A model generated the notes under the pieces. The model made no database searches, was not told the origin of the DNA, and saw only the letters and a list, made by a program, of their open reading frames with translations. This document shows positions 1 through 64,000 of a stretch of 64,000 bases of DNA, piece after piece. The DNA comes from a virus. Positions within the stretch are counted from its first letter, which is position 1, and the number at the start of each line of letters is the position of its first letter. The translations under genes and the position numbers were made by a program. The stretch lies in IMG/VR virus record IMGVR_UViG_3300035695_000003, positions 4,406 through 68,405 of that record; one strand, written 5' to 3'.

Positions 1-502
1 CCGCGCCGTTCAAGAGCACGATGGAGCACGAGTAGCCGAGTGCCGCGGCGCGGGCCGCGAGGCTGTCGATCAGCGGACGTCCCGCCACGGCGGCGCGCGC
101 GACCGATTCCCACGCCCACACCTTCGGCCTGAGCTCCTCCAGCACGTGGAACATCTGGTACACGCAGCCGACCCGCGGATCGTTCTCCCACCAGTTGTCG
201 GCGATGCCGCGCTTCTGGGTGGGGCTCATGCCGGCCTGCGACCACGGGGCGCACGGCGGGTTGCCGTACACGAAGTCGATCTGTTCGTCTTTCAGCGCGG
301 CCAGCGGCCATCGCTCCGGGTCCGTCCAGATCTTGCCATCGAGCTCCGGATGGTTGAGCTTGCTGGTCGCGACGCCGAACGGGCCGTCTTCCAGATGCCC
401 GACGACCTGAAAGCCGGCGCGCTTCACGCCGACTGAAAATCCTCCGGCAAAAATGTACACGCCCAATGCCGTCAGTTTGGTCACCTTGCCGTCCTTTTGC
501 AA
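1..502 (-). CDS. C5-cytosine DNA methyltransferase; the 3' part runs off the window start (partial)
   Basis: Minus-strand translation reads ...LGVYIFAGGFSVGVKRAGF... (motif I F-x-G-x-G) and ...DFVYGNPPCAPWSQAG... (motif IV PC motif). There is no stop before position 1. Start estimated at TTG 502; the true start may lie upstream. Confidence 0.65.
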   Translation of the reverse strand, partial: MQKDGKVTKLTALGVYIFAGGFSVGVKRAGFQVVGHLEDGPFGVATSKLNHPELDGKIWTDPERWPLAALKDEQIDFVYGNPPCAPWSQAGMSPTQKRGIADNWWENDPRVGCVYQMFHVLEELRPKVWAWESVARAAVAGRPLIDSLAARAAALGYSCSIVLLNGA

Positions 503-915
503 GCTCGCATGTGGGCCATCTTTTCGTGCAGCTTTTGTGTGCCTAGCGCTTTCAGAGAGGCTCTTGCTCCTATCCGACCCTGCTCTGTTCGTTGCTCGGG
601 TGTCTGTCGATGCGTCGGGCTGTTGAGCGATCGCGTGGCCGTCGTGTTGCGAGACACAAGGGCAAACCCACGGCCCGCAAGATCGTCGGCCACGGCCTGC
701 TCTGCTCGGGCCAATGCCTGTCGCGACGCGCGCGGTAATTCTCTGACGATCACGCAATCGAGCCCAAGACGTGCCGCCAGCACCAACGTCGCGCGCGACT
801 CGCAGCACGAAGCGCTGCCCACATAGACGCCGAGCGGTCCCATGATGGCATAGACGCCTGATGTCACTTCGCGCCCTGTTCGCGTCGGTAGTATTCCACA
901 TCGCTCGCCTTGCAT
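481..915 (-). CDS. hypothetical protein (uncertain ORF)
   Basis: 144-aa ORF whose central part is not low-complexity (..VYAIMGPLGVYVGSASCCESRATLVLAARLGLD..). It overlaps the neighbours at both ends, so the true start is probably internal. Confidence 0.25.
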   Translation of the reverse strand: MQGERCGILPTRTGREVTSGVYAIMGPLGVYVGSASCCESRATLVLAARLGLDCVIVRELPRASRQALARAEQAVADDLAGRGFALVSRNTTATRSLNSPTHRQTPEQRTEQGRIGARASLKALGTQKLHEKMAHMRACKRTAR

Positions 916-1280
916 CGGTGTCCGAACGCCTTCACGGTCGCCATGATCTCGGCGCCGGTCTGTCCCTCGGCGATGCCCTTGCGGATGAGCTTCGCCTTCG
1001 TGATCGTGGGACCCTGGGAAGCCGGTCGAGGTTGCTCCGACTTGTTGTCCCGACCCGACGCTTGCGCCTTCGGGTTTCCCAGGGCCTCACGACGCGCACG
1101 GACACGCTCAGGCTCTTTGAGCCCCTTCGCGTCGTACCACGCCTTCTGCACCGCGTATCCCGTCGCGCCGTCGAGCGTTCCGACCGTGGCCATCAGGCCG
1201 TCGCGCAGCGGGTACGTCGTGCCGGCGACGACGATCTCGCCGATCTGCGTGTTCGGACCAGCTGTCGTTTCGTCAGTCAT
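864..1280 (-). CDS. hypothetical protein
   Basis: Balanced composition from MTDETTAGPNTQIGEIVVAG..; the upstream ORF extension is R/G-rich junk. Confidence 0.5.
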   Translation of the reverse strand: MTDETTAGPNTQIGEIVVAGTTYPLRDGLMATVGTLDGATGYAVQKAWYDAKGLKEPERVRARREALGNPKAQASGRDNKSEQPRPASQGPTITKAKLIRKGIAEGQTGAEIMATVKAFGHRCKASDVEYYRREQGAK

Positions 1281-1335
1281 GAGGCGCCAAAAATAACGTC
1301 GGGGGACGGCTCGCGCCATCCCCCGAACGTCGTGG

Positions 1336-2214
1336 TCAGAACTGCGGTCTCTTGGGCTGCTCGGCTTCCGGCGCCGCGCCCGTCTCGGCGTCCTGGTCGT
1401 CGGCCTTGGTCGGGTCGACCACCACCGTGCCGGCCATGATGGCCTTGCGGAACTCGGCGGCCATCTTGATCAGCGCCGGGGTCGCGAAGCCGCCCTCGGG
1501 AAACTGGGCGTCTCCGTCGATCGCCTGGAAGACGTAGTTCGCGAACGGCTGGCCGGCGCTGTTCTTCTCGCCGACGCTGGTGGCACGGTACACCCGCAGG
1601 AACACGGGGGCCGGACCCTTGGCCGTCGCGTACTTGTTCTGCGCCATGAGGATGAGCGTGTTCCACTTCCGGCTGCTCTTGAGCTGCGTCACCTTCATGC
1701 TCAAGACCGCCGGCGCCCACGCGGCGTCATGGTCCTGCACCAGCACGTAGTGCATCGCCGTCTCGACGACCTGGACGCGCTTGTCCGTGCCTTCGGCGCC
1801 CTTGCCCGGCACGAACAGCGGCTCCGTGCAGGCCTCGTCCTTGTAGCTGCCCAGGAACCCGCCGCCGTCCTGGCGGTCGATCCACTGGTTCCAGATCTTC
1901 TGGAAGGCCACGGGGATCACGATCACGCCGCCGTCTTCGGGCTTGAAGATCTCACCCGTGACGGTGTTGAACAGGTCGCCGATCTCGGCGCCCTTGATGT
2001 ACTTCGCGTGGGTCTTGTCAATCTGGGGACTCAGTCCCTGAATCAGGCCCAGGAACGGGGTGACCCTGTCCTTCTGACCCGCGTCTTGCGCGCCTTCGCC
2101 CGCGAACTCGCTGGCGAGCGCCGCCAGCTCCGCGTCGTACAGCGCCACGCCGGGCGAGGGCGCCGTCTTTTCCAGGGCCACGCCCGGCCCGCCCTTGCTC
2201 TGCTGCGTCGTCAT
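1336..2214 (-). CDS. conserved phage protein, possibly recombination-associated
   Basis: 292 aa from MTTQQSKGG..; globular composition (..QKIWNQWIDRQDGGGFLGSYKDEACTEPLF..). ATGA overlap with the upstream gene at 2211-2214. Confidence 0.5.
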   Translation of the reverse strand: MTTQQSKGGPGVALEKTAPSPGVALYDAELAALASEFAGEGAQDAGQKDRVTPFLGLIQGLSPQIDKTHAKYIKGAEIGDLFNTVTGEIFKPEDGGVIVIPVAFQKIWNQWIDRQDGGGFLGSYKDEACTEPLFVPGKGAEGTDKRVQVVETAMHYVLVQDHDAAWAPAVLSMKVTQLKSSRKWNTLILMAQNKYATAKGPAPVFLRVYRATSVGEKNSAGQPFANYVFQAIDGDAQFPEGGFATPALIKMAAEFRKAIMAGTVVVDPTKADDQDAETGAAPEAEQPKRPQF

Positions 2215-2726
2215 CCTTCGCCTCCCTTGGGTTTGACCAGCACCGCCACGGTCTCCATCGTGTGCGAGACGCCCGGCGGAATCGGCGTCCCGTCGTCCAA
2301 CCAGTCCTTGACCTGCGCGCGCAAGGTCTGCGCGTTCACCGTCTCCTTGACCAGGCCCGCGTACCCATTGGCCTTGAGCCACGCGAACGTCTCGGGCTGC
2401 ACGTCCTTCTTGATGTGCGCCCAGATCTCCACTCGCAGGTGGACGCGGGCACCCGACGCGTGCGTGAAGCCGCCTCGCCCGTCCGGCCTGATCATGCCGA
2501 GCTCTTGCATCAGCACCGGCAGTTCCTTCTTTCGGATCTCGTCGCGCCGCGCGGTCGCGGCCTTCAGCGATTCGTCCAACGCCTCGACCTGCTCGCTCAC
2601 CTCGATGAACCTGTTCACCAGGGCCTCGAGCCGGTTCTCCGTCTCCGCGGACGCCTGCTCGGGCGCGACCTCGTTCGCGTCCAGCGCCGCGGCCACGTCG
2701 GCCGGGATCCGATCTCCTCCGTCCAT
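2211..2726 (-). CDS. phage protein with an N-terminal coiled coil (Gam/Gp157-like?)
   Basis: Start ATG 2726 preceded by AGAGGAGAGACG. Coiled-coil N-terminus (ENRLEALVNRFIEVSEQVEALDESLKAATARRDEIRKKE). Family assignment is a guess. Confidence 0.5.
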   Translation of the reverse strand: MDGGDRIPADVAAALDANEVAPEQASAETENRLEALVNRFIEVSEQVEALDESLKAATARRDEIRKKELPVLMQELGMIRPDGRGGFTHASGARVHLRVEIWAHIKKDVQPETFAWLKANGYAGLVKETVNAQTLRAQVKDWLDDGTPIPPGVSHTMETVAVLVKPKGGEG

Positions 2727-2870
2727 CGTCTCTCTCCTCTCTAAGAAGCCGAATATACTATCATGGACGCTTTCTGGCCAGCTTTCGTCGCTGAACGGCG
2801 ATCGCTCGAAAAGCGGCGCGCGTCTCCCGATCAAACCGGTCGACCTTCTTGCCCCGCGTTCGACCCTTCT
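2727..2870 (-). promoter_or_regulatory. AT-rich intergenic island with a sigma70-like -10 element for leftward transcription
   Basis: 144-nt gap. Minus strand reads ..CCATGATAGTATATTCGGCTTCTTAGAGAGGAGAGACGATG (TAGTATATT then SD then ATG). Confidence 0.3.
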
Positions 2871-3233
2871 TCACAGGACGTTCAGGTCGACCACGACCGG
2901 ATAGTATCGATGCTCGTGCCGATCCCACTTCAGGACCGTGAATCGACCGCGGTTGGCCTTCGCCGCCGCCGCGCAGGCGATGCCGATAGCCACGGGGTCG
3001 CCGGCGGCCAGGATGAAGTCCTGGTCGGCGTAATCGGCGAGCTTGCGCCGGAGCTCTCGGACCACCGCCGCCGCGTTCAGGACGTTCGTCTGCCGACCCG
3101 TCTCGAGCAGCTGCTCGAGCGTCCCGTAGGCCAGCGCCGAGCTCAGGTCGATGCTCTTGAGCGTGTTGTCGGGCGCCTTGTACCGTGGCTCCTGCACCAC
3201 GTACACGATCGGGCCCCGCTCTGTCGTCGTCAT
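2871..3233 (-). CDS. hypothetical protein
   Basis: 120 aa from MTTTERGPIVYVVQEP..; SD GGCGGAGACG upstream. Confidence 0.5.
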   Translation of the reverse strand: MTTTERGPIVYVVQEPRYKAPDNTLKSIDLSSALAYGTLEQLLETGRQTNVLNAAAVVRELRRKLADYADQDFILAAGDPVAIGIACAAAAKANRGRFTVLKWDRHEHRYYPVVVDLNVL

Positions 3234-3396
3234 CTCTTCGTCTCCGCCTTTCGGGCGATCGTCGGGCACCCGCGCCGATGCTCCAGCTGCCGGGCCCAGT
3301 CGTTTCCGCTTCGCATCTCGTACACCTTGGCCCCGCAGTCGCGGCACCAGTCCACGGGGCGCCAGTCGGCGTCGCCTTTCCGCGGCGCGTGGCTCG

Positions 3397-3579
3397 TCAC
3401 TGTGCCAGCGTCCAGACGAACATGCCGAGCTGGACCAGCGCGCCGACCGCGTAGATCGCGCCGGCCTTGTACCCGTGCCACCGGAAGACGGCCCACGTCT
3501 TCAGCGCCGTCAAGAGGAAGCCCAGGCCGAACAGCACCGCCACCACGATCTTGTACGTCGTGCTCATCAGGGTCTCCAT
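3397..3579 (-). CDS. small membrane protein
   Basis: METLMSTTYKIVVAVLFGLGFLLTALKTWAVFRWHGYKAGAIYAVGALVQLGMFVWTLAQ; two hydrophobic helices. Confidence 0.5.
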   Translation of the reverse strand: METLMSTTYKIVVAVLFGLGFLLTALKTWAVFRWHGYKAGAIYAVGALVQLGMFVWTLAQ

Positions 3580-4031
3580 TGCAAGGCGTTGCCCGCCTTC
3601 GTCCAGAGCTGCTGCGCCAGGGTGAAGAGGATCGGCACCTGCAGCTCGTCCGCGACGTCGTGCCAGCTGATCTCGCGCCGGTACGGCTTGACCATCCACC
3701 CGAGCGCGTGGCCGCCCGCCTCCATCGGCAACGCGAACGCGCCGCCCACGAGCAGCACGGGCCACTTGACATTCGCCGCCTTCTCGATGCGGTCGAAGTG
3801 CGGGATCAGGTCGACCAGCCCGAGCTCCGGCTTCACCTCGACCAGCATCGCCGGCTGCCCGACGCGCATCAGCCCGAAGTCCGGGATCCATCCCTCGACG
3901 CCGACCTCGGGCTCATACTCCCAGCTGATCTTGCACAGGTCGAAGAACGCCGCCCAGCGGGCCTCGAGCCTGCTGCGGAAACGCACGCCGTGTGGGCCCA
4001 TCGTTTCAACGCCGTGTGGCATCAGATCCAT
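3567..4031 (-). CDS. PD-(D/E)XK-family nuclease
   Basis: ..RSRLEARWAAFFDLCKISWEYEPE..IPDFGLMRVGQPAMLVEVKPE.. (D..EVK motif). Only the last 154 aa of the 768-aa track ORF are protein-like. Confidence 0.6.
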   Translation of the reverse strand: MDLMPHGVETMGPHGVRFRSRLEARWAAFFDLCKISWEYEPEVGVEGWIPDFGLMRVGQPAMLVEVKPELGLVDLIPHFDRIEKAANVKWPVLLVGGAFALPMEAGGHALGWMVKPYRREISWHDVADELQVPILFTLAQQLWTKAGNALQWRP

Positions 4032-5986
4032 TCCTTCCAGGCATCGCCCGTCACCATGCGCGAGACGTCGCGCTTGCCGCGCAGGGCGCCGACGACGCGC
4101 TCGTCCACCGTGCCGCGGGCGATCACGTCCACGATGGCCACCGAATGCCGCTGCCGGACGCTCGACGCCCGGTCTTCCGACTGCAGCCTGCTCTCGAGAC
4201 TGAACCCGTTCGACACGTAGCAGATCGTGCGCGCCTGGTCCAGGTTGATGCCGAAGCCGCCCGTCTCGGTCTGTCCTACCAGAAACCGGACGCTCGAGTT
4301 CGGGTCTTGGAACGCCGTCCGCGCCGCGATCCGCCCGTGGTCGTCCACGCCGCCGTGAAACTCGACCACGGCGTCGGCGCCGTACTCGGCCCGCAGCGCG
4401 GTCGCGCAGGCCTCGATCTCTGGTCTGAACCGGCACCACACGATCATCTTGCCCTGCACGTCGCCCGCGAGCTCCATGACGGCGTCCACCTTCGGATTGC
4501 CGCCCGGGATCGGGCGCGCGATCGTCGGCGTGCCGTCGATCAGCTGCTCGGCCTCGGTCGTCTGCGCGGCCACGAAGCCGCCCGCGATCTGCGCGAGCCG
4601 GAGCATCTGGACGATCACGAGCTGAGCCGTGACCTTGCGCCCGTCCATCTCGGCCCGCATCTTCTGGACCATGTCGCGATAGATGCGCGTCTGCTCCGGC
4701 GTCATCTCGACGACGCGCTTCTGATACCCCTTCGGCGGCAGATCGAAGCACTCGTCGCGCGTGATCCTGAAGCTGTACGGGTCGATCAAGGCCTGGAGCT
4801 CGTCCAGGTGCTGATAGCCGAGCACCGCCTTGCCCTGGAACCCGCCCATCAGCGCGTACCGGTTGCGGAACGCGTAGAACGAGCCGAACCCGAGGATCTT
4901 CGGATCCAAGAACTCGAACTGCGAATACAGGTCCAGCGGGCCCTGCGTCGCCGGCGTGCCGGTCAAGATGCGCCGGATCTTGGCGTGGCGCCGGAGCGCC
5001 TGGGCCGCCTTCGTCCGCGCCGAACGCGGCGTCTTGATCCGCGTCGACTCGTCGATCGCCACGAACGTCGGCGCCCGCCGCACGAAGTCCATCGCGATCT
5101 TCGCACCGCGCGGCGTCGACAGCGCCTCGACGTTCATCACCAGCCAGCACATCTCGGTCTCGGAGCCTTCCAGCACGGCCGCGATCGCCTGCTCGTCTGC
5201 CTTGTTCGGCGACGACTGCCACGCCGCGGCCTTGTACGAGACGTAGTCCGGCATGTGCTCGGGCAACGCGTCCGTGACCCACTCGGTCTTGGTCGAGTTC
5301 GGCGCGATCACGAGCGCCTGCCGTACCTGACCGCGGATGTAGTTCCAGCACGCCGTGTCGATCGTCAGCTTCGTCTTCCCGGTCCGCTGCTCCGCGAACA
5401 CCGCGAACGCCGGCATGTCGCGACTGATCAGGAAGCAGCGCCGCTGCCAGTCGAACGGGGCCGGCCCGCCGTGCTTGTAGTCGTCCGGTCCGATCTTCGC
5501 GCGGAGCTCTTCCAGCGTCGCCTGCTTGTCGAGCGTCGCCTCCGTCCGCTCCGACTCGTGGGCGACGACCTCGTCGCGCCACGCCGCGGCCTGCGGGTCC
5601 CAGTCGGCCTGCGGGAACGCGGCGAGCAGGTACTGGACGTTGCGGCGCGTCGGCTTCGCGCGCCAGGCCTGGTCCGTCGTCGACCACGTCCGATAATCCG
5701 GGATGCGTCGGAGCCGCTCGAGATTCGACTGCGACCACGGGGTCTTGATCCGCAGCATGCCGCGGTGTGCGGTGATCGCGTAGCCCGTGGTCTTGGGCTC
5801 CGGGACGCCGGTCAGGTCGAAGCCGACCGCCCGCATGGCGTCCCACGTCTCTCGCGTCCAGGGCGCCTGCCACGTGCCCGTGCCGGCATCGAAGCGCCGG
5901 TTCGGCAACGAGCGCACCATGCGGAGCGATGCAGGCGTCGGCGCGAAGGTCATCACCAGCGTCTGATCTTTCAGTTCGATCTGCAT
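4022..5986 (-). CDS. SNF2/DEAD-like superfamily II helicase
   Basis: Start MQIELKDQ (TAATG overlap at 5986). Motif I FAEQRTGKT, motif II IDESTRIK (DExx), motif III ILTGTP, and C-terminal helicase motifs (QTETGGFGINL). Confidence 0.85.
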   Translation of the reverse strand: MQIELKDQTLVMTFAPTPASLRMVRSLPNRRFDAGTGTWQAPWTRETWDAMRAVGFDLTGVPEPKTTGYAITAHRGMLRIKTPWSQSNLERLRRIPDYRTWSTTDQAWRAKPTRRNVQYLLAAFPQADWDPQAAAWRDEVVAHESERTEATLDKQATLEELRAKIGPDDYKHGGPAPFDWQRRCFLISRDMPAFAVFAEQRTGKTKLTIDTACWNYIRGQVRQALVIAPNSTKTEWVTDALPEHMPDYVSYKAAAWQSSPNKADEQAIAAVLEGSETEMCWLVMNVEALSTPRGAKIAMDFVRRAPTFVAIDESTRIKTPRSARTKAAQALRRHAKIRRILTGTPATQGPLDLYSQFEFLDPKILGFGSFYAFRNRYALMGGFQGKAVLGYQHLDELQALIDPYSFRITRDECFDLPPKGYQKRVVEMTPEQTRIYRDMVQKMRAEMDGRKVTAQLVIVQMLRLAQIAGGFVAAQTTEAEQLIDGTPTIARPIPGGNPKVDAVMELAGDVQGKMIVWCRFRPEIEACATALRAEYGADAVVEFHGGVDDHGRIAARTAFQDPNSSVRFLVGQTETGGFGINLDQARTICYVSNGFSLESRLQSEDRASSVRQRHSVAIVDVIARGTVDERVVGALRGKRDVSRMVTGDAWKEWI

Positions 5987-6513
5987 TACAGGCCGATGCT
6001 CACCAGCGACACGAACGCCCGCGGCTTGGTCGGCGCGTCGAGCGCCGCCCCGAGCGCCAGCCGCGGCTCGATCTTGACCGGCAGCCCGAACACGCGGAAC
6101 AGCGTCAGTCCGCCCGACGACGCGTGCTTCGCCGCCGCGAGTGCCGAATCGTCGGCGGCCTTGAGATCGACGATCTCCTTGCGGAGCGTCGCGTTCTCCT
6201 TCTTCAGGTCCGAGATCTCGCCCGAGTCCGACGCCGCGGCCAGCTCGACCTTCGTGACGAGCGGCGCGCAGACCGGCGGGACGAGCTTCTCTGCCGCGCG
6301 AACGCCGGCCCACCGCGTCATGCGCACCGTGTCGGTCTTGGCAACGCGTCCGCCGAGGCTGTCCACCACGTGCTCGGCCGAGTCTGCCTCGGCCCTCAGT
6401 TCCTTGTTGGCGGCGAGCTCTGCGCGGACCGTCGGCCCCTTGACGAGACCGTCGACCGTCATGCCGGCGAAGAACGCCAGCACGACGACGATCAACCAAT
6501 AGCCGGCTTTCAT
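5986..6513 (-). CDS. membrane-anchored coiled-coil protein
   Basis: MKAGYWLIVVVLAFFAGMTV (TM) followed by a coiled coil (ISDLKKENATLRKEIVDLKAADD). ATGA coupling to the upstream gene. Confidence 0.55.
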   Translation of the reverse strand: MKAGYWLIVVVLAFFAGMTVDGLVKGPTVRAELAANKELRAEADSAEHVVDSLGGRVAKTDTVRMTRWAGVRAAEKLVPPVCAPLVTKVELAAASDSGEISDLKKENATLRKEIVDLKAADDSALAAAKHASSGGLTLFRVFGLPVKIEPRLALGAALDAPTKPRAFVSLVSIGL

Positions 6514-7853
6514 CGGGCCTCGATGAGCGGGAACGACCCGCCCCGCGCGATCTCGTCCACCGCGCCCAGGGTCGTCAGCGACGAGTCGCGGCCGAGCTCG
6601 GGCTTGTAGCTGCCCGCCCAGTAGGCCGCCTCGCGCTTCACGTCGCGGAGGTAGATCGGCACCTCGATGATCCGGCCGAGCTCCTCGTCGAACACTTCCA
6701 TGACCTGCGACGGCTCGTTGAAGGCCTTCATCTTGTTGAGCGCGAAGTCGTCGGTGCGCGTGAACGCGCCCGAGTGGATGGCCCGCGCGCCGTTGTCCGA
6801 GACGCCGACGTCCGTGTGAAAATGCCCGTACCAGAAGTAGTCGATCCGCTGGCCGGCCGTCGCCACCGCGGCCTGGACGCGCGCCTCGTGCTTCGCGAAG
6901 CCATACCAGGGAATGCTCCACGTGCCGACCACGTCGTCGCCGTGGTTGAGCGCGTTCACCCAGCCGCGGATGGACTGGTACGCCGAGTACGAGCGCGGCG
7001 CCAGCACCTGCACGCGGCCCTCTTCCTGATACTTCTTCAGCCGCATGCTGATCACCGTGGCGACCAGGAAGTCCAGGTTGTCGTGCGGGTCGCCGTAGTC
7101 CTTCTTCGTCGTCTGTCGCGGATGGTTGCCCGACAGGCACGTCACGATCACCTGCGGCACCACCTCCGCGAGCTGCGCGATCGCCTCGGCCTCGGCCTCG
7201 CCGATGGCGATGGCCGCGCGGATGTCGTTCCCGAAATGGTTCCGGTACTTCTGCCCGGGCAGATGCAGGTTGCCGTGCTGCGAGTCGCCCAGCTTCTGGA
7301 CCCAGAGCCGCTCGAAGCGGTAGCGCGGCAGATGCTGCCGGAGATACGCCGCCGTGACCTTGGCCCATCGTGCCAGCCGGATGCGGAACACGTCGAAGTT
7401 GTACCGCTCCAGCCCCCACGTGGCCTCGGCCGCGACGACCTCGTCCGCGTGCTCGTCCGTCAGGCTCACCGCGCCGTCGACCTCGAACTGGGCATTGGTC
7501 TGTTTCGGCAGATCGAGCGGGCGCGGATCCCACGGACGAATCTCGTCGCGGATCACCTCGGCAGCCTGCTCGACGATCGTCTTCTTGGCGTCCGCCTCGT
7601 CCAAGGCGGCGCGCAGGTCGCGCACCTGCTGGCGCGATTCCTTCAGCTGCCGCTCCGTGGACCTGAGGATCGGGTCGTCGGCCCGCACGGCCGGCTCGTG
7701 CTGCCCGTCGCCCAGCCTGCGGAGATGCTTGATGCCCTGGTCGTACGTGTTCTTCGAGATGCCGAGGTGATCGCGGATCACGTCGGCGGACTCGCCGCCT
7801 TCGCGCAGATCGCGCAGGCGGGCCAGGCGGTCGGGCGTCCAGACGAAGGGCAT
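6510..7853 (-). CDS. calcineurin-like metallophosphoesterase (SbcD/Mre11-like exonuclease)
   Basis: GDPHDN, TCLSGNHP, GHFHTD phosphoesterase motifs. N-terminal HTH-like region (GISKNTYDQGIKHLRRLG). Confidence 0.8.
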   Translation of the reverse strand: MPFVWTPDRLARLRDLREGGESADVIRDHLGISKNTYDQGIKHLRRLGDGQHEPAVRADDPILRSTERQLKESRQQVRDLRAALDEADAKKTIVEQAAEVIRDEIRPWDPRPLDLPKQTNAQFEVDGAVSLTDEHADEVVAAEATWGLERYNFDVFRIRLARWAKVTAAYLRQHLPRYRFERLWVQKLGDSQHGNLHLPGQKYRNHFGNDIRAAIAIGEAEAEAIAQLAEVVPQVIVTCLSGNHPRQTTKKDYGDPHDNLDFLVATVISMRLKKYQEEGRVQVLAPRSYSAYQSIRGWVNALNHGDDVVGTWSIPWYGFAKHEARVQAAVATAGQRIDYFWYGHFHTDVGVSDNGARAIHSGAFTRTDDFALNKMKAFNEPSQVMEVFDEELGRIIEVPIYLRDVKREAAYWAGSYKPELGRDSSLTTLGAVDEIARGGSFPLIEAR

Positions 7854-7857
7854 TTGA

Positions 7858-8340
7858 TCAGTCCTTGTAGAAGCGGAAGTATTCGCGGTCGATGTTGCCC
7901 GGGGGCACGACCTCGGTGCGCGTCGCGGCCCAGGCCGGCGCGGAGTCTTTCGGGACCATGGACGCGGGCGAATAGTACCACAGCGCGCCGAATCCCGGCG
8001 CGACAGCCAGGTATTCGCCCGACGACCAGACGTCGATGCAGCGCTGCACGTGCATCGGCTCCCAGAGCCCAGCCATCGCCTTGACCCAATAATCTTGCCG
8101 GCACACGGCGCTGAACTGGTTCTTCTGGAGCACGACCTCGACGGCCGTGCCCGGGAAGCGCGCGTCTGCCACCCGGTTCCTGATCACCTGACACACGGCC
8201 TTGATGGCCGGCACGATCATGTCCGCCGTGAACGTCCCCACGGGGGCGGGCGGGACCTCCGTCGCCGCCGTGCAGGCCACGACGTAGTCCGGCCCGTTGC
8301 AGTCGATCATGTCAAGTCTCCTCTCTTGGACGATCTTCAT
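7858..8340 (-). CDS. cell-wall hydrolase, SleB/CwlJ (Hydrolase_2) family; endolysin candidate
   Basis: MKIVQERR.. with ..VIRNRVADARFPGTAVEVVLQKNQFSAV.. (conserved QxNQFS core). The upstream 30 codons of the track ORF are the antisense of a tRNA. Confidence 0.65.
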   Translation of the reverse strand: MKIVQERRLDMIDCNGPDYVVACTAATEVPPAPVGTFTADMIVPAIKAVCQVIRNRVADARFPGTAVEVVLQKNQFSAVCRQDYWVKAMAGLWEPMHVQRCIDVWSSGEYLAVAPGFGALWYYSPASMVPKDSAPAWAATRTEVVPPGNIDREYFRFYKD

Positions 8341-8428
8341 GGCGCCGCCAGGATTCGAACCTGGGATGTTCACCACGTGGGTGGCGGTTTTACAGACCGC
8401 TGCCTTCAGCCTCTCAGACCACGTCGCC
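8340..8428 (-). tRNA. tRNA-Tyr (anticodon GUA), class II with a long variable arm
   Basis: Minus-strand sequence GGCGACG-UG-GUCU-GAGAGGCUGA-AGGC-A-GCGGU-CUGUAAA-ACCGC-CACCCACGUGGUGAACAUC-CCAGG-UUCGAAU-CCUGG-CGGCGCC-A. All four stems pair, with one A:G mismatch in the acceptor stem. Confidence 0.75.
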
Positions 8429-8445
8429 ATAGTCGTTGGTGACGG

Positions 8446-8691
8446 TCAAACAGACGGCATGTTCAGCTTGTCGTTCCCCACCGCCGTCACCCACATGCCG
8501 CCGACGAACGTCGCGAAGCCGGCGTCGAAGTTGTGCCGGATCGCCCAGTCGACGAAGATCTCGAGCGTCCCGAGCGCGGCCAGCGCGTAATGCGTGTCCA
8601 CCCAGAAGCTGGTCGCGAACCAGCCTTCGATCTTCGTCGCGACCTTCAGCGCGAGCGACGGGCGGGCGGGCACGGGCTGGATACCGCTCAT
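8446..8691 (-). CDS. hypothetical protein (lysis-cassette member?)
   Basis: 81 aa with an amphipathic/hydrophobic stretch (FATFVGGMWVTAVG). ATGA coupling to the upstream gene. Confidence 0.45.
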   Translation of the reverse strand: MSGIQPVPARPSLALKVATKIEGWFATSFWVDTHYALAALGTLEIFVDWAIRHNFDAGFATFVGGMWVTAVGNDKLNMPSV

Positions 8692-9017
8692 TGGCCGTCC
8701 ACGAAGTTGCGCCGTTCGCAGTCGTGCTTCTCCGCGGGCGTGTCCGCCACCAGGACGCAGGTCTGCTTCTTCATCTCGTGCCGGATGCCTTCCAGCTCTT
8801 TCAGCTGCAACGAGTCGCGGATCATCGTCGCGCGCTCGCGACCAGAGTCCGCGGACTCGTGGGCCTTCACGGCCTCGCGCGTCTCGGCCGCGTTGCTCGA
8901 CGCGTTGCCCGTGTTGTGCGCGATGGCCGCGACGCCGCCCGCGAGGGCGACGGCGAAGATCCCGACCGCGTATCCGACCGCCGTGGCGCCCTTGAGCGCC
9001 GCCCAGGCCCCCGGCAC
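8688..9017 (-). CDS. N-terminal TM plus coiled-coil protein (i-spanin/Rz-like architecture)
   Basis: AVGYAVGIFAVALAGGVAAIA (TM) followed by a charged coiled coil (RDSLQLKELEGIRHEMKKQ). Confidence 0.5.
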   Translation of the reverse strand: MPGAWAALKGATAVGYAVGIFAVALAGGVAAIAHNTGNASSNAAETREAVKAHESADSGRERATMIRDSLQLKELEGIRHEMKKQTCVLVADTPAEKHDCERRNFVDGQ

Positions 9018-9021
9018 GGGC

Positions 9022-9189
9022 TCACGCCTTCGGGGCGATGGACGTGATCTCCGCCTTCGCCTTGGCGCTGATCTTCAGCCAGAGCGACCGCAGGGTCACG
9101 TGGAGGAACGCGCCCGCCACGAGCGCCACGATCGTGTGGCCGGGGTTCGTGACGAAGCCGAGCAGAAAGCCGAAGAAGTCACCGATCAT
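9022..9189 (-). CDS. small two-helix membrane protein (holin-like); not in the ORF track (<60 aa)
   Basis: MIGDFFGFLLGFVTNPGHTIVALVAGAFLHVTLRSLWLKISAKAKAEITSIAPKA; basic C-terminal tail. Confidence 0.4.
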   Translation of the reverse strand: MIGDFFGFLLGFVTNPGHTIVALVAGAFLHVTLRSLWLKISAKAKAEITSIAPKA

Positions 9190-9230
9190 CGTCCAACTCC
9201 TTGAGAGGGGCCTTCATGGAGCTCGACAAT

Positions 9231-9824
9231 CTAGGCCTCGGCGCTGATCTGCGCCACCAGCCGGGGCAGCGTCCGCAGGCTCGCCCGCGTAGTCGTGCCC
9301 CGGAACAAGGACTTACGAAGCGCGTCCTGAGACGCCTTGAACGGCAGTTCCAGGAGCCCGTACTGGTTGAACGCCGCCAGCTCGAAGAGCCTGAGCAAGA
9401 ACCAGTCGTGCTCGACGCCGAGCAGGACGAACCCGCGTCCGCCGCTCGCCCGCCAGTCGATCAGCCAGCCGAGCTGGTCCGGCGTCAGCTCGATCGGGAT
9501 CTTCGTCTGGGGCCGCTTCGGCCAGGCCGGCACGTACTTGTGCTCGACCATGGCGACCTTGCCCTCGAAGCACGTGATGTCGTCCGGCGTGCCGCGGCCG
9601 GCGAAGCCTTCGGCCGGCAGCTTCCGGATGAAGGCGCGGTAGGTTTCTTTCCAGGCCCTGAGCACCGCGGCGCGGAAGGCCGCCTCGTCTTTCACCAGGG
9701 CCTCCAGCCTTTGATCCTGATCAGGGTCGGCCTCGTGTCCGAGAAGCACATCGCCTGGACCTCGTCCCAGCGAGCGATGTACCACGGATACCGACGTCCG
9801 CAGTGCGGGCAGGCGACGGTGCAC
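9231..9824 (-). CDS. hypothetical protein, possibly VRR-NUC/PD-(D/E)XK-like
   Basis: ..GTPDDITCFEGKVAMVEHKYVP.. (PD ... E-x-K spacing). The 5' third overlaps the deformylase 3' end (9692-9824), so the real start is probably internal. Confidence 0.35.
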   Translation of the reverse strand: MHRRLPALRTSVSVVHRSLGRGPGDVLLGHEADPDQDQRLEALVKDEAAFRAAVLRAWKETYRAFIRKLPAEGFAGRGTPDDITCFEGKVAMVEHKYVPAWPKRPQTKIPIELTPDQLGWLIDWRASGGRGFVLLGVEHDWFLLRLFELAAFNQYGLLELPFKASQDALRKSLFRGTTTRASLRTLPRLVAQISAEA

Positions 9825-10324
9825 TCGCCCGTCGTCGGATCTTTCTCAGCGCGGACGGGCTTGAACGGCGAGCCCCATTCGGTCGGGCCTATCCGCAGTC
9901 CGTGATCCGTGATCAGGACGCCGTCGAGATGATCGATCTCGTGCTGCGCGACCCGCGCCCGCATGCCGTTGAAGATGAATGGTTCGTCCGACTGCGAGTC
10001 CTTGACGACGATGCGCGTCGCGCGCCGAACGACGACGCTGACGCCCGGCAACGACAAGCAGCCTTCGAGTTGCGACCACGTCGACGTGCTGCGCTCGACA
10101 ATCACGGGGTTGACGAGCTTGATCCCCTGGACGTTGCAGACGCGCGCGTCGACGCCGATCTGCGGCGCGCTCAATCCCAGACCTAGGGCCGCGAAGCGCG
10201 TCCGTTCGAGTTCGTTGCTGATGTACCGCTCGGCGATCTCTTCGTCGAGCAGCACCCGCGCCTTCTTGCGAAGGTCCGGCGCGCCCTCGATCAGGACGAG
10301 CCTGAGCCCGTCGTCGTGCTTCAT
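9692..10324 (-). CDS. def: peptide deformylase with a C-terminal Cys-rich extension
   Basis: MKHDDGLRLV.., motif 1 GLSAPQIG, motif 2 EGCLSLPG, motif 3 HEIDHLDG; then ..GECTVACPHCGRR.. tail. Confidence 0.8.
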   Translation of the reverse strand: MKHDDGLRLVLIEGAPDLRKKARVLLDEEIAERYISNELERTRFAALGLGLSAPQIGVDARVCNVQGIKLVNPVIVERSTSTWSQLEGCLSLPGVSVVVRRATRIVVKDSQSDEPFIFNGMRARVAQHEIDHLDGVLITDHGLRIGPTEWGSPFKPVRAEKDPTTGECTVACPHCGRRYPWYIARWDEVQAMCFSDTRPTLIRIKGWRPW

Positions 10325-10611
10325 CGGCCCAGAGGCGGCGCCAGTCGGGTGCCGGGCGGCACGGCGAGGATCTTCGACTCGGGCGCGTCGTCGAGCGCGG
10401 TCTGGAAGAGCGCCACGATCCGGACGAGCTCGGCGCGACTGATCGGGTTCTGCGGCGTCTGAAGCACGAACAGCGTCACCGGAGGCGCGTTCGGATCTTG
10501 CACGACCGGCTTCGTCTCTGCCACGACGGCCAGCATGCCGCCCTGCGGGTTCTGCGGCGTCGGCTCGGAGAGCTCGACCCACCGCTTCTCGGAAAAGCTC
10601 TTCGTGGTCAT
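10321..10611 (-). CDS. hypothetical protein
   Basis: MTTKSFSEKRWVELSEPTPQN..; ATGA overlap with def. Confidence 0.5.
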   Translation of the reverse strand: MTTKSFSEKRWVELSEPTPQNPQGGMLAVVAETKPVVQDPNAPPVTLFVLQTPQNPISRAELVRIVALFQTALDDAPESKILAVPPGTRLAPPLGR

Positions 10612-11135
10612 GACTTCTCCTTCTTCGCGTAGAAGAGCGCGGCCGTCCCGGGCGACTTGGCCCGGTCGTCCACGAGGTTCCCGTGAGCGGTGGCGTCGGC
10701 GAGGATCGCCGCGCACGCGAGGATCGCGCCCAGGTTCGTGTTGCCTCTCTTGGAGTCGCGGTCGACGTCGTCGCCCGCCTCGTACGCCGCCACGTGGCGC
10801 TTGATCGCGGCGACGTAGACGCTGATCTTCACCGGCACGTCGCGGAAGTTGTACGCGCCGTACTTGTCCGCGCCTTCTTCCATCGTGTCGGCCGTCAACG
10901 CCGTAGCTGCCGGCGGCACGAGATGCAGCGCCAACTTCTTCGCGGCGGCCGCGGTCTTCGGATTGACTGCCGGCCGCTCAGGCGCGTTCTTGCCGTAACT
11001 GGCCCCGCATTTCGGACAGACCCAGAAGCCCTTGATCTTGTCGAGGATCGCCTCCTCGCATCCGAACTTGGTGCAGACGCTGGTCGGCGATAGGCCCTGG
11101 TCCTGATCCGTCGCGTAATTGGCGCGGGTCGTCAC
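10608..11135 (-). CDS. Zn-ribbon protein with a possible all-alpha NTP-pyrophosphohydrolase (MazG-like) domain
   Basis: GTG start in GTGA overlap. CTKFGCEE..CPKCG zinc ribbon; ..MEEGADKYGAYNFRD..NTNLGAILACAAILAD.. loosely resembles MazG/HisE-type EExxE helices. Confidence 0.4.
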   Translation of the reverse strand: MTTRANYATDQDQGLSPTSVCTKFGCEEAILDKIKGFWVCPKCGASYGKNAPERPAVNPKTAAAAKKLALHLVPPAATALTADTMEEGADKYGAYNFRDVPVKISVYVAAIKRHVAAYEAGDDVDRDSKRGNTNLGAILACAAILADATAHGNLVDDRAKSPGTAALFYAKKEKS

Positions 11136-11659
11136 GGCAACACCAGGGCCTTCACGACGTCGAGCCCCGACTGCAGGTCGCCCACGATGTAGCCCGCGAG
11201 CTGGTTCACCATCGCGTGGTGGTGCGGGTTCGTCTTGCCGAGCGCCACGACGTCCGTGGCGGCGTTCTTGACCGGCAGCGCCTGATACTCGACGCCGCCC
11301 TCCATGATCACGACGAGCGGCACGCGGAACGCGTCCGCCCATCCGATCTCGATCATGGACCCCACGGAGATGCGCTCGGCGCCGAGCAGGTTCATCAGCA
11401 CGACGTCGGCGCGACGCACGTCTTCCCGATCTCTGGTGCAGATGCCTTTCGGCGCGCTCAGGGGATGCACGCGCTGGTAGGCCTCGGGCGATCCGTCGAT
11501 CTTCTCCTCGCCTTTCAGGTACTGCTTCGCCCGCAGCGGGCTGAACCCGTCGATGTGCATCAGGTGCAGCGCGTACTTCGCCGCCTCGCGCCAGTCCGTC
11601 GCGCCGCCGTAGCTCAGGCCCGTGATCGGACCGGCAAGATAGACCCGGGGTCTGCTCAT
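11132..11659 (-). CDS. nucleoside 2-deoxyribosyltransferase-like protein
   Basis: N-terminal VYLAGPITG, ..ADVVLMNLLGAE..IEIGWADAFRVPLVVI.. typical of the Nuc_deoxyrib_tr/DNPH1-like fold. Confidence 0.55.
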   Translation of the reverse strand: MSRPRVYLAGPITGLSYGGATDWREAAKYALHLMHIDGFSPLRAKQYLKGEEKIDGSPEAYQRVHPLSAPKGICTRDREDVRRADVVLMNLLGAERISVGSMIEIGWADAFRVPLVVIMEGGVEYQALPVKNAATDVVALGKTNPHHHAMVNQLAGYIVGDLQSGLDVVKALVLP

Positions 11660-12168
11660 GCCGTCGTCTCTTTCGCCATGGCGTCCAGCACCGCCTGCGG
11701 CACCTTGCCGGGCTGCGCGGGCAGTGCCTTCGTCTTGCCCGTGGGCCTCGGCCTGAACAGCCGCGGGTCCTCGTGCCGTTGCATCAGCTGCTGTTGCGCG
11801 GCCGTCGCCTGGGCACGGGCGCGCTCGCGCCGGCTCATCGTGGCCTGGCGCACCTGCGCGTACAGCATCACCAGCTCTTGCGCCTGGAGCTGGGGATCGC
11901 CCGCCTCCGCGGCGACGGCCATGAGCTGCGCGATCCCGCCCACGCGGCGCTGGAGCGCGTCGCCCAGGCGCCCGCGCCGGCCCAGCACGTCGCCCAGCGT
12001 GCTCTGCAGCTTGGCGATCTCCATCGCCGCCGCCTGCGTCGCGACCTTGCTGACCACCAGCCCGTCCATGCCGCGCACGAGCCGGACGGCGAGGCCGAAG
12101 CGCAGCCGGCGCAGCGCCATCTTGACGCGCACGCCGAACGGCGGCCGCGGCATCGCGGGCATCGTCAC
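11656..12168 (-). CDS. hypothetical protein
   Basis: GTGA-coupled GTG start at 12168; moderate composition bias (A/R/Q-rich). Confidence 0.35.
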   Translation of the reverse strand: MTMPAMPRPPFGVRVKMALRRLRFGLAVRLVRGMDGLVVSKVATQAAAMEIAKLQSTLGDVLGRRGRLGDALQRRVGGIAQLMAVAAEAGDPQLQAQELVMLYAQVRQATMSRRERARAQATAAQQQLMQRHEDPRLFRPRPTGKTKALPAQPGKVPQAVLDAMAKETTA

Positions 12169-12380
12169 GGCGCCCGCGGGGCCCACGCCTCCGGCAGCCC
12201 CTCGGGTCTGAACTGGAGCCTGGAGATCTCCTCCGTCAGGAGCGTCGCCCGCTCCCCGTTCTTCCGCTCGACCAGCCAGCGCTTCGTCCATTCGCCCGTC
12301 TCCTTGGATTTCGTCTCGAACAAGAAGCAGCGCGGGACCTCTTCCCGCGCGCCGTTCGCGTACTCGACCAGGAAGGTCAC
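12165..12380 (-). CDS. hypothetical protein
   Basis: VTFLVEYANGAREEVPRCFLFETKSKETGEWTKRWLVERKNG..; GTGA overlap with the upstream gene. Confidence 0.45.
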   Translation of the reverse strand: MTFLVEYANGAREEVPRCFLFETKSKETGEWTKRWLVERKNGERATLLTEEISRLQFRPEGLPEAWAPRAP

Positions 12381-12589
12381 GCGGACCGCTTGCTGCCCGC
12401 GCTCGCCGCCCAGCCGCCGATCAGCAGCTCGAACCACAGCACCGCGCCCCAATGCGCGAGGTCCTGCGTCCAGCCCGCGTGGAACAGACAGTCAGCCGCC
12501 CAGATCGTCGCGAGCGGGCTCGCGAGCACCATCACCAGGGCCACGACGACGATCACCGCCGTGGTCGTGCAGCCGCCCAGCTTGCTCAT
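12377..12589 (-). CDS. small membrane protein
   Basis: MSKLGGCTTTAVIVVVALVMVLASPLATIW.. TM helix. Confidence 0.5.
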   Translation of the reverse strand: MSKLGGCTTTAVIVVVALVMVLASPLATIWAADCLFHAGWTQDLAHWGAVLWFELLIGGWAASAGSKRSA

Positions 12590-12837
12590 GACGTCCTCTT
12601 TGCTCGTTTGGGTTTGACCACGAGCTCGACGTCCCATGTCGCCCCGCAGCCGTTGGCGCATCGCCCGTCTTCCGTCGGCCGGTGGCCGAAGGTCCTGCAC
12701 CAGTTCTTCGCGAACTCCTCGCGCGCGACGGCGGTCGGACGACGATCGTCGCCCTTGCCCGCGCCGCGGACCTGTGCGTCGAGCGGCCGGTTCGACCGCC
12801 CCATGCTCTTGAAGTCGGCCTTCTCGTCGACCTGCAT
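12586..12837 (-). CDS. Cys-rich small protein
   Basis: ..NWCRTFGHRPTEDGRCANGCGATW.. Confidence 0.45.
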   Translation of the reverse strand: MQVDEKADFKSMGRSNRPLDAQVRGAGKGDDRRPTAVAREEFAKNWCRTFGHRPTEDGRCANGCGATWDVELVVKPKRAKRTS

Positions 12838-13262
12838 CAGCGACTGACCTTCCGCACGAGCGTCGACGTGAGCGTCGCCGTCGCGCCGGCTTTCAGCCCC
12901 CACTCAGCGAACGCCTCGAACACCGTGTTCAGCTGGATCGCGGCGCTCGACACCTCCACGGCGCGCGTTCGCGTTCCGAAGCTGAGCGTCTCTGTCTTCT
13001 CGGCCTTCACGACGGCCACGGGATCGAAGGGGCCGGGGACGAGCACGTCGACGATCTTGAGCAGGTGCCCGTCGATCTTGAGTCGGTCGCCGATCTTCGG
13101 CTCGCGCGGCGCCGGCGGCGTCTTCTTGGTCTGCTCCCATTCCCGACGACGCTGGATGTTGTCGATCTCTGACAACAGAGAATACGCGATCAGGGCGAGC
13201 TTCGCCTGCGTCTCGGCCTCGGTGATCGCCTGCCGCATCTCTTCCACGTTGATCTTCGACAT
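12837..13262 (-). CDS. hypothetical protein
   Basis: MSKINVEEMRQAITEAETQAKLALIAYS.. Confidence 0.5.
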   Translation of the reverse strand: MSKINVEEMRQAITEAETQAKLALIAYSLLSEIDNIQRRREWEQTKKTPPAPREPKIGDRLKIDGHLLKIVDVLVPGPFDPVAVVKAEKTETLSFGTRTRAVEVSSAAIQLNTVFEAFAEWGLKAGATATLTSTLVRKVSR

Positions 13263-13342
13263 GCTCGTTCCTTTCAGGTCAGAGTATTTGGCCACGTTCG
13301 AGACGAGACCCGAGAGCTGGCCGTATTCGCACCGCCAGCACA

Positions 13343-13660
13343 TCAGACGCCGCTGCCTTGCAGCCGCTCCGCGCGGTGCTGCTCCGCCGCCTCGTCGCCC
13401 AGGTTGATCCGGATGCGCTCCGTCTCCTCGTCGATCTCGGCCATCTCTTCGGGCGTCGGGTCCGGGCGCTTGTACGGCGGACGCTGCGCCACGGTGACCT
13501 CGGCGGTCGCTGCCGTCGCGCGGGTGATGTACGCCGCCGTCTCCCAGACCGCCAGCAGGCGGGCAAGGCCCGCGTCGTCCATGCGAACGACCACGTCGTC
13601 GAGCGCGTATTCCGCCGTCGCGACGTCGGGCTCGTCGATCAACACCTTCAGCTTGATCAT
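13343..13660 (-). CDS. hypothetical protein
   Basis: MIKLKVLIDEPDVATAEYALDDVVVRMDDAG.. Confidence 0.5.
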   Translation of the reverse strand: MIKLKVLIDEPDVATAEYALDDVVVRMDDAGLARLLAVWETAAYITRATAATAEVTVAQRPPYKRPDPTPEEMAEIDEETERIRINLGDEAAEQHRAERLQGSGV

Positions 13661-13971
13661 GCCAGGAGCTCCTTCATGAGGGCCGCGTGCATCTCGGCGA
13701 CGATGCCCGGGAGCGCGGTCGTGGTCTCGATATTCTTGCCGGTGGTCCACCACTTGCCTGCACGCGCGTTCTGCACGGACGGCACCGCCCCGACCTTGTC
13801 GCCCGTCACGAGCAGGTCCGCGATCAGCACCAGCGAGCCCTGCTCCATGTCGTAGTAGTACGTCCATCGGGGCACGCGGTTCAGGAGCGGCACCTGGTTC
13901 GCGTGCTGGACCATGTCCAGCGGCGTCGCGAACCGGTCCAGCACCGCCGCGAGCGTCTTGATGTCGGTCAC
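13657..13971 (-). CDS. hypothetical protein
   Basis: GTGA-coupled start; VTDIKTLAAVLDRFATPLDMVQHANQ.. Confidence 0.5.
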   Translation of the reverse strand: MTDIKTLAAVLDRFATPLDMVQHANQVPLLNRVPRWTYYYDMEQGSLVLIADLLVTGDKVGAVPSVQNARAGKWWTTGKNIETTTALPGIVAEMHAALMKELLA

Positions 13972-14153
13972 AGCTCGACCACCAGTTCGTCGTGAACCCG
14001 CACGAGGTTCGCGGCGGGATACGTCCTGCGCACCCAGTCCGCGATCCAGTCGGTCAGATCGCCACCGTATTCGGGATTGTCCATGACCGTCTTGTACTCT
14101 TCGATCTGCTGGGCAAGCGCGGCGCGAAACGCGACGAATTCTTCGTCGGTCAT
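13968..14153 (-). CDS. hypothetical protein
   Basis: MTDEEFVAFRAALAQQIEEYKTVMDNPEYGGDLTDW.. Confidence 0.5.
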   Translation of the reverse strand: MTDEEFVAFRAALAQQIEEYKTVMDNPEYGGDLTDWIADWVRRTYPAANLVRVHDELVVEL

Positions 14154-14344
14154 TGCGCACTCCAGTCGCAGGCCACCTTGTCGCCCGGACGCGTCGCGGG
14201 ACTCACGTACCTGCAGCGCTCGCCGTCGGTCGAGATGGCCGTGTAGGTCGTGTCCACGTGGACTTCGACCGTCACGTACTTCACGGTTGCCGGCGTCGAG
14301 CAGGCCGTGAGACCGGCAAGCGTCACGATCAGCAATCGCTTCAT
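14150..14344 (-). CDS. small lipoprotein
   Basis: MKRLLIVTLAGLTACSTPATV.. (signal peptide plus lipobox LAGLTAC). Confidence 0.5.
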   Translation of the reverse strand: MKRLLIVTLAGLTACSTPATVKYVTVEVHVDTTYTAISTDGERCRYVSPATRPGDKVACDWSAQ

Positions 14345-14346
14345 GG

Positions 14347-14835
14347 TCAATTCTCCTCTTTCACGAGTTGTTCGAACACCGCGTCGCCGTAGCCCGCCTC
14401 GCACCCCGCCTTCGCGGGGCCCCGACCGTACTCGCGCACGGCGGGGCCCCACACGGGGCAGACGGCGTGGAACTCCGCGAGGATCCTGACGCCGACGCAC
14501 GCCCCGCGGCGGAGGCCCGTCAGCGGTCCGTCGCCGCACTCGGCGACGAACGTCCCGTCCCAGTATTCAGGCCGCGCCTGCATGACGCCCAGCGCCCCGA
14601 CCGAGGACCGGGCCATCGTGTCCCCGGACCAGTCCTCCGCGTGGCTCACCGCCAGCGCGAGGTGGACCGGGACGCCGGCCTTGATCGCCTCTGCGCTGAC
14701 GGCCGAATCGCGGAGCTCGCTCATGCCGAGCGGCGCGACGCGCGCCGGGCCGGTCTTGATCGGCGCCAGCGACAACGCCGCCAGCACGGCCAGCGTGCTC
14801 ATCACCGCGTATGCCCATCGCCAGCCGCGCGTCAT
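14347..14835 (-). CDS. lytic transglycosylase (SLT domain) with signal peptide
   Basis: MTRGWRWAYAVMSTLAVLAALSLA.. signal; ..LALAVSHAEDWSGD..SSVGALGVMQ.. (SLT E-S ... GLMQ-type motifs). Confidence 0.7.
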   Translation of the reverse strand: MTRGWRWAYAVMSTLAVLAALSLAPIKTGPARVAPLGMSELRDSAVSAEAIKAGVPVHLALAVSHAEDWSGDTMARSSVGALGVMQARPEYWDGTFVAECGDGPLTGLRRGACVGVRILAEFHAVCPVWGPAVREYGRGPAKAGCEAGYGDAVFEQLVKEEN

Positions 14836-14926
14836 CCGATCTTCTTCTTGCCGTCGGTCGTAGATCACGAGTGGTCTCCGTCGGTCTGTCTGGGTTTCTG
14901 AGGCGCGCAATCTAACGCCTCGGGCG

Positions 14927-16771
14927 TCAGCGCGCCAGCTCGTTCGCGTCCATGGGATCGACGTTCTCTTGCAGCAGGTCGCGCATGTCGCGCCGGACGA
15001 CGCCGGCGTCGAGCGCCGCCTGCACGTAGGCCTGCAGCGCCTGGGCGCCGGTCTTGAGCCCTGCCCGGAGCGCCGCGTCCTTGATGCCGTCCTTCGCCTG
15101 CGCCGCCGTGGAGCCCGGATGCCGGCGCACCCAGTCCAGCACCACGGGGATCATGACGAGCGCCGGGTCGGGCGCCGCGTCCGTGACGCGGAACTCGGGC
15201 GGCGCGCCCGGATGCTCGACGAGCTCCGTCTCGAACGGGCGCCAGCCCACGATCCGACCGATCCCGATCGCCTCGCGGCGCGAGCCGCCGCCGCCCCGGT
15301 CGGGATTCCTGTAGATGATCACCTGGTCCACGGCACCGCCGATCGCCGTCGAGTCGCGGTACTCGTCCGAGGCGCCCTTCGGCGCGTGGTGGACGAGCGT
15401 GACCGCGGCGCCGCCCTTCTGGCAGACGCGTCGCAACGGGATCAGCGTGTTCACCCAGCCCGCGGATTGGCTCGCCTCTTCGACCGCCGCGAAGTGCGCC
15501 ATCGTGTCGATGACGACCCACGACGGATGAAGCCGTGTCAGCTCGGCCTCGAGCTCCGCGAGGCGACCGTCGAACTCGGCCGCGCGCGGGTACAAGACGT
15601 GCATCATCGCGGGGTCGCCGCCGAAGCGGACGAGGCGCTGCGCCACGTCGGCCTCGGGTTCTAAGTCGGCGCTTACCCAGAGCACGGAGCCCAGCGGACA
15701 CGTCTCGCCGAAGAACTTGCGACCGCGCGTCACCGCGGCCGCGGCGGCCGTCAGGAGCGTGGACTTGCCCGCCCACTTCTCGCGGCCCGCGAGCAGCGTC
15801 GTTCGGCCTTGCCAGGCGAGGCGCGGCACCACGGCGAGCGGCGGCCGCATCGTGTTCGGGTCTTTCAGGAGCTCTTCCACGCTGCGGGCGACGTTCGCCT
15901 CGGCCTCGACGCCGGCCCCGCCGCCCGGACGGGCCCGGCGCACCGTGTGCCGGAGCAGCGTGATCTGGTTGCGCGTCTCTTTCCACTTGTCGCGGAACAG
16001 CGCGCTCGCGGCCATCGCCTCGACGACGGCATTTTCCGTCGCGCCTGGCTGACGCCAGAGGATCTTCGCGAGGTCGAAGTCGGCCTCGGAGCGCCGACCT
16101 TCGTAGAACTCGCCCGCGTCGAACAAGGCAAAAAAGCGCCGCGCCTCGCGGCTGCCGCGCGCCTGCTCCACGAGCGACTTGGCCACGGCGTCGATCTCTG
16201 CCTGCGCCGCGGCCGGCGCGGGCGCCGTCGCCTCGGCGCCGCCCACGAACTTCTTGTGCAGGCCCGCGAGCGGCAGCGAGAGGTCCGGCAGCGCCGTCCG
16301 TCCCGGCTGCACCACGTCGCCCGTGATCGCGAAGTAGCGCGGGGACGACGCGTCGTACATCTCGACGTCGTCCTTGCGCTTGCCGCCCGCGGGGAGCGCG
16401 CCCCGCGCGATGAAGTGCAGTCCGGCGCCCGACTGGCTGCGCTCGACGTAGGCGCCCGCCAGCGCGCCCAGGAACTCGGCGGCGACGGCGTTCGGCCCGT
16501 CGGGCCCGAGCGCGTCGTCCAGGTCCACGCCGACGTACGACGTCGCCGTGAAGACGAACCCGACGCCCGAGTAGCCGCCGCCCGCGGCCAGCGCGAGCTG
16601 CGCGTCGCCGAACGACGCCCAGTCCCGCTCGTCCGTGGTCTTGGCCTTGCGACCGTCGATCGTGTACGGGACCTTCGTCTTCTTCGGACGCCCGACGTCT
16701 TCGAGACGCCAGAGCACCCACCGCTTGAGGCCGCGCAGCTCGGCCGGGATCTTCTCCGGATCGAGCGTCAC
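14927..16771 (-). CDS. bifunctional primase-polymerase (N-terminal) / P4-type replicative ATPase (C-terminal)
   Basis: Prim-Pol motifs ..VGVDLDD.. and ..SGAGLHF..; Walker A LAGREKWAGKSTL; Walker B ..WVVIDTM... Confidence 0.85.
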   Translation of the reverse strand: MTLDPEKIPAELRGLKRWVLWRLEDVGRPKKTKVPYTIDGRKAKTTDERDWASFGDAQLALAAGGGYSGVGFVFTATSYVGVDLDDALGPDGPNAVAAEFLGALAGAYVERSQSGAGLHFIARGALPAGGKRKDDVEMYDASSPRYFAITGDVVQPGRTALPDLSLPLAGLHKKFVGGAEATAPAPAAAQAEIDAVAKSLVEQARGSREARRFFALFDAGEFYEGRRSEADFDLAKILWRQPGATENAVVEAMAASALFRDKWKETRNQITLLRHTVRRARPGGGAGVEAEANVARSVEELLKDPNTMRPPLAVVPRLAWQGRTTLLAGREKWAGKSTLLTAAAAAVTRGRKFFGETCPLGSVLWVSADLEPEADVAQRLVRFGGDPAMMHVLYPRAAEFDGRLAELEAELTRLHPSWVVIDTMAHFAAVEEASQSAGWVNTLIPLRRVCQKGGAAVTLVHHAPKGASDEYRDSTAIGGAVDQVIIYRNPDRGGGGSRREAIGIGRIVGWRPFETELVEHPGAPPEFRVTDAAPDPALVMIPVVLDWVRRHPGSTAAQAKDGIKDAALRAGLKTGAQALQAYVQAALDAGVVRRDMRDLLQENVDPMDANELAR

Positions 16772-16980
16772 GCGGCGCTCGTGGGCCGCCGTCTCTGATA
16801 CACCGCGCCCTCGGGGGGCGGCAGCCGGAAGTGCCGCGCCACCAGCCGGCGCAGCACGAACGAGATCGTCTTGCCCTCGGCCTCGGCCTTCAGGCGCTCG
16901 TATTCCGCGGGCGCCAGCAGGGCATGCACGTGGACGAGCCCGCTCTTGGTGGTGGTCGGTCCTGCGCCTGGACGCCTCAT
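16768..16980 (-). CDS. ribbon-helix-helix (Arc/CopG-like) DNA-binding protein
   Basis: ..HVHALLAPAEYERLKAEAEGKTISFVLRRLVARHF.. beta-strand then two helices. Confidence 0.5.
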   Translation of the reverse strand: MRRPGAGPTTTKSGLVHVHALLAPAEYERLKAEAEGKTISFVLRRLVARHFRLPPPEGAVYQRRRPTSAA

Positions 16981-17162
16981 CGATCTGTCTCCGGTCTGGG
17001 TTCTGTCACGGCGGGCGACGATGATAGCATGGGTGCCCCGCCGGCGCCAGTGCCCCGGAGGAGCTCGGCGAGCGACAGCGTCGAAAACGAGGTCCGGCCA
17101 TCTTTCCAGTAGATCGCCACGCCTCTGGGGCCGACGAGCAGCAGGTGGACGACGTCGGTCAT
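16977..17162 (-). CDS. hypothetical protein
   Basis: MTDVVHLLLVGPRGVAIYWKDGRTSFSTLSLAELLRG.. Confidence 0.4.
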   Translation of the reverse strand: MTDVVHLLLVGPRGVAIYWKDGRTSFSTLSLAELLRGTGAGGAPMLSSSPAVTEPRPETDR

Positions 17163-17590
17163 GGTGTAGCCGACGGTCTGAAGAGAACGACCGGCTTGGC
17201 CTTTCCGTGCCATGCGCCTGCCAATGCCAGCAATTCGCGCTCGGGATCTGATCCCAAGATCGCCTGAAGCGCGATCCGATCGCCGATCGGAAGCGGTCTC
17301 CGGAGCTTCAACCAGACGTGACGATGCATCGCGCCGCTCTTCGACGGCAAGATGACTGGCTCGTCGAACGTGAGCACGTCGACGATGCCGCCGTGTTCCG
17401 CGGCGAGCGACTTCAAGAGCCTGAGTCCGTCAGAGAACCGGGACATGGCCGTGTCCGAGTCGACGTCCAGCTGGAGCGTCGTGTCGTCGGCGACGTCCGG
17501 GACCAGTCCCAGCTCGGCAGCGCGCCGCTCCATCCAGCCGTCGGTCAACGCGCCGAGTTCAGACTTCTTGAGGTACTTGAGATACGTCAT
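17159..17590 (-). CDS. hypothetical protein
   Basis: MTYLKYLKKSELGALTDGWMERRAAELG.. Confidence 0.5.
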   Translation of the reverse strand: MTYLKYLKKSELGALTDGWMERRAAELGLVPDVADDTTLQLDVDSDTAMSRFSDGLRLLKSLAAEHGGIVDVLTFDEPVILPSKSGAMHRHVWLKLRRPLPIGDRIALQAILGSDPERELLALAGAWHGKAKPVVLFRPSATP

Positions 17591-18033
17591 CGTTCCCCCG
17601 GATCCAGAAGGCCGAGCTGCCAGAAGAGCGACGGGTGGTGCGACGTGCCGAGCACCGCGTGGAGCAGCTCGTGGCGCACGGTCTTCGGGTCGTCGACGTG
17701 AAGGTCGGCCAAGAACACGGCATCGATCCCGTCGCCCACGTAGGCGCCGTAGCAGCGCGCCGCCCGGGCGCACGCGAAGGTGTTGCCCCTGAGCGCGTAG
17801 AACTGCAGGTCGTCGAAGCGCGCGGCCGGCCTGCACCCGCACTCCTGCACGAGCTCCGCCCACCAGATCCGGTATTGCGCGGGCGGGACGAAGGCGCGCG
17901 ACGCGTCGTGCGTCTCTACGACCCATCGTGCCAGCGCCTCGGGCGCCAGCGGGGCCTCGCGCGCGGGTCCCACGCAGGCGCCGATCAACAGCACGAACGC
18001 AAACGCAAGCTCAACCGTAGATGCGCACTTCAT
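17587..18033 (-). CDS. secreted lipoprotein with an HExxH zinc-metallopeptidase motif
   Basis: MKCASTVELAFAFVLLIGACVGP (lipobox); ..DPKTVRHELLHAVLG.. HExxH. Confidence 0.5.
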   Translation of the reverse strand: MKCASTVELAFAFVLLIGACVGPAREAPLAPEALARWVVETHDASRAFVPPAQYRIWWAELVQECGCRPAARFDDLQFYALRGNTFACARAARCYGAYVGDGIDAVFLADLHVDDPKTVRHELLHAVLGTSHHPSLFWQLGLLDPGER

Positions 18034-18490
18034 CGCATGCCTCCTTGTTGTGGCATTCGCCGCCATCGCAGTGGCACGTGTCTTCGTACGCTCCCCACAG
18101 ATGCCCGCACGTCTCGCACCGTCGTGACAGGCCAAACGGCCAGACGCGCCACGTCGGACCGCCGCGCCACTTGCCGACGAACGCGTGGCACTCGCGGCCC
18201 GCCCGCGTGACGAGCGTCTGCTCGTCGTAGCCCGACTCCAGCAGCCGGACGAACATGATCACCCGCTCGTTCTCGATCTCGAAGACCTCGCCCGCCATCT
18301 CGGTGCCTGGCCTCGGCACCGCGCAGGCGACGGTCCTCGGCAGCTCGGGCACCAGTGGACCGAACGCCGGTGCCAGGCTCCAGCCGTCCACGACGTCTTC
18401 CGCGACGAAGCTGACGCCGGCCTTCCCGGCCAGCATCCGGCCGTGCCAGGCCTGCCCGCGCTTCAGCGTGCCGTAGAAAAAGAACCTCAT
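18011..18490 (-). CDS. gamma-glutamyl cyclotransferase-like (AIG2/GGCT fold) with a C-terminal Cys/His cluster
   Basis: MRFFFYGTLKRG.. (YGTL motif); catalytic-Glu region EVFEIENE; C-terminal CETCGH..CHCDGGECHNKEAC. Confidence 0.75.
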   Translation of the reverse strand: MRFFFYGTLKRGQAWHGRMLAGKAGVSFVAEDVVDGWSLAPAFGPLVPELPRTVACAVPRPGTEMAGEVFEIENERVIMFVRLLESGYDEQTLVTRAGRECHAFVGKWRGGPTWRVWPFGLSRRCETCGHLWGAYEDTCHCDGGECHNKEACDEVRIYG

Positions 18491-19437
18491 CTGGTTCTCC
18501 GTCTCTGTCTGGTGGTCTGCCGTCGGCTCGGGTTCGGCCGACGGTCCTGGTCCACGTCTCTGAAGGCGGCGACGACGTCTTCGGCCGGGAAGTCGCGCCC
18601 GAGGCCCGTCGCCAGGTCTTTCGTCTGCACCGTCCACCTTCCGTCCGCGTACAGCGCGCCCGTCACGCGGTACTCTCGCGCCTCGAACTCGAACACCTGC
18701 TCCAAGGCGGCGGCCAACCCCGGATGACGCCCCGCGCAGGCCTCGAAGCTCCGCTCTTGGCCCGCGGGCGGCGCCTGCGCCTCTGCCCGTCCGCTCGACG
18801 AAACGAACACGCCCGCGATCACCGTCGCGTCTGCCGCGACGAGCCCCCGCCGCGCGAGCCGCGCGACGATGGCCCTGCGCCCCGTCGTCGCGACGGCGCG
18901 CTCCTCGATCAAGACCACGGCCCTGCTGCCGCCCGCGGCCGTGACCGCGTATCTGTTCTGCGGCGTGTCCAGCACCTCGACGCGCTGGCCGTCGTCCGCG
19001 AAGACCACGAGCGTCTGGTCCATCGCGCGGTACTCCATGGTCGCCGGCACGACGGCCACCACGTCGCGCCGCACCGACTCGCGCCGGGCACCGCAGCATT
19101 GGGCGCAGTCGCACCGGTCTCCGTCTGGACCCGGCTGACCATCGTACGCCGCGACCGCGCGCTCGATCGCCTGCATCAGCGACCTCGTGCTCGGCAATCG
19201 TTCTGGACTTCTCGTCTGGCCGGTCTCGGCGTCCACGTACCGCGCCGATGCCCACGACACCGGCGTTGCCGGCGTCGTCTGCGGCAAGACGTGGGCATGA
19301 CCCAGGATCTGCCCGTCGATGCTCTCTACGATCGCGCCTGCCGCGGCGCGCTCGATGGCACGAAGGTCTTCAAGACTGAAGCTGACGGACGTCCCGTCGC
19401 TGGTTCCGCCCGGGAAGAGGGGGCGACGATCAGGCAT
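18487..19437 (-). CDS. hypothetical protein
   Basis: 316 aa; globular composition through most of its length; CDCAQCCG motif. Confidence 0.5.
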   Translation of the reverse strand: MPDRRPLFPGGTSDGTSVSFSLEDLRAIERAAAGAIVESIDGQILGHAHVLPQTTPATPVSWASARYVDAETGQTRSPERLPSTRSLMQAIERAVAAYDGQPGPDGDRCDCAQCCGARRESVRRDVVAVVPATMEYRAMDQTLVVFADDGQRVEVLDTPQNRYAVTAAGGSRAVVLIEERAVATTGRRAIVARLARRGLVAADATVIAGVFVSSSGRAEAQAPPAGQERSFEACAGRHPGLAAALEQVFEFEAREYRVTGALYADGRWTVQTKDLATGLGRDFPAEDVVAAFRDVDQDRRPNPSRRQTTRQRRRTR

Positions 19438-20044
19438 CTGCCGGCGCTCCGACGACCGGCGTCGTCCGGCGCCAGCGACCGACGTCGCGCCCGTGATATT
19501 CCCGCGCCGTCACGTCGTGGAAGCCGCGCCCCGCGTCGTGCAGCACGCGGTGCACCACCGCCTCGGGATCGCGCAGCGTCTCCAGGTTGGGCCATTGCGG
19601 CACGAGCCAGTCGACGAAGGCGCGCACGTTCATCCGCCGCTCCACCCCGTCCACGGGGGCCTTCATGATCTGGTGGTCGCGGCCGCCTTCTTCGAGCGGC
19701 CCGCGGCCCAGGTGGCGCTCCAGGACGAGCGCCACGAACGTCGGGTCGCGCCTGAGGCCGCCCGCGGCCTTCCGCCGGGCCGAGAGCGCCCGCCGTTCAT
19801 GCGCGCGCGCCACGGCCTCGCTCGCCTTGTCCCAGCTGACCTGCGCCAGCGCGGCCGTGGCCATCTCGCGCCCGCGGTGGCCGCAGCGCCGGCACGCCAC
19901 GCCGTGGACGTTGCTGCCGCCCGCCTTCGCGTAGGCGACGGGCGCGGGCTCGCCGCACTTCGGGCATGGCCAGAGCCCCGGCCTGTCGTGCGTCAGGACC
20001 GGCGGCGCGACAGCTTCCGGTTCGCGTAGCGTCGTGCCGACCAC
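19430..20044 (-). CDS. Zn-ribbon protein
   Basis: GTG 20044 estimated; ..LWPCPKCGEP..VACRRCGH.. Confidence 0.4.
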   Translation of the reverse strand: MVGTTLREPEAVAPPVLTHDRPGLWPCPKCGEPAPVAYAKAGGSNVHGVACRRCGHRGREMATAALAQVSWDKASEAVARAHERRALSARRKAAGGLRRDPTFVALVLERHLGRGPLEEGGRDHQIMKAPVDGVERRMNVRAFVDWLVPQWPNLETLRDPEAVVHRVLHDAGRGFHDVTAREYHGRDVGRWRRTTPVVGAPADA

Positions 20045-20214
20045 TTCCGGTTCCAGCCCCGCGGGAATCGCCCTTCGCCCCAATGCGTTCCCGTCCGGCT
20101 GTCCACGTGCTGGCCATGGCTCCCCGACATCCGGCAATCGAAGTCCGGGGCCTTCGTGTTGTACTGATGCGCCGTGCATCGCGTCTCCTTGGGCTTTCGC
20201 TGTTCGTCGGTCAT
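19993..20214 (-). CDS. small basic protein
   Basis: GGGAGA SD 8 nt before ATG 20214; MTDEQRKPKETRCTAHQYNTKAPDFDCRMSGSHGQHVD..; its 3' end overlaps the next gene by 52 nt in another frame. Confidence 0.35.
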   Translation of the reverse strand: MTDEQRKPKETRCTAHQYNTKAPDFDCRMSGSHGQHVDSRTGTHWGEGRFPRGWNRKWSARRYANRKLSRRRS

Positions 20215-20229
20215 CGCAGGATCTCCCGT

Positions 20230-20574
20230 TCATGCCGTCCGGCGCGGGCCGCGCGGCCTGTTGAGCCGCGCGCCCGCCATGTGCTCCTCGTCGTACCAGC
20301 GCTCTGCCGCTTCCAGGTCCGCGTCCGTGATCCGTCCGTCGGCACCCGTCGCGCACAGCAGGCCGCGCGACACGCGCGGCGGTGCAGGCGGCGGACGTCG
20401 CCGGACCGCGCCGCGCAAGAGCGCGAGCGGCAGCCGGACGCAGAGCGTCGTGACGATCTCCGCCGCCGCGAGCAGGAGCGCGACCAGCCACGACGTGGCG
20501 AGCGCGGCGAGCCAGAGCCCGCCGAGCCCGCCCGCGCCGCCGCGCCTGCGCGACCCGCGCATCATCCCTCTCAT
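20230..20574 (-). CDS. possible membrane protein
   Basis: ..LGGLWLAALATSWLVALLLAAAEIV.. TM; the rest is R/P-rich, so uncertain. Confidence 0.3.
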   Translation of the reverse strand: MRGMMRGSRRRGGAGGLGGLWLAALATSWLVALLLAAAEIVTTLCVRLPLALLRGAVRRRPPPAPPRVSRGLLCATGADGRITDADLEAAERWYDEEHMAGARLNRPRGPRRTA

Positions 20575-20942
20575 CTCGCGTGCCGTCCTAGCGCGTTCCG
20601 CACGGACTCGGGCGTCAGCCGGAAGCGTCTGCCCGAGCTCGTTTCGGTCGCCTCGATGGGCATGCGGCGCGCCCGCGCGTTCCAGCCGGTGATGACGAAC
20701 GTGCGCCGTTGGATCGTCACCGTGCGGCCGAGGTCTTCAGCGGTCAGGCCAAAATGCCGGCCGAACACGCCGAAGCTGTGCTTGGCCATCGCGTCCGCCG
20801 TCCATTGCGCGCTGTTCGCCTCTTCCAGCGCCGCGATCAGCTCGCGCAGCAGCAGCGCCGGCAGCAGGTCCGCGTCCGCGGTCCCGACGGGCCAGGTGCG
20901 CGCCACCTCGTCCTTGATCTCTTGCAGTCGTCGCCTGTCCAT
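20571..20942 (-). CDS. hypothetical protein
   Basis: MDRRRLQEIKDEVARTWPVGTADADLLPALLLRELIAALEEANSAQW.. Confidence 0.5.
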   Translation of the reverse strand: MDRRRLQEIKDEVARTWPVGTADADLLPALLLRELIAALEEANSAQWTADAMAKHSFGVFGRHFGLTAEDLGRTVTIQRRTFVITGWNARARRMPIEATETSSGRRFRLTPESVRNALGRHAR

Positions 20943-21000
20943 GTGCCTCGCTTTCTCGTGTGCCGTAAGATAACATCTTTCACGCCGCAACGCCAGTGCG

Positions 21001-21174
21001 TCAGATCGGCTCCCAGCCGTCGCCGATCTGGCGCGCGTCGAGCACGTCCTCGTTGCCGTGCTTGTCGACGACCACGAACAGCGGGCCCTCGGGCTCGTCG
21101 TCGTGGCGCTCGAGGATGAAGCGCCAGCCGTCTTCGTCGGAGCGCTGCATGCCGGCCGTCGGCAGGTTAGCCAT
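21001..21174 (-). CDS. small acidic protein (not in ORF track)
   Basis: MANLPTAGMQRSDEDGWRFILERHDDEPEGPLFVVVDKHGNEDVLDARQIGDGWEPI. Confidence 0.35.
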   Translation of the reverse strand: MANLPTAGMQRSDEDGWRFILERHDDEPEGPLFVVVDKHGNEDVLDARQIGDGWEPI

Positions 21175-21553
21175 AGACCACCTCGCCGAACAGGCCCGCC
21201 TGCACCACCGCGTCCGCGTCGTCTGCGTCGTAGGTCTCGTCCATCACGTTCGCCCACGTGATCCGCGACAAGGGAAACTTGTCGTGGCTCGGCGCCTTCT
21301 TCGCGTCGTCCCAGCCGCCGACCGTCACCAGGTCGTCGTGCAGCCGTTGCAGTCCCAGCTTGATCGTGCCGAGGTCGATCCGGTGCTCCGGCTCGCCGTC
21401 GCGCTCGACTTCCACGACCACGGCGTAGGCGTCCAGTGCCGGCGCGCCGTCCCGCGTCGCCCAATGGTACGCCTTGCAGCGCGACCAGTAGCCGATCCCG
21501 CCTTCCAGCGCGGTCGTGAACAGGTCGTGCAGCAGCAGTTCGTCCTCGGTCAT
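21167..21553 (-). CDS. hypothetical protein
   Basis: MTEDELLLHDLFTTALEGGIGYWSRCKAYHW.. Confidence 0.5.
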   Translation of the reverse strand: MTEDELLLHDLFTTALEGGIGYWSRCKAYHWATRDGAPALDAYAVVVEVERDGEPEHRIDLGTIKLGLQRLHDDLVTVGGWDDAKKAPSHDKFPLSRITWANVMDETYDADDADAVVQAGLFGEVVYG

Positions 21554-21762
21554 GGGTCTCTCCCGCGCGAGTACACGGTCGTCGTGGTGCTGCCGTCTTG
21601 GTAGTCGAATGCCAGGTCGCGGTCCGCGCCACAACGGCAGCTCTGCTGCACTAGCTCGCCGTTGTCGAACGTCGTCTTCCACCGGTGCGCATGGACGCGA
21701 GGCCTCGCGCGCCGCGTCAGGCCCGCGCCGCGGCGCACCGTGGTTCTCCGGCCGTCAGCCAT
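21550..21762 (-). CDS. small Cys-containing protein
   Basis: ..ELVQQSCRCGADRDLAFDYQDGSTTTTVYSRGR.. Confidence 0.45.
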   Translation of the reverse strand: MADGRRTTVRRGAGLTRRARPRVHAHRWKTTFDNGELVQQSCRCGADRDLAFDYQDGSTTTTVYSRGRDP

Positions 21763-22045
21763 CGGCGTCTCGCGCCATGTCGCCGAGCTCTTCCTTCAGG
21801 CTCTTCATGAACTCGGTCTTGGTCATCGGCCGCGACACCCCGCGCGCCACCATGTGGCCGGGCATCTGCACGTCCCAGCTCTCGTAGGGCGTGTCGGCCA
21901 TCGCCTCGGCGATGTCGTTCGCCTCGGCGTCCGTGCACCGCACCACCGTCACGCCGATCTCGTCCAGCTTGCTCCAGCCCGAGAGCGTCGACAGCACGAC
22001 GTAGATCCGCTTCGTGCTTGCCTTCTTCGTCTTCTTTCTGGTCAT
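21755..22045 (-). CDS. hypothetical protein
   Basis: MTRKKTKKASTKRIYVVLSTLSGWSKLDEIGVTVV.. Confidence 0.5.
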   Translation of the reverse strand: MTRKKTKKASTKRIYVVLSTLSGWSKLDEIGVTVVRCTDAEANDIAEAMADTPYESWDVQMPGHMVARGVSRPMTKTEFMKSLKEELGDMARDADG

Positions 22046-22317
22046 ACCCGCCTCCCCTCGTCGAAGACGGACACCGGAAACCTGCGGCCGAGCGCGCCGT
22101 CTGCCGCGCCGCCCGCGTGGCGGGCCAAGAATCGCAGCCACGCCGCCGGGTCCAGCCACCACGTCGCCTGCTCCATCCGACCCGCGCCGCAGGCCCGCGC
22201 CGTGATCTTCCGCAGCCGGCGCTCCGTCTCCGCCACGACCCGCGTCCCCCGCGCGCCGCCCTGCTCCAGCGCGACGACCTGCACGGTCTCTTCGACCACG
22301 TCGCCTGTCCTGATCAT
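22042..22317 (-). CDS. hypothetical protein
   Basis: MIRTGDVVEETVQVVALEQGGARGTRVVAETERRLRKI.. Confidence 0.45.
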   Translation of the reverse strand: MIRTGDVVEETVQVVALEQGGARGTRVVAETERRLRKITARACGAGRMEQATWWLDPAAWLRFLARHAGGAADGALGRRFPVSVFDEGRRV

Positions 22318-22421
22318 CTGTGCCTCAGCAGCACGACGGCCAGGATCGTCAGCCACAACGCCACCGTGACGACGATCAGCAGCAGGTCTTTCCAGCTCTC
22401 GCCCTTCTTCCAGCCGCTCAT
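22314..22421 (-). CDS. tiny single-TM peptide
   Basis: MSGWKKGESWKDLLLIVVTVALWLTILAVVLLRHR. Confidence 0.3.
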   Translation of the reverse strand: MSGWKKGESWKDLLLIVVTVALWLTILAVVLLRHR

Positions 22422-22744
22422 CGCGTGCCCCGGTCGCCCGTCGCGCGCGCGACGTCGCAGTCTGCCGCGCAGCCCTGGTGGCGCATCCGCCCGCACCCCG
22501 AACAGCTGGCGCCGGAGTTCGACATCGGCTGCACCCATTGCGTCTGCCGGAGCAGCTCCGTCAGGTACTCGATCCGCCGCTCGTCGTGGTGATCCAGCGT
22601 CCAGCGCACGTGCGCCGTCGCCCCGATCACGTCGCGCGACTCGACGGAGCCGGCCACCTGCTCGGGCTGGCCGTGCTCGCCCGCGTGGTAGCGCTCGAGC
22701 AGCAACACCAGCAACTTCAGCTCGTCCTTGTCCAGCTTCTTCAT
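22418..22744 (-). CDS. hypothetical protein
   Basis: MKKLDKDELKLLVLLLERYHAGEHGQPEQVAG..; C-terminal CSGCGRMRHQGCAADC. Confidence 0.55.
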   Translation of the reverse strand: MKKLDKDELKLLVLLLERYHAGEHGQPEQVAGSVESRDVIGATAHVRWTLDHHDERRIEYLTELLRQTQWVQPMSNSGASCSGCGRMRHQGCAADCDVARATGDRGTR

Positions 22745-22771
22745 GCGTCGGTCCTTTCGTCGGGCTTCTCT

Positions 22772-22829
22772 GGCCTCGTCAGCGCGGGCCTGACCCGCGG
22801 ACCGGCCCGTGCGGGCGCCGGTTTCGGCC
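22772..22829 (-). ncRNA. type II hammerhead ribozyme (copy A)
   Basis: Minus-strand RNA: GGCC-GAAA-[helix III CCGGCGCCCGCACGGGCCGG]-U-C / cleavage / [helix I CGCGGG-UCAGG-CCCGCG]-CUGACGA-GGCC. Every invariant hammerhead core nucleotide is present (C3U4G5A6N7G8A9, G12A13A14, A15.1:U16.1, GUC cleavage triplet, G10.1:C11.1). The 5' G overlaps the UAG stop of the upstream gene. Confidence 0.8.
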
Positions 22830-23380
22830 TACCAGCGCGAGTCCCAGTCCTCCTCTTCGTAGGCCCGCACGTTCTCGACCAGCGTCGCCCGCTTCACGAG
22901 CCCGTGCCGAACCGCCGTCGCGACGCCCAGCTCGAAGTACGTCCGCGGCGCCTTCAGGACCCGCCGCAGCCGCTGCACCGTCGTGATCTCGTCCGTCACG
23001 TCTTCGCCGCCCGCGGCGTCGAAGCCCTCGATGAAGTGCTCCACGTCGTCGACGTCGACGCGGAGGATCCGCGCTGCCGCGCTCGTCTCGTTCGCCACGT
23101 CGTCGACCGAGTTCTTCATGAGGATCACCGCGGCCATCGCGCAGGCCTCGTCGTCGCGGTCGCACACCCACGCGCGCTCCGTCCCCGGCTCCACCGGCAC
23201 GTCGCGCGTCGCGAGCTGGTTCTGCTCGAGCGTCTCGAGCGCCTGCCGCTCGATGCCCCACGTGCCGGTCACCAGCGTCACGCGCCCGATCTTCTTCATG
23301 CGCCGGATCGACTGGTCCACGACCTCGCGCGTGGACGCCAGCGTGCCGTGCCGCCATCCCGATCTCTTCGGCTTCGCCAT
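22829..23380 (-). CDS. hypothetical protein; gene flanked by the two hammerheads
   Basis: 183 aa, MAKPKRSGWRHGTLASTREVVDQSIRRMKKIGRVTLVTGTWGIERQALE..; SD GAAAGGGGAG before ATG 23380. Confidence 0.6.
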   Translation of the reverse strand: MAKPKRSGWRHGTLASTREVVDQSIRRMKKIGRVTLVTGTWGIERQALETLEQNQLATRDVPVEPGTERAWVCDRDDEACAMAAVILMKNSVDDVANETSAAARILRVDVDDVEHFIEGFDAAGGEDVTDEITTVQRLRRVLKAPRTYFELGVATAVRHGLVKRATLVENVRAYEEEDWDSRW

Positions 23381-23402
23381 CGTGCTCCCCTTTCTTGGTT
23401 CT

Positions 23403-23468
23403 GGCCTCGTCAGCGCCGGCGTCTACCGGCGGACCTGCACGGGCCCGAAGGCCCGGCAGGTTTCGGCC
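23403..23468 (-). ncRNA. type II hammerhead ribozyme (copy B)
   Basis: Minus-strand RNA: GGCC-GAAA-[helix III CCUGCCGGGCC-UUCG-GGCCCGuGCAGG]-U-C / cleavage / [helix I CGCCGG-UAGACG-CCGGCG]-CUGACGA-GGCC. Same invariant core as copy A, with a UUCG-capped helix III. Confidence 0.8.
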
Positions 23469-23470
23469 TG

Positions 23471-23989
23471 CTACTCGACCAGCGCGATCCCGCCTTCGGG
23501 CGCGGGCTCCTCCTCGCCGAGCGTCTCCTCGGCCTCGGGCGTCGCCGCCGGCACGGGCTGCGCGGGCTGCGGCGCGGTCACCTGCCCGCCCTCCGCGCCC
23601 GTCAGGTACACGTGGCCCGTCAGCTGCACGATCTCCACGTCCCGGTCGGCGACCGTCTGGTTCTCCTGGAGCTCGCCCTGACACAGGTGGCTCACCTGCG
23701 GGTCCGCCAGGACGGCGTCGATCACGAGCGCCCGCGCCGCCTGCGCGCTGGCCGCCGCGACCACGAAGTTCCGCTGCTGCCGGCCCGTGGACTCGCCCGT
23801 GGCCGTGTCCATCACGTCGGCGTAGACGGTCGCCTTGAACAGCCGCCGCGCCACCGGGATCAGCCCGCCGGCACCCTTGATCGCGTGGATGGCGTCGGCC
23901 ACGGCGTACGAGCCGCCTTCGTCCGAGGCCTGGAACTGCTCCAGCAGGAGCCGGAGCGCCATCTTGCCCTTCTTGTGCATCGTCGACAT
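23471..23989 (-). CDS. hypothetical protein
   Basis: MSTMHKKGKMALRLLLEQFQASDEGGSYAVADAIHAIKGAGGLIPVARRLF.. Confidence 0.6.
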   Translation of the reverse strand: MSTMHKKGKMALRLLLEQFQASDEGGSYAVADAIHAIKGAGGLIPVARRLFKATVYADVMDTATGESTGRQQRNFVVAAASAQAARALVIDAVLADPQVSHLCQGELQENQTVADRDVEIVQLTGHVYLTGAEGGQVTAPQPAQPVPAATPEAEETLGEEEPAPEGGIALVE

Positions 23990-23993
23990 TCGT

Positions 23994-24227
23994 CTACTCC
24001 TCTTTCCGCAGGAAACCGGCCGCCACGAGCGAGGCCAAGAACCTCGCCGCCGTTGCCGGGTCGATCAGCGGGGCGCCCGGCCGCTGCTCGTGGCAGCGCC
24101 GGCTCACCTCGCGCATGTAGGGCCCCTTCTGGTCCATCTCCATCCACGCGGCGCGCGTCATCTTGCGCACCACGACCCGCGCCGTCGGGCCGGCGAACGT
24201 CTTGCCGCCGCCGTCCGCGTACCGCAT
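23994..24227 (-). CDS. hypothetical small protein translationally coupled to the GATase gene
   Basis: TGATG stop/start junction at 24225-24229; MRYADGGGKTFAGPTARVVVRKMTRAAWMEMDQKGPYMREVSRRCHEQ.. Confidence 0.4.
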   Translation of the reverse strand: MRYADGGGKTFAGPTARVVVRKMTRAAWMEMDQKGPYMREVSRRCHEQRPGAPLIDPATAARFLASLVAAGFLRKEE

Positions 24228-25246
24228 CAGTCCCCCTTTCCCGTCAGTGCCCGCCGCGCCTCGTCGCGCGCGGCCTCGTGGACCCACTTCCCGTCGCGCC
24301 ACTCGTCGCCGCGGCGCCAGCTGGTGGCCGCCACCGCGCACGAGGAACAGAGCCGGACCCCGTTGATCGTGGCCATCTCGAACGGCTTCCACAGGTCGAG
24401 GCACGACCCGCACTTCTCGTACTCCTGGCCGTTCTGGCCCCAGATCTTCGTCGTGCCGAGCTGGGCGCGCCGTTTCTTGCCGCCCTTCTTCTGCGTCTTC
24501 CCGGCCCACCACCAGCTGGCCCGCGGGCTCTCGCCCGGCCGGTAGCGCACGAGCACGCCTTCGTCCAGCTCGCTGGTGCCGTTGCACGTGAGCCGGCTCA
24601 GCTCGACGGCGGCCGTCAAGATGTCCTTCGTGCTCGCGAAGGCCACCGCGTTCAGCTCGGCGACCCGCGTCCGCCACAGGGGATTCCCGCGCCGCGTCAG
24701 CCACAGCTCGGGCTCTCCGTCCGTGCCCTGTCGGCCCAGCGCCAGCGCCAGCGAGCCCTCGGCGCGCCGGAGCATCTTGCCCCAGCCGGCCGCGGGCTCG
24801 ACCGCGAGCGCCGCGATGAGGTTCGCCGAGTCGACGGCGTAGGTCGTGCCGCCCCGCGCGACGAACCGCGCGTGGTTGTTGATCACGCCGTTGTGCACGC
24901 CGACCGTCTCCGTGCCGTCCTCGTCCGCGAAGGCGAACGGGTGCGCGTTGGCGTCGGTCACCGCGCCGTGCGTGGCGAACCGCGTGTGCCCCACCAGCGC
25001 GAGCGTCGCGCCGTTCGGGACCACGAGGGCCTTCCATGCCGGATCGGCGATCAGCTCCCACGCGGGCACCGCCCGCTTGAGCACGTGCGCTGGCTCGCCC
25101 GCGTCCAGCCTGTACAGGCCGGCCGAGTCCGTCCCCCGCGCCGTCGAGAGCGCCGCCAGGCTCGCCGCGAGGCGCGCCCAGCCTGCCTTCTCGGCCTCGG
25201 TCAGCGCCGGGCCCTTCGTTCTGATGATGCCGTAGATGCCGCACAT
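24227..25246 (-). CDS. class-II (Ntn-type) glutamine amidotransferase-like protein with a C-terminal Zn-finger
   Basis: Starts MCGIYGIIRT (Cys-2 nucleophile, hallmark of GATase-II/Ntn hydrolases); ..HTRFATHG..NAHPF.. core; C-terminal CGSCLDLWKPFEMATINGVRLCSSC. Confidence 0.8.
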   Translation of the reverse strand: MCGIYGIIRTKGPALTEAEKAGWARLAASLAALSTARGTDSAGLYRLDAGEPAHVLKRAVPAWELIADPAWKALVVPNGATLALVGHTRFATHGAVTDANAHPFAFADEDGTETVGVHNGVINNHARFVARGGTTYAVDSANLIAALAVEPAAGWGKMLRRAEGSLALALGRQGTDGEPELWLTRRGNPLWRTRVAELNAVAFASTKDILTAAVELSRLTCNGTSELDEGVLVRYRPGESPRASWWWAGKTQKKGGKKRRAQLGTTKIWGQNGQEYEKCGSCLDLWKPFEMATINGVRLCSSCAVAATSWRRGDEWRDGKWVHEAARDEARRALTGKGD

Positions 25247-25721
25247 CGTCTGCCGTTCTCCTTTCAGCGGAACGCGTAATGATAACACAAACTGCTGCCG
25301 ACGACCATCCCGAGTCGGCGTCGATGCTACTATCTCTGCTGTCAGATAATCTGACAGTCGATCCGATGTTACCAATCGTCGTGTTCGGAAACGGCCTGAA
25401 CACGTGTCGCACAAGTGTTTAGCGTGTTCGCGAGTGTTCGGAACACCGTCGCTGGCCGCGTAACTTCTTATGCCGCTTTTGTTCAGGTGCTCTCGGGCAA
25501 AATCGTCATTGCTAACATCACCTCCGTTCTGGGTCCACGGAACGCCGTAACTTCTTATGCCGCTTTTGTTCCGCGTGTTCCGCGAACAGCCGGAACATTG
25601 GCATTGGCGTCGTGTTCCGCCTGTTCAGACCCTTAGGTCTGAACGGCGAACACCCATGCCCGTGTCAGAACACCTTCGATCATGGCGCCGCGAGGAGTCG
25701 AACCCCGTCGGCGCGGTCTGC
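25247..25721. promoter_or_regulatory. palindrome- and repeat-dense regulatory island (operator cluster and/or origin)
   Basis: 19-bp perfect palindrome CTGTCAGATAATCTGACAG (25339-25357). At least 5 GTGTTC...GAACAC inverted repeats (25381-25403, 25426-25446, 25576-25592, 25609-25655 nested). 26-bp direct repeat CGTAACTTCTTATGCCGCTTTTGTTC at 25459-25484 and 25546-25571. Confidence 0.5.
25681..25706 (-). other. tRNA 3'-end-like fragment (24/26 identical to the 3' end of the tRNA-Tyr gene at 8338-8363); candidate att core or tRNA remnant
   Basis: catggcgccgcGaggaGtcgaacc versus catggcgccgcCaggaTtcgaacc. The remainder does not fold into a tRNA. Confidence 0.4.
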
Positions 25722-25916
25722 CTACTTCAGGTACAGCACCCAGCCCCGCCGGGTGACCGCCATGCCGTGGTCGATGCCCTGGTCCGTCATGAAGGCAGCG
25801 ACCTCGCCCGCCGTGCTGCCGTTGGTGAACAGCGCCTTGCCCTGCTCGATCACGAAGCCTGCCAGCCTGGCGATCGTCGCCTGGCCGAGCACGCCTCCTC
25901 TCGCGATGCGCGTCAT
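25722..25916 (-). CDS. small protein encoded directly downstream of the amidoligase gene
   Basis: SD GAAAGGACG 8 nt before ATG 25916; MTRIARGGVLGQATIARLAGFVIEQGKALFTNGSTAGEVAAFMTDQGIDHGMAVTRRGWVLYLK. Confidence 0.5.
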   Translation of the reverse strand: MTRIARGGVLGQATIARLAGFVIEQGKALFTNGSTAGEVAAFMTDQGIDHGMAVTRRGWVLYLK

Positions 25917-25935
25917 CTGATCAGCTCGTCCTTTC

Positions 25936-27090
25936 TCAGGCGGCCCGCCGGAAGGCGGTCCGGTAATAGTCGGGGTTCCGGTCGAACGTCCACCGCGCCA
26001 GCGTCCGCTGGACGGCGTCGCCCATCACGATCCGCGCGAGCGACCAGCGCCGCGCTTCCGTCCACGGGGGCAGCACGCGGCGCGCCGCCTGCCGCTCCGT
26101 GCCGTCCCACGTCCGCGTCCGCTGCACGTGCAGCTCCAGCGCCCTGTCGAGCTGGTCGTCCGTGCAGCGCTGCGCGAAGTCGACCACCCGCTGCGTCGCG
26201 AGCAGCCACCAGCCTGCCTTGTTCGCGTCGAGCGTGCCCTGATGCGCCCGCATCTCGACGCGGCCGTGCCGCCACCAGTTGGTGAGGTTCAGCGCCTGGT
26301 AGCGCCCGAGCCTGCGCACGTGCGCCGGCAGATCCGTCAGCGCCGCCGAGTCTTCTGCGAACTCGCGACCCCAACGCTCGGCAAACGTGTTGCGCCGCCT
26401 GTCCGTGGGCAGCGCCTCGTGCAACGGCGTGTCGAGCGCGCCCCAGAGCCTGATCAGTCGCTGGACGAAGCCCGTCGTCCGCGCGACCCGCGCCTCGTGA
26501 TGCACGTGGAAGCCGCAGCGCCTGTCGACCCGCGCGCCCGCCGCGACCAGCGCGTTCAGCACGGCCACGACCATCGGCCAGCTCGCCGCCGTGATGGCCG
26601 GCGTCACCATCTCCCACTCGCAGCTGCCGTCGGCCTTGACGTCCCACGTTCGCCCGGTCGAATGGCGATACTCGTGATCGTCGCTGACCTGCTGTTCCGG
26701 CCACGGCGCGAGCGCTTCCCGCACCACGTCGGCCCACTCCGAGCCCGAGCGATATCGCGCGCCCGGCCCGCTCGGGTTGACGAACTCGAACTCCAGCCCG
26801 AAGCGCCGCCGCTGGTCCAGCATCGCTGGATCGAACAGCTCGCCCGGCCCGTCGGGATCGCCCGACCAGCCGATCGGATCCGGCACCGCGTCTGGCAGCG
26901 TCAGCGGGCTCGCCGGCAATTGCCGGCTTCCCCGTTGCCGCGGCCCGCGCGCCGCCTCGCTCCGGTAATACGACAGCGTGTGTCGGGGATCGGCGCAGGT
27001 CGGATGCCTGTCTCTCAGCATCCGCAGCACCGCGTCGTCCGACGCGCCGTTCGCGATGTACTCGCGAACGTCATGCGCTATCGAAGGCAC
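25936..27090 (-). CDS. amidoligase-family (GCS2/glutamine-synthetase-like COOH-NH2 ligase) protein with an N-terminal ~45-aa repeat domain
   Basis: GTG start after AAAGGGGG. N-terminal VREYIANGASDDAVLRMLRDRHPTCADPRHTLSYYRSEAARG (the repeat domain), a linker, then ..RFGLEFEFVNPSG.. (amidoligase G-x-E-x-E-F start) and ..CGFHVHHE... Confidence 0.65.
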   Translation of the reverse strand: MPSIAHDVREYIANGASDDAVLRMLRDRHPTCADPRHTLSYYRSEAARGPRQRGSRQLPASPLTLPDAVPDPIGWSGDPDGPGELFDPAMLDQRRRFGLEFEFVNPSGPGARYRSGSEWADVVREALAPWPEQQVSDDHEYRHSTGRTWDVKADGSCEWEMVTPAITAASWPMVVAVLNALVAAGARVDRRCGFHVHHEARVARTTGFVQRLIRLWGALDTPLHEALPTDRRRNTFAERWGREFAEDSAALTDLPAHVRRLGRYQALNLTNWWRHGRVEMRAHQGTLDANKAGWWLLATQRVVDFAQRCTDDQLDRALELHVQRTRTWDGTERQAARRVLPPWTEARRWSLARIVMGDAVQRTLARWTFDRNPDYYRTAFRRAA

Positions 27091-27180
27091 CGTGCCCCCT
27101 TTCTGGTGAAGTCGCCTGCTCTTCGCGGCCGCTTGCGGCGAGGCCGCTTCGCCCTACACGCGAATGATAAACACGCGCGC

Positions 27181-27224
27181 GTAACAACCACGTAACGGAA
27201 TTGTAACAATCGTGTAACAAAACG
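27181..27224. repeat. four tandem 11-bp GTAAC iterons upstream of the amidoligase gene
   Basis: GTAACAACCAC|GTAACGGAATT|GTAACAATCGT|GTAACAAAACG; GTAAC at 27181, 27192, 27203, 27214 (one helical turn apart). Confidence 0.6.
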
Positions 27225-27294
27225 ATCGGTCCAACCCGTCGCCGTGCATGCCTAGCCGGCTCGCCGAGGAGCCGGCCCCCGCGCCCGTCGCGGA

Positions 27295-27489
27295 CTAGGC
27301 CAGTATCACCCTTATCGTCGGCACGCCGGCGGTTTCTTCGGCGCCGTACGTCTCGACTTCGACCGTGAACACCACCTTCTCGCCGACCCAGGCGTGCGAC
27401 ATCGTCGCGCCCCGCACCGATCTGTATTGCGGCAGCGCCGCGCAGATCGTCATCGCCTGGTCTTCGGTCAAGCCAGTGATGCGCTTCAT
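27295..27489 (-). CDS. hypothetical protein
   Basis: MKRITGLTEDQAMTICAALPQYRSVRGATMSHAWVGEKVVFTVEVETYG.. Confidence 0.45.
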   Translation of the reverse strand: MKRITGLTEDQAMTICAALPQYRSVRGATMSHAWVGEKVVFTVEVETYGAEETAGVPTIRVILA

Positions 27490-27632
27490 TTCAGGATCGC
27501 GGTCGCCGCCGCGAACCCCAGCAGCGCCCGCGCCCCGTACTTCGCGACGCCCTCCCACATCAGGCCGTCGGCGACCAGCAATCGCCGCATTTCGGCCTCC
27601 GACACCATCGCGGCCGCGCCGCGCTTCACCAT
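27486..27632 (-). CDS. hypothetical small protein
   Basis: MVKRGAAAMVSEAEMRRLLVADGLMWEGVAKYGARALLGFAAATAILK. Confidence 0.3.
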   Translation of the reverse strand: MVKRGAAAMVSEAEMRRLLVADGLMWEGVAKYGARALLGFAAATAILK

Positions 27633-27640
27633 CGCCAGTT

Positions 27641-27922
27641 TCACAGGTCTTCGCCACCTTTCTCGCCCTGCGTGGTGTTCGCTTCGTCTTCTGCGATCTT
27701 CTTCAGGTGCTCGTAGTCCGCCAACACGTCGGCGGCGCTCTGACACGCGATCGGCATCTCCTGCACGTAAACCTTGCAGCCGTCGACGATGCCGCTGATC
27801 GCCGCCCAGAGCGCGTCTGCCTCCAACTTGTCGCCGTAAAACTCCGTCACGTCGAGGTCGTTGTCGTCGTCGACGTCGATCAGTACCAGCAGCCACCGTT
27901 TCAATTCGCCGTCTTTCGCCAT
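27641..27922 (-). CDS. acidic hypothetical protein
   Basis: MAKDGELKRWLLVLIDVDDDNDLDVTEFYGDKLEADALWAAISGIVDGCKVYVQEM.. Confidence 0.5.
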   Translation of the reverse strand: MAKDGELKRWLLVLIDVDDDNDLDVTEFYGDKLEADALWAAISGIVDGCKVYVQEMPIACQSAADVLADYEHLKKIAEDEANTTQGEKGGEDL

Positions 27923-28080
27923 TTACAATCGCCACCTTTCTCGCCCTGCTCGGCGGGAAAACGCCCGCCTCGGCCAACGCCATCTTCTGCAAGTCGCCGG
28001 TCGGGAGTCGCACCCGTGGCCCGCATTCGGCCCGGCGAAACAGCAAGGCGGGGCGCCGACCGCTCGCCCCGCCAGTCGCC

Positions 28081-28404
28081 TCACGCCGCCGCGGCGCGCC
28101 GCGCTTCGCGCTGGTAGAACCGCAGCGTCCGGCGCGGGTTGACGCAGGTCGGATACTTCTCCATCACCATCTGCAGAATCGCCCGCTCGTCCGTCCCCGC
28201 CGCCAGCGCCGCCCTGACGTCTGCCGCGATTCCGCCGCGGGGCTTGACGTCAAGCGAAAACGCCGTCCGCGCTTCGCTCTTGTAGTACGCCAGGGTCCGC
28301 GCCGCATTCGCCGTCGCGGGAAAATCGCTGTGAATCATCGCCAGGATCTGCTCGTCGGACTGGCCAGCGGCCAGGGCACTGCGCACGGCCTGCGCGGTAG
28401 TCAT
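28081..28404 (-). CDS. protein made of two tandem copies of the ~45-aa repeat domain that also heads the amidoligase
   Basis: Repeat 1 VRSALAAGQSDEQILAMIHSDFPATANAARTLAYYKSEAR; repeat 2 VRAALAAGTDERAILQMVMEKYPTCVNPRRTLRFYQREAR; SD AAAGGGA before ATG 28404. Confidence 0.6.
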   Translation of the reverse strand: MTTAQAVRSALAAGQSDEQILAMIHSDFPATANAARTLAYYKSEARTAFSLDVKPRGGIAADVRAALAAGTDERAILQMVMEKYPTCVNPRRTLRFYQREARRAAAA

Positions 28405-28956
28405 TTTGACTCGTCCCTTTCTTGCGACACTCGCGTCAGCGCTACAGTGCAGCGTCCGCGCGATGTCAATCTTTCATACGGGGTAGCGCCCCGCGCGCCG
28501 CGAACCATCCTTCCGCCCGCGTGACCTAAAGCTACTAGCTTTATGGCGTAAAGCTAGTAACAATCGTGTAACGGAAAACCGTATATTTATAAGTCCCTCC
28601 GCCCCATGCCCGAGCACGAAAAATGTATAACTATACAGCCCGGTGAATAATTATTCATTTCATCGCGTCCGCGCGACATGCGCAGCGTGCGCGCTGCAAG
28701 ATAATGGCTCAAAGGCTGAAGGACGAAGGTCCGTCGCGCCGGCGCTGCAATTTCGGGGCGGGGGGTGCTGGAAAATCGGGCGGGGGCACTAGTCCGGCGA
28801 ATCGCATCCGGAATCGAGACTGATCCAGACCATGCGCGGACAACGGCTTGCAGCCCGTGGTCCCAGAACCTGGAAGCATGATTCGCGACGGTTCGCACGT
28901 GCGCCCACGATGCGCGCACTGGCGCGCACGACCCTCTCGACCTAGGTTCGCGACAC
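28405..28956. promoter_or_regulatory. AT-richer divergent control region between the leftward early and rightward late modules
   Basis: TTGACA at ~28448 (minus strand). GTAAC iterons AGTAACAATCGTGTAACGG (28555-28573). 15-bp palindrome AAAGCTACTAGCTTT (28526-28540). 12-bp perfect palindrome GAATAATTATTC (28644-28655). Bipartite motif at 28916-28951 (see findings). Confidence 0.5.
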
Positions 28957-29100
28957 ATGAAGACCATCCAGAAGGTTCAGCTGCAGTTGCCCGCGCCCGT
29001 CGCCCGTGCCTTGGCGAGGCGCGCCCTGAAGACGAACGAGCGTCCCGCCCAGCTCGCCGCGCGCCTGGTCCTGGAAGCGCTCTTCAGGAGGGTCCGGTGA
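28957..29100 (+). CDS. ribbon-helix-helix DNA-binding protein (47 aa; not in ORF track)
   Basis: MKTIQKVQLQLPAPVARALARRALKTNERPAQLAARLVLEALFRRVR; the first gene of the rightward module. Confidence 0.45.
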   Translation: MKTIQKVQLQLPAPVARALARRALKTNERPAQLAARLVLEALFRRVR

Positions 29101-29267
29101 GCGCCCCGAAGACCGTCGTGCAGGGGCCGCCGCTCAGATACTGTTGTCTGTGCGGGCAATGGCACGTCTGGTCGAGTGCCGGGTGCCCGAACCAGGGCGG
29201 CGAGAGCCCGGCGCGCCTGACGCCCGAGCAGGCCGAACGGCTCGGCGAGCTGATCCGCCGGGCATGA
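29097..29267 (+). CDS. small Cys-rich protein
   Basis: GTGA-coupled; ..RYCCLCGQWHVWSSAGCPNQ.. Confidence 0.4.
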   Translation: MSAPKTVVQGPPLRYCCLCGQWHVWSSAGCPNQGGESPARLTPEQAERLGELIRRA

Positions 29268-29683
29268 GCGTCACCTGCAGCTACGTCGCCGCGTCGGGGA
29301 AGTCCTGCACGCAGACCACGGGCCTCTTGCCCGGGGTCGACAATCTGCCGCTCTGCGCCTGGCACGACCCCGCCCGTGCCTCTGCCAGAAGGGCCGCTCA
29401 TCGCCGCGGGGAAAAGGCCCGCGAGTCCGGCGCGACGGAGACTCCGCCCCTGACCATGGCGGATCTGCCGATCCAAGAAGTGAACTCGCTCGACGACGCG
29501 GAGCGCCTCGCAAGATGGGCGGTGCTCCAGACGGCGATCGGCAGGCTCCATCCCCGCGCGGCGATGGCCGTGGCGGGGCTCTGCCGCGAGTACCGCATGG
29601 TCCACGCCGAGGCGAGCGCCCAGCAGCGGATCCGGGAGCTGGAAGCGCAGATCAAGGCGTCCAACGAGCGCAAGAAGAGCTGA
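29264..29683 (+). CDS. hypothetical protein (terminase small-subunit candidate by position)
   Basis: ATGA-coupled; MSVTCSYVAASGKSCTQTTGLLPGVDNLPLCAWHDP.. then a helical C-terminus. Confidence 0.45.
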   Translation: MSVTCSYVAASGKSCTQTTGLLPGVDNLPLCAWHDPARASARRAAHRRGEKARESGATETPPLTMADLPIQEVNSLDDAERLARWAVLQTAIGRLHPRAAMAVAGLCREYRMVHAEASAQQRIRELEAQIKASNERKKS

Positions 29684-29703
29684 TCAACCACCACGGAGGC
29701 ATC

Positions 29704-29967
29704 ATGAGCTGGGGCATCTCGTACGCGGCGCTGCACGATCAGGCGCTCGCAGAGTTCGACAAGCAGGCCGGGGCCGTGCTGAAGGGGCAGCCGAACCACG
29801 AGCAGCTCTTCGCGGGGCTGCGGACGACGCTCGAGGCGTATCTCGGCGAGATGAAGGGCTCTGCCTGGAACAACGGGGTGCTGGTCACGACCAGCGGCCA
29901 CGTGGGCGGGGACTACGGGACCGTCCAGCTCGACGTGAAGCCCGTCCGGATCGTCCTCGGTGCCTAA
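29704..29967 (+). CDS. hypothetical protein
   Basis: SD GGAGGC; MSWGISYAALHDQALAEFDKQAGAVLKGQPNHEQLF.. Confidence 0.45.
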   Translation: MSWGISYAALHDQALAEFDKQAGAVLKGQPNHEQLFAGLRTTLEAYLGEMKGSAWNNGVLVTTSGHVGGDYGTVQLDVKPVRIVLGA

Positions 29968-30316
29968 GGCGACCTTCGTTCTCGGACCTCCGGCCTCTGG
30001 GAAGACCACCTTCGTGAAGAAAGAGCTCCCCGACGCCGTCCACGTGGTGAGCCCGTGGCAGGAGAGCTCCCAGATGGTGGGCCTGGCGGCCCGCGAGGCC
30101 GAGCGGACGTTCAAGAAGGCCCTCGCGGAGCAGAAAGACGTCGCCGTCGAGAGCGTTTCCGCCAGAGAGGCGCGCCGGCGGGCCGATCTGGCCGCCCGGG
30201 CGGGCTACGAGGTCAACTGGCACGTCATCGCGTGTCGTCATCCGCGGAAAGTGACGCCCGAGGCCGCCTACGGGACGTTCCGGTGCCTCGACTGCGGCGT
30301 CGAAGGGACGGTCTGA
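29960..30316 (+). CDS. small P-loop NTPase
   Basis: Walker A FVLGPPASGKTTFV; C-terminal CLDCG. Confidence 0.55.
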   Translation: MPKATFVLGPPASGKTTFVKKELPDAVHVVSPWQESSQMVGLAAREAERTFKKALAEQKDVAVESVSAREARRRADLAARAGYEVNWHVIACRHPRKVTPEAAYGTFRCLDCGVEGTV

Positions 30317-30317
30317 C

Positions 30318-31904
30318 GTGCCGACGGGGATCGACAGGCGCCGGCTCGCGACGCTCGAGCGCGAATGGGGCGAAGAGCTCGCGCGGCGAGAGCGCGAAGG
30401 CCAAGAGACGGACTACACGCGCTACGCGGACGATCCCGAGGGCTTCGTCCGCGAGGTGCTGCACGACGACAAGGTCTGGAGCGCGCACGACGAGGCGGAT
30501 CCCGAGATCGGCGGCACGCTCGAGATCATCCGGAGCGTGAAGGACAACGCCCAGACGGTCGTGCGCGGCGCCAACGCCATGGGGAAGGACCACACGGCGG
30601 CCGAGATCATCTGCTGGTGGGTGTACGCGTGCCACGGGCTGGCCATCGTCACGGGCCCGACGCAGCGGCAGGTCGACGAGATCGTGTTCGGCCGCGAGAT
30701 CAAGGGCCAATGGGCGCGCGCCGGACTCCCGGGCCGCGCCTTCGCCCGTGCCTTGCGCCCCGACTACGGCACCGACGACGTGAACGAGGACGGCACGTTC
30801 GCGTGGGGCGCCCTCGGGTTCGTCTCGACGGACCACTCGCACCTCACGGGCCATCACGGGCCCCGCGTCTTGTGCGTCGTGACGGAAGGCCAGGGCGTGG
30901 AAGACATGGTGTTCGACGCCATGTTCAACAACGCCACGGGCGCGAACGACCGGCTCTTGGTCGTCGGGAATCCGACGGACCCGGGCGGCCGGTTCTACAA
31001 GTCGACGAAGCCGGGCTCTGGCTGGCATTCCATCCGGCTCCGGGCCCAGGACCATCCGAACATCAGCCGCGAGGGTGCCAGGCCCGGCGACGACGGCTGG
31101 ATCTGGGGCGGACCCTCGCGCGAGTGGCTGGAGCGCGTCCGCCGCGAGACCCGCGACGAAGGCGGCGAGCGCAGCCGGTTCTGGCAGGTGTTCGTCGAGG
31201 CCCAGTTCCCCGAAGGCGCGACGGACGGCCTCGTGCCGAAGTCGTGGGTGCTCGCGGCCTTCAAGCGCTGGGAGACGGGCGACCGCGCCGCGGGCAACGG
31301 CCGGCCGCTCGTGATCGCGATCGACCCGATGCGGACGGGCGGCGACCACTGCGCGCTCTCGCCCGTGACGGGTCCCGTCGTCCACCCGCTGTATCACTTC
31401 CGGCCCGACGAGCGGAACCCGACGCTCGACATGGTGGCGAAGTGCGAGGCGCTCGCGGCCGCGTACGGCGCGATCGGGGCCGGGGCCGGCAGATCCGTGA
31501 CCTTCGTCGTGGACTCCGCGCTCATGGGCGGCGGCGTGATCGACGTGATGCGCTCGCGCGGCTGGGACGTGGTGGACTGGAACGGGAAGCGACGGGCCTC
31601 GGACGCCGAAGAGCCCGCGCGCTTCCTGGACATGCGCGCGTGGGGCTACTGGCTCCTGCGCGAGGCGTTCCGGCAGAACGTCCCCGTGATCAGGCCGGAC
31701 GACGGGCTCCTGGAAGACCTGATGGCGACGCGCTACGAGACGGGCGCCGCGGACCAGATCAAGATCATCGACAAGAAAGAGATCCGGCGGACGCTCGGGC
31801 ATTCGCCCGACAAGGCGGACGCCGTCATGATGGCCTGGACCATCGCCAACGGCGGCGGCTACGGCCGCGGTGCCGGAGACCCCGACGTGGACTACGGGAT
31901 ATGA
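30318..31904 (+). CDS. terminase large subunit
   Basis: 528 aa. ATPase region (..VVRGANAMGKDHTAAE.., ..LCVVTEGQG..) followed by a nuclease-like region (..LVIAIDPMRTGGDHCAL.., ..SPDKADAVMMAW..). Sits at the head of the structural module. Confidence 0.75.
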   Translation: MPTGIDRRRLATLEREWGEELARREREGQETDYTRYADDPEGFVREVLHDDKVWSAHDEADPEIGGTLEIIRSVKDNAQTVVRGANAMGKDHTAAEIICWWVYACHGLAIVTGPTQRQVDEIVFGREIKGQWARAGLPGRAFARALRPDYGTDDVNEDGTFAWGALGFVSTDHSHLTGHHGPRVLCVVTEGQGVEDMVFDAMFNNATGANDRLLVVGNPTDPGGRFYKSTKPGSGWHSIRLRAQDHPNISREGARPGDDGWIWGGPSREWLERVRRETRDEGGERSRFWQVFVEAQFPEGATDGLVPKSWVLAAFKRWETGDRAAGNGRPLVIAIDPMRTGGDHCALSPVTGPVVHPLYHFRPDERNPTLDMVAKCEALAAAYGAIGAGAGRSVTFVVDSALMGGGVIDVMRSRGWDVVDWNGKRRASDAEEPARFLDMRAWGYWLLREAFRQNVPVIRPDDGLLEDLMATRYETGAADQIKIIDKKEIRRTLGHSPDKADAVMMAWTIANGGGYGRGAGDPDVDYGI

Positions 31905-32116
31905 TCATCTTGCGCGAGCGCGGGGACGGGACGCCCCTCTGGGGCGGACGGCGCTCCGCGCCGGCGTCGAGGCCGCCGGCGCCTGAGAGACGTCCGCGCC
32001 AGGCACGGTGCCTCAGGCCAGGCTGCGGGGCGCCGCTCAGGCTAACCGTCAGCGCCAGAAAGCCTTGGCCCGTGCTCGTCTGCGCCGTGGACCCGCGCCA
32101 CAGGGAAGAGGCGTAG
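31901..32116 (+). CDS. possible small Cys-containing protein overlapping the terminase stop
   Basis: MIILRERGDGTPLWGG..CLRPGCGAPLRLTVSARKPWPVLVCAVDPRH; G/R/P-rich, weak. Confidence 0.2.
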   Translation: MIILRERGDGTPLWGGRRSAPASRPPAPERRPRQARCLRPGCGAPLRLTVSARKPWPVLVCAVDPRHREEA

Positions 32117-32246
32117 CACGAGAGACGCCTGACGTCTAGATTCGCGACTCGGAATGGTCCCGCCGAAGGGCGCTGCCTGCGGCGGCCAAGCGGCCGGAGC
32201 CCTCGCGCGGGGTAACCGGCCGGCCATTTTTTCTAGGAGGTCGTCC

Positions 32247-32516
32247 GTGGCCATCACCGACATGGGTCCCGTCGTCATGCACGAGGGCGCAGGCATGAAC
32301 AGGCAAGGCAGCACGAGCACGCCGCGCAGGCCGCAGGCGCGCAGGCCCGGCATCCGCCGGCTCAAGGCCCGGCGCCCCGCGAAGAAGGCCCCGCGCGCGA
32401 AGACGCGCGGCGGCCGGACGGTCCAAGACAGCGAGAACAACCCCAACGTCGCCGGGTATCACACCGCCGCCGTGGACGCCCCCCTGGGCTACCAGGGCAT
32501 GTTCGGCGCCAAGTGA
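32247..32516 (+). CDS. highly basic small protein
   Basis: AGGAGG 6 nt before GTG 32247; ..RRPQARRPGIRRLKARRPAKKAPRAKTRGGR.. Confidence 0.45.
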   Translation: MAITDMGPVVMHEGAGMNRQGSTSTPRRPQARRPGIRRLKARRPAKKAPRAKTRGGRTVQDSENNPNVAGYHTAAVDAPLGYQGMFGAK

Positions 32517-32524
32517 GGAATCAC

Positions 32525-32764
32525 ATGATCGCTCCCGACAGCACCACCCACCACGACGGCGGCCCGGCGGCCGACAAGCAGATCGACGGCGCCGAGCTCT
32601 ACGCGCTCGGTCCCGACGGCGCGCCGCTTCACGACAAGCATTCGATCAAGCGGCTCCACGACGGTGCCGTGAAGGACGGCCGCACGACGGACGCGGCCTA
32701 CCTGCACGGGCATCTCGAGCGGCGCTTCGGGGGTGGCGGCGGCCACCACGCCGACAGCTACTGA
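32525..32764 (+). CDS. hypothetical protein
   Basis: SD GAGGAA; MIAPDSTTHHDGGPAADKQIDGAELYALGPDG.. Confidence 0.45.
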   Translation: MIAPDSTTHHDGGPAADKQIDGAELYALGPDGAPLHDKHSIKRLHDGAVKDGRTTDAAYLHGHLERRFGGGGGHHADSY

Positions 32765-32949
32765 TGCCCAAGGCGTTCGCGAGCCAGGCACAGGCACGGG
32801 CGTTCCACGCCGTGGCGGCCGGTCGTTCCACGATCGGCATCCCGCGGCGCGTCGCGCAAAAGGCGGTCGCAGAGAACGCGGGCCGCAAGATCGGCGGGCT
32901 GCCGTACAAGGTCCGCCGCCTGAAGTCCACCAAGATCCGGAGCGCGTGA
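32764..32949 (+). CDS. hypothetical small protein
   Basis: ATGA-coupled; MPKAFASQAQARAFHAVAAGRSTIGIPRRVAQKAVAENAGRKIGGLPYKVRRLK. Confidence 0.45.
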   Translation: MPKAFASQAQARAFHAVAAGRSTIGIPRRVAQKAVAENAGRKIGGLPYKVRRLKSTKIRSA

Positions 32950-32950
32950 G

Positions 32951-34831
32951 ATGGGCAACGCCAGCGGCGGCAACACCGGCAGCGCGAGTCCTTTCGGCTA
33001 CGGGATGAGCGGCAGCTTCGGCTCGTATCTCTCGGGGTACGGGCTGCGCGTGCCGTCCATCGCGGGAATCACGCAGCCGCTGCTGACGCCGACCTCGTGG
33101 CTCGACTTCATCGCCGAAGACTACGGGTTCAACGTCGGCCGATGGGTCTACGCGCGTGAACATTATACCGGTGAAGTTGCGGCGCCCTGGCGCATCTCGG
33201 CCTACCTGATCCGGAAGAAGATCGGCGAGACGATCGAGGCCTTCGAGGAGCGCGTGCTGCTCGCGGACTACACGCCGTATTTCGGCGCCGTGGTCGACAC
33301 GCTGGCGGGCATGCTCGTCGCGCGCGAAGACGAGACGGACCGCACGTGGGGCAAGAACGCGAAGGGCCGCTCGACCAAGAAGATGGGTCCGCTCGGACAG
33401 ATCCACGACCAGAGCACGATCCTCGGCCGTCTGTGGGTCGATGCCGACGGCCAGCACAACTCGTGGACGAGCCTGTGGCAGATGCTCGCCACGGAGCTCG
33501 TCGCCGTGCACACGTCGTGGATCTTCGTCGACGGCGGCGCGAACGGGCTCGACCCGAAGATCAAGCTGGTGCAGGCCGAGGCCGTGAGCAACTGGCTCTA
33601 CGACCCCGACGGCAAGACGCTGATCCAGGCACTGATGAAGATCCACATCGACGTCCGCACGAGCGTCAAGGAAAATCCGCGGACGGGCTGGGAGACGCAG
33701 TGGGTCCTCTTCACCGTCGACGGCTGGCAGCGCTGGCACAAGGTCCGCAAGGAGGTCGCGGGCCAGGGCGCGTCGAACGACCAGACGGTCGTCGAGGTGC
33801 CCGAGATGATCGACGAGGGCACGTGGCACTACGAGACGCGCGCGGGCGACCGGACCATCCCGCTGCTCCGCGTGTCGCTGCCGCTCAAGCGCAACGTCGG
33901 GTACCTGCTCGCGCGGAAGTGCAACGCGATCTTCAACAAGGAATCGGAGCGCGACCACCTGCTCCGGTTCGCGACGTTCCCGCTCCTGAACATCGTCGCC
34001 GAAGACACGATGTTCAAGCGCATCGAAGACCGGCTCCGGCTCGGCAGCCGCGTGCTGCAAGCCAAGCCCACGGGCGGGGCGTCGGGCGCGCACCACTTCA
34101 TCGCGCCGCCCGCAGAGCCCGCGAAGACGATGGCGGACGCGATCAAGGAAAAGGTCGAGGCGTTCTACGCCGTGGCCTTCCGCGAGTTCGCGAGCGCCGT
34201 GTCGAACTTCAACCGCGACCGCGTCACGGCCACCGAGGTCTTGACGCAGCGCGAGGTCGGCCTCGAGGCGTTCCTCGCCGTCGTGTCGACCGCCGTGGAC
34301 AACGCCGAGAACCAGACGCTCTGGTTCCTGGAGCAGACGGTCTTCCCGAAGGACAAGAGCAAGTGGGGCCAGGCCCGCGTGGAACGGCCGAAGAACTTCG
34401 GGCCGATCAACCCCGCGCAGGCGATCGAGGCGCTGAAGGCGCGCTACGTCGGCGGCGGTCCGCTGCCCGCGGGACGCGCGGCGCAGATCAGCGCGATCAA
34501 GCGCATCGCCGAGTTCGACGGCATCGAGTTCGACGAGAACGAGATCAGCGAGGCCCTGGACTCGGCGCAGCTCGCGCAGTTCGCGGCGACGGTGCAGCTG
34601 ATCTGGCCCGACGCGCCCGACGAGCTCAAGGCCGAGATCATCGCGCAATGGGGCGAGTCGGCAGGGTACGGCACCAAGGACGACCTCAAGACGAAGGCCC
34701 TGGCGCAGCTCGAAAAGAACGCCAAGGCCAACGCCCAGAAACCGTCTAAGCCGGCCGGCGGCAACGCGAACGGCCCTCCCAAGAACGACGCGGATCCCAC
34801 CCGCGTGGACACGGCCGGCATGAACGCCTGA
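32951..34831 (+). CDS. portal protein (by size, position and composition)
   Basis: 626 aa immediately after the terminase block; acidic C-terminus. Confidence 0.55.
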   Translation: MGNASGGNTGSASPFGYGMSGSFGSYLSGYGLRVPSIAGITQPLLTPTSWLDFIAEDYGFNVGRWVYAREHYTGEVAAPWRISAYLIRKKIGETIEAFEERVLLADYTPYFGAVVDTLAGMLVAREDETDRTWGKNAKGRSTKKMGPLGQIHDQSTILGRLWVDADGQHNSWTSLWQMLATELVAVHTSWIFVDGGANGLDPKIKLVQAEAVSNWLYDPDGKTLIQALMKIHIDVRTSVKENPRTGWETQWVLFTVDGWQRWHKVRKEVAGQGASNDQTVVEVPEMIDEGTWHYETRAGDRTIPLLRVSLPLKRNVGYLLARKCNAIFNKESERDHLLRFATFPLLNIVAEDTMFKRIEDRLRLGSRVLQAKPTGGASGAHHFIAPPAEPAKTMADAIKEKVEAFYAVAFREFASAVSNFNRDRVTATEVLTQREVGLEAFLAVVSTAVDNAENQTLWFLEQTVFPKDKSKWGQARVERPKNFGPINPAQAIEALKARYVGGGPLPAGRAAQISAIKRIAEFDGIEFDENEISEALDSAQLAQFAATVQLIWPDAPDELKAEIIAQWGESAGYGTKDDLKTKALAQLEKNAKANAQKPSKPAGGNANGPPKNDADPTRVDTAGMNA

Positions 34832-35021
34832 GGGGGCACTGGCGCGCGAGGCGCGCCATGCACTAGATTCGCCGCCTTACGAGACCAGCGACGCCCGCGG
34901 CGTCCGCTCTCCTCCGCAGCATGCCGTTCCCGCGAGACCAGACTCCACCACGACGACGAACACCACGACCCGCTCCGCGATTCGGAGCGGGTCATCTCGC
35001 ACACTTTCGGAGGACGCACCG

Positions 35022-35234
35022 ATGGCCACGCTTCCCGAGCTTCCCGCGCTGAAGGAACCCGCCGCGGGTCCCAACCAGGAATCCTTTTACACGAAGAGCA
35101 TCGGTCGCGGCGACGCGTGCATCACGGAGCACCCGGACACCGGGAACTACGTGGACGGCAACGTGAGCGCGCCCGACGGTCCGCTCTTCAAGGGCCCGCA
35201 GGTGGCGCCGAGCTCCGAGCTCAGCCTGAAGTAA
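35022..35234 (+). CDS. hypothetical small protein
   Basis: MATLPELPALKEPAAGPNQESFYTKSIGRGDACITEHPDTGNYVDG.. Confidence 0.45.
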   Translation: MATLPELPALKEPAAGPNQESFYTKSIGRGDACITEHPDTGNYVDGNVSAPDGPLFKGPQVAPSSELSLK

Positions 35235-35344
35235 GCAGGTCATAACGGGACGCGGACGGCGCGCAGGCGCCTCCGTGGACTCGGCCGACCGCAGGCGGCA
35301 CCTGCGAGAACGACCGCGCGAGGGACGAGGCGCGAGGAGGCAGC

Positions 35345-36184
35345 ATGGCCGGCGAGACGATGACGTTCACGATCACGGGAGCGGACGGGCAGGAGCAGCA
35401 GGTCACGGTTCCCGCGGACTCGGTGTACAGTGCCGTCGAAGGCGCGGGGTACATCAAGCCCGACAAGGTCGGCAAGGACATCGAGCGCCGGGTGGCCTCG
35501 ATCATCAAGAACAAGGGACTCCGGGACCCCAAGGAGCTCCTGACCGACGACGAGTTCCTGGCGCAGGCGCGCGAGGGCTTCGTCAAGGCCGAAGAGGCGA
35601 GCGGCGCCAAGGACCAGCTCCGCGAGGCGCTGGACAAGCAGGCCCGCGAGATCGAAAACGGCAAGCTCAAGCCGTTGCAGGATCAGCTGGCGGCACGGCA
35701 GGCCAAGGAAGACGTGCTGCTGGCCCGCGACATGGAGCGGCAGATCTTGAACGCGGCCCGCGAGGCCGGCGTCCAGGAACGGTTCCTGAAGTCGCGCAAC
35801 GGCCGTCCGCCGTTGATCGTGCAGCAGCTGCAGGACATGTTCGCCTACGACGACGACACGAGCGAGTTCTACGCCTCGAAGGGCGAAGACTTCGTCTTGT
35901 CGAAGAAGGACGGCGACAACACGTATCAGACGATCGCCGAGGCGATCGAAGAGTGGGCGCAGGACCCCGCCAACGCGGACCTGCTGGACAAGTCGGGACA
36001 GCCGGGCCCCTCGCGCGAGCGGACGGGCAACGGCGGCGGTGGCCGGCATGAGCCGGGCATCGTGATCCTCTCCGAAGAGGAAGCCTCCGACACGCCCACG
36101 TGGACCAAGGCGCTCGCCTCCGTCAACGGCGACGCCAGCAAGATCCGCGTCAAGCGGAACGCAGAACGCAACCTGTTCATGTGA
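35345..36184 (+). CDS. scaffolding protein candidate
   Basis: SD GAGGAGG. Long charged coiled coil (..DQLREALDKQAREIENGKLKPLQDQLAARQAKEDVLLARDMERQIL..) directly upstream of the capsid gene. Confidence 0.5.
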   Translation: MAGETMTFTITGADGQEQQVTVPADSVYSAVEGAGYIKPDKVGKDIERRVASIIKNKGLRDPKELLTDDEFLAQAREGFVKAEEASGAKDQLREALDKQAREIENGKLKPLQDQLAARQAKEDVLLARDMERQILNAAREAGVQERFLKSRNGRPPLIVQQLQDMFAYDDDTSEFYASKGEDFVLSKKDGDNTYQTIAEAIEEWAQDPANADLLDKSGQPGPSRERTGNGGGGRHEPGIVILSEEEASDTPTWTKALASVNGDASKIRVKRNAERNLFM

Positions 36185-36261
36185 CCGTAGGCGGCCGGCC
36201 GGCCGCCGTCGGCAACACCATCGCGCCGGCTCAACGGCCGACCTAAACCGGAGGATTCACC

Positions 36262-37407
36262 GTGGCCAACCTGCTCACCAGCGGGCTCGCGTACAACCCG
36301 TACTTCTACGCGCAGACCGCGCTGCAGGTGCTCTACAAGCGCCTGGGCATGGCGTTCTACGTCAACCGCTCCATCGAGCGCGACAAGGGCTCGGCCAAGG
36401 GCGACACCATCCAGCTCCGCCGGCCCAAGAGCCGCACGCCGCAGAACATGCCGATCGCACTGGCATCGTTCGCGGACGTCACCCCGGACTACACCAACCT
36501 GGTGATCAACCAGTGGATGGGCGACGGCTTCCGGCTGACGGACAAGGAAAAGACCCTGACGCCCGAGATGTTCGTCACGGAGCACATCGCTCCCGTGGCC
36601 GCGGGCATCGCGGACCAGATCGACCAGAACCTGGCCGGCCTGGCGCTGGAGTGCCCCTGGATCGTGGCGGCCGACGGCACCACGCCGACGAACGACTTCG
36701 GCAACGCGCGGCTCACCCTGCTCCAGAACAAGGCGCCGCTCGTCAACGAGCGGGACTACGCGTACCAGACGGATCCCATCATCCAGTCCCGGTACGAGAA
36801 ATCGCTCACCTTCCTGCAGGCCAACACCGCGACGGACGCGGCCCTGCAGCGCGAAGGCCAGCTCGGCGTGAAGTTCGGGTTCCGCATCTTCCCGAACCAG
36901 AACGCGCCGACCTACGCGACCGGCACGGGCGCGCTGACCAGCCCGATCACGTCTGCCAGCCCCGCGGTCGGGGCGACGCAGATCACGATCACCGGGACGT
37001 CCGGTTCCGGCACGCTGAAGCGCGGCACGGTGATCACGATCACCGGCGACCCGCAGCTGTACGCGGTCACCGCGGACGCGGCCGTCGGCGCGACCAGTGT
37101 CACGGTCTCGATCTCGCCCGCCCTCGCGGCGGCGCCGAGCAACGGCACCGTGGTCAGCTTCACGCAGACCTCGTCCAACTCGATCGGCCTCGCGTTCCAC
37201 AAGAACGCGTTCGCCCTCGTGCTGCAGCCGCTCGAGGACGCGGGCCCGGGCATCATCAGCGCCACGGTGACCGACCCGATCACCAACCTGTCCATGCGCT
37301 CGCGCGTGTGGGGAGACGGCGGGTCCGGCGCGACCTTCTGGGCGCTCGACGCCCTCTGGGGTTACAAGACGCTCAACCCGAACCTCGCGACGCGCGTCCA
37401 GATCTAA
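36262..37407 (+). CDS. major capsid protein
   Basis: 381 aa; GTG after GGAGG; follows the scaffold gene; composition typical of HK97-fold coat proteins. Confidence 0.6.
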   Translation: MANLLTSGLAYNPYFYAQTALQVLYKRLGMAFYVNRSIERDKGSAKGDTIQLRRPKSRTPQNMPIALASFADVTPDYTNLVINQWMGDGFRLTDKEKTLTPEMFVTEHIAPVAAGIADQIDQNLAGLALECPWIVAADGTTPTNDFGNARLTLLQNKAPLVNERDYAYQTDPIIQSRYEKSLTFLQANTATDAALQREGQLGVKFGFRIFPNQNAPTYATGTGALTSPITSASPAVGATQITITGTSGSGTLKRGTVITITGDPQLYAVTADAAVGATSVTVSISPALAAAPSNGTVVSFTQTSSNSIGLAFHKNAFALVLQPLEDAGPGIISATVTDPITNLSMRSRVWGDGGSGATFWALDALWGYKTLNPNLATRVQI

Positions 37408-37479
37408 GCGGACGCGGGTCAGACACCTCTGGCGGCGGCCTTCGGGCCGCCGCCTGACCCCGTGATCACGGAGACCAGC

Positions 37480-37809
37480 ATGACGCAGAGCATCCACGCC
37501 TCGGCCGCGGCCGAGATGAGCTTCACCAACGCGAAGGCACGTCTCGGCGACGGACCCATCGAGACCCACGAGGTCTTCGACAAGACGACCGGCGCGGTGA
37601 TCGTCGTGGACCATCGGACGTTCGACGAGAACACGATGACGCACGACGAGCTCGAGGCCAAGACCGCGGCGGCGGCACACGCCAAGCAGGCGGCGGCCGA
37701 CGCCCTGATCAACGCCAAGGCCCTCGCGGCCGAGGCGGCGGCGAAGGCGAAGGCGCTGGCAGAGGCGGCCGAAGAGGCCGAGAAGGCTGCCAAGGCTTCC
37801 GAGCAGTAA
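37480..37809 (+). CDS. Ala/Lys/Glu-rich helical protein (head decoration?)
   Basis: MTQSIHASAAAEMSFTNAKARLGDGPIETHEVF.. then an AEAAAKAKALAEAAEEAEKAAKA tail. Confidence 0.45.
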   Translation: MTQSIHASAAAEMSFTNAKARLGDGPIETHEVFDKTTGAVIVVDHRTFDENTMTHDELEAKTAAAAHAKQAAADALINAKALAAEAAAKAKALAEAAEEAEKAAKASEQ

Positions 37810-37890
37810 GCGTTCGCCCAGCACGACCTGTACCAGATCCCGCGCCGGCCGGCACGTCCGGTCGGCGCGGTCTTCTTTTCGGGAGCAACC

Positions 37891-38055
37891 ATGCGCAAGC
37901 CCAAGCTCGGAAGCGGCGCCCGCTTCAAGCACCTGAAGTCGTCCCTGCAGGGACGCGGCGGGGTCAAGAACCCCGGTGCCCTGGCAGCGTTCATCGGACG
38001 CAAGAAGTACGGCGCGACCAAGTTCGCGCGCCTGTCGGCCGGCGGCAAGAAGTGA
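37891..38055 (+). CDS. small basic protein (54 aa; not in ORF track)
   Basis: SD GGGAG; MRKPKLGSGARFKHLKSSLQGRGGVKNPGALAAFIGRKKYGATKFARLSAGGKK. Confidence 0.35.
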   Translation: MRKPKLGSGARFKHLKSSLQGRGGVKNPGALAAFIGRKKYGATKFARLSAGGKK

Positions 38056-38075
38056 CCCGGGTCTAGGAGATCACG

Positions 38076-38618
38076 ATGGCGACGCCGTATTTCGACACGA
38101 CCAATCCGGCGACGCTGCTGCTCCTGCCGCCCGCCTATCGCAACGACCCGGAGCTGAAGAACGTCGCGGCGCTGGCCGAGGCGATGGTGATCGGCTGGTA
38201 CACGATGAACCCGCCGTACTTCTTCTACACGGCGGCCAGCGTGGCCAACGTCAGCCAGTGGATCTGGCCGTCCACGGAGCGCGGCGGCGGCGAAGACATC
38301 ACGACCCAGAACGCGCCGCTCAACGCCGTGGTCCCGAGCCTGCGGGTGTACCTCACGGGCTACAAGCAGGACGCGTCGGACACCCTGGTCGACCCGAACC
38401 TGAAGATCGCGCTCCAGATGGCGATCGCGTCCGTGGTCGCCTGGACGCTCGCGCAGTGGAAGGAATTCGAACCGGGCGTCGCCAGCGTCACGCAGCAGGG
38501 CGTCGCCGGTCCCAGCAGGTCGCGGACGTTCCGGCCCTACGCGGAGAGCTCGTTCCCGCCCGACTGGAACATGCTCCTGGAGCCGTTCAACTCGAAGCCC
38601 GTCACCTGGGCGTTGTGA
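38076..38618 (+). CDS. head-tail joining region protein
   Basis: SD TAGGAGA; MATPYFDTTNPATLLLLPPAYRNDPELKNVAALAEAMVIGWY.. Confidence 0.5.
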   Translation: MATPYFDTTNPATLLLLPPAYRNDPELKNVAALAEAMVIGWYTMNPPYFFYTAASVANVSQWIWPSTERGGGEDITTQNAPLNAVVPSLRVYLTGYKQDASDTLVDPNLKIALQMAIASVVAWTLAQWKEFEPGVASVTQQGVAGPSRSRTFRPYAESSFPPDWNMLLEPFNSKPVTWAL

Positions 38619-38627
38619 GGAGATGAG

Positions 38628-39032
38628 ATGTCGCAGATCGCTCTGCTGTCCGGTTCCGGACTCGCCGGCAACGCCGCGGCAACGCTGATCAGCACCGTGA
38701 TCGGCGACTCGAACACGCAGCCCTACGCGCTGATGATCGTATTCGACGTCACGTTCGTGGGCGGCACGACCCCGACGCTCCAGCTGATCCTGGAGGCGGT
38801 CGATCCCGTCTCGGGCAAGTTCGTCCAGTGGGGCACGGCCTTCACCGCGGTCAACGCGAATGGGACCTTCACCTACGTGGTCGCGCTCGGCGTCGGCGCC
38901 GCCAGTGGCGGCGTGACCGCCACGGTGAACCTGCCCGTGCCGACGTTCTTCCGGGTGCGGACGGTCGCGGGCGGCACGATCGGGACGGTGAGCTTCACCG
39001 CCACGGGATTCATCATCCCGCTGAACAACTGA
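38628..39032 (+). CDS. structural protein
   Basis: SD GAGGAG; beta-rich (..TFTYVVALGVGAASGGVTATVNLPVPTFFRVRTV..). Confidence 0.5.
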   Translation: MSQIALLSGSGLAGNAAATLISTVIGDSNTQPYALMIVFDVTFVGGTTPTLQLILEAVDPVSGKFVQWGTAFTAVNANGTFTYVVALGVGAASGGVTATVNLPVPTFFRVRTVAGGTIGTVSFTATGFIIPLNN

Positions 39033-39036
39033 TCCG

Positions 39037-39558
39037 ATGGACGACCAGGTCTTCGGCGATCTCGAAGGCCGGCTGCGCGAAGGTCTCAGCGACGACCAGG
39101 TCAGCAGGATCGCCATGGCGACGCGGGCCAGCTTTCAGGCGCAGTTCCAGTCGGCCGGCGCATACGGTGGGACCCCGTGGGCGATGCTCGCGGAGAGCAC
39201 GCTCCGGAAGAAGCGCGGTCGGAGCGCGCAGATCCTGGTAGACACCGAGGCCTTGATCGACAGCCTCACCGTTCCGGGCGCGCCGCACAGCATCGTCCAG
39301 CGGATCGGACCGTGGGACGTCGAGGTCGGCACGGACCTGCCGTACGCCGCGCTGCACCAGGCCGGCACGCGCAAGATGCCGCAGCGCGAGCTGATCACCG
39401 ATCAGATGGTCGAGCAGGAGGCCGACGAGATCAGCGAGCACGTCGCCGACTACGTGCTGGGCGGCGACGAAGGCGCCGAGCACGGGTTGCTCGGATCGGC
39501 CGAGAACGTCGGCGAAGACCTGGCAGAAGGCCTCGAAGGCCTGGAGGGATTGCTCTGA
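39037..39558 (+). CDS. virion morphogenesis / head-tail adaptor-like protein
   Basis: MDDQVFGDLEGRLREGLSDDQVSRIAMATRASFQAQFQSAG.. with an acidic C-terminus. Confidence 0.45.
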   Translation: MDDQVFGDLEGRLREGLSDDQVSRIAMATRASFQAQFQSAGAYGGTPWAMLAESTLRKKRGRSAQILVDTEALIDSLTVPGAPHSIVQRIGPWDVEVGTDLPYAALHQAGTRKMPQRELITDQMVEQEADEISEHVADYVLGGDEGAEHGLLGSAENVGEDLAEGLEGLEGLL

Positions 39559-40145
39559 TGCCGCAGGCCGAGGTCGTCCGGGCAGTCGCCGACTGGCTCG
39601 GGCAAGACGTGAACACGAGGATCTCTGGAGTGCCCGTCGATCCCGGCGAGCTGCCGCCACCGCCGATCGCGGCATACGTGGTGGCGGATCGGACGCTGCA
39701 GACGCCGACGCCGAACGATCTCGCGATCTTCGACGAGAGCCGACACCTGTTCGCGGCCATGGGGCAAGAGCCGCCGGCCGGATCGACGCCGGCGCTGTAT
39801 CTCTGGTGCCGGACGGCGCTGGTGATGGAAGGGGAACCGACGCCCGACGGGCAGATTCGCAAGTCGCGCTCGCCCGTGCAGGTCTCGGTGATGTACATCG
39901 CCCGCAACTCGGTGCGGCAAGACGCCATCCGAGACGGAACGCGGACACTCAGGGCGGTCGCGCGCAGCCTGCGCGAGCTGTCCAAGAACCAGAACGACAT
40001 GGCCCGCCAGCGCAACGGCATCTACCTGGTGCTCGGCGAGGGGCCGATGGTGATCGATCCGATCGTCAGCTCGATCGGCAAGGCCACGTGTGCAGGCGTC
40101 CTGACGGTCGGCTATTACGTCAGGGACATGACCCCGTCGTACTGA
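39558..40145 (+). CDS. structural protein (neck/tail completion?)
   Basis: ATGA-coupled; MPQAEVVRAVADWLGQDVNTRISGVPV.. Confidence 0.5.
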   Translation: MPQAEVVRAVADWLGQDVNTRISGVPVDPGELPPPPIAAYVVADRTLQTPTPNDLAIFDESRHLFAAMGQEPPAGSTPALYLWCRTALVMEGEPTPDGQIRKSRSPVQVSVMYIARNSVRQDAIRDGTRTLRAVARSLRELSKNQNDMARQRNGIYLVLGEGPMVIDPIVSSIGKATCAGVLTVGYYVRDMTPSY

Positions 40146-40158
40146 GGAGAGCATCTCG

Positions 40159-40320
40159 ATGGTGACCTACATCATGCCGAACGGCGAGCGCGTCCCCGTG
40201 CCCCAGGACGTGGTCAGTCAGGGACCCGCGGCCGAGCAGGCGTTCTACGACGGGCAGCTGGCGCGCCTCGCGGCAGAGGCCGCGGACGCGGCGCCGGTTC
40301 TCACGGACGGAGGGAAGTAA
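40159..40320 (+). CDS. small protein (53 aa; not in ORF track)
   Basis: SD GAGGAGA; MVTYIMPNGERVPVPQDVVSQGPAAEQAFYDGQLARLAAEAADAAPVLTDGGK. Confidence 0.35.
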   Translation: MVTYIMPNGERVPVPQDVVSQGPAAEQAFYDGQLARLAAEAADAAPVLTDGGK

Positions 40321-40323
40321 CCC

Positions 40324-41385
40324 ATGACGGCCCCGAAGACACTCGTCTCGTGGGGATACTCGGCGAAGCTCGAGTCCACCTACGGCACCATCAACGCCAA
40401 CGGCGTCGCCGACGGGATCCTGCTCACCAAGATCCCGACGCTCGACTTTCCCAAGTGGCTGAACGAAGGCGACCGCGGCGTCACGCCCGCGGGCGGGCGG
40501 CGCCAGGCCGTCGCGGCGTCCGGCCGGTGGGGCACCATCAAGGCCGAGGCCGAAGGCATCGGCTCGAAGGGCGGCGTCGCCTACTCGGCCAGCATCAAGC
40601 CGCACCTGGACGTCCTGAACCAGATCTCGGGGTTCAACGTCACGAGCGCGTTCACGGCCGGCCACGAGTTCTACCAGTACGTGCCCGAGAGCCAGCCGTC
40701 GGCGCTCGCGAGCGCGACCACGGAGGCCGTGGTGGCCGGGCAGCTGTACCGGCTCTTCGGTGCCTACGGCGATCTGTCCATCGCGGCCAACGGTCCGATG
40801 GTGCCGCTGTTCACGTACGACCTGAACGGCGTGGCCGACATCATCGTCGACCAGGCGATCCCGGCGTACACCAGCTATCCGCTCATGAACGACCTGCCGT
40901 CCAAGGCCGACTCGATCGGCCTCAAGATCGGACTGTTCACGGCGGGCGTCGTGAAGAGCTTCTCGTTCAAGGCAAACCGGAACATCAAGGGCGCGCGGGT
41001 GGCCATGTCGGGCGGCCTGATCGCCGGTCACGCGGGCTTCACCCCGGCCTATCGCGACCCGACGTTCGAGGTCGTGATCGAGCGGTGCGCGACGCTCGCC
41101 ACGGTCACCCCGTGGAACACGGCGACCACGCTCAACCCGTACCGGCTGAAGGAAGACAAGATCCCCGTCGTCTTGCAGATCGACATCGGGTCGCAGCAGT
41201 ATCACCGGTGGCACCTGTACAGCGGGTCCGGGCTCACGGTCGAGGTGCCGAACCCGACCGCCCAGGCCGTGCTCAAGGAAGTCAAGGACACCGGCGAAGG
41301 GGCCACCGCGACGTGGACGCTGACGTTCGAGCTCTTCGAGTCGACGTACGGCGCCAACGACGCCTTCAGCCTGCTCTGGAATTGA
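40324..41385 (+). CDS. major tail protein candidate
   Basis: 353 aa, beta-rich, immediately before the tail chaperone/TMP block. Confidence 0.45.
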   Translation: MTAPKTLVSWGYSAKLESTYGTINANGVADGILLTKIPTLDFPKWLNEGDRGVTPAGGRRQAVAASGRWGTIKAEAEGIGSKGGVAYSASIKPHLDVLNQISGFNVTSAFTAGHEFYQYVPESQPSALASATTEAVVAGQLYRLFGAYGDLSIAANGPMVPLFTYDLNGVADIIVDQAIPAYTSYPLMNDLPSKADSIGLKIGLFTAGVVKSFSFKANRNIKGARVAMSGGLIAGHAGFTPAYRDPTFEVVIERCATLATVTPWNTATTLNPYRLKEDKIPVVLQIDIGSQQYHRWHLYSGSGLTVEVPNPTAQAVLKEVKDTGEGATATWTLTFELFESTYGANDAFSLLWN

Positions 41386-41413
41386 TCACTACTCAACTGG
41401 ACGGGAGCTCATC

Positions 41414-41893
41414 ATGGCTGAACGGTACAACTGGGGTTTCGGGCGCGTCGCGCTCGCGGCCTCGACGGCGAAGTCGATCGCCTCGCTCACGACGCCGTCG
41501 ACGCGTCGTCTCTGGATTCGACGCTGGACGCTGACGTTCGACGGCACCCCGAACGCCCAGGCCGGGGTCGTGCCGGTCAAGGTCGAGTTCTTCCGCGGCG
41601 TCTCGCTCGCTGGCGCCGTATGGACCGCGACACCTCCGACGGCAGTGCCGACCGACCCGTCGGGCGTGGCCGCGCTGCACACGCCCACGTGGAACGCGAC
41701 CACGGAGCCGACCAGCTTCGCCGCGGGGGTATACCTGATCCCGCCGTTCGACATTCCCCCGACCAACGGGCTGATCGTGCCGAACGCGGTCGACGCGAAC
41801 TGGCTGATCCCCGTGAGCTCGACCTTCGTCTGTCGCGTCACGCCCGGAGCGGCCGCGGTAGACGTCTCGCTGAGCCTCGAGCTCGAGGAGTAA
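41414..41893 (+). CDS. structural protein
   Basis: SD GGGAG; MAERYNWGFGRVALAASTAKSIASLTTP.. Confidence 0.5.
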   Translation: MAERYNWGFGRVALAASTAKSIASLTTPSTRRLWIRRWTLTFDGTPNAQAGVVPVKVEFFRGVSLAGAVWTATPPTAVPTDPSGVAALHTPTWNATTEPTSFAAGVYLIPPFDIPPTNGLIVPNAVDANWLIPVSSTFVCRVTPGAAAVDVSLSLELEE

Positions 41894-41896
41894 TCG

Positions 41897-42910
41897 GTGT
41901 TCCCCACGTCCGTGGGGGCACGATATGCTCCTCGGTTCGTGCCGATCGTCGTTCCGCCTGCAAACGCGCCGCTCCTTCTCGGCCTCACGCGAGACATCGG
42001 CAGCGCCGCGGGCGGAGCGACGCTCGACGTTCGGGGATGGAACTTCACGTCCGACGCCGCCGTCACGATCGGCGGCGTTTCTGCATCGTCTGTCATCTTC
42101 ATGGGGTCGACGCGCGTCCGCGTCACCACGCCGGCCGTCTCGGCCGGCGTCCACGACGTCGTGCTCATGCAGGCGAGCGGTTCGGCAACCATCGTCGCCG
42201 GCTACGAGACGGTCGCCGTTCCTGGCACGACGTTCGGCGCGTCGTCGTTCTCGAGCGGCGTTCTCACGCCGTTCACGGTTGTCGGCACCGGCGTCGCCAT
42301 CTCTAACGATTACGCCGAGCCGGGCGGCACGCGATGTTGCAAGTGCGTCGCCGACGGCGCCAACACCAACGAAGAAAGCCTTCAGCTCACGCTTCCTGCC
42401 AATTCGTCGTCGTTGAACGCCGCCGCGGGCGTGTGGGTCCGGTGGCACAGCATCATTCCCGACGCGACCTTCTCACAGATCACGGGCCAGATCAAGGGCA
42501 CCGTCTTCCGGTTCAACAACCTCGGCGCAGGCGAATGGCCCCACGAAGGCGTGGGCCCTCAGGTCGACTCGGATCCGGCCGCGGCGAGCGGTTTCGGTCT
42601 CGGATCGTTCTTCACGGGGAACGTGCACACCGGGACATATTACAGATATGGTCGGTGGGTCGAGCACCTCATGTGGTGCAAGCGCACCACCGGCGTCAGC
42701 GGGCGCGTGCGCCTCTTCATGGGCGTCGGCGGAATGCTGAAGGCGTGCTACGACTCGACGCAGGCCGTCTTCGGCACCGATCCGACGACGGACACGTTCG
42801 CGTTCCGCGTCGGATGCGTGTTCAATCAAGGCAACGTGTCGGCGATCGGCAATCTTCTCTATTACATCGGCAACTTGTCGTTGGCCGACGGACTGGCGCC
42901 GGGCATATGA
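41897..42910 (+). CDS. structural protein with an Ig/TIG-like N-terminal region
   Basis: ..TLDVRGWNFTSDAAVTIGGVSASSVIFMGSTRVRVTTPAVSAGVHDVVL.. Confidence 0.5.
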   Translation: MFPTSVGARYAPRFVPIVVPPANAPLLLGLTRDIGSAAGGATLDVRGWNFTSDAAVTIGGVSASSVIFMGSTRVRVTTPAVSAGVHDVVLMQASGSATIVAGYETVAVPGTTFGASSFSSGVLTPFTVVGTGVAISNDYAEPGGTRCCKCVADGANTNEESLQLTLPANSSSLNAAAGVWVRWHSIIPDATFSQITGQIKGTVFRFNNLGAGEWPHEGVGPQVDSDPAAASGFGLGSFFTGNVHTGTYYRYGRWVEHLMWCKRTTGVSGRVRLFMGVGGMLKACYDSTQAVFGTDPTTDTFAFRVGCVFNQGNVSAIGNLLYYIGNLSLADGLAPGI

Positions 42911-44583
42911 GCACCCCACTGTTGTCTGACGGCGCTCCCGTCTTGACCTCAGGATCTGGCAACTCGGTATCTTGGACGCAGACGCTCACGAGCAACGCGA
43001 CGGCATTCGTCGTGCTCGTCGGACGGCGCGGCGGCACGGGCACCTCTGGGATCACGATCGCCGGACAGGCGCTCGCGCTGCTCGTGTCGAGCTCCAACTC
43101 GGGATACAGCTTCGACATCTGGGGGCTGATCAGCCCGCCCACAGGCAGCAACCTCTCCGTGGTCGTGACGAACACCGGCGCGCCGACGTTCGCGAACTGC
43201 TGCGGGCAGGCATACGACGGTCCGACGGCGTTTGGCGGCACCGCGACGTCGCCGGCGCATTGCGGCGAGCTGTCGACATCCGAGGCGTCGCTCTGCGTGT
43301 TCGGGACGTTCTGGAACATGGCCAGCGGCACGGCGGTCAACCTGGACCTGTGGCCGAACTATCTCACGACGCTGGGCACTGCGACCGTCGGCGCGGGCGG
43401 CAGCCTGAGCCAATTCTTCGTGGGCAGCGTGCCGGGAAGCGGCGCGATCGGGGCGGCGGGCTTCGGGGTGGACCTGGTCGCGCTGACCGGGCTCACGACG
43501 CCGGCCCTGGCTGCCGTGGAACTGATCGGCACGGAAGACAACCCGCCTCCAGCGCCCGACGGCACGATCTTTCACGACACGCGTGCCGGGGGCGCGCAGG
43601 ACATCACCGTCGCCACGTCGCTGGCAGATGCCTTGACGCGTTCTGGCTACAACAACAGCACGAGTCCCGCGGCACAATTCACGACCTCGTTCGCGAAGAA
43701 TCCGTCGGGACGCGCGTTCGTGTTGCCGTGGACGGCCGGTCAGGCCAACTCGCTCTATCTTGAAAAAGCGGGCGTGACGATCTCACCCATCCTCTGTTGG
43801 CAATACAAGGTGTGGTGGGGGACGGTGGCAGGTGACGGGATCGCCTTCGGCGCGGTGGGCGACTACGATCACTTTCAGCCCGTCGGATCGGGACAATCAC
43901 ACAAGTGGTTCGTGCTGTTTCGCAAAGATCCCGGGCACACGCCGCCGGTGCCGAACGATGAACGGTTCACCATCGTCTACGGCAAAGACACCGGCGGCGT
44001 GCTGCGCGGTCTATTTCTCGACGTGGACGGTCGATGCCTGACCCAAGGGACGTCGACGGGCGGCAACACCGCGACGACGCTCAACGACACGGGCGCGGGT
44101 TTCGTGATCGCGGGCGTTTCTGTCGGCGACAACATTCACATCTACGCCGGGACGGGCGCGTCTGCCACGTGGGCCCCGGTGACGTCGGTAGGCGCGACGC
44201 AGCTGGGCGTCGCGTCGTGGCCCGCCGGAACGCCGGACGCGACCTCGCAATATCGGGTGCTGAAGGCCGTGACGGACGAGTATTTCCAGAACGATCCGGC
44301 CGTCAATTTCGGCGTGGTCGCCGCGATCAATCTGAACGACTTCATCGGACAGGTCGTGACGGTGACGGTGAAGATCAAGGTCGCGAGCTCTCCGCTTGCC
44401 CTGGACGGATACTGCAAGATCTGGATCAACAACCAGCTGTGGCTGTACATCAAGAACCAGCCGTTCGGAGACTTGCCCATCGGCGACATCCAGATGGGCG
44501 GTCCGACCTGGAACAATCCAGGGTCGGTGCGAAACTTCAGCGACTACCGTTGGGACATGGTGGGCTGGTCGCCGGCGAGCTAA
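42907..44583 (+). CDS. tail fiber/receptor-binding-like protein
   Basis: ATGA-coupled; 558 aa, Gly/Thr/Ser-rich beta protein; C-terminal ..LALDGYCKIWINNQLWLYIKNQPFGDL.. lectin-like. Confidence 0.5.
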   Translation: MSTPLLSDGAPVLTSGSGNSVSWTQTLTSNATAFVVLVGRRGGTGTSGITIAGQALALLVSSSNSGYSFDIWGLISPPTGSNLSVVVTNTGAPTFANCCGQAYDGPTAFGGTATSPAHCGELSTSEASLCVFGTFWNMASGTAVNLDLWPNYLTTLGTATVGAGGSLSQFFVGSVPGSGAIGAAGFGVDLVALTGLTTPALAAVELIGTEDNPPPAPDGTIFHDTRAGGAQDITVATSLADALTRSGYNNSTSPAAQFTTSFAKNPSGRAFVLPWTAGQANSLYLEKAGVTISPILCWQYKVWWGTVAGDGIAFGAVGDYDHFQPVGSGQSHKWFVLFRKDPGHTPPVPNDERFTIVYGKDTGGVLRGLFLDVDGRCLTQGTSTGGNTATTLNDTGAGFVIAGVSVGDNIHIYAGTGASATWAPVTSVGATQLGVASWPAGTPDATSQYRVLKAVTDEYFQNDPAVNFGVVAAINLNDFIGQVVTVTVKIKVASSPLALDGYCKIWINNQLWLYIKNQPFGDLPIGDIQMGGPTWNNPGSVRNFSDYRWDMVGWSPAS

Positions 44584-44598
44584 CCACGCGAGGACGTC

Positions 44599-45738
44599 AT
44601 GAGCCAGTTGTTCTTCAACAACTTCACGTCGTCGATCACCGACAACCCGCTGACCATCGGCGCGACGACGATCAACCTGCACGCCGGCGACGGCGCGCGT
44701 CTCCCGGCGATCGTGAACGCGGGCGATTACTATTATCTGACCCTGTCGAGCGGGTCGCCAGAGTCCGCGTGGGAGATCGTCAAGGTGACGGCCCGCGCGA
44801 CCGACGCGCTTACGGTCGTTCGTGGGCAAGACGGCACGGCCGCGGCGTCGTGGACGACGGGCACCGCGATCAGCGGACGTCTGTCTGCCGTGACGATGAA
44901 GGCCGCCGTGCTCGCGGCGACGCCGTTGCTGGCGGCGCATCCGTCGGGCCCGTCGGCGACGGACCTGGCCGCATATCCCCTGCGGTGGTCTCGGCAAGAG
45001 CTGTTCGTCCAAGACGACGACGCGATCCCGCGCGCGATCGCGACGAGCTTCGCGTATCGGAACGTCGTCATGATCCTCGCGGCACAGGCCACGGGAACCA
45101 GTCTGATCACCGACGGCAGCAGCGCGGGCGTGGGGCCGGCCAGCACCGATTACGTGGCGTCGCAGCCCGGCAACCAGTACACCAGCGCGGTCGCGGCCAA
45201 CTCGCCGGCAGGTCTGCGGTCGTCGTCGTCTGACATGCGGTGGTGGCGCGGCAACGCCGCGGGCCTCGGCGGGTTCTTCGCACATTGTCGCGTGACCATC
45301 GGTGCCCTCGCGTCTGACCAGCGGGCGTTCATCGGCCTGACGACGAACACCGGAGCGCTCGCCACCGATCCGAGCGCCGCCGGCGGCAACTTCATCGGCA
45401 TCGCGGCAGACGCCGCAGACGTGAATCTCCAAATCATGTCGCGCGACGGCACCACGGTCAACAAAATCGACCTGGGGGTCAAGAAGGACACCGTCAACAA
45501 GCCGAACCAGATGCTGGACATCTACATGTATTGCGCGTCGAACAGCTCGACGATCTACGTCACCGTCGATTCGTGGAGCGCCAGCACGAAAACCAACCTG
45601 GTGACGAACCAGGCAGTGACGACCAACATCCCGTCGGCGACGTCGTTCATGAAGTTGTGCGCAGATCTCTGCAGCACCGCCACCGACACGGTGGCGGTGG
45701 TCTTGCGCCACGTTCGGTCGGTGCTCGAGAGCAACTGA
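44599..45738 (+). CDS. tail fiber/structural protein
   Basis: SD GAGGA; 379 aa. Confidence 0.5.
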   Translation: MSQLFFNNFTSSITDNPLTIGATTINLHAGDGARLPAIVNAGDYYYLTLSSGSPESAWEIVKVTARATDALTVVRGQDGTAAASWTTGTAISGRLSAVTMKAAVLAATPLLAAHPSGPSATDLAAYPLRWSRQELFVQDDDAIPRAIATSFAYRNVVMILAAQATGTSLITDGSSAGVGPASTDYVASQPGNQYTSAVAANSPAGLRSSSSDMRWWRGNAAGLGGFFAHCRVTIGALASDQRAFIGLTTNTGALATDPSAAGGNFIGIAADAADVNLQIMSRDGTTVNKIDLGVKKDTVNKPNQMLDIYMYCASNSSTIYVTVDSWSASTKTNLVTNQAVTTNIPSATSFMKLCADLCSTATDTVAVVLRHVRSVLESN

Positions 45739-46352
45739 TGCCGAACCTGATGCCCCTGAACGGCGCGACGCTCGACGGCGTCGTTCCCCCGCCCACCGGG
45801 GCGACGGTCAGGGTCTTCGCGGCCACGGCGTTCGTCGGCAGCCTCGCGATCGATCTTCCGGCATCCGGCGCGATCGCGCGCGTGGTCGTGCCGTCGCCGC
45901 CGACCTACGCGGCGCTCGGCGGCGTCTCGTTCGTCGATCTCGCAGACGCCATCGCCGCGGCCGTGTTCCCGTTCACGGTGCGTCCGGTCATCGCGCCGCC
46001 CGCGCCGCTGGTCTTGGTCGGCAAGACCGTGTTCGTCGCCCCGTCGTCCGTCGCGACGCCCGCGCCCGAGACGCGGGGCACGCAGCCCATGGCGCCCCCG
46101 AGCGCCCCGCCGCGCATCTTGTCGGGCAGCATCACGGTGATCGCGCCCGCCGTCCTCACGACGAACATCGTCGGGATCATCGTCTCGACCGTGCGCACTC
46201 TCGTCGCGTTCCGGCGCAGCCAGGACGTCGTCGCGATCATCGCGCCCGTCCCGTCTATGATCGTCGTCGCGGCGAGACCGACGGTCGATCTCGTCGCTCC
46301 GAGACCGTTCGCCACGGTCTATGCCCCGCTCGGTCCTCCAGGAGGTCAATGA
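45738..46352 (+). CDS. structural protein
   Basis: ATGA-coupled; Ala/Val/Pro-rich 204 aa. Confidence 0.45.
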   Translation: MPNLMPLNGATLDGVVPPPTGATVRVFAATAFVGSLAIDLPASGAIARVVVPSPPTYAALGGVSFVDLADAIAAAVFPFTVRPVIAPPAPLVLVGKTVFVAPSSVATPAPETRGTQPMAPPSAPPRILSGSITVIAPAVLTTNIVGIIVSTVRTLVAFRRSQDVVAIIAPVPSMIVVAARPTVDLVAPRPFATVYAPLGPPGGQ

Positions 46353-46750
46353 TGTCGTCTCCCGTGGTCGTCAATCTCGTGGGATTCGCCGCCGGCAACG
46401 ACGTCGACGTGAACCTCACCATCCCGAACGTCAACACGGCAGACGCGCTCGTCACCGGCAAGTTGATGGTCAAGGCCAAGTACACCGATCTCGACGTCGC
46501 GGCGATCTGCTCGCTTGCCATCTCGACGTCGCCCGCGGCTGCCGGTCAGATCACCGACGACGGACACGTCACCGGCACCGCGCTCGCGGTGTTCACGTTG
46601 CCGGCGTCGGTCACGATCAGCTTCGTCGATCCCACGACGTTCAAGTCATTGCCGCTCGTGTGGGACTGCAAGTTCTACACGGTCGCCGGCAAGAAGTACA
46701 CGCCGGCCCACGGCACGATCGGCTTCGCGCCACCCGTGGTTCAGGCCTAA
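46349..46750 (+). CDS. structural protein
   Basis: MMSSPVVVNLVGFAAGNDVDVNLTIPNVNTADALVTGKLMVKAKY.. Confidence 0.5.
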   Translation: MMSSPVVVNLVGFAAGNDVDVNLTIPNVNTADALVTGKLMVKAKYTDLDVAAICSLAISTSPAAAGQITDDGHVTGTALAVFTLPASVTISFVDPTTFKSLPLVWDCKFYTVAGKKYTPAHGTIGFAPPVVQA

Positions 46751-46764
46751 AACAGGAGAAGATC

Positions 46765-47184
46765 ATGTTCGACGCGCTCGCCTACGTCAAGGCGCTCGAG
46801 ACCCCGACGTACAAGGACGTCGACGGCACGGTGCATCTCGGCCGGCTGATCGGCGCCGACACCTTCATCAAGCTCGCGCCGCGCATGCGCACCAAGAAGG
46901 CCGACGGCAGTCCCGACGTCGCGGCCATCAACCGGACCATGCTGGCGATCTGCAACGCGATGTTCCCGCCCGACCGGTGGCGCCCGTGGCGCAAGAGCGT
47001 CGCGCACCGCATCTGGCAGCTGCCGCCCTCCGGCCGCATGCGCGCGGTGTACGATTTTTTGGCTTCCCAGGCGACGGCGATGGGGATGACCCCGCCGGAG
47101 CTCCCTGGGACGTCCCCAGCATCGACACAGAGCTCCGGCGCCGCGGTCAGCCCGTCCCCCGACTCCCCGACCTCTGGTTCCTGA
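46765..47184 (+). CDS. tail assembly chaperone (G-like, short product)
   Basis: SD AGGAGAAG; MFDALAYVKALETPTYKDVDGTVHLGRLIGADTFIKL.. Confidence 0.55.
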   Translation: MFDALAYVKALETPTYKDVDGTVHLGRLIGADTFIKLAPRMRTKKADGSPDVAAINRTMLAICNAMFPPDRWRPWRKSVAHRIWQLPPSGRMRAVYDFLASQATAMGMTPPELPGTSPASTQSSGAAVSPSPDSPTSGS

Positions 47185-47441
47185 CCCGGTTCCATCTGGA
47201 GTACCCGGGGCTCTATTACAAGTGGGGTCGTGGCTGGGACGAGACCGACGACCGCACGATCCCGCACCGGCTGTTCCAGCTGTTCTTGTCGTGCCTCGTG
47301 GCGCCGCAGGCCGAGCGCGAGCTCGAAGGCATGCGCGCGGTCGCGGGGGGCATGGGGCTCGCGATGGGCGGCGACAAGCCCGAGGTGCAGGCCGCGGTGC
47401 GCGGCCTCGTCAAGACCGCCTTCCCGGAGCGTTTCGAATGA
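46765..47441 (+). CDS. tail assembly chaperone frameshift product (GT-like; -1 shift at 47055-47061)
   Basis: Slippery heptamer T_TTT_TTG in the zero frame. The -1 frame continues to 47441 with a protein-like C-terminus ..FLTRFHLEYPGLYYKWGRGWDETDDRTIPHRLFQLFLSCLVAPQAERELEG.. and ends ATGA-coupled to the next gene. Confidence 0.5.
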
Positions 47442-47749
47442 CCTTGCCGTCCTGGCTGAACCCGCCGTTCTGGTACAAGTGGCCCTCGCTGCCCACGGAG
47501 CTCTTGAGCGGCGCGCTCTGCTTCGGGCTCGGCGCGGGCCTCGCCGCGCTCTGGATCGTCACGGCGGGCGTCCACGTCAAGGACGTCCGCGCGTTCGTCC
47601 CCCTCGCCACCCGCCCCGCCGTGGTCGTCGGTCTCGTCTACGAGCTGTTCTTCGACCGGCACGGCTTCTCCTGGACCGACGTGCTCCAGCGCGTCGCCGG
47701 CATCGTGCTCGCCGCCCTCCTCGTCCTCGCAGTCGCGCAGATCGTCTGA
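47438..47749 (+). CDS. membrane protein
   Basis: Three hydrophobic helices (..LSGALCFGLGAGLAALWIVTAGV.., ..VVVGLVYELFF.., ..VAGIVLAALLVLAVAQIV). Confidence 0.5.
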   Translation: MTLPSWLNPPFWYKWPSLPTELLSGALCFGLGAGLAALWIVTAGVHVKDVRAFVPLATRPAVVVGLVYELFFDRHGFSWTDVLQRVAGIVLAALLVLAVAQIV

Positions 47750-47757
47750 GGTAGCCC

Positions 47758-49878
47758 ATGGCCGGCGTCGTCAATCGTTCCATCAGCCTCCTCGTCAGCG
47801 TCCGAGACGCCGCGTCTCAGGTCTTCGGACGCCTGCAGGCGTCGCTCGACAGCCTCCTCTCGAGCTCGAACCTGCTCACCGCCGCCTTCGAGGCGATGGT
47901 GGGCGGCGCGATTGCCGAAGGCGTCGAGCACCTGGTCGGCCTGTTCGCCGACGAGGAGCTCGCGGTCGTCCGGCTCAACGCCGCGCTCCGGTTCACCGGC
48001 CGGTACTCCGACGACGCCACGGACGCCATCCAGAAGATGGCTGCCCAGATCCAGGCCACGACGACCGTCAGCCGCGTGCAGTTCATCGAGCTGAGCTCGT
48101 CGATCGCGCAGATCGCCCGCCAGATCACCCCGGAGCAGGTCGCCGAGGTGGCCAAGATGGCCATCGGGCTCTCCGAGGCCACGGGACGCAGCGTCGAGAA
48201 CACCGCGATCATGATCGCGAAGACGCTCGAAGGCCACACCAACGCGCTCCAGCGCTGGGGCATCCAGGTCGACGCCACCGCCAGCCAGCAAGAGAAGTTC
48301 CAGGAGCTCTTCCGGCAGCTCGCGCCGATGTTCGGCGTGGCGCTCGAGGCGGCCGACACGCTGTCCGGGCAGATCGAGCGCGCCAAGAACGCGTTCACGG
48401 ACATGGAGCGCGTGATCGGGCAGGTGATCGTCCAGGTGCTGGGGCTCGACGAGAAGTCGAAGACCATCACGTCGACGCTCGTCAAGTGGACCCAGGAGAT
48501 CCGCAACAACTTCGGCGAATGGGTCCATTACGGCGAGGTCGTCGTCGCCGTGCTGGAGGCCGTCTTCGCGTCGGTCAAGTACCTGGTGACCGGGTTCTTC
48601 GACATCGGGAAGATCGCGGGCGACGCGTTCGCGGTGCTGATCGAGGGCGCCTGGGACTCCGTCAAGATCCTGTTCAACATCGGCGCCGTGATCGGCGACA
48701 GCATCAACTACGCGTTCAACTGGGTCTCGTCGAAGTGGGTGGACTTCGACAACTGGCTGATCGACCAGGTCAACAAGCTGCTGCTGAAGCTCCCGGACAA
48801 GGTCCGATCGTTCTTCAACATCCAGCCGTTCGAGCACCTGACGAACGAGTTCGCCGAGAACCTCGTCGACAACGGGAAGCGGATCCAGCAGCACCTGACG
48901 GACATCAAGTCCGACTTCGTCGACCTCGGCGCGTCGGCCCAGATCCACCTCGCGGACGCCAAGAAGGCGCTTGACGACCTGAACAGCGGCGCGATCGACT
49001 TCGCCACCGCGTGGGAGCGGGTCACCGCCGCGCTCGCGAAGCCCGCGCCGGGACCGACGCGGTCCGTGAGCGGCACGCCGTCCCACGAGGGCGGCGGGTC
49101 CAACTTCGCGCCGCCCGAGCTCCCGAGCGCGACCGACGTGATCGCCGAGCTCGGCAAGGAGCAGAAGGAGAACGAGAACGCCTTCAAGGCCGGCCTCATC
49201 ACGTGGGACCAGTACAACGCGAAGATCAAGGAGCTGCGGACGAGCGCGATGGAGCTCTTCCCGGAGCTCACGAACCTGAAGGACAAGCTGGACCTCTCGG
49301 GCATCATCGCGAAGCTCAAGGGCGAGAACCTCGGCGACACGATCCGGCGCGCGTTCGGCCTGGACCAGGCCAGCGCGCTCGACGACCTCAAGAAGACCAA
49401 CGAGGAGCTCGGCAAGCAGTCGAAGGCCATCGGGACCGACATGACGCAGGCGATCATGGACTCGATCGCCGCCCACGGGAAGTTCGGCGAGACGGTGCAG
49501 AAGGAGGTCGGCAAGGCCGCCGCGGCCTATGCCAAGCTGGACTTCGCCCACGCGCTGGAAGAGCTCGCGGCGGGCATCGCGGCGCTGTTCATCAACCCGG
49601 GCGCGTCGGCCGCGCACTTCCAGGCGGCCGAGACCTATGCCGTCGCGGGCGCGGCCATGGGCGCGATCGCGGGCGCCACGGGGGGCTTCGCGGGCGGCGG
49701 GGGCGGCGCCGCGTCGAACGCCGCGTCGCAGACCCAGGCCGTCACGGACCTCGCGGGCGGCAACGTCGTCATCAACGTGCCCAACACGTTCACGTCGGAT
49801 CCCGCGTTCTGGGACGCCCTGCTGGGCGGCCTGGAGCAGGCGGGGCTCCGCCGCATCACCGTCACCAGCCAGGGCTGA
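47758..49878 (+). CDS. tape measure protein
   Basis: 706 aa, largely alpha-helical, follows the frameshifted chaperone; Gly-rich C-terminal segment. Confidence 0.65.
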   Translation: MAGVVNRSISLLVSVRDAASQVFGRLQASLDSLLSSSNLLTAAFEAMVGGAIAEGVEHLVGLFADEELAVVRLNAALRFTGRYSDDATDAIQKMAAQIQATTTVSRVQFIELSSSIAQIARQITPEQVAEVAKMAIGLSEATGRSVENTAIMIAKTLEGHTNALQRWGIQVDATASQQEKFQELFRQLAPMFGVALEAADTLSGQIERAKNAFTDMERVIGQVIVQVLGLDEKSKTITSTLVKWTQEIRNNFGEWVHYGEVVVAVLEAVFASVKYLVTGFFDIGKIAGDAFAVLIEGAWDSVKILFNIGAVIGDSINYAFNWVSSKWVDFDNWLIDQVNKLLLKLPDKVRSFFNIQPFEHLTNEFAENLVDNGKRIQQHLTDIKSDFVDLGASAQIHLADAKKALDDLNSGAIDFATAWERVTAALAKPAPGPTRSVSGTPSHEGGGSNFAPPELPSATDVIAELGKEQKENENAFKAGLITWDQYNAKIKELRTSAMELFPELTNLKDKLDLSGIIAKLKGENLGDTIRRAFGLDQASALDDLKKTNEELGKQSKAIGTDMTQAIMDSIAAHGKFGETVQKEVGKAAAAYAKLDFAHALEELAAGIAALFINPGASAAHFQAAETYAVAGAAMGAIAGATGGFAGGGGGAASNAASQTQAVTDLAGGNVVINVPNTFTSDPAFWDALLGGLEQAGLRRITVTSQG

Positions 49879-49881
49879 GGC

Positions 49882-51579
49882 ATGGCCGTCGAACGCGTCT
49901 TCCGCATCTACTGGGGTCCCACGCTCGAGAACGCGCTGGACTTCGCCTGGCCCGTCGCGGGCACGTCGCCCGTGGCCTGGCGCGCCCCGCGCGACGGCTC
50001 GGAGCAGGTGCTCAACGGCGCGTCCACGATCGGGTGGATCACGGGACGCCACTACCGGTACAAGGTCACGGCACAGTATTTCGCGCTGCCGCAGTTCGCG
50101 GGCGGGGTCGGGCTCCAGGCCTTCATGGACTGGGCGTCGGACTCGAACGCGTTCACGGTCGTGCCGAACCTGAACGCGCCCGGGCTCACGGTGCCCGGTT
50201 GCTATCTCGAGGGACCCTTCACGCAGACGAAGGTGGCGCTCGAGGGCGACGCCTCGCAGACGCTCGACCTGACCTTCCTCCATCCCACCGTGGACCTGGG
50301 TCTCGCGTTCCGGGGACTCTTCTTCGAATACGCGGCGGGCGGCAGCCTGACCGATCCGGTCGACTACGCGTTCGCGCGCGCCAGCGGGTCGTACGAGCTC
50401 AACTGGCAAGGCTACCTGCACCAGAACGCGAGCGGGGTGATCGGCGACGGTCACTATCCGACGCCGTTCGTCTCCGGGCTCCAGACCACCCTGTTTCACA
50501 ACGCGGTCACGAACGACCTCTTCGCGCCCGTCGACTTGACCAACGCGATCTGGACGAAGACCGACGTCACCATCGCGGCCGACGCGTCGACGGCGCCCGA
50601 TCAGACGCTCACGGGCGACCTCATCGTCGAGGCCCTGGACGGCGCGCCGACGTTCCATTCGGTCGTGAACAACACCAACTGGTCCGTGACCGCGGGCGAC
50701 GTCGTGACCGCCGTGGCCTTCGTCAAGTCCGGCGGCCGGTTCAAGGGACGCGTGTACATCTCCGACACCACGGCCACCGACCGGTGCGGGATCGAGTACG
50801 ACCTGCATGCCGGCACCGTGGCCTCCGCGACCGGCGGCGCCGGCGTCTTGCTGGGGAGCTTCATCACGCCGATGGCGAACGGCTGGTCCATGCTCTGGTG
50901 GCGCGGCACCGTGAACGGCACCAGCACGTCGCTCAAGGCGGTCCTGACCATGGAGGACGCGACGGGCGCCACGTCGTACACGGGAGACGGCGCGAGCGGG
51001 ACGTATTTCTGGGGCATGACCGCGGTCCACGGGTCGCAGCACACCGTGGCGACCTACGTGCCGAGCGGATCGCCGACCGCGAGCGACGCGCTGAGCGCGC
51101 CCTTCGCCGTGCCCCCGCAGGGCATGTGGTTCTACGTCAAGGGCGTGAACGTCATGCCGCAGGTCAACTTCACGACGCTCGTGGCGATCGGCAGCTTCAC
51201 GGCACCCAACTGGCGCTTCACGCTCAACCAGAGCGCGACGATCTTGGCCATGGGATCCGGCAACACCAGCGGCGCGCGCAACGCGAGCGTCGCCGGTCTC
51301 GGCCTGGCGCAGTTCGGCGCGGTGTTCGAGGTCTTCGGCTCGGTCGACGCCAACGGCGTCTGCAACATCCGGCTGTCGATCAACGGCGGTCCAGAGACCG
51401 CGGGCGGCGCGACGACCGCCCTGGCGCTGCCGGCGAGCTTCGGGGTGCCGACGATCTGGATCGCCAACGACAGCGGCAACAGTCCCATGGCGCAGGCCCT
51501 CTCGGTGGTCCGCGTCGGCCCCTACGTCCCGACGGGGATCGGCGCCGTCACGACGATCGCCCAGGCGAGGATGACATGA
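49882..51579 (+). CDS. distal tail protein (paralogous to the next two genes)
   Basis: 565 aa. Residues ~1-150 align with the 51576-52031 product; residues ~210-330 align with the 52028-53311 product. Confidence 0.55.
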   Translation: MAVERVFRIYWGPTLENALDFAWPVAGTSPVAWRAPRDGSEQVLNGASTIGWITGRHYRYKVTAQYFALPQFAGGVGLQAFMDWASDSNAFTVVPNLNAPGLTVPGCYLEGPFTQTKVALEGDASQTLDLTFLHPTVDLGLAFRGLFFEYAAGGSLTDPVDYAFARASGSYELNWQGYLHQNASGVIGDGHYPTPFVSGLQTTLFHNAVTNDLFAPVDLTNAIWTKTDVTIAADASTAPDQTLTGDLIVEALDGAPTFHSVVNNTNWSVTAGDVVTAVAFVKSGGRFKGRVYISDTTATDRCGIEYDLHAGTVASATGGAGVLLGSFITPMANGWSMLWWRGTVNGTSTSLKAVLTMEDATGATSYTGDGASGTYFWGMTAVHGSQHTVATYVPSGSPTASDALSAPFAVPPQGMWFYVKGVNVMPQVNFTTLVAIGSFTAPNWRFTLNQSATILAMGSGNTSGARNASVAGLGLAQFGAVFEVFGSVDANGVCNIRLSINGGPETAGGATTALALPASFGVPTIWIANDSGNSPMAQALSVVRVGPYVPTGIGAVTTIAQARMT

Positions 51580-52031
51580 CCTTCACCGCCGTCGCCGGAC
51601 CCGGCCGGGTGGTCCAGTTCCTCTGGGGCGCCCGTGCCCAGAACACGCTGACCTTCGCGTATCCGGCCTCGATCGACCAGGCACGGTTCTGGCGCGAGCC
51701 CCGCAAAGGCTCGGAGCAGGTCGTGATGAACAGCCTGGCCGAGTCCTGGACCAGCGCGCGCGACTACATGGCCGAGGTCCAGATGCGGTGGCTCCAGCCG
51801 TCGTTCTGGTCGGGACACGCCGGCGTCCAGGCCTTCCTCGACTGGGCGACGGGCGGCGGCGCGTTCACCTTCGTGCCGGACGCCGGCGGCGCGCCGCTCT
51901 TCGGCCTGGCGGGCTGCCTCCTGGTCTCGCCCTTCGAGTCGCAGGTGCCGGGCATCGAGCAGGACGGCTCGCAGAGCTACGACCTGACCTTCCGCAATCC
52001 CATCTTCGACCTCGGACTCTCCTGGCGATGA
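51576..52031 (+). CDS. tail protein, paralog of the N-terminal domain of the 49882 gene
   Basis: ATGA-coupled. Shared W.R.P..GSEQV ... QAF.DWA ... F.VP ... PF ... DLTF..P..DLGL..R pattern. Confidence 0.55.
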   Translation: MTFTAVAGPGRVVQFLWGARAQNTLTFAYPASIDQARFWREPRKGSEQVVMNSLAESWTSARDYMAEVQMRWLQPSFWSGHAGVQAFLDWATGGGAFTFVPDAGGAPLFGLAGCLLVSPFESQVPGIEQDGSQSYDLTFRNPIFDLGLSWR

Positions 52032-53311
52032 CGATGATCCTCGACTACGCGCCCGGCGCGAGCCTGAGCGACCCGACCCCGTGGTCGGTCGTTCGCGCGC
52101 ACCCGACGGTCGGGGCGACCTCGTTCTCGAAGGCCGGGCTCGTCGCGCTCTCGGCGGTCAACGTCATTCGCGACAATCATTATATCAACGGCGTTCGCAC
52201 GACCCTGCTCGAACCGTCGACCGTCAACCTGTTATTGCAATCGCAGGCCTGGGGCACCACGTGGGTGCCGAACACGCTTTCCGGCACGATCAACAACCAG
52301 GGCGCGGCGCCTGACGGGACGACGACCGCCAGTGCCGTCGTGCCCGACGGGACGAGTTCGTCGCAGCACGGGGTGGGACAGGCCGTCACGGTGGCGGCTG
52401 GAGACTTCTTCGCCGCGGCGTGCTTCCTCAAGGCCAACGGATACACGGGCGCCCAGATCGTCGTGCAAGGCACGAGCGGCTTTGCCACGTGGTTCATGGA
52501 CACGGCGCTCGGCACGATCGCCGTGGCCGGAAACAGCGTGTACGCGGCGACCGGGGCGTTCGCGGTTCCGCTCGGCAACGGCTGGTTCTGGTTCGGCGTC
52601 TGGGGTCGCACGGCGACGGACACCAGCGTGACGGTTCGCGTCCGCTGCTTCGACACGGCCGCCCACGCGCAGACGACGACCGCGTTCGTCGGGAACGGGT
52701 CTGGCATGCTCGGGTGGGGTGCCCAGTTCGAGCACTCGAACACGGTCCCGCTGTTGCCGACGAGCTACGTCGCGACGACCACCGTTGCGTTGGGGCGCGA
52801 CAACGACGTCGTGTCGACTCCGTGGCCGATCCAGACGGTGCCCGTCTGGGGCTACGTGAAGTTCTTTGATCTCGGCTGGTCGCAACGCGCTGCCTTCGAA
52901 GACCTGCTCTCGCTCTGCGACGCGTCGCTCGGCAATCCACGATTCCGTCTCACGGCCGGCAGCGGCTCGGTCGGCGCGGCGCCGAGCCATCGGGCGAACT
53001 ACGCGTCGGGCGTCGGCACCAAACAGTCGGCCGCCATCCTGACCCCCGGCGTTGACTATCAGGACAGCGTCGAGCTGTTCTGGCAATTGTTCGGCGACGG
53101 GTCCGTCGGGCTGCAGCGCTCGATCAACGGCGGGGCGGTCGCGTCGGTCGTGGACGCCGGCGCGTCCCCGGACTTCATGGACTTCGCTGCCAAGGTCTCG
53201 ACCGGCATCGTCTTGTTCTTGAACACGACGGCATCCATGGGTCTCGTCCGGCTGAAGCTCGGCCTTGATCCCACCCGCATCACCACCCTGGCGCAGGGAG
53301 CCGCGGCGTGA
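52028..53311 (+). CDS. tail protein, paralog of the central domain of the 49882 gene
   Basis: ATGA-coupled; ..AACFLKANGYTGAQIVVQGTSGFATWFMDTALGTIAVAGNSVYAATGAFAVPLGNGWFWFGVWG.. Confidence 0.55.
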   Translation: MTMILDYAPGASLSDPTPWSVVRAHPTVGATSFSKAGLVALSAVNVIRDNHYINGVRTTLLEPSTVNLLLQSQAWGTTWVPNTLSGTINNQGAAPDGTTTASAVVPDGTSSSQHGVGQAVTVAAGDFFAAACFLKANGYTGAQIVVQGTSGFATWFMDTALGTIAVAGNSVYAATGAFAVPLGNGWFWFGVWGRTATDTSVTVRVRCFDTAAHAQTTTAFVGNGSGMLGWGAQFEHSNTVPLLPTSYVATTTVALGRDNDVVSTPWPIQTVPVWGYVKFFDLGWSQRAAFEDLLSLCDASLGNPRFRLTAGSGSVGAAPSHRANYASGVGTKQSAAILTPGVDYQDSVELFWQLFGDGSVGLQRSINGGAVASVVDAGASPDFMDFAAKVSTGIVLFLNTTASMGLVRLKLGLDPTRITTLAQGAAA

Positions 53312-56300
53312 GCCAAATCCTTCCCGTCTACCGACTGACGGCCTTCCAGCCGATCACGGTCGATCCCACCGAGGCGTCGTACCTGACGCCGATCGCGGGC
53401 GCGCCGCATGCCGACAACTTCATGGTCGCGACGAGCGAGGGCATCCTGGGTCCCGACGGCACGACGACCTGCAAGCCGTACCTGGGCATGCCGACGGGCC
53501 GGCGCGGCCGGATCGACCTGATGTCCAAGAAGACGGACACGGGCGAGATCAGCTTCGACCTGCTCGACGCGCGCGTCGTGCCGGGCGGCCTCAACACCAC
53601 CCGGTGGGTGACCGCCTTCGTCGGCACGGCCATGCAGCTGCCCCAGTTCACCCGCGTCAAGGTGCTCGTCGAAGAGTCGCTGGACGGCGGGATCACCTGG
53701 ACGCCGTTCTTCACGGGACGCGTCAGTCGGCTCGGCCTGAAGAGCGGCTCGCGCGCCGTCATGACGCTCACTGTGCGCGACATGTCCGCGGACATGACCT
53801 TCGACGCCTTCGTCGGCATGCCCCACGAGCTCGTGCGCCAGACCGCGCCCCGCGCGGTGACGAGCGCGACGAGCACCACCCTGACGGACACGACGCTGGC
53901 ACTCGGCACGAATGTCAAGGCAGGTGCCGTGCTCACGATCGTCGCTGGCACCGGCGTCGGTCAGGCCCGCCAGGTGATCAGCAACACGGCGACGACCTTC
54001 ACCATCGCCGCCTGGGGCATCGTGCCGGACACCACGTCGCGCTACGCGCTCGGCTACGCGCAGCTGGTCAGCGTCATGCCGGTCGGCTTCGTGCGCCCGT
54101 ACGGGGTCGCCCCGACCACGCCCGAGCTCACGGGCACCATCTCGAGCGTCGACGCGACCAACGGCTGGGCGCTGATCGCGGTCGGGTCCTCGCAGCTGAA
54201 CCTGCCCGGGAACCTGCTGACCGGGACGCTCCAGCTGACCACGACGCCCGCCTCGATGAGCCCGTGGAACGTCCCGCAGGCGTCCGGCACGGACGCGACC
54301 AAGATCGTCCCGACGTTCACGGGCCTCGCGATCGCGCACGTGACGAACCTGAACACCGGGCAAGAAGGAGACTTCTACGCCGGCTACGGGTACTCGACCA
54401 AGTCGCTGCTGGGTCTCGGCTCGGGCCTGTTGTCGGGCTTCATGACGTCGCTCTGGGCGCTCTCGATTCGTCCCGTGACCTATCCCATCGGCGTGGCCAC
54501 GGGCACGCCGCAGGCCAACGGCGCGCAGGCCGCGAACCCGACGGCGCCGTCCGCCACGGTCACGACCAAGGGCTGGACGATCTCCACGACCAACATTCTC
54601 GGGGCCGGCGACGTGATCAGCTTTGCCGGCCACGCGCAGCGCTACTTCGTGCAGGTCGCGGCCAACTCGGACGGCTCCGGCAACGCGACGCTCACGCTCT
54701 CGCCCGGGCTCCAGTCGGCCGTGGCGAACGGCGAGGCGATCACGGTCCAGCAGTCGTCGAACCGGATGGCCGTTCCCAGCGTCAACACGCCGATCAAGTT
54801 CCACGTCGTCTGCGACATCCCGCTCGCGGACGGCGGCGGCACGTCGCCCGTCTTCGACACCAACGGCCGTCAGACCGGCACGACGCCCAAGCCCGGCAAC
54901 CTGATGCTGATCAACGACGTGCATCCGGCCCAGGTGCTCAAGGACGCGCTGCTCGGCTATTACGGCAGGTTCTTCAAGCCGACGTTCGACGCGCATTCGC
55001 AGCCGAGCCTGTTCTTGCCCGCGGGCAAGAACATCGGCGATCCCTATTATGCCTTCAACGTCCAGAACACCGATCCCGTGGGCGACGGGCGCCACGGGTT
55101 CAACGCGCTCATCGCGGACACGAGCTTCCCGAGCTTCCGCTGCATCGTCGATCAGCAGATGCCGCTGCGCGACTTCGTCGAGAAGTACATCTGCCAGCCG
55201 TACGGCATCGGGTATTATTTCGACGGCGCGGGCAACTTCGTGCCCGTCGACATGCGGCAGCCAACGTCGATCCCCGGCGGCACGATCACGATCACGGACG
55301 TGGACCTCGTCGACGACAAGCCCGCCGTCTGGACCTACGATCCGACGCAGGCCACCACGTCGGGACACTACACCGTCTATGCCGAGGCGATCTTCCAGCC
55401 GATCCAGGCGACGATCATCCCCGGCCTGCCGTTCCCCGTCATCAGCACCAAGATGTTCGCGGTCGCGGCGGGACAGGTGCAGGACTACGGTCTCGGCAAC
55501 GCGGCGCTCGGCCAGAAGCCCTACAACGTCGATTACAAGGGTTTCCGGGCGATGCCCAACGAGAGCGCGCTCTGGATCGGTTACGCGGGCTTCCCGTTCA
55601 TCATCCCGCGCTACCAGCTGATCACGCAGCAGGCGATCAGCCAGGCCATCGCGACCGTGGCGCGCCCCTTCGGGCAGGGCGCCCAGATCGTCGTGCTCAA
55701 CGCGGTGCGCAACGCCAACACCGCCAACGTCTTCCCCGGCTCGTTCATCGTCGTGAACGTCGCGGCGAACGTCGACACGGCGTCCAACACGCGCGGGCCC
55801 GCCCGCCTCGTGCTGGTGACCGAGCGCGCGGAGAACGGCGCCGAGGTCAAGATCACCGGCTTCGACTGGGGCGTCACGATCACCTCCGTCGCGCCCACGC
55901 TCGGCACGCCCGCGACGCTCGCGGGCGACGCGGCGCATTCTTGCACGTGCCTCGTCACGGCCAACGCCTCGGGCGACCCCGTCGAGGCGTGGATCAACGT
56001 CACGAGCACCGCGGTCGGCAGCCGGCCCGCGGACTCCGATCCCGGTTGGTTCTTCGTGGGCCGCGCCCCCGGGACCTGGACCTTCACGGCCCGCGGGCTG
56101 CCCGCCGGCACGCGCGTCTGGTGGCGCGGCCGCACGGCGCCGTATCGGATCGGCAACCTGTTCGGCAACAAGGTGCTCGTCAACGCGCTGAAGCTCCCGA
56201 GCGCGTGGGCCTACGGCGCCGCGTCCGTGGACCTCACGAGCCTCTCGGCGCCGACCGGCCTGACGTCGCCCTTCGTCGGCCAGACGCTGATCGACGTGAC

Positions 56301-56571
56301 CTGGGCAAACCCCGACTCGACGAAGATCGTCGAGATCTGGCTGTCGTTCCCGGCCACGACGGGCGCCGCGCAGTTCTTGGCCAAGCTGCCGCCTGGCTCG
56401 ACCCAGTACGTGATCACGGGCCTCAGCCCGAGCTCCACCTACCGGGTCCGCGTTCGCACGGTCGACTCTGTCGGCGGCTTCGCCGAGGCCACGGTCGACG
56501 TCACGACCGCGGCCGGCATCCCCGTCATCCAGCCGCCGATCGCGACCCGCGGCGGCCACCTGATGTTCTGA
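53308..56571 (+). CDS. large tail protein (host-specificity/central fiber) with a C-terminal FN3-like module
   Basis: GTGA-coupled; 1087 aa; C-terminal ..LTSPFVGQTLIDVTWANPDSTKIVEIWLSF..YVITGLSPSSTYRVRVRTV.. (FN3 signature). Confidence 0.6.
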   Translation: MSQILPVYRLTAFQPITVDPTEASYLTPIAGAPHADNFMVATSEGILGPDGTTTCKPYLGMPTGRRGRIDLMSKKTDTGEISFDLLDARVVPGGLNTTRWVTAFVGTAMQLPQFTRVKVLVEESLDGGITWTPFFTGRVSRLGLKSGSRAVMTLTVRDMSADMTFDAFVGMPHELVRQTAPRAVTSATSTTLTDTTLALGTNVKAGAVLTIVAGTGVGQARQVISNTATTFTIAAWGIVPDTTSRYALGYAQLVSVMPVGFVRPYGVAPTTPELTGTISSVDATNGWALIAVGSSQLNLPGNLLTGTLQLTTTPASMSPWNVPQASGTDATKIVPTFTGLAIAHVTNLNTGQEGDFYAGYGYSTKSLLGLGSGLLSGFMTSLWALSIRPVTYPIGVATGTPQANGAQAANPTAPSATVTTKGWTISTTNILGAGDVISFAGHAQRYFVQVAANSDGSGNATLTLSPGLQSAVANGEAITVQQSSNRMAVPSVNTPIKFHVVCDIPLADGGGTSPVFDTNGRQTGTTPKPGNLMLINDVHPAQVLKDALLGYYGRFFKPTFDAHSQPSLFLPAGKNIGDPYYAFNVQNTDPVGDGRHGFNALIADTSFPSFRCIVDQQMPLRDFVEKYICQPYGIGYYFDGAGNFVPVDMRQPTSIPGGTITITDVDLVDDKPAVWTYDPTQATTSGHYTVYAEAIFQPIQATIIPGLPFPVISTKMFAVAAGQVQDYGLGNAALGQKPYNVDYKGFRAMPNESALWIGYAGFPFIIPRYQLITQQAISQAIATVARPFGQGAQIVVLNAVRNANTANVFPGSFIVVNVAANVDTASNTRGPARLVLVTERAENGAEVKITGFDWGVTITSVAPTLGTPATLAGDAAHSCTCLVTANASGDPVEAWINVTSTAVGSRPADSDPGWFFVGRAPGTWTFTARGLPAGTRVWWRGRTAPYRIGNLFGNKVLVNALKLPSAWAYGAASVDLTSLSAPTGLTSPFVGQTLIDVTWANPDSTKIVEIWLSFPATTGAAQFLAKLPPGSTQYVITGLSPSSTYRVRVRTVDSVGGFAEATVDVTTAAGIPVIQPPIATRGGHLMF

Positions 56572-56577
56572 GGTCCC

Positions 56578-58398
56578 ATGTCCATCGACGCCACGGTTCC
56601 CGTCTATCCGCCGCTCGTCCTCGCCTTCGGCAACGTCGTCACGGTCCAGCCGTCCGACGCCACGAAGCGCATCGAGGTCTGGCGCGCGCCCGACAACGGC
56701 TCCGGTGCTCCCAACGACGCCGCGGCGGTGACGTGCGCCACGCTGCCGCCGTCGCCGCTCGGCGGCGTCTCGTTCGTGGACCCGCTGCCGAACGACGGCG
56801 CGCTGCGCTTCTACAAGAGCCGGCATCTGGACGACGCGGGCAACGCGTCGGCGTTCACGGCCTACTCCGACGGCCTCGCGCCCGTGCTCATCACGGGCAC
56901 GACCTTGCTGGAGCCCATGGCCGCGTTCGGGGCCATCGTCGACGCGCTGACGAACACCCGGTACGAGATCCGGTTCGCCTCGACCTATCTGGATCCCGAC
57001 GGCATCGACGGGATGCAGAGCTACATCGACTTCACGGCCACCACGAACTTCATGCGCATCGGTCACGCGCCCGTGGCCATCAGCTCGTCGACGAACGCCA
57101 GCCCGATCGCGGTCACCACCGGCACGGCCCACGGGTACACGACGGGCGACGCGGTCACGATCCGCGGGCACCTGGTCAACACGAACGCCAACGGCACCTG
57201 GACGGTGACCGTCTCGAGCTCGACGGTCTTCACCCTGAACGGCTCGACGGGCAACGGCGTCGGCGCCGCGACGGGGCACGCCGTGGGCCTGGAGCTCACG
57301 GTCGCGCCCGACGGCACGCTCACGAGCTACGGCAACATCGTCACGCGCTCGATCAAGGTGCTCGACACCAACAACGCCGTCATCATGGACGTCGAGAGCG
57401 GCAAGCGCATCTTCGGCATCCCGATCGCGACGTCCGTGGACAGCGGGGCGACGCTCACGGTCGACCTGTCGACGGGCCTGACCAACCAGATCCGCCTGAC
57501 GAACAGCGCCGCGGTCATCACACTCACGAACCCCACCGACGGCGGCCGCTACCGGTTCTGGCTCCAGCAGGACACGACGGGCAGCAGGGCCTTCCCGACG
57601 TTCCTGGACCAGTTCGGGCAGAACATGCTGATGTTCACGAACGACACGCCGCCGACCTTGACGACGACGCCGGGCGCGATCGACATCTTCGAGCTGGAAT
57701 ACCGGAAGAACCCTCGCGGGTTCTACACGTGCATGCCGTTGCAGGCCAACGTGTTGACGCCCGCGCCGATCCTCGAGAGCGTCACGGGGACGGGGCTCGC
57801 CACGGCGGGCACCACAATCAACGTGAACATGCCCGCGGGCGGAAGCTCGGTCGCCGTCGGCGACCTGCTCTTGGTCCTGCTCGACATCAACACGTCGACC
57901 GCCAACACGCCGGCCGGCTGGACGCTGATCACGAGCGTCGGCCACGGCGGGTCGAGCGGCGGCCTGTACCTGTTCGGGAAGGTCTCGTTGACCGGCACGG
58001 AGGGCGGCACGACGGTCGCCTTCACGACGGCAGGCGCCACGACGATGGCCGCGCAATGCATCCAGGTGCGTCGGTGGTCCGGCGTGCTGGCGCAGGTCTA
58101 CGCCGTGGCGGCGACCGGCGGCAGCGTCAGCGCGAATCCGCCTCCGCCGGCCTTGACGCCCGGTCCGACGGACCGGTTCTTGTGGCTCGCGGTCTGCGGC
58201 TCGCAGGGCGCGCCGACGATCAGCGCGTACCCGTCCAGCTTCACCAACGGGACGCAGCAGACGTCCGGCGGCGCCAACTCGCAGGTGGCGAGCGCGCGCC
58301 GGTTCCTCTACGCGTCGACGCTGACGCCCGGGACCTTCACGCTGTCGTCGTCTCAGTTCTGGGCGACCATGACGATCGCGATCAGCAATCCGTTCTGA
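56578..58398 (+). CDS. tail fiber protein
   Basis: SD GAGG; 606 aa, Thr/Gly/Ala-rich; the last gene before the terminator. Confidence 0.55.
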   Translation: MSIDATVPVYPPLVLAFGNVVTVQPSDATKRIEVWRAPDNGSGAPNDAAAVTCATLPPSPLGGVSFVDPLPNDGALRFYKSRHLDDAGNASAFTAYSDGLAPVLITGTTLLEPMAAFGAIVDALTNTRYEIRFASTYLDPDGIDGMQSYIDFTATTNFMRIGHAPVAISSSTNASPIAVTTGTAHGYTTGDAVTIRGHLVNTNANGTWTVTVSSSTVFTLNGSTGNGVGAATGHAVGLELTVAPDGTLTSYGNIVTRSIKVLDTNNAVIMDVESGKRIFGIPIATSVDSGATLTVDLSTGLTNQIRLTNSAAVITLTNPTDGGRYRFWLQQDTTGSRAFPTFLDQFGQNMLMFTNDTPPTLTTTPGAIDIFELEYRKNPRGFYTCMPLQANVLTPAPILESVTGTGLATAGTTINVNMPAGGSSVAVGDLLLVLLDINTSTANTPAGWTLITSVGHGGSSGGLYLFGKVSLTGTEGGTTVAFTTAGATTMAAQCIQVRRWSGVLAQVYAVAATGGSVSANPPPPALTPGPTDRFLWLAVCGSQGAPTISAYPSSFTNGTQQTSGGANSQVASARRFLYASTLTPGTFTLSSSQFWATMTIAISNPF

Positions 58399-58411
58399 TC
58401 TGATCCGGCTA

Positions 58412-58448
58412 ACAAAAAGGCCCCTCGATCGAGGGGCCTTTTGCTTTA
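58412..58448. terminator. bidirectional rho-independent terminator between the convergent late (+) and early (-) units
   Basis: AAGGCCCCTCGA/TCGAGGGGCCTT 12-bp perfect inverted repeat, followed by TTTTGCTTT on the plus strand and TTTTTGTT on the minus strand. Confidence 0.6.
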
Positions 58449-60470
58449 TCCGTTGTTTGCCGCGTCGACCGCGGCCTTCAGCGATGCCGTCGGCGCCTCT
58501 TCGTCAGGATCTTCCTTGATCAGCGCGCCCCAGGAATCGCCCGCCTTGATGTCGGCCCGGATCGGCACGCGGAGCTCGGGACCGTCGGACGGCCCCCAGT
58601 CCTCCATCGCCTCGCGCAGCCTCTTCATGAAGACGTCTTGCTGCTCGCGCGGGACCGACAGGTCCATCTCGTCGTGGACCGTGAGGTGCAAGAACGTGTC
58701 GCGCCAGTCGACGAGCGAGGCCACCCGCACCATCGCCTTCTTCATCAGGTCGGCCGCGGAGCCCTGGAGCAGGTAGTTGAGCGCGCGGTACGTGCCCGCG
58801 TGGACCTCGCCCGGCCGCGAGCGGAACTGCTTGCCGCTCGCCTCGACGCGGCGCCGCATCTCCTCGATCGTCGGGAACCGGCAGCGCCGCCCGCCCCACG
58901 TGGTGATGTAGCCGCGCCGGTTCGCGCGCTGGTCCGCCAGCCGGTAGATCTGCGCGACCTCGGGCACCTTCTCGTCGTAGATCCCCACGACCTCTTTCCA
59001 GAGCTCGACGCTGATGCCCGCCGTGGCCGCCGCCTTGGCCAGCCCCGCGCCGTACACCTTCGCGAAGTTGACGTTCTTGGTCCGGCGCCGGTTGCAGATG
59101 TCCATCCGGTCGATCAAGAGCGTCAGCATGCAGTGGAAATCCGCGCCGACGATCGAGTGGTCCTTGCCGCAGGCCCGACAGATCTCCGACGGCTGCGGCC
59201 TGTTGTACGCGTCCGCGATCGAGCCGCCCGCGTAGTGCCCCAGGAACCGGTACTCGATCTGCGAGTAGTCGGCCTTGACCCACGCGTGGTCTGGCGACCA
59301 CGGCACGAACAGGCTCCGGATCAGCCGGCCCGGCGCCGGATGACGGTCGCCCGGGACGTTGTGGAGCGAAGACCCGAACCGGCCCGTGACCGTGCCGTAG
59401 CGCTTGCCCGCCTCGGTCTGCACGGGCAACGGGTGAAACTCGCCGTGGACGAGGTCCTGCTCGTCGGCCTCGCCCAAGATGTACGAGTCGATGAACGTGC
59501 CCTGGAGCTTCGAGAGCTCGCGCACGTCGAGCAGCGTCCGCGCCGCGGGATGCTGCTCGGCCGCCGCCTCGAGCGCCGCCTTCACGACGGAGTCGTTGCC
59601 GGACTCCGTCTCGCCGACGGCCGGGATCTCGAGCGCCCGGAACACCGGCGCCGACTGCTTGGTGCTCGGCACGATCCACTCGGCGTTCGGCGGCATGGGA
59701 AAGCCCGCCTGCTCGGCGATCTCTGCCCAGCGCGTCTTGGCCCGTCCCAGCTCGGCGGCGAGGCCTGCCCGCGCCCGCTCGGCCCGCGCCCGGTCGATCC
59801 GCACGCCCGCCATGGTCATGTTGACCGTGACCGGGATGATCTGCGTCTCGAGCCGGTACACGCTGCCCAGTCCCTGCTGCTCGATCAGCGCCACGTTCCG
59901 GTCGTGGAGCTCCAGCGTGAGGTCCGAGTCGCCGACAGCGTACGGCGCGACGAGGTCTCCCGGGGCGCGCCAGAAGTTCTTGGCCTGGACCGAGTGCCAC
60001 GGCTTGCCGCCGAACTGCGCGGCGCACCATTCGACCAGGTAGCCGTCGTCCTTGTGCTTGTTCAGGTACTTGCCGCAGAGCCGTTCCAGCGAGTACGACG
60101 GCTCTTGCTCGTTCAGCAGCGCGGCGCTCGTGCCCGCGTCGCAGAAGTTCGGCAAGAGCGTCGGCCACGTCAAGATGCCTTCCTGCACCAGCATCTTGAG
60201 ATCGTACGGCGCGTTGAAGAAGACGGCCAAGAGCTCCGGCCGATGGAGGAACTCGCGCCGGAACCAGTCGGCCGCCTCGCCGCGGGAGCAGTTGTTCCCG
60301 CCGCCCTCGTGGCCCCAGCACATGTACCACCCGTGGTAGCCGGGGCCTTCGTCGTCGGGCACGGAGACGCTGATGCCCACGGGACGACGGAGGCGGATCT
60401 GCTCCTCCGTCGTCGTCTCCGTGTCGACGCCGGCCCGGTCGTAGCGCGCCAGGTCCGGGAAGACCGTCAC
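58446..60470 (-). CDS. polA: DNA polymerase I (family A) with a 3'-5' exonuclease domain
   Basis: GTG start in GTGA overlap. Exo motif ..AGVDTETT..; Pol motif A ..VKADYSQIEYRFL..; motif B ..RRRTKNVNFAKVYG..; motif C ..VHDEMDL... Confidence 0.85.
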   Translation of the reverse strand: MTVFPDLARYDRAGVDTETTTEEQIRLRRPVGISVSVPDDEGPGYHGWYMCWGHEGGGNNCSRGEAADWFRREFLHRPELLAVFFNAPYDLKMLVQEGILTWPTLLPNFCDAGTSAALLNEQEPSYSLERLCGKYLNKHKDDGYLVEWCAAQFGGKPWHSVQAKNFWRAPGDLVAPYAVGDSDLTLELHDRNVALIEQQGLGSVYRLETQIIPVTVNMTMAGVRIDRARAERARAGLAAELGRAKTRWAEIAEQAGFPMPPNAEWIVPSTKQSAPVFRALEIPAVGETESGNDSVVKAALEAAAEQHPAARTLLDVRELSKLQGTFIDSYILGEADEQDLVHGEFHPLPVQTEAGKRYGTVTGRFGSSLHNVPGDRHPAPGRLIRSLFVPWSPDHAWVKADYSQIEYRFLGHYAGGSIADAYNRPQPSEICRACGKDHSIVGADFHCMLTLLIDRMDICNRRRTKNVNFAKVYGAGLAKAAATAGISVELWKEVVGIYDEKVPEVAQIYRLADQRANRRGYITTWGGRRCRFPTIEEMRRRVEASGKQFRSRPGEVHAGTYRALNYLLQGSAADLMKKAMVRVASLVDWRDTFLHLTVHDEMDLSVPREQQDVFMKRLREAMEDWGPSDGPELRVPIRADIKAGDSWGALIKEDPDEEAPTASLKAAVDAANNG

Positions 60471-61219
60471 GACGCGATCTTCTCGAAGACCAGCGTGCTG
60501 GTCTGCTTGCCGGGGAGCGGCTTCACCGCCACCTGCCCGGCCGTCGTCCGGCCGGGCAAGATGCTGGTCTTGAAGTAGTACCAGGCATCCGCCGCCGAGT
60601 CGAACGGGCGAACGTCGACGCGACCTTCGTCGAACTTGATGTCGACGACCTCGCTGCCGTCGATCACCAGCGCGTACTTCGTCGGGGCCGCGCTCTCGAC
60701 CGCGAAGACCTCGCCGAGCTCGTAGCTCACGGCGCCCGCGCACCACGGGCTGCCCACGGTGCCCGCCTTTTCGCACTTGCGCGTGTGGAGCTCGACGCGC
60801 CGCAGCAGGTCGGCGACGTGGAGATGCACCGCGTCCATGGTCAGCTGGCCGTTGTTCGACCAGCCCGTCTTGTCGGTGCCGACGAAGTACAACGTCGACT
60901 CGTTCTGGAAGGCGCTGGAGCGCCAGCGCACCGCGTAGCCCTTGAACGTCTTGGTCGTGCCCATCGTGACCTCCACCTTGGGGTGTAAGAGACCGTCCAG
61001 CATCACCTGGATCGTGTGCCGCGCGCGCGGCAGCCGGCACTTGCAGCAGACGCCGGGACGTCCCAGCTCTTCCGCGTAGGCGCAGAGCGTCATGGTGCTG
61101 CCGCCCGGCCGCCAGTCGAACATCATCTTCTCAGAATCGCCCGGCGGCGCCACGAGGAACGCCAGTCCCTTCGGGACGGCCGACGAGACGACGACCTTCA
61201 GGCCAAAGAGATCCTTCAT
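60467..61219 (-). CDS. hypothetical protein
   Basis: MKDLFGLKVVVSSAVPKGLAFLVAPPGDSEKMMFDW..; globular composition over 250 aa. Confidence 0.55.
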   Translation of the reverse strand: MKDLFGLKVVVSSAVPKGLAFLVAPPGDSEKMMFDWRPGGSTMTLCAYAEELGRPGVCCKCRLPRARHTIQVMLDGLLHPKVEVTMGTTKTFKGYAVRWRSSAFQNESTLYFVGTDKTGWSNNGQLTMDAVHLHVADLLRRVELHTRKCEKAGTVGSPWCAGAVSYELGEVFAVESAAPTKYALVIDGSEVVDIKFDEGRVDVRPFDSAADAWYYFKTSILPGRTTAGQVAVKPLPGKQTSTLVFEKIAS

Positions 61220-61229
61220 CGTTCTGCTC

Positions 61230-61811
61230 CTATTCGAGGGTGACGGAGGACGTCGGCTGCGCCGCGGCCTCCGCGTTGTGGACGCCGGCGCCGGTCGAGT
61301 AGAACCCGTGCTCGTCCACGATGAGCCGGTAGGCGCGGACCTTCGCGTAGGTCGTCAGGTACAGGCGCGGGTTCTTCAGGCCGTACTGGCCCAGGTCCAG
61401 CTCGTTCACCGCCGCCTGCTCCACCATGTCGGGGTCGCATTCGGCCTCGGCGTGGCTCGACAGGTGCTGGGCCACGGCGCCGACCGCCAGGCTCGCGACC
61501 GTCAGCTCCGGGTTCTGCATCGTGGCGTACAGCGTCTTCAGGTCGTCGATCTCGTAGCCGATGACGCCGGCGAACGTGACCGTCTTGCCGTCCGTGGTCG
61601 TGACCGTCTGCGGCGCGAGGCTCGCGAAGTGGAGCCGGACCTCTTGCCGGTAGACGACGTCCAGGTACGGGACGCGGAAATGCAGCCCCGGCCCGTACTC
61701 CGCCGGCGGACCGCCCGCGCGGACGCGCAGGGCGCGCTCCCACGGAGCGACCACGAACCACCAGACGAACAGCGCCCAGAACCTGAGAAAGAGCCCGATG
61801 AGGGCGTTCAC
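61230..61811 (-). CDS. SPFH/band-7-like membrane protein (tentative)
   Basis: GTGA-coupled GTG; ..LIGLFLRFWALFVWWFVVAPW.. TM then ..YRQEVRLHFASLAPQTVTTTDGKTVTFAGVIGYEIDD... Confidence 0.4.
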   Translation of the reverse strand: MNALIGLFLRFWALFVWWFVVAPWERALRVRAGGPPAEYGPGLHFRVPYLDVVYRQEVRLHFASLAPQTVTTTDGKTVTFAGVIGYEIDDLKTLYATMQNPELTVASLAVGAVAQHLSSHAEAECDPDMVEQAAVNELDLGQYGLKNPRLYLTTYAKVRAYRLIVDEHGFYSTGAGVHNAEAAAQPTSSVTLE

Positions 61812-62044
61812 GACAGGACGGGTCCCACCGGGACGAGCACGACCTGTTCGAGACACCCGATGATCTCGTAGGGCGCCCGGAAGATCTCGTCGTTGCGCCG
61901 GCCGTAGGCCGACACCTCGTTCAGGAGCTGCGTGACGCTCGAGAAGATCGTGGCGCGCTCGACCGGCACGTACGAGAGGTACTCGGGACCGAACCACACG
62001 TAGTTGTCTGAGCCCGGCACCTTGTGCTTGATCACGAACTTCAT
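61808..62044 (-). CDS. hypothetical protein
   Basis: MKFVIKHKVPGSDNYVWFGPEYLSYVPVERATIFSSV.. Confidence 0.5.
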   Translation of the reverse strand: MKFVIKHKVPGSDNYVWFGPEYLSYVPVERATIFSSVTQLLNEVSAYGRRNDEIFRAPYEIIGCLEQVVLVPVGPVLS

Positions 62045-62074
62045 GGTCTGCCTTCCTCCGTGAGGGCGTTCATC

Positions 62075-62572
62075 TCAAGTCCAGTCTCTCACACGACGTC
62101 TCGTCGCTAATATGATGTTGAAGTGAGTGAACCACGTCTCGATCGCGTTCACCATCGTCAGCTCCCAATGATGGATCGCGAACGGCATCCCAACGCGCTG
62201 TTCCATCAGATTGCACCGCACGCACAACACGGCTACGCAGTCGTCGGTCGCGTGGTCGTGATGAATGACGAGTCGTCCCCAATGTCCGTCGACCGGTTCG
62301 TCGCCGCATCCCTGGCATGCTCCGACCAAGCGCTTCACGAGCCACGCGACATGTGGCCTGAGACTACTGTACGACGCATGCGGTTTCGCCGATGCGAGCA
62401 ACGCGTCGAGTTCTTTTCCGAGCGTCCAGTCTGGAGGCACGATGCCATAATCGTCGGCCAGACCGACGCCGCTCACGGGCTCCTCGGATCTAATATCTTG
62501 CGAGCCGCCCAGCTTGCCAGACGTTCGAGGCGCGTCTTTTCCGGCCAAGGAACGTCGTGCGGCACGCTCCAT
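62075..62572 (-). CDS. endonuclease VII-family (His-Me finger) recombination endonuclease
   Basis: ..CQGCGDEP..RLVIHHDHATDDCVAVLCVRCNLMEQR.. (endo VII signature: C-x2-C, HHDH, LC-x2-CN). Start uncertain. Confidence 0.65.
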   Translation of the reverse strand: MERAARRSLAGKDAPRTSGKLGGSQDIRSEEPVSGVGLADDYGIVPPDWTLGKELDALLASAKPHASYSSLRPHVAWLVKRLVGACQGCGDEPVDGHWGRLVIHHDHATDDCVAVLCVRCNLMEQRVGMPFAIHHWELTMVNAIETWFTHFNIILATRRRVRDWT

Positions 62573-62642
62573 TGGACGCGTGCCCAGCGGAGCGCACGAT
62601 GGTAGTTGGACCAGAGCGCCATTCTCTCTGCCAAGGCGCGAA

Positions 62643-63410
62643 TCATGCCTTCCTCAGGTGCCAGCAGTTGTTCCGGCACGCGTCCGGGTATAGCGGCGCC
62701 AGGAACGTGCAGAGCACGTCGTAGGAGTAGTAGGCCGAGAGCTCCGCCATCAGCGCGCGCTGCTCCTCGGTGGCCGCCTTCTTGAGGGCCGGGATGTTCC
62801 CGAACGTCCCGAAGCGGCGCACCACCCGCCAGCCGCCTTCGGCGAAGAGGTCCGCCAGCTCCTGGACCTCGAACTCGTGGATGTGGTTCCGCGCCCGCGC
62901 CTTGCCGTCGTAGACGGGTGTCGAGACGAGGAAGTCGATCCCCTCGTCGGCGACCCGCGCGACGTTCTTGACGAGCCTGAGCGCGCTCGCGGGCTGCATG
63001 TGCTCGACGACCTCGAAGCAGGTCGCGAGCTGGAACGGCCCGAACGGCTGCACCTTCGCGAAGCCCTCCTCCGAGGTGAAGTCCGTCTCGTCGAGGATCT
63101 TCACGCGGTCGATGTCGGGCTTGTCCTTGATCTTGTTCAGGTCGACCCCGACGTACTGGACCGGGAGCCGAGACTGGTACGGCGTGCCCACGAGCACCTT
63201 CATCAGGGGCAGCTCGGGCCCGCAGCCCACGTCCAGGACGTTCTGGCCGCCCGGCGCGAAGCGGCTGGCGAAGCCCCAGCGGAAGTAGTGCGCCGCGTAG
63301 TCGCGATGCACCCACTTCCCGTGGACCCGCTCGTGCAGGCTCGTCTTGTCGAAGTCGCGCTCGCCGCGCTCGTCTGCGCCGCGGCGGATCGGCTGAGCAC
63401 TCGTCGTCAT
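62643..63410 (-). CDS. class I SAM-dependent methyltransferase
   Basis: MTTSAQPIRR..; motif I VLDVGCGPE, post-I ..VGVDLN.., ..CFEVVEHM... Confidence 0.7.
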   Translation of the reverse strand: MTTSAQPIRRGADERGERDFDKTSLHERVHGKWVHRDYAAHYFRWGFASRFAPGGQNVLDVGCGPELPLMKVLVGTPYQSRLPVQYVGVDLNKIKDKPDIDRVKILDETDFTSEEGFAKVQPFGPFQLATCFEVVEHMQPASALRLVKNVARVADEGIDFLVSTPVYDGKARARNHIHEFEVQELADLFAEGGWRVVRRFGTFGNIPALKKAATEEQRALMAELSAYYSYDVLCTFLAPLYPDACRNNCWHLRKA

Positions 63411-63661
63411 CGTCCCCCCTCCGGTTGATCGTCGCTCTGCGCGGGCCGCGCGTCGACGAACCGCAGCAGCCGCGCGCTCTTGCACCAGGTCACGGTCGTG
63501 CCGTCCGGCACCGCGACCGCGTGGTTCCCGAACAGGATCACCTGCGTCTGCAACGGCCGGCACGTCGGCGCCGTAACCGACACGATCATCGTCCCGGCGA
63601 GGAACCCTGCCAGCGCCGTGATGAAGCCGAGGGCGAACGCCCCACGATCTTTGTCGTTCAC
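63407..63661 (-). CDS. small membrane protein
   Basis: GTGA-coupled; ..GAFALGFITALAGFLAGTMIVSV.. Confidence 0.4.
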   Translation of the reverse strand: MNDKDRGAFALGFITALAGFLAGTMIVSVTAPTCRPLQTQVILFGNHAVAVPDGTTVTWCKSARLLRFVDARPAQSDDQPEGGR

Positions 63662-64000
63662 GGCGCGTACCGTTTCCGGACGAACTCGCACGCGGCGATC
63701 GTGTCCGTGAAGACGGCGCGGGCGAGGCCCGCGAGGAACCCGTCCACGCGCTTGGCCGTGCAGACGAAGATCACGGGCACGCCGCGCGCGACGGCGTAGC
63801 CGACCTCGGCCGCCATGCCGTAGACGAAGGGGTAATCGTCCTGATACGCGATCACGACGTCGGCCGCGTCGATCGCCTGCAGGTCCGCGCCGACGTAGCA
63901 GCCCGGGATGTCCTTGGGGCCGATGAACGACGGCTTTTCCGGGTCCGCGATCTTGTACGACTTGCCGAGGCAGGCGACGACGTCTTTCTTCCACGTCCCG
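63658..64000 (-). CDS. second nucleoside 2-deoxyribosyltransferase-like protein; its 5' end runs off the window (partial)
   Basis: ..IGPKDIPGCYVGADLQAIDAADVVIAYQDDYPFVYGMAAEVGYAVARGVPVIFVC..; no start codon before position 64000. Confidence 0.5.
   Translation of the reverse strand, partial: GTWKKDVVACLGKSYKIADPEKPSFIGPKDIPGCYVGADLQAIDAADVVIAYQDDYPFVYGMAAEVGYAVARGVPVIFVCTAKRVDGFLAGLARAVFTDTIAACEFVRKRYAP

Follow-up and report, generated by a model that had tools for sequence, protein, structure and literature searches.

A divergent tRNA-Tyr gene at a mosaic joint within a probable lysis module of an uncultured phage

The window analysed here, a stretch of 64 kb considered in its entirety, comes from the genome of an uncultured phage that has a circular map of ~68.3 kb. 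Genes for three small membrane proteins of 55, 109 and 81 residues are followed on the minus strand by a tRNA-Tyr gene and a gene encoding a cell-wall hydrolase (Table 1). The three membrane-protein genes are tightly packed, with GC3 values of 0.93-0.96, and every adjacent gene pair on this strand shows either a 4-nt overlap or a 4-nt gap; the 81-aa gene and the hydrolase gene are separated by 135 nt, and the tRNA gene fills this spacer in the same orientation. The neighbouring genes comprise a nuclease-like gene on one side and an exonuclease/SNF2 helicase pair on the other, all within a long leftward arm of the genome. An earlier note on this DNA had placed these genes in the early arm, which agrees with the non-structural, replication and nucleotide-metabolism content that we observe. 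A site among DNA-metabolism genes is atypical for the late lysis cassettes of siphovirus- and myovirus-like phages.

Table 1. Features of the region in leftward order, followed by the gene pair at 14 kb. Coordinates refer to the window.
Feature	Coordinates	Strand	Basis or remarks
55-aa hydrophobic hairpin protein with basic C-terminal tail; holin/antiholin candidate	9022-9189	(-)	GC3 0.96; AAGGAG 7 nt before ATG
109-aa type-II membrane protein with an N-terminal TMD, a helical periplasmic portion and conserved C87 and C100	8688-9017	(-)	TMD at residues ~10-35
81-aa membrane protein, 'GWFATSFWVD...GNDKVNMP' family; best holin candidate	8446-8691	(-)	Family alignment, AlphaFold
Spacer, pre-tRNA 5' leader, U at -1	8429-8445	(-)	17 nt, from 81-aa stop codon to tRNA +1
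tRNA-Tyr(GUA), class II (long variable arm)	8340-8428	(-)	Rfam RF00005, ARAGORN
Spacer, tRNA 3' trailer and hydrolase 5' leader	8311-8339	(-)	29 nt; Shine-Dalgarno GAGAGGAG at 8318-8325
150-aa SleB/CwlJ-family (Hydrolase_2) endolysin, predicted lytic transglycosylase fold	7858-8310	(-)	Pfam, PHROG, PDB profiles, AlphaFold/Foldseek
64-aa lipoprotein with an LTAC lipobox, Ser at +2 and three additional Cys	14150-14344	(-)	Six-frame lipobox scan
152-aa putative secreted/anchored protein	14347-14805	(-)	Earlier called SLT

The tRNA-Tyr(GUA) gene reported in the earlier note is accepted by both predictors. Rfam model RF00005 matches it over the full length of the model (1-71) with 43.2 bits (E=3.5e-7), above the gathering score of 29, and ARAGORN, which calls a tRNA-Tyr(GTA) at 8339-8429(-) with U(-1) paired to A73, finds it to be the sole tRNA within the window. 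All the marks of a bacterial-type tRNA-Tyr are present in the Rfam and ARAGORN alignments, namely the GUA anticodon, A73, G1-C72 and a long variable arm, which consists of a 4-bp stem and a 5-nt loop. The four arms are whole, the anticodon loop has the standard sequence CUGUAAA and the T-loop reads GTTCGAATC. Deviations comprise an acceptor-stem mismatch (A5:G68), a G rather than an A at position 14 and a 3' end at which CCA is not encoded. When the same Rfam model was applied to other sequences, cellular tRNA-Tyr genes scored 60.5 bits and two further tRNA-Tyr genes scored 49-55, the phage gene (43) being the lowest of those compared. The gene is real and intact-looking, yet divergent, and the combination of A5:G68, G14 and a low Rfam score suggests that its product could be poorly functional. 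When the tRNA was folded together with the flanking sequence, the minimum free energy structure was no more stable than those of shuffled sequences (z = -1.25). Exact-core searches revealed no near-identical copy in viral contigs or in 185,579 species genomes. A search of metagenomes with the 22-nt anticodon arm recovered 22 loci, mostly unrelated tRNA-Tyr genes identical at 56-67 of 89 positions, and no donor was found in the viral, genome and metagenome collections. An attP site or integration-site remnant was considered and rejected, since the tRNA is full length and no integrase family was found in the genome.

The hydrolase had been assigned to the SleB/CwlJ family, and this assignment is borne out by a match to PF07486 (47.8 bits against a gathering score of 27, E=2.4e-12), by matches to the PHROG endolysin families 14642/938/15649 and in part to TIGR02869, and by PDB profile matches to 4F55/4FET. 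The AlphaFold model (pLDDT 89, pTM 0.87) predicts a SleB-like fold, and the only significant PDB matches that Foldseek returned for it are the SleB structures 4FET (E=2e-4, TM 0.61/0.73) and 4F55. An N-terminal glutamate (E18, in the motif ATEVPP), which is invariant across 17 sequences, is the candidate catalytic residue, and the protein is predicted to be muralytic. The fold, the above-threshold Pfam match and the conserved N-terminal Glu are thus shared with SleB/CwlJ, but the phage protein is only ~21% identical to SleB and has a single domain, the PG-binding domain being absent. A tblastn search of 50,697 cultured-phage genomes with the hydrolase gave no match, which indicates a subfamily represented only in metagenomes.

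In the earlier note the discriminator base of the tRNA was taken to be the A of the hydrolase ATG, a reading for which the start codon was wrongly chosen. The public gene call and the N-termini of all 47 homologues (116-162 aa, mostly 142-155) align to the ATG at 8310 (MIDCNGPDYVVAC...), 7 nt ahead of which lies the Shine-Dalgarno sequence GAGAGGAG. The ATG at 8340 is located within the tRNA acceptor arm, lacks a Shine-Dalgarno sequence and would be destroyed as a start by 3' maturation of the tRNA. Open reading frames of 190 aa (7858-8430) and 160 aa (from 8340) were both rejected as the hydrolase, as each overlaps the tRNA, has no Shine-Dalgarno sequence and conflicts with the homologues. 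Judged from these sequence features, translation begins at ATG 8310 and not at 8340, in which case tRNA-Tyr and the hydrolase reading frame do not overlap and are 29 nt apart.

The 81-aa protein, formerly listed as an unknown, proved to be a conserved membrane protein, for which three helices are predicted (13-27, 29-52 and 57-76; AlphaFold pLDDT 89), two of which are hydrophobic. The alignment of its family contains 12 members and has 61% column identity. Family members are encoded directly upstream of, or overlapping, endolysin genes of different types in related contigs: GH108 (Pfam 30 bits, phrog_315) in L008, phrog_2649 in L014-16 and DUF5675 in L010-13. A small TMD protein encoded next to an endolysin is what would be expected of a holin, and the 55-aa hairpin protein is also a candidate. 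Homologues of the latter (55/59 aa, 45-50% identity) occupy the same slot in L002/L006/L007; Kyte-Doolittle analysis gives one TMD in the 55-aa protein and two in its homologues. This protein, described earlier as two-helix and holin-like, is small and hydrophobic and matches no Pfam or PHROG entry. None of the three membrane proteins matched an annotated holin family in Pfam, PHROG, NCBIfam or BFVD, and a fold search of BFVD with the 81-aa model gave nothing significant. Like class II (two-TMD) holins and multi-membrane-protein lysis cassettes, the 81-aa family consists of small proteins that have two hydrophobic helices, are encoded close to or overlapping the endolysin gene and exchange endolysin partners freely; it differs in matching no annotated holin by sequence or fold and in being unusually well conserved. 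The 81-aa two-TMD protein, the 55-aa hairpin or both together most likely supply the holin function.

The 109-aa protein is 44-46% identical to 105/106-aa proteins of L002/L006, and L014 (102 aa), L010 (90), L019 (120) and L043 (114) each encode a protein of the same architecture ahead of their small membrane-protein gene. A full HMMER scan of 1.84 billion representative proteins found only three relatives, and a word-index search returned only the protein itself. With an N-terminal TMD and a helical periplasmic domain it has the topology of an i-spanin, so that the earlier label of i-spanin-like is apt in this respect, but a lipoprotein partner in, overlapping or adjoining the cassette is missing both here and in the relatives. 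Scanning every frame of this cassette and of eight related ones revealed no credible lipobox open reading frame for an o-spanin (relatives scanned: L002, L003, L005, L006, L008, L010, L014 and L015). We propose that the 109-aa protein is an accessory of the lysis module, to which we assign no specific role. A Gemmatimonadaceae MAG provides a weak hint of a Gram-negative host. If the host is Gram-negative, a module with no spanin pair would be incomplete by the canonical model.

The sole credible lipoprotein in the window is encoded ~5 kb from the cassette and is not part of it. Its signal peptide and lipobox (MKRLLIVTLAGLTAC) fit the pattern [LVI][ASTVI][GAS]C, and no family match was found in Pfam, PHROG or NCBIfam. 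This protein had been paired with a supposed SLT transglycosylase as a second wall-active pair. The lipoprotein half of the pair is sound, the lipobox being canonical, but the 152-aa protein bears only a loose motif resemblance to SLT: it has no match in Pfam, PHROG, NCBIfam or PDB sequences and does not resemble the genuine PF01464 proteins that the relatives encode (BLASTP versus the L002 SLT, E=33). The topology of the 109-aa protein, with its N-terminal TMD, helical periplasmic domain and two conserved Cys residues, and the small size of the lipoprotein, which has Ser at +2 and contains three additional Cys residues, would both be compatible with a split spanin system, in which the former is the i-spanin and the latter, 5 kb upstream, its outer-membrane partner. 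However, the genes of known spanin pairs are embedded, overlapping or adjacent, and a lipoprotein reading frame is absent from the vicinity of the cassette here and in the eight relatives scanned. Moreover, no lipobox is present in the reading frames around the L002 SLT gene, neither the SLT genes nor the cassettes of L002/L006 were found to have an equivalent of the lipoprotein nearby, and relatives without the lipoprotein still retain the 105-aa homologue or a protein analogous to it. We therefore consider a split system very unlikely.

Comparison with the closest relatives (L002/L006) revealed that DNA homology ends past codon 8 of the 81-aa gene and restarts at the hydrolase. In these relatives an unrelated 92-aa two-TMD gene adjoins the hydrolase with a gap of 21-23 nt, and beyond the first 8 codons no similarity was detected between this gene and the 81-aa gene. 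The alignments identify the 81-aa gene as a chimera, with codons 1-8 of the L002 type and the remainder from the GWFATSFWVD...GNDKVNMP family, and the spacer carrying tRNA-Tyr as a recombination joint, the body of the 92-aa gene having been swapped out from codon 9 onward. The tRNA is positioned where the replaced segment ends on the right. No tRNA is present at the hydrolase junction in ~15 related loci, tRNA-Tyr being unique to the present phage; the relatives bear single tRNAs (Pro, Met, Leu) at different positions. Only short chance matches were found as candidates for insertion-marking repeats flanking tRNA-Tyr. A blastn search with 7000-10000 against the 50,697 phage genomes gave no match, the terminase shares at most 30% identity with those of Streptomyces phages, a single weak match was obtained with the exonuclease, and no annotated close relative of the phage was found in searches of cultured-phage genomes.

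The four-gene layout between Pep_deformylase and the SNF2 helicase is retained in L002, L006 and L007, with an analogous arrangement in L014-16. The order that recurs in related contigs is a ~55-aa protein, a ~105-aa protein with a TMD, a helical part and two Cys residues, a two-TMD protein of ~80-92 aa and an endolysin. In other relatives the small TMD gene and Hydrolase_2 directly follow the structural genes (the more distant L005 and L043) or lie ~3 kb past a giant gene encoding ~2,750 aa (L003/L004), and the pair is also found in L019. Holin-endolysin cassettes typically show such a swapping of unrelated endolysins behind one small membrane gene as is seen for the 81-aa family, which argues for a lysis module. 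No other muralytic Pfam domain was detected in the 92 remaining open reading frames of the window or in the 4.3 kb outside it. The proposal of a lysis-like cassette is thus upheld by the conservation of the module, by the coupling of small membrane genes to several endolysin families and by the presence of a sole recognised endolysin, and 7858-9189(-) probably constitutes a lysis module, the only one recognised in this phage, comprising three small membrane proteins, tRNA-Tyr and a SleB-fold endolysin.

It is highly unlikely that the module serves a purpose other than lysis, with the hydrolase expressed early for entry, superinfection or replication-linked envelope changes and the lysis genes unrecognised elsewhere. 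Its location amid replication and nucleotide-metabolism genes and the absence of canonical holin or spanin matches would be in keeping with such a role, but L005 and L043 carry the hydrolase and small TMD gene in the classical lysis position, the hydrolase of L003/L004 is found ~3 kb beyond the giant gene, and unrelated endolysin types are exchanged behind a single small membrane gene. Furthermore, no alternative endolysin was found among genes representing nearly the whole ~68.3-kb genome, and the T7 lysozyme (gp3.5) is likewise encoded among DNA-metabolism genes. The T7 enzyme, an amidase, doubles as a regulator of T7 RNA polymerase, and the holin and spanins of T7 are encoded elsewhere. T7 gene 3.5 and the present hydrolase gene both encode a wall hydrolase among nuclease/helicase genes, although the T7 case does not involve a tRNA.

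Within the lysis module, the spacers flanking tRNA-Tyr are too short to accommodate a promoter of its own, which makes co-transcription and excision a reasonable expectation. A consensus scan of 5500-15500 detected no sigma-70-like promoter on the minus strand, although this consensus may not be that of the host; an internal promoter inside the 81-aa gene is possible. The nearest terminator-like site on this strand is at 12330-12350. Co-transcription and processing of tRNA-Tyr are plausible: the tRNA would be carried on a polycistronic leftward mRNA, host RNase P would release its 5' end (with U at -1) and the 3' end would be trimmed by a 3' endonuclease or exonuclease. Since CCA is not encoded, a host enzyme would add it, and the trimmed tRNA might then be charged by TyrRS. 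After excision the endolysin cistron would reside on a separate RNA, preceded by 29 nt of leader that includes a strong Shine-Dalgarno sequence. In every relative the holin-side and endolysin cistrons are translationally coupled or 21-23 nt apart. A functional punctuation, whereby excision serves to cut the endolysin cistron loose from those on the holin side and also yields a nuclease-resistant tRNA-Tyr, seems to us quite improbable. If true, the endolysin mRNA would gain its own stability and translation rate, and the timing of lysis would take input from the tRNA-processing capacity of the host or from defence directed at tRNA-Tyr.

With respect to the function of the tRNA itself, Tyr accounts for 2.36% of the codons in the left arm and 2.39% of those in the structural arm. 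To our knowledge bacteria have a single type of Tyr isoacceptor, and a phage tRNA-Tyr therefore cannot supply a reader of a 'rare' codon. On both grounds we rejected compensation for codon usage. Alternatively, the gene may be a neutral hitch-hiker or decaying pseudogene caught at the recombination joint, conferring no benefit and perhaps never aminoacylated. Its occurrence in one of ~15 related cassettes fits this idea, as do its Rfam score, the lowest of the tRNAs compared, the A5:G68 and G14 deviations and the lack of Tyr enrichment in late genes, while the single Pro, Met and Leu tRNAs elsewhere in relatives suggest casual gain and loss. On the other hand, the four arms, CUGUAAA loop, G1-C72, A73, T-loop and 4-bp variable stem are all intact, the Rfam score is comfortably above the gathering threshold, and the 29-nt trailer with its well-placed Shine-Dalgarno sequence gives the junction an adapted appearance. 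Neutral carriage is a possibility of some weight, albeit rather unlikely.

Another possibility, which we regard as unlikely, is that tRNA-Tyr is an anti-defence or supply device that replaces depleted or cleaved host tRNA-Tyr, its site in the lysis operon merely securing expression. The existence of one Tyr isoacceptor type, with codon-bias compensation ruled out as the reason for carriage, speaks for such a device, and a body identical at only 56-67 of 89 positions to cellular tRNA-Tyr sharing its anticodon arm is what might be seen in a nuclease-resistant variant. There is also a precedent in phage T5, whose tRNA-Tyr was shown experimentally to rescue infection from the tRNA-Tyr-degrading PtuAB nuclease of retron-Eco7 (PMC11555353). 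The T5 gene and the present one both encode a tRNA-Tyr(GUA) the value of which does not derive from codon bias. In contrast, the T5 gene is located in a tRNA-rich region and has a strong promoter, whereas here a single tRNA is present and no strong dedicated promoter or defence system was recognised; a tRNA-targeting defence system is not known for the host, and the anticodon loop is the standard CUGUAAA.

The location of a tRNA in a lysis setting had been considered unusual, but comparable arrangements occur in mycobacteriophage L5, where tRNA-Gln precedes lysin A, and in Stx phage 933W, where tRNAs lie ahead of S/R. In L5, as in its cluster A relatives, tRNA genes 7-9 directly precede the lysin A, holin and lysin B genes in the same orientation within a tightly packed operon, as the tRNA precedes the endolysin in the present phage, and tRNA-Gln ends 30 nt before lysin A, compared with 29 nt between tRNA-Tyr and the endolysin here. 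The L5 cassette differs in having three tRNAs ahead of the entire cassette, with the holin after lysin A, rather than a single tRNA between holin-like and endolysin genes; it is also situated in the structural arm and not the replication arm, and employs a different endolysin family. The late region of 933W is arranged pR' - ileZ/argN/argO tRNAs - stx2AB - S - R, such that three tRNAs intervene between the late promoter and S/R. These tRNAs are ~4.5 kb upstream of S/R, have their own annotated promoter (pT) and serve rare codons, whereas the tRNA described here is inside the cassette and belongs to a single-isoacceptor family. Literature searches for a tRNA inside a lysis cassette gave nothing specific. 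The position of tRNA-Tyr is a minor variant of these known arrangements.

As a phenomenon, this position adds little, given that solitary phage tRNAs beside lysis genes and co-transcripts of tRNA and mRNA are already established. The locus does document a metagenome-only subfamily of SleB-fold endolysins, and, in a phage lineage without cultured relatives, a lysis module in which no spanin can be recognised. The GWFATSFWVD...GNDKVNMP family, which is unannotated, well conserved and consistently coupled to several endolysin families, is a candidate new holin family. Finally, a tRNA gene located exactly at a mosaic joint, in the context of a chimeric gene, provides a clean and datable case that bears on how phages gain tRNAs.

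The window encodes a single tRNA, a tRNA-Tyr(GTA) that both ARAGORN and the Rfam tRNA model place amid the small genes of a leftward cassette, as an earlier note had proposed. The Rfam match covers the full model length at 43.2 bits (gathering score 29, E=3.5e-7), and the gene carries the marks of a bacterial-type tRNA-Tyr, namely G1-C72, A73, the sequence CUGUAAA in the anticodon loop and a long variable arm whose stem has 4 bp. Departures from the norm are the mismatched A5:G68 pair of the acceptor stem, a G at position 14 and the lack of an encoded CCA. With the same model cellular tRNA-Tyr genes score 60.5 bits, two other tRNA-Tyr genes 49-55 and the tRNA-Gln of phage L5 49. Because of these deviations and a score below those of the compared tRNA-Tyr genes, the gene is judged on sequence to be real-looking but divergent.

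Features in and around the cassette (in leftward order from peptide deformylase to SNF2 helicase, gene models revised locally by GC3 frame analysis), followed by other features and by solitary tRNAs of related contigs
Feature	Coordinates	Strand	Match
Peptide deformylase	9692-10324	-	Pfam, E=1.3e-25
Nuclease-like protein, 154 aa	9231-9695	-	phrog_2165/93
55-aa protein		-	
109-aa protein		-	
81-aa protein	8446-8691	-	GWFATSFWVD family
tRNA-Tyr	8339-8429 (ARAGORN); 8340-8428 (Rfam)	-	
Hydrolase	start 8310	-	PF07486
Exonuclease, 447 aa	leftward of hydrolase	-	phrog_284
TMD plus coiled-coil protein, 175 aa	5986-6513	-	
SNF2 helicase	4022-5986	-	
Three successive proteins	1336-3269	-	Pfam gp32-like, gp33-like DUF7307, gp34-like
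Amidoligase_2, GATase_6, GGACT, two nucleoside 2-deoxyribosyltransferases	among 11132-11659, 18011-18490, 24227-25246, 25936-27090	-	
dATP/dGTP diphosphohydrolase-like protein	not mapped		
Terminator-like site	12330-12350	-	
Lipoprotein, 64 aa	14150-14344		
Protein first labelled SLT	14347-14805		
tRNA-Pro, L003	7011-7085		
tRNA-Pro, L004	6935-7008		
tRNA-Met, L005	13650-13723		
tRNA-Met, L043	4265-4340		
tRNA-Leu, L008	1578-1649		

The ORF downstream of the tRNA encodes a Hydrolase_2 (SleB/CwlJ) protein (E=2.4e-12) with weak matches to PHROG endolysin families. Its family profile matches the SleB structures 4F55 and 4FET, and the only significant structural matches of its AlphaFold model (pLDDT 89, pTM 0.87) are SleB catalytic domains; all three agree with the family assigned earlier, and a muralytic role is predicted. 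The claim that the A of the hydrolase ATG doubles as the tRNA discriminator did not survive, as it rested on a start at 8340. That ATG lies within the tRNA acceptor arm, lacks a Shine-Dalgarno sequence and would lose its A when the tRNA 3' end matures. In the public gene call the identical protein is 150 aa long, all 47 homologues (47/47) align N-terminus to N-terminus with MIDCNGPDYVVAC, and GAGAGGAG is positioned 7 nt upstream of ATG 8310; these observations point to 8310 as the start. The tRNA and the hydrolase ORF are therefore separate, with 29 nt between A73 and the ATG and 17 nt from the 81-aa stop codon to tRNA +1. Adjacent genes otherwise overlap by 1-4 nt or leave a 4-nt gap, the one other exception being 41 nt before the 55-aa gene. 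This hydrolase subfamily has 47 metagenomic homologues, no match among 50,697 cultured-phage genomes, and matches in only two contigs among 185,579 species genomes, L019 (CAZFKN010000040.1) and L020 (CAZFKN010000097.1). Both are binned into an uncultured Gemmatimonadaceae MAG, a weak hint of a host or prophage; in L019 a TMD+helix+Cys gene, a two-TMD gene and the hydrolase adjoin a Cro/CI-like HTH gene.

The surroundings of the tRNA have a composite history. DNA homology with the close relatives L002 and L006 extends across the 109-aa gene and into the next one for 8 codons (MSGIQPVP), past which the sequence is unrelated up to the hydrolase start, while residues 9-81 show 59-70% identity to a family characterised by GWFATSFWVD. 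The 81-aa gene is thus a chimera, with codons 1-8 derived from another, unrelated gene, and the tRNA, located where the replaced segment ends on the right, is on this sequence comparison at a mosaic joint. In ~15 related cassettes the small membrane gene and the endolysin gene overlap or lie 21-23 nt apart, and in no case does a tRNA separate them. Solitary tRNAs occur elsewhere in related contigs, that of L043 131 nt past the gene following its hydrolase, and single tRNAs appear to be freely gained and lost in this phage supergroup. Exact-core searches of viral contigs and the 185,579 species genomes gave no donor, and metagenomic tRNA-Tyr genes with the same anticodon arm are identical at merely 56-67 of 89 positions. 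No insertion-marking repeats were found beside the tRNA. As the genome yielded no integrase, we reject an attP remnant as its origin.

Several lines of evidence argue for a lysis-type cassette, as first proposed, with its function predicted from gene layout. L002 and L006/L007 share the order Pep_deformylase, 151 aa, 55/59 aa, 105/106 aa, 92 aa, Hydrolase_2, 441-461-aa exonuclease, 174 aa, SNF2. In more distant phages a small two-TMD gene lies immediately 5' of the hydrolase, often overlapping it, and is usually preceded by a gene for a single-TMD helical protein. In L019 and L043 this protein has two Cys and an N-terminal TMD; its counterpart in L005 lacks Cys and has the TMD at the C-terminus, and that of L003/L004 has no TMD. 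The hydrolase group occupies the classical lysis position directly 3' of large structural genes in L005 and L043, and lies ~3 kb past a giant ~2,750-aa gene in L003/L004. The 81-aa protein, modelled as three helices of which two are hydrophobic, falls into a conserved family, GWFATSFWVD...GNDKVNMP (12 members of 67-81 aa, 61% column identity). Members precede and overlap a GH108 endolysin (Pfam 30 bits; phrog_315) in L008, a phrog_2649-type endolysin in L014-16 and a DUF5675 protein in L010-13. In the window, L008, L010-L016 and L045 the gene immediately downstream of the member is always of endolysin type, its family varying. Swapping of unrelated wall enzymes next to one and the same small membrane gene is the signature of holin-endolysin modules, and we read it as such here, making this unannotated family a candidate new holin family.

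The 55-aa protein, a basic-tailed hydrophobic hairpin with homologues in L002/L006, can keep its holin-like label. The topology of the 109-aa protein, whose family is tiny (3 matches in 1.84 billion representative proteins), suits the i-spanin proposed for it, but the defining o-spanin partner is missing, since neither this cassette nor eight related ones contain, overlap or adjoin a lipobox ORF. A second wall-active pair had been suggested elsewhere in the early arm. Its lipoprotein, 5 kb from the cassette, stands (LTAC lipobox), with no equivalent seen near the SLT genes or cassettes of L002/L006; the SLT transglycosylase label could not be confirmed, as the 14347-14805 protein has no match in Pfam, PHROG, NCBIfam or PDB and no relationship to the true PF01464 proteins of those phages. 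The 175-aa protein combines an N-terminal TMD and a hydrophobic C-terminus with a long coiled coil, gave no family match and could act as an envelope- or spanin-like component. Its gene is start-coupled (ATGA) to the exonuclease gene and kept in L002/L006 (54-61% identity), and L043 has a 228-aa TMD plus coiled-coil analogue directly 3' of its hydrolase gene.

A 68,308-bp Logan contig of identical sequence stops at position 9947, where the window itself is continuous, and the mapped gene ends fit a circle of ~68.28 kb; the window is thus the complete genome minus ~4.3 kb. Two arms diverge from ~28.4-28.9 kb and converge at ~58.4 kb, and the cassette lies in the non-structural arm, ~19 kb from either end of a ~38-kb leftward gene array. 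A Pfam scan of 92 other window ORFs found no further muralytic domain, and the remaining 4.3 kb holds methylase, PRA-PH, AAA_33, thymidylate-synthase-like and deoxyribosyltransferase genes; the cassette is therefore the sole lysis module recognisable by sequence in this phage, not an extra one. The deformylase just upstream is conserved in L002, L006, L014 and L003. The thymidylate-synthase-like and AAA_33 genes lie just beyond the window (L046 7370-9753), L002 has a 5-hmdU DNA kinase domain (HMUDK_hel), and the genes of the table from Amidoligase_2 to the diphosphohydrolase-like one, taken with these two, suggest DNA base hypermodification or nucleotide remodelling. The protein trio at the left, matching families named for cyanophage Pam3, is conserved in L002 and L008.

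Comparable placements are known: mycobacteriophage L5 has three tRNAs, the last ending 30 nt before lysin A, and phage 933W has three that lie past the late promoter and ahead of the S/R lysis genes. T7 lysozyme is encoded among DNA-metabolism genes. Here, in contrast to L5 and 933W, one tRNA separates the endolysin gene from a holin-like gene; this is a known theme with a slight change in position. With ~100 genome junctions, the prior of one tRNA in any of the cassette's three internal junctions is a few percent, so the arrangement, a single observation, is mildly unusual.

The tRNA and cassette genes are tightly packed in the same orientation, and no sigma-70-like promoter was found on the minus strand at 5500-15500, where the terminator-like site of the table is the nearest. 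Bacterial tRNA maturation and tRNA-mRNA operons such as E. coli tyrU-tufB are established, and the leader base at -1 is usually U. By analogy, the tRNA would be transcribed within a polycistronic RNA, RNase P would free its 5' end (U at -1), a 3' nuclease would cleave past A73 and a host enzyme would add CCA. After this excision the endolysin cistron would sit on an RNA of its own, headed by a 29-nt leader with a strong Shine-Dalgarno sequence. Tyr codons are equally frequent in both arms (2.36% vs 2.39%), TAC being dominant (88% and 79%), and to our knowledge bacteria have one Tyr isoacceptor type, so compensation of codon bias does not apply. The tRNA may provide extra supply, replace host tRNA-Tyr attacked by a defence nuclease, or have no role; such replacement has been shown for T5 tRNA-Tyr against retron-Eco7 (PMC11555353).

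We count among the most useful by-products of this analysis the chimeric mosaic joint, the lysis module of an uncultured lineage in which no spanin can be recognised, and the candidate new holin family.

Follow-up and report, generated by a model that had tools for sequence, protein, structure and literature searches.

Gene sets that combine an Amidoligase_2 enzyme, a class-II glutamine amidotransferase (GATase) and a gamma-glutamyl cyclotransferase (GGCT) have been described in the early or replication arm of LUZ24-like phages, RIO-1, phiEco32 and related podoviruses (Iyer et al. 2009; Hardies et al. 2013). The phage literature takes the linkage found in LUZ24, RIO-1 and phiEco32 to be a cassette that forms gamma-glutamyl amide linkages or modifies peptidoglycan (PMC4819975, PMC5498523, PMC11945000, PMC3890496), and the literature searched contained no biochemical evidence for any of its members. 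Smaller versions occur in phages of Gram-positive hosts: gp96-gp98 of Arthrobacter phage Kovu are annotated by SEA-PHAGES as a contiguous GGCT, amidoligase and GATase, and in Ottawa an HMM search adds a GGCT-like ORF just upstream of the ligase-GATase pair annotated by SEA-PHAGES (gp65-66).

Here we analyse the corresponding genes of an uncultured phage, contained in a stretch of 64,000 nucleotides (the window). Formation and cleavage of glutamate-type amide bonds is the predicted role of the enzyme set, of which the window carries a divergent and scattered copy. We give about even credence to the reading that this copy is a reduced form of the phage 'gamma-glutamyl amide / unusual peptide bond' cassette, with dispersed genes, and that it is expressed from the early leftward arm. 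The relevant features are as follows.

18011-18490, minus strand: GGACT/AIG2-type gamma-glutamyl cyclotransferase (GGCT), 159 aa
23994-24227, minus strand: 77-aa small partner, member of an unannotated family
24227-25246, minus strand: stand-alone class-II (Ntn) glutamine amidotransferase (GATase), 339 aa, glutaminase domain at aa 1 to about 240
24338-24412, minus strand: zinc-ribbon-like CxxC...CxxC tail of the GATase, aa 279-303
25247-25721: 475-nt non-coding spacer between amidoligase plus 64-aa ORF and GATase plus 77-aa ORF
25722-25916, minus strand: 64-aa ORF, a real, lineage-specific gene
25936-27090, minus strand: amidoligase, 384 aa, GTG start, ATP-dependent carboxylate-amine ligase of the Amidoligase_2 family
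25948-26058, minus strand: C-terminal three-helix piece of the amidoligase, aa 345-381
26950-27087, minus strand: N-terminal three-helix module of the amidoligase, aa 2-47

Comparison with the described cassettes

The window resembles the LUZ24-type podoviruses in the early-arm location of the genes, and the GATases of these phages are the nearest GenBank relatives of the window GATase. In contrast to them, the window phage has a siphovirus-like genome with a P22-type coat, and its three enzyme genes, rather than forming a single cluster, are spread over 9 kb. The LUZ24 cassette is also larger (gp16-gp22), and its COOH-NH2 ligase (PF14395) and RimK-type ATP-grasp are both absent from the window. 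LUZ24 gp18 shows no similarity to the window amidoligase detectable by phmmer, and gp20, a 73-aa protein in the same position after the GATase, is not matched by the HMM of the small partner. Kovu and Ottawa carry, like the window, a minimal triad devoid of extra ligases, and their amidoligases are the closest GenBank phage relatives of the window enzyme (26-29% identity), but the window genes are scattered where those of Kovu are contiguous. The 77-aa family was not detected by HMM in the Kovu and Ottawa loci.

The three enzymes

All three enzymes lie on the minus strand, where the initial annotation had placed them, and its family assignments hold: each protein scores above the Pfam cut-off, and PHROGs concur for the amidoligase and the GATase. 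The amidoligase, for which the JGI gene call P0001 gives an identical 384-aa protein, matches Amidoligase_2 (PF12224) with E 9.2e-18 and 65 bits (cut-off 22). Its fold is of the glutamine-synthetase (GS)/Glu-Cys-ligase/PafA type, and the acidic, His and Arg positions that are invariant in these enzymes are retained. Sequence identity to the GS, Glu-Cys ligase, YbdK and PafA-Dop fold is only 8-14%, and no sequence-level PDB match was found. To our knowledge, every characterised member of the GS fold (GS, GshA, PuuA, PafA) activates a glutamate gamma-carboxylate. Compared with GS, the window enzyme is much smaller, lacks the beta-grasp N-domain and bears helical modules at both ends: the N-terminal one (ending SYYRSEAAR) is followed by a disordered linker (aa 51-82), and the related C-terminal piece ends in DYYR.

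With Cys-1 and the residues for glutamine binding in place, the GATase is a stand-alone glutaminase of the Ntn type. It matches GATase_6 (PF13522) with E 4.5e-10 and 40 bits (cut-off 27) and the GlmS N-terminal domain of NCBIfam with E 4e-15. Its start at Cys-1 is correct, since the profile matches, including those of four PHROGs, begin at residue 1 (MCGI) and an AAGGAG lies 8 nt upstream. The motifs RGTDSAG37, HTRFATHG87 and HNGVINN118 align with their equivalents in the E. coli GlmS glutaminase domain, and VDSAN138 falls at the position of the GlmS 'SETDTEV', in a low-confidence part of that alignment. Beyond the glutaminase domain lie a basic stretch, KKGGKKRR (aa 253-260), and the zinc-ribbon-like tail, which is shared with the GATases of loci L016 (49% identity) and L098 and with Kovu gp98.

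The GGCT matches GGACT (PF06094) with E 2e-6 and 28.8 bits (cut-off 22.8). Both the YGTL and the catalytic-Glu motif of GGACT are preserved: YGTLKRG (aa 6) and GEVFEI (aa 67) are matched by YGTLKRGQ and GEIYEV in alignments to the mammalian structures 2KL2 and 1VKB, the top two among the several GGACT entries matched. Its C-terminal tail is Cys-rich (CETC125, CHC139, CDGGEC141). A distance of 5.5 kb, with about 12 unrelated ORFs and two ribozyme-like elements, separates the gene from the GATase pair upstream of it, and none of the GGCTs of other loci is closely related to it; because it is so distant and so divergent, its tie to the other genes is given by family-level statistics only.

Linkage across related loci

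Those statistics come from a census of IMG/VR, in which at least 70 of the 80 loci encoding a related amidoligase contain a partner gene: GGCT in 54, GATase in 15 and both in 4. As flanks extended to 8 kb at most and many contigs are short, these counts are lower bounds and the mutual exclusivity of GATase and GGCT may be overstated. Co-occurrence at the family level is far beyond chance. The linkage of amidoligase, GATase and GGCT is real and was already known from the phage literature; its conservation across related loci, the point on which the initial annotation could have failed, upholds that annotation's core reading of a predicted, biochemically uncharacterised amide-bond system. The architectures are amidoligase > small protein > GGCT (27 loci), amidoligase > GGCT (19), amidoligase > GATase (9), amidoligase > GATase > GGCT > small protein (2) and amidoligase > GATase > small protein (1). 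The three genes of this last order are contiguous in L098, where the small gene also encodes 77 aa, GATase and small protein overlap by 4 nt in L016, and in L075 and L091 a single operon comprises all four components. Arrays in which amidoligase and GATase genes alternate occur in L001, L003 and L004, and the median gap between the two is 124 nt.

The initial annotation had proposed a small protein as part of the system. This idea is borne out by the 77-aa protein, which it overlooked, and not by the 64-aa ORF that it singled out. In the window the ATG of the 77-aa gene shares one base with the GATase stop (TGATG). Across phages, this protein is the most constant neighbour of the ligase: the family comprises about 1,093 unannotated clusters and lies beside amidoligases in 38 of the 80 loci, usually with a GGCT and no GATase. 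It is predicted to be folded rather than disordered (pLDDT 88), in the order beta-beta-alpha-alpha-alpha-beta, and structural similarity to PurS or GatC was not found.

Proposed mechanism and alternative explanations

We propose that the amidoligase, probably bound to the 77-aa protein, would spend ATP to activate a glutamate-type carboxylate as acyl-phosphate and join it to ammonia or an amine. The GATase would hydrolyse glutamine and pass the ammonia to the ligase, the two forming a glutamine-dependent amidotransferase, with the 77-aa protein as a possible third, structural subunit comparable to PurS or GatC. The alternating arrays, the median gap and the GlmS/PurF-like profiles argue for such a subunit-like role of the GATase. 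From a free gamma-glutamyl-amine the GGACT-type enzyme may liberate the amine, with 5-oxoproline as the other product, and so feed or reverse this chemistry. PurL/PurQ/PurS, GatCAB and MurT/GatD serve as a functional comparison only: they too combine a separate glutaminase, an ATP-dependent synthetase and a third gene of approximately 80 aa in one operon, but the window glutaminase is of the Ntn class II rather than the triad or amidase type, and its synthetase is GS-like. A cell-envelope peptide is the target guessed at in the literature; the helix-bundle or zinc-ribbon appendages present on all three enzymes of this lineage make a nucleic-acid or protein target conceivable.

Possibly, though with a good deal less confidence on our part, the ligase instead couples the gamma-carboxyl of free glutamate to an amine on a small molecule, a protein lysine or a nucleic-acid amino group, and GATase and GGCT are alternative erasers, the former acting by hydrolysis and the latter by cyclisation to 5-oxoproline. 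The glutamyl group would then serve as a transient protecting group, as in butirosin (BtrJ/BtrG) or ergothioneine (EgtA/EgtC) synthesis. Both enzyme classes bind the free gamma-glutamyl head group, gamma-glutamyl-methylamide and arylamine gamma-glutamylating synthetases are among the structural neighbours of the ligase, and GATase and GGCT, found together in only 4 loci, are mostly alternative partners of the amidoligase, a pattern that removal of the ligase-attached group by both fits equally well. Pfam describes the GATase as a 'thiol peptidase', and a weak match of the GATase to EgtC (NCBIfam, E 2e-3) also favours this reading. Against it, the closest GATase profiles are the GlmS and PurF glutaminase domains, which fit much better than EgtC, the arrays resemble subunit pairs, the cycle alone would be futile (ATP and Glu to 5-oxoproline), and the neighbourhoods contain no conserved enzyme to alter a protected intermediate.

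Modification of peptidoglycan or another envelope precursor, the published hypothesis, seems to us improbable for this locus. It holds that the stem peptide is amidated or extended, for example at the D-iGlu or mDAP carboxylates, blocking superinfection or altering lysis. It recurs in PMC5498523, PMC11945000 and PMC11318856, all citing Iyer 2009 and Hardies 2013, and finds a precedent in MurT/GatD, a ligase and glutaminase pair acting on lipid II (PMC3267633). The host of the window phage is probably Gram-negative, and a lipoprotein gene adjoins the GGCT: the ORF starting at 18033 has a lipobox-like LLIGAC and the HELLH of the HExxH lipoprotein proposed initially, but Pfam, PHROG and NCBIfam lend it no support and none of 97 related loci has a homologue, which speaks against a role in the system. 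For GGCT to act, the gamma-glutamyl residue must have its alpha-amino group free, and in stem-peptide D-iGlu it is not. Moreover, the three enzymes have HTH-like and zinc-ribbon appendages in place of signal peptides or envelope-binding domains, and the phages with this cassette infect Actinobacteria, Bacteroidota and Proteobacteria, which have different stem peptides.

Hypermodification of DNA or RNA, in which the ligase and GATase would amidate or glutamylate a modified base with the help of nucleotide-pool enzymes encoded elsewhere in the genome, is about as improbable. Amidoligase and amidotransferase domains co-cluster with thymidine-hypermodification genes on viral contigs (Lee et al. 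2021, PMC8989533), and the HTH-like three-helix modules of the ligase, the basic stretch and zinc ribbon of the GATase and the Cys-rich tail of the GGCT would suit such a target. Neighbours in other phages include PNKP, NUDIX, PTH2 and HD_4. The window phage itself encodes a MazZ-like dGTP/dATP diphosphohydrolase domain in the gene first called MazG-like (10608-11135; dGTP_diPhyd_N, E 1.8e-20) as well as nucleoside deoxyribosyltransferase-like proteins; of the two initially reported, that at 11132-11659 is significant (E 1.9e-9), but that at 63658-63855 falls under the Pfam cut-off. Of two reported methyltransferases one was found (62643-63410) and the second was not. However, Pfam scans of the early arm and the right end revealed no hydroxymethylase, 5-hmdU kinase, aGPT-Pplase or DpdA, and the suggested link to DNA modification is not supported.

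Finally, the intervening ORFs and ribozyme-like elements and the lack of close relatives among amidoligase-linked GGCTs could mean that only amidoligase, GATase and 77-aa protein form a unit while the GGCT works independently, for instance in the breakdown of glutathione or of other gamma-glutamyl compounds of the host, but this is very unlikely given that GGCT is the commonest neighbour of the amidoligase family, that the four components form single operons in two loci and that the triad is contiguous in Kovu, with the same order in Ottawa by HMM.

The 64-aa ORF and the spacer

The 64-aa ORF and the repeat-rich 475-nt gap interrupt an operon, amidoligase > GATase > small protein, that is contiguous in a relative. 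The ORF begins 19 nt past the amidoligase stop and is a real gene, as indicated by its coding-type composition (GC3 0.94, GC2 0.49) and its conservation in L005, its sole close relative (69% identical; 9 synonymous and 13 non-synonymous codon differences in 42 codons). As the partner it is not supported: it is present only in the window and L005, is absent from L098 (the 39%-identical relative with the contiguous genes), has no match in Pfam, PHROG or NCBIfam or to the small-partner HMM, and shows no detectable relation to the conserved small family (hhalign probability 1%). A Pup-like tag is not supported for the 64-aa and 77-aa ORFs alike: neither has a conserved C-terminus, be it the GGQ/GGE ending of the Pup-PafA-Dop system or any other, and a proteasome or Mpa context is absent. 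The spacer has no counterpart in L098. It contains exact 26-nt direct repeats (n=2, 0 expected) at 25459-25484 and 25546-25571, and four TGTTCCGCGTGTTC-like sites, of which the window holds 5 against 0.8 expected. A tRNA-like minihelix mimicking an acceptor stem and T-arm (RF01684, 28.5 bits, E 0.12) spans 25684-25740 on the minus strand.

The amidoligase, GATase and GGCT of the early arm

The window carries a glutamine-synthetase-fold, ATP-dependent ligase, a GGACT-type cyclotransferase and a conserved 77-aa companion, all located in the early arm, together with a glutamine amidotransferase (GATase) that its residues predict to be a catalytically intact, stand-alone Ntn glutaminase. As a set they make up a new, divergent and dispersed representative of a phage enzyme cassette that is known but has not been characterised. 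The genes concerned are:

25936-27090, minus strand, amidoligase
25722-25916, minus strand, 64-aa ORF
24227-25246, minus strand, GATase
23994-24227, minus strand, 77-aa ORF
18011-18490, minus strand, gamma-glutamyl cyclotransferase (GGCT)
17587-18033, minus strand, lipoprotein-like ORF encoding HELLH and a lipobox-like signal (MKCASTVELAFAFVLLIGAC); it shares ~23 nt with the 3' end of the GGCT gene

The three family assignments of the initial annotation were borne out, with each enzyme scoring above its curated Pfam cut-off and PHROGs concurring with Pfam for the amidoligase and the GATase. The amidoligase, to which a JGI gene product is identical, matches Amidoligase_2 (PF12224) over profile positions 2-239 of 245 (65.4 bits against a gathering score of 22, E 9.2e-18) and has the glutamine-synthetase-like catalytic fold of that family, including the conserved Glu, His and Arg residues that bind metal and phosphate. 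The GATase gene lies 0.7 kb and the GGCT gene 7.4 kb downstream of it.

The GATase matches GATase_6 (E 4.5e-10) and begins MCGIYG, the catalytic Cys being the first residue after the initiator Met. This start is preceded by a Shine-Dalgarno sequence 8 nt upstream and is taken as correct because the profile matches align from residue 1. Its RGTDSAG37, HTRFATHG87 and HNGVINN118 match the equivalent motifs of the E. coli GlmS glutaminase domain (1XFF), in which we take R26, R73, N98-G99 and D123 to be the glutamine-binding and oxyanion residues. The arginine and Asn-Gly motifs, which hold glutamine, thus have their counterparts in the alignment, and VDSAN138 falls at the position of D123 in a poorly supported stretch of it. 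The closest profiles are the glutaminase domains of GlmS and PurF. No second Pfam domain was found that could correspond to the fused acceptor (synthase) domain of GlmS, PurF, AsnB or GltB, which makes the protein a stand-alone glutaminase or amidohydrolase; the glutaminase domain is followed only by a basic stretch (KKGGKKRR) and a zinc-ribbon-like CxxC...CxxC tail, and this C-terminal tail is kept in the related loci L016 and L098 and in Arthrobacter phage Kovu.

The GGCT is very divergent from other amidoligase-linked GGCTs and carries a Cys-rich tail. It matches GGACT (PF06094; E 2e-6, 28.8 bits against a gathering score of 22.8), and its YGTLKRG6 and GEVFEI67 correspond to YGTLKRGQ and GEIYEV in the mammalian GGACT structures 2KL2 and 1VKB, the GE(V/I)(F/Y)E-type motif holding the catalytic Glu of GGACT. 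Its gene is 5.5 kb downstream of the GATase pair, and for the ~12 ORFs in between the only functional clues are weak matches to Lar-like proteins and to phrog_2355. The initial annotation had placed a putative HExxH metallopeptidase lipoprotein beside the GGCT. The sequence features are indeed present, but the ORF had no family match in Pfam, PHROGs or NCBIfam and no homologue in related loci; a secreted metallopeptidase is possible but unsupported.

In the lineage of the window all three enzymes bear appendages. The amidoligase has at each end a three-helix module of ~45 aa, which occurs about five times in this phage with the consensus ...VRxALAxGxSDExILxMxxxxFPxxxxxxxTLxYYRSEAR:

28081-28404, minus strand, first early gene (phrog_17767), with a tandem pair of modules
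26950-27087 and 25948-26058, minus strand, one module at each end of the amidoligase
864-1280, minus strand, gene with the module at its C-terminus

The module is also found in three further amidoligases (P0002, P0170 and P0171) and in one gene of the closest relative, L005. Its fold is HTH-like.

A conserved 77-aa protein is the small partner

The initial annotation proposed the 64-aa ORF beside the amidoligase as a substrate, tag or partner. By its composition and its substitution pattern against L005 this ORF is a genuine gene, but it is confined to the window and L005, with nothing similar elsewhere in 97 related loci. A first alignment made it a plausible conserved partner, but HMM and hhalign tests led to its rejection. 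The role passes instead to the 77-aa ORF. In several distant loci an ORF of 74-80 aa directly follows the amidoligase, and an HMM built from three of these, when run on all 902 six-frame ORFs of the window, matched this ORF alone (E 3.4e-8; 1e-22 with a larger profile) and left the 64-aa ORF unmatched. JGI also calls it as a gene (P0011), and its ATG shares one base with the GATase stop codon (TGATG). As members of the amidoligase-associated family we counted proteins of ~75-80 aa that have a significant profile match and whose genes immediately adjoin that of an amidoligase, GATase or GGCT; the 77-aa ORF shows all of these features, and L016, L098 and L074 have a like arrangement. In L098, the amidoligase of which is 39% identical to that of the window and has the same N-terminal module, amidoligase, GATase and 77-aa genes are contiguous and the 475-nt non-coding spacer that precedes the window GATase gene is not present; in L016 a GATase of 49% identity is followed, with a 4-nt overlap, by a small protein of 57% identity. 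We conclude from these two arrangements that the 64-aa ORF and the spacer were inserted into an operon of amidoligase, GATase and 77-aa gene.

At E<=1e-3, an exhaustive profile search assigned 1,093 clusters to the 77-aa family, which had no match in Pfam, PHROG, NCBIfam or PDB. Its only detectable members in GenBank phages come from Porphyromonas phages, where they are recorded as 'hypothetical protein', and from two faecal contigs, where they have no annotation. Neither small ORF has the conserved C-terminal Gly-Gly-Gln/Glu of a Pup- or ubiquitin-like tag or another conserved attachment residue: the 64-aa ORF ends in ...WVLYLK, and the C-termini of the 77-aa family vary (KEE, RIP, RVS, ETVWN), with no invariant Glu, Lys or Cys. 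The 77-aa family is the most constant companion of the amidoligase, and any reconstitution should probably include it.

Linkage of the enzymes across phages

The conserved linkage of the three enzyme families, previously put forward as known from comparative genomics, is supported by the literature, by annotated phages and by our scan of IMG/VR. A 'peptidoglycan modification cassette' comprising a gamma-glutamyl amidoligase, a second amidoligase, an ATP-grasp enzyme, a GGCT and a glutamine amidotransferase has been described (PMC5498523, PMC11945000, PMC3890496); we found no report of its biochemical function in the literature. In LUZ24 the cassette lies at gp16-gp22. Kovu has annotated, contiguous GGCT (gp96), amidoligase (gp97) and GATase (gp98) genes, and Ottawa has a ligase-GATase pair. 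Whereas the seven-gene cassette of the LUZ24/RIO-1 type is contiguous and includes both extra ligases, the genes of the window are spread over 9 kb and neither ligase accompanies them: the early arm gave no Pfam match to a COOH-NH2 ligase (PF14395) or a RimK-type ATP-grasp enzyme, and a phmmer comparison of LUZ24 gp14-gp23 with the six-frame ORFs of the window matched the GATase only. No other ORF of the window qualified as a hidden member of either ligase family or as a conserved neighbour (Pfam, PHROGs, phmmer). Lacking these two ligases, the window corresponds to the minimal Kovu-type triad plus a small protein.

Scanning IMG/VR with an amidoligase alignment gave 80 loci, in which the partners (GATase, GGCT and the small protein) were detected with iterated HMMs that we built locally; with flanks of at most 8 kb and many short contigs, the counts are lower bounds. 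GGCT was found at 54 loci, the small protein at 38 and GATase at 15, nearly always on the same strand and directly downstream of the amidoligase. At least one partner was present in 70 of the 80 and a GATase or GGCT within the flank in 65, GATase and GGCT occurring together in only four, so that the two are mostly alternative partners of the amidoligase. The commonest orders were amidoligase, small protein, GGCT (27 loci), amidoligase, GGCT (19) and amidoligase, GATase (9); two contigs have all four genes in a single operon (amidoligase, GATase, GGCT, small protein).

Larger assemblies also occur. Three metagenomic phage contigs from Logan (L001, 2598-8390; L003, 1554-8956; and L004) contain alternating arrays of up to four Amidoligase_2 and up to three GATase_6 genes, closed by the 77-aa gene, one more GATase gene and a gene for an HD_4 hydrolase of the RelA/SpoT type; the arrays look like an expanded, assembly-line-like version of the system. 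In larger phages (L002 and L006-L010; e.g. L007, 6825-12104) a recurrent block of Amidoligase_2, 77-aa protein and GGACT is followed by a polynucleotide kinase-phosphatase, a second, shorter Amidoligase_2, a 75-78-aa ORF and a NUDIX protein, and further on by a PTH2-like protein, an RNA-repair-like neighbourhood.

The amidoligase/GATase/GGCT set is among the most widespread phage cassettes still without a known function; its carriers infect Proteobacteria, Actinobacteria and Bacteroidota, and Pseudomonas phages used in therapy are among them. The window holds no new kind of system; it displays a minimal four-gene version without the extra ligases. What is new is that the 77-aa ORF takes over as the small partner, how large and how tightly linked its unannotated family is, the partner statistics and the lineage-specific appendages. 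The alternative partnering of GATase and GGCT narrows the possible chemistries, and together with the minimal set and the 77-aa companion it makes a defined in-vitro test possible.

Possible function of the system

From the chemistry of the families, the ligase would activate a glutamate-type carboxylate as an acyl-phosphate and couple it to ammonia or an amine, and GATase and GGCT would both recognise a free gamma-glutamyl head group. We favour, at about even chances, a model in which the GATase would be the nitrogen-donating subunit of the ligase, the small protein a structural partner, and the GGCT would release or recycle gamma-glutamyl-amines. The model is preferred because the GATase is stand-alone, is matched one-to-one with ligases in the arrays and has its closest profiles in the GlmS and PurF domains. 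Its main rival, which we consider rather unlikely, is a write-and-erase cycle of gamma-glutamylation with GATase and GGCT as alternative erasers, supported by their near mutual exclusivity; the present data do not separate the two.

A further, quite improbable reading is that amidoligase, 77-aa protein, GATase and GGCT would act early in infection as a writer/eraser system, marking a macromolecule with a glutamyl- or amide-type group. Phage DNA or RNA and host proteins would be the candidate targets, to which the enzymes of this lineage would be tethered by their HTH-like modules and zinc ribbons. If true, such a system would define a class of covalent modification new to phages, in which the 77-aa family would supply the specificity or carrier subunit. 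The only hints of a nucleic-acid target are the domain appendages of this lineage and the co-clustering reported by Lee et al. for other viral sequences (PMC8989533). The following genes bear on nucleotide metabolism:

10608-11659, minus strand, region with a dATP/dGTP diphosphohydrolase N-terminal domain (dGTP_diPhyd_N, MazZ-like; PF18909, E 1.8e-20) and an adjoining nucleoside 2-deoxyribosyltransferase (E 1.9e-9)
63658-63855, minus strand, second, short nucleoside deoxyribosyltransferase-like ORF at the right end

MazZ-type diphosphohydrolases are known from 2-aminoadenine phages; no PurZ-like gene was seen in the window, 4.4 kb of the source contig lying outside it. The role in DNA modification that the initial annotation had entertained found no support when the early arm and the right end were scanned with Pfam (minus-strand genes at 864-28404 and 58446-63855, with spot checks of the structural arm and again with 4.4 kb outside the window), which revealed no DNA-hypermodification genes, namely dUMP/dCMP hydroxymethylase, 5-hmdU kinase, aGPT-Pplase or DpdA/QueC. 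Peptidoglycan, the candidate target put forward in the literature, may be the substrate, but the D-iGlu of its stem peptide has no free alpha-amine, which makes it chemically awkward for a GGCT, and the domain appendages lend this target no support.

Genome setting and RNA elements

The window (68% G+C) has a tailed-phage layout by gene calling with self-trained codon scores: a minus-strand early/replication arm from ~28404 down to 864, a plus-strand structural arm (29456-58398) and a second minus-strand block at the right end. Recognisable genes encode a P22-type coat protein, a family-A DNA polymerase, a primase-polymerase/AAA_25 protein, an SNF2 helicase and Pam3 gp32-34-like proteins, and the early arm also contains:

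9692-10324, minus strand, peptide deformylase (PF01327, E 3e-24) that is extended at its C-terminus by a zinc-ribbon-like segment
8339-8429, minus strand, tRNA-Tyr(GTA) with a long variable arm

No DNA-level similarity to GenBank phages was found in INPHARED, nor a close IMG/VR relative using a single protein; the sole close relative is L005, a contig of 2.2 kb. The nearest relatives of the coat protein (~33% identity) belong to Dinoroseobacter, Pseudanabaena and Vibrio siphoviruses, and a Gram-negative host is therefore likely, as judged from this protein.

Several candidate regulatory and RNA elements accompany the cassette:

25247-25721, non-coding spacer of 475 nt and lower GC, between the 64-aa ORF and the GATase gene
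25684-25740, minus strand, tRNA-like minihelix gcgccgaCGGGGTTCGACTCCTCGcggcgcCA, straight after the stop codon of the 64-aa ORF
23395-23468, minus strand, type-II hammerhead ribozyme match (RF02276; 30.1 bits, E 0.044)
22764-22829, minus strand, type-II hammerhead ribozyme match (RF02276; 30.9 bits, E 0.028)

The spacer looks like an operator/promoter array or iterons: a 26-nt direct repeat is present in two identical copies (25459-25484 and 25546-25571), and there are four TGTTCCGCGTGTTC-like sites, which occur in both orientations and have a fifth counterpart at 6088. The minihelix combines an acceptor stem with a T-arm (GGTTCGAnTCC loop) and weakly matches the tRNA-like mascRNA family (28.5 bits, E 0.12); ARAGORN called no tRNA there. 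It may serve as a signal for processing by RNase P/Z or represent the 3'-tRNA fragment of an attP-type site, and no integrase was present in the scanned arms of the window. Both hammerhead matches, with E values for the whole window, score below the gathering score of 37. On the coding strand, they occupy the intergenic gaps that flank a 183-aa gene (22829-23380), and the putative ribozymes would cut the early polycistronic transcript between the genes of the amidoligase system. Both keep the core CGAAAC, GUC and CUGA(C)GA, and two of their stems differ by compensatory changes (CCGGC/GCCGG vs CCTGC/GCAGG and CGCGGG/CCCGCG vs CGCCGG/CCGGCG).

What the first reader, a model, noticed from the sequence alone, without database searches (positions are those of the whole stretch)
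22772..23468. Two type II hammerhead ribozymes bracket a single gene in the leftward early operon
Two minus-strand intergenic spacers (22772-22829 and 23403-23468) each encode a complete type II hammerhead: 5'-GGCC-GAAA-[helix III hairpin]-GUC / cleavage / [helix I hairpin]-CUGACGA-GGCC-3'. Every invariant core nucleotide and the G10.1:C11.1 and A15.1:U16.1 pairs are present. Copy B has a UUCG tetraloop on an 11-bp helix III.

The two copies share the core and helix II but differ in helix I and III sequences. They covary to keep pairing, which argues for function rather than recent duplication. Predicted cleavage is between 22800/22799 and between 23432/23431 (minus strand). Self-cleavage would release the 22829-23380 ORF, with its SD, as a monocistronic RNA carrying a 5'-OH and a 2',3'-cyclic-phosphate 3' end.

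Copy A starts on the last base of the upstream UAG stop; copy B starts 2 nt after another UAG.
Basis: partly seen in the sequence, partly recalled or inferred. Interest (0 to 1): 0.85.

Follow-up and report, generated by a model that had tools for sequence, protein, structure and literature searches.

The report
Two hammerhead ribozymes flanking a phage gene
Two small self-cutting RNA motifs (type II hammerhead ribozymes) sit on either side of one gene of unknown function in a phage operon and should cut its message out of the long transcript. This arrangement has been described in prophages since 2011.

Summary
Minus-strand 22829..22772 (copy A) and 23468..23403 (copy B) each hold a complete type II hammerhead. 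All core nucleotides, the three core-adjacent pairs, closed helices I and III and a 4-bp open helix II (GGCC/GGCC) are present.

- **Chance:** a strict motif scan finds only these two in 64 kb, and none in 200 shuffles.
- **Rfam:** Hammerhead_II scores 30.9 and 30.1 bits, below the gathering score of 37 (window-wide E 0.03-0.04).
- **Independent model:** a covariance model built only from 25 viral-contig sequences scores them 59.5 and 54.7 bits. The next hit in the window is 13.5 bits.
- **Subfamily:** 135 distinct members have 99.6% paired cells and strong covariation. They share an invariant A before GGCC, a 6-bp helix I with a UNANG loop, and a stop codon just upstream. Both window copies fit.
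- **Context:** an uncultured phage, in the sense strand of a replication-gene operon.

The predicted cuts (23432|23431 and 22800|22799) would release a 632-nt message for a 183-aa protein with no detectable relatives. Cleavage itself is untested. Clustered hammerheads flanking single prophage genes were reported by Perreault et al. 2011, so this is a new member of a known kind.

The parts
23403..23469 (-). Hammerhead ribozyme copy B (type II). It comprises the conserved A at 23469, helix II 5' strand GGCC 23468-23465, GAA 23464-23462, helix III hairpin 23461-23433 (12 bp including A15.1:U16.1, one bulged U, UUCG loop), C17 at 23432, helix I hairpin 23431-23414 (6 bp, loop UAGACG), CUGACGA 23413-23407, and helix II 3' strand GGCC 23406-23403.
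   Evidence: The isolated element folds to the three-way junction as its minimum-energy structure (-43.8 kcal/mol, z -4.1).
22772..22830 (-). Hammerhead ribozyme copy A (type II). It comprises the conserved A at 22830 (middle base of the UAG stop), GGCC 22829-22826, GAA 22825-22823, helix III hairpin 22822-22801 (6 bp, bulged G, 2 bp, loop CGCAC), C17 at 22800, helix I hairpin 22799-22783 (6 bp, loop UCAGG), CUGACGA 22782-22776, and GGCC 22775-22772.
   Evidence: The isolated element folds to the three-way junction as its minimum-energy structure, but with 119 nt of context an alternative fold is predicted (ensemble frequency 0.009).
23431..23432 (-). Predicted cleavage site of copy B: 3' of C17 (23432), leaving a 2',3'-cyclic phosphate on 23432 and a 5'-OH on 23431.
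   Evidence: Position follows from the core alignment. The chemistry is established knowledge of hammerheads. Not tested here.
22799..22800 (-). Predicted cleavage site of copy A: 3' of C17 (22800).
   Evidence: Not tested here.
22800..23431 (-). Predicted excised RNA of 632 nt. It has a 51-nt 5' leader (helix I hairpin of B, CUGACGA, GGCC, then the Shine-Dalgarno sequence AAAGGGGAG), the 183-aa ORF, and a 29-nt 3' trailer ending in the helix III hairpin of A.
   Evidence: Inference.
22829..23380 (-). Bracketed gene: 183 aa, GC3 0.97, no family match and no relative found.
   Evidence: The AlphaFold2 model is unusable (pLDDT 42).
23471..23989 (-). Upstream gene: 172 aa, GC3 0.98, no family assignment. 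Its UAG ends 2 nt before copy B.
22418..22744 (-). Downstream gene: 108 aa, GC3 0.94, no family match. Its AUG lies 27 nt after copy A, preceded by GAAAGGA.

Best explanation
These are two functional type II hammerhead self-cleaving ribozymes, encoded in the sense strand of two consecutive intergenic spacers of a minus-strand phage operon.

As the polycistronic RNA is made, each element folds into a three-way junction: helices I and III as hairpins, and helix II as a 4-bp GGCC/GGCC duplex between the two ends of the element. Each then cuts itself 3' of C17, at 23432|23431 and at 22800|22799.

In the type II arrangement the two products are held together only by the 4-bp helix II, so they should separate quickly. 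Each upstream product would end in the stable helix III hairpin with a 2',3'-cyclic phosphate. Each downstream product would begin with a 5'-OH followed directly by the helix I hairpin, with its Shine-Dalgarno sequence left free.

The net result would be a 632-nt monocistronic message for the 183-aa protein, and separation of the messages on either side. Stability and translation of neighbouring genes would then no longer be linked.

Shown here: the motifs, their subfamily membership, their position and their strand. Inferred: cleavage in vivo, end protection by the hairpins, and the effect on expression.
For: - **Motif:** complete core and helices in both copies. Only these two sites occur in 64 kb, and 0 in 200 shuffles.
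- **Rfam:** Hammerhead_II is the best Rfam family for both, with E 4e-4 and 6.6e-4 locally.
- **Independent model:** a covariance model built from 25 viral-contig sequences, none from the window, scores them 59.5 and 54.7 bits against 13.5 for the next hit.
- **Covariation:** across 135 distinct subfamily sequences, 99.6% of cells are paired, 543 cells have changes on both sides, and 0 of 500 shuffles reach this. Slid controls give 31-40% paired.
- **Features not used to find the subfamily:** the window copies share an A before GGCC (115/115 viral sequences). They also share the helix I design: 17 nt in 100/115 and 18 nt in 9/115, with the first loop base U in all 100 of the 17-nt helices, A third and G fifth.
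- **Position in genes:** among 204 subfamily elements, 166 have an ORF of at least 60 codons ending within 15 nt upstream on the sense strand, against 24 on the antisense strand. The commonest layout is the UAG overlapping the first G, as in copy A.
- **Bracketing elsewhere:** 46 same-strand ribozyme pairs lie under 1.5 kb apart in other loci, and in 30 of them one ORF fills at least 70% of the interval.
- **Folding:** both isolated elements fold to the junction as their minimum-energy structure.
- **Transcription:** no terminator-like or sigma-70-like site lies between the genes, and coding signal is continuous on the minus strand.
- **Literature:** clustered prophage hammerheads cleave about 2-kb polycistronic RNAs in vitro and in E. 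coli (PMC3088659). Type II hammerheads near phage-like genes in D. vulgaris cleave in vivo (PMC8782182).
Against: - No cleavage data exist for these two copies.
- Both score below the Rfam gathering threshold. This is the norm for the subfamily: only 5 of 37 copies in 12 related loci reach it.
- The loop I to 3'-tail pseudoknot that speeds many type II hammerheads is absent from the subfamily and from both copies, so the rate at physiological Mg2+ is uncertain.
- With 119 nt of native context, copy A is predicted to prefer another fold, although only weakly (frequency 0.009, z +0.5).
- No homologous spacers from related phages exist to test conservation at this locus.
Confidence: 0.8

Rival explanations
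1. The motifs are genuine hammerheads, but they are slow or conditional rather than constitutive cutters. Cleavage could be gated by folding competition, or by ribosomes. A ribosome terminating on the UAG that overlaps copy A, or that ends 2 nt before copy B, would cover the 5' strand of helix II and part of helix III. Processing would then depend on translation of the upstream gene.
For: - There is no loop I to tail pseudoknot.
- An alternative fold is predicted for copy A in context.
- A stop codon lies 0-15 nt upstream in 166 of 204 subfamily members, often overlapping the ribozyme.
- Perreault et al. raise regulated cleavage for slower phage variants (PMC3088659).
Against: - Close packing after a stop codon may simply reflect compact phage genomes.
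- The invariant A before GGCC explains part of the stop-codon overlap without any role for ribosomes.
- The tested prophage clusters cleaved efficiently during transcription.
Confidence: 0.12
2. Cleavage is followed by joining. Either the excised 632-nt RNA is circularised, or the two flanking RNAs are joined so that the 183-aa gene is skipped. Joining would be by reversal of the hammerhead reaction on a hybrid ribozyme assembled from halves of A and B, or by a host RtcB-type ligase acting on the 2',3'-cyclic phosphate and 5'-OH ends.
For: - Both copies have an identical core and identical helix II strands, so halves can in principle recombine.
- The gene-skipping hybrid (5' half of B plus 3' half of A) folds to a correct hammerhead as its minimum-energy structure (-43.2 kcal/mol, z -3.4).
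- The possibility is raised in PMC3088659.
Against: - Perreault et al. looked for spliced or circular products and detected none.
- The circle-junction hybrid (5' half of A plus 3' half of B) is predicted to misfold into a rod instead of the junction.
- A 4-bp helix II gives little hold on the products.
Confidence: 0.04
3. The elements are not ribozymes in this phage. They would be structured intergenic repeats that serve as terminators, RNase processing sites or protein-binding hairpins, or decayed relics that resemble a hammerhead.
For: - They are G+C-rich hairpins in a 68% G+C genome.
- The fold energy of copy A is not unusual for its composition (z -0.8).
- Both are below the Rfam threshold.
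Against: - All 13 or so invariant unpaired core nucleotides are intact in both copies, while the helices differ between them.
- They score 55-60 bits against an independent model.
- No U-tract follows either hairpin, and no terminator-like site is called there.
- No other copies of such hairpins occur in the window.
Confidence: 0.03

Closest known systems
Type II hammerhead ribozymes (Rfam RF02276, clan CL00010; Perreault et al. 2011, PMC3088659)
   Same: The catalytic core is identical, helix II is open, helices I and III are hairpins, and an A precedes the 5' strand of helix II as in the Rfam consensus. Some members of the same GGCC subfamily in viral contigs pass the Rfam threshold at 37-42 bits.
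   Different: Helix II is 4 bp rather than the 1-2 bp common in the Rfam consensus. There is no pseudoknot between loop I and the 3' tail. Helix III is long (22 and 29 nt). The Rfam scores of 30-31 bits are below the gathering score of 37.
Clustered hammerheads flanking single genes in prophages of Agrobacterium tumefaciens, Azorhizobium caulinodans and Clostridium scindens (Perreault et al. 2011, Figure 3, S1-S3)
   Same: Several hammerheads lie on one strand in neighbouring intergenic spacers of phage-derived operons, bracketing one gene or a short block. The gene identities are not constant. Processing into single-gene messages has been proposed, and cleavage was shown in vitro and in E. 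coli.
   Different: Here the setting is an unrelated, uncultured phage with its own family A DNA polymerase and no integrase found among the proteins I scanned. The bracketed gene has no detectable relatives, unlike ardA. Cleavage has not been tested.
Desulfovibrio vulgaris type II hammerheads loc 2 and loc 3 (Olzog et al. 2021, PMC8782182)
   Same: Two type II hammerheads lie a few hundred nt apart on one strand among hypothetical and phage-like genes. In vivo cleavage ends were captured as 2',3'-cyclic phosphate and 5'-OH.
   Different: They are about 250 nt apart in a bacterial chromosome. I did not compare their sequences with the window copies.

Membership tests
Hammerhead ribozyme, type II (RF02276) | Invariant core: C3 U4 G5 A6 N7 G8 A9, G12 A13 A14, and H17 at the cleavage site | tested here: met
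   Both copies read CUGACGA, GAA and C17 at the expected places.
Hammerhead ribozyme, type II (RF02276) | Standard pairs next to the core: 10.1-11.1, 15.1-16.1 (A:U) and 1.1-2.1 (acceptance rule of Perreault et al. 2011) | tested here: met
   G:C, A:U and C:G are present in both copies.
Hammerhead ribozyme, type II (RF02276) | Three-way junction with helices I and III closed by loops and helix II open | tested here: met
   The descriptor scan gives helix III 6 bp from the core, helix I 7 and helix II 4. The minimum-energy fold of each isolated element is this junction.
Hammerhead ribozyme, type II (RF02276) | Score at or above Rfam's curated gathering score (37 bits) | tested here: not met
   The scores are 30.9 and 30.1 bits. 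This is a database threshold and not a property of the RNA. Only 5 of 37 clear subfamily copies in 12 related loci reach it.
Hammerhead ribozyme, type II (RF02276) | Match to a covariance model built from independent members | tested here: met
   Model R1, built from 25 viral-contig sequences, gives 59.5 and 54.7 bits. The next hit in the window is 13.5 bits.
Hammerhead ribozyme, type II (RF02276) | Helices supported by compensatory change | tested here: met
   In the subfamily, 14 of 16 pairs show changes on both sides and 99.6% of cells are paired, with 0 of 500 shuffles as high. Between the two window copies there is one compensatory pair in helix I and one in helix III.
Hammerhead ribozyme, type II (RF02276) | Pseudoknot between loop I and the 3' tail. 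It is present in a majority of type II members but is not obligatory. | tested here: not met
   Complementarity between loop I and the tail in 183 subfamily members equals the swapped-tail control, and neither window copy has it. Another tertiary contact is likely, perhaps using the invariant A before GGCC and the invariant loop I U. That is inference.
Hammerhead ribozyme, type II (RF02276) | Mg2+-dependent self-cleavage 3' of position 17 | not testable with these tools
   This needs in vitro transcription or end-specific RNA sequencing.
Gene-flanking hammerhead clusters of phage and prophage operons (Perreault et al. 2011) | Two or more hammerheads on one strand in neighbouring intergenic spacers, bracketing one gene or a short block, in the sense orientation | tested here: met
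   The spacers are 23381-23470 and 22745-22828. One ORF (22829-23380) fills the interval, and all three genes and both ribozymes are on the minus strand.
Gene-flanking hammerhead clusters of phage and prophage operons (Perreault et al. 2011) | Phage or prophage setting | tested here: met
   The window encodes a P22-type coat protein, large terminase, portal, primase/helicase, family A DNA polymerase and a Pam3 gp34-like protein.
Intrinsic (Rho-independent) terminator | G+C-rich hairpin followed directly by a U-tract | tested here: not met
   No terminator-like site is called at either element. Helix III is followed by CCGC and helix I by CUGACGA.
Viroid-like or retrozyme hammerhead units that make circular RNA | Hammerheads flanking a non-coding unit whose ends rejoin into a ribozyme that ligates to a circle | tested here: inconclusive
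   The unit is a protein-coding gene (GC3 0.97) in a DNA phage. The circle-junction hybrid is predicted to misfold. No RNA data are available.

The most novel reading that the evidence does not exclude
The pair may do more than cut. Both ribozymes share the same core and helix II strands, so halves from different copies could reassemble. The ends could then be rejoined by ribozyme reversal or by a host RtcB-type ligase. The outcome would be either a circular message for the 183-aa gene or a joined transcript that skips it, which would amount to RNA-level cassette excision in a phage operon.

A milder variant is that cleavage is gated by ribosomes terminating on the stop codon that overlaps the ribozyme.
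Probability: 0.05. Interest if true: 0.8.

Novelty: new member of a known kind. Interest (0 to 1): 0.3.

Why it matters
The biological purpose of hammerheads in phage operons is still open (review PMC6765202).

This locus is a clean test case. It has exactly two ribozymes and one bracketed gene, and no other copies in at least 64 kb. However, the phage is uncultured, so the test would have to be done on cloned DNA.

The survey made along the way has practical value:
- The GGCC-helix-II subfamily is abundant in viral contigs.
- Most members fall below the Rfam threshold, so routine annotation misses them.
- Their fixed position on or just after a stop codon is a family-wide regularity that any functional model must explain.

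Tried and rejected
- **Relatives of the locus:** there is no DNA match to isolate phages. There is no tblastn match for the bracketed protein in phages. The 5.8-billion-protein search returned only the protein itself. There are no relatives of the 183-aa, 172-aa or 108-aa proteins in IMG/VR. The exact-sequence contig look-up found nothing. tblastn of 41 window proteins against all 204 ribozyme-bearing loci gave only distant hits and no synteny. Homologous spacers therefore could not be compared.
- **Bracketed protein:** Pfam, PHROGs and NCBIfam gave nothing. The AlphaFold2 single-sequence model had pLDDT 42, so I ran no fold search.
- **Other ribozymes or further copies:** the Rfam E-value scan of the whole window and the unfiltered scan with the subfamily model found none.
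- **Weak overlapping Rfam hits:** Twister-sister and RAGATH-28 matches are chance level, at E 4-5.
- **Pseudoknot:** rejected for this subfamily.
- **Terminator reading:** rejected.

Full report
**The observation**

Copy A runs 22829..22772. It reads GGCC, GAA, a 22-nt helix III hairpin opening with A and closing with U, C17 at 22800, a 17-nt helix I hairpin (CGCGGG-UCAGG-CCCGCG), CUGACGA, GGCC.

Copy B runs 23468..23403. It has the same order, with a 29-nt helix III (12 pairs counting A:U, one bulged U, UUCG loop) and an 18-nt helix I (CGCCGG-UAGACG-CCGGCG).

All invariant core nucleotides and the three core-adjacent pairs are present. The stated cleavage positions (22800|22799 and 23432|23431) and the stop-codon relations are correct.

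A strict type II descriptor that I wrote finds exactly these two sites on both strands of the window, and none in 200 shuffles.

**Covariance models**

At Rfam's gathering thresholds the window yields only a tRNA. With E-value reporting, Hammerhead_II (RF02276) is the best family for both sites:
- Scores are 30.9 and 30.1 bits against a gathering score of 37.
- E is 4e-4 and 6.6e-4 for the 951-nt region.
- E is 0.028 and 0.044 for the whole window.

To see whether sub-threshold scores count against them, I searched viral contigs for GGCCGAAAC..GTC..CUGANGAGGCC.

I built a covariance model from 25 of those sequences, with none from the window. Without filters it scores copy A at 59.5 bits and copy B at 54.7 bits. 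The next hit in the window is 13.5 bits.

In 12 related loci this model finds 37 copies. Rfam's threshold is reached by only 5 of them. Scores below that threshold are therefore normal for this subclass.

**The subfamily**

An alignment of 140 hits (135 distinct) shows:
- 99.6% of cells paired;
- 14 of 16 pairs with changes on both sides;
- 543 such cells, with 0 of 500 shuffles as high;
- 31-40% pairing when partners are slid.

Helices I and III were not constrained by the search pattern, so this is real support for the structure.

Several features outside the pattern are also fixed:
- The base before GGCC is A in 115 of 115 viral sequences.
- Helix I is 17 nt in 100 of 115 and 18 nt in 9.
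- The helix I loop has U first (100 of the 100 17-nt helices), A third (74%) and G fifth (82%).

Copy A matches the 17-nt design exactly, and copy B the 18-nt variant.

The first base after the 3' GGCC is A or G in 160 of 183 and almost never U. Both window copies have A there.

Complementarity between loop I and the tail is no higher than in a swapped control. The pseudoknot common in other type II hammerheads is therefore not used here. A contact involving the invariant A and the loop I U is my inference.

**Position relative to genes**

Among 204 subfamily elements with enough flanking DNA:
- 166 have an ORF of at least 60 codons ending within 15 nt upstream on the sense strand, against 24 on the antisense strand.
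- 192 have an ORF starting within 70 nt downstream.
- The commonest layout (50 cases) is a UAG whose G is the first base of the ribozyme, as in copy A.
- A 2-nt gap, as in copy B, occurs 22 times.

There are 46 same-strand pairs less than 1.5 kb apart (median spacing 616 nt). In 30 of them a single ORF fills at least 70% of the interval. One viral contig carries 11 copies in 5.2 kb.

The same pattern occurs in 84 stretches of bacterial genomes from many phyla.

**The surroundings**

The window is phage-like, with the following genes:

| Coordinates | Strand | Product |
|---|---|---|
| 36262-37407 | + | P22-type coat protein |
| 30318-31904 | + | large terminase |
| 32951-34831 | + | portal |
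| 14927-16771 | - | primase/helicase |
| 4022-6499 | - | SNF2 helicase |
| 58446-61040 | - | family A DNA polymerase |
| 25936-27090 | - | amidoligase |
| 24227-25414 | - | class II glutamine amidotransferase |

The coat protein is only 33% identical to its nearest isolate-phage relatives, and no DNA match exists.

Third-codon-position G+C (GC3) traces an unbroken series of minus-strand genes through the region. No promoter-like or terminator-like site separates them. The three genes around the ribozymes (172, 183 and 108 aa) have no family and no relatives.

**Mechanism**

*Shown:* two intact hammerhead motifs in the sense strand of consecutive spacers.

*From established hammerhead chemistry:* cleavage 3' of C17 gives a 2',3'-cyclic phosphate and a 5'-OH.

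*Inferred:*
- A 632-nt RNA (23431..22800) is released. It has a 51-nt leader, a free Shine-Dalgarno sequence and a 29-nt trailer.
- Upstream products end in the helix III hairpin, and downstream products start with the helix I hairpin. This would protect both ends.
- Products part readily, because only the 4-bp helix II joins them.

Both isolated elements fold to the junction as their minimum-energy structure. Copy A in a longer context has a weakly predicted alternative.

**Comparison with what is known**

Perreault et al. 2011 described natural type II hammerheads. [quoted passage not shown] They showed cleavage of about 2-kb polycistronic RNAs in vitro and in E. coli, and did not detect spliced or circular products.

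Olzog et al. 2021 captured in vivo cleavage ends for three type II hammerheads near phage-like genes in D. vulgaris.

A 2019 review still lists the purpose as unresolved.

The finding is therefore a correct new instance of a known kind.

**Less ordinary readings**

The gene-skipping hybrid of the two copies folds as a hammerhead, while the circle-junction hybrid is predicted to misfold. Neither reading has any direct support.

Gating by terminating ribosomes fits the stop-codon overlap, but it is not required by it.

**Verdict**

Novelty is low and interest is modest.

Noticed in passing
window 25415-25721 (minus-strand spacer upstream of the gene block that holds the ribozymes): This is a roughly 300-nt spacer of lower G+C. 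It holds a perfect 26-nt direct repeat, GAACAAAAGCGGCATAAGAAGTTACG, at 25459-25484 and 25546-25571, 87 nt apart, with 0 matches expected by chance. It also holds a 9-bp inverted repeat, GTTCAGACC-TAAG-GGTCTGAAC, at about 25623-25644. It may be the promoter or operator region of the transcript that carries the ribozymes.
   Followed up: partly
window 25684-25740, minus strand: A weak match to the tRNA-like mascRNA-menRNA family (28.5 bits, E 0.12) lies right after the stop codon of the 64-aa ORF 25722-25916. The sequence has a T-arm-like GGGGTTCGACTCC and ends GGCGCCA. ARAGORN calls no tRNA there. It could be a tRNA-like minihelix or a remnant of a tRNA 3' half.
   Followed up: partly
window 8339-8429, minus strand: A tRNA-Tyr (anticodon GTA) with a long variable arm, 43.2 bits, lies inside the replication-gene block. 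It overlaps a mechanical ORF at 7858-8430.
   Followed up: no
window 27181-27218 and 28557-28572: GTAACAATCGTGTAAC occurs twice exactly (27203-27218 and 28557-28572), with an 81% copy 22 nt away (27181-27196). These are possible operator sites near the divergent region of the genome.
   Followed up: no
window 24227-27090, minus strand: An amidoligase (25936-27090) and a class II glutamine amidotransferase domain protein (24227-25414) lie just upstream of the ribozymes. Elsewhere there is a nucleoside 2-deoxyribosyltransferase-like protein (11132-11659) and a methyltransferase (62643-63563). Together they hint at a nucleotide, DNA or peptide modification module.
   Followed up: no
related loci, e.g. 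L006:3339-3396, L029:2785-2842, L036:6651-6719: In 36 of 183 subfamily members the 3' tail is the exact complement of the core CUGAN, with perfect covariation at N7 (28 C with GUCAG, 8 U with AUCAG, none mismatched). This would allow an alternative hairpin that sequesters half of the catalytic core. The window copies lack it.
   Followed up: partly
L008:170-5158, minus strand (IMGVR_UViG_3300038412_000035): Eleven copies of the same hammerhead subfamily lie within 5.2 kb, about one per intergenic spacer. This is the densest array seen.
   Followed up: partly
window 22816-22821 and 23426-23431, minus strand: The 5' strand of copy A's helix III contains CCGGCG, the complement of the 5' strand CGCCGG of copy B's helix I. 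A hybrid of A's 5' half and B's 3' half is therefore predicted to form a rod instead of a hammerhead.
   Followed up: partly
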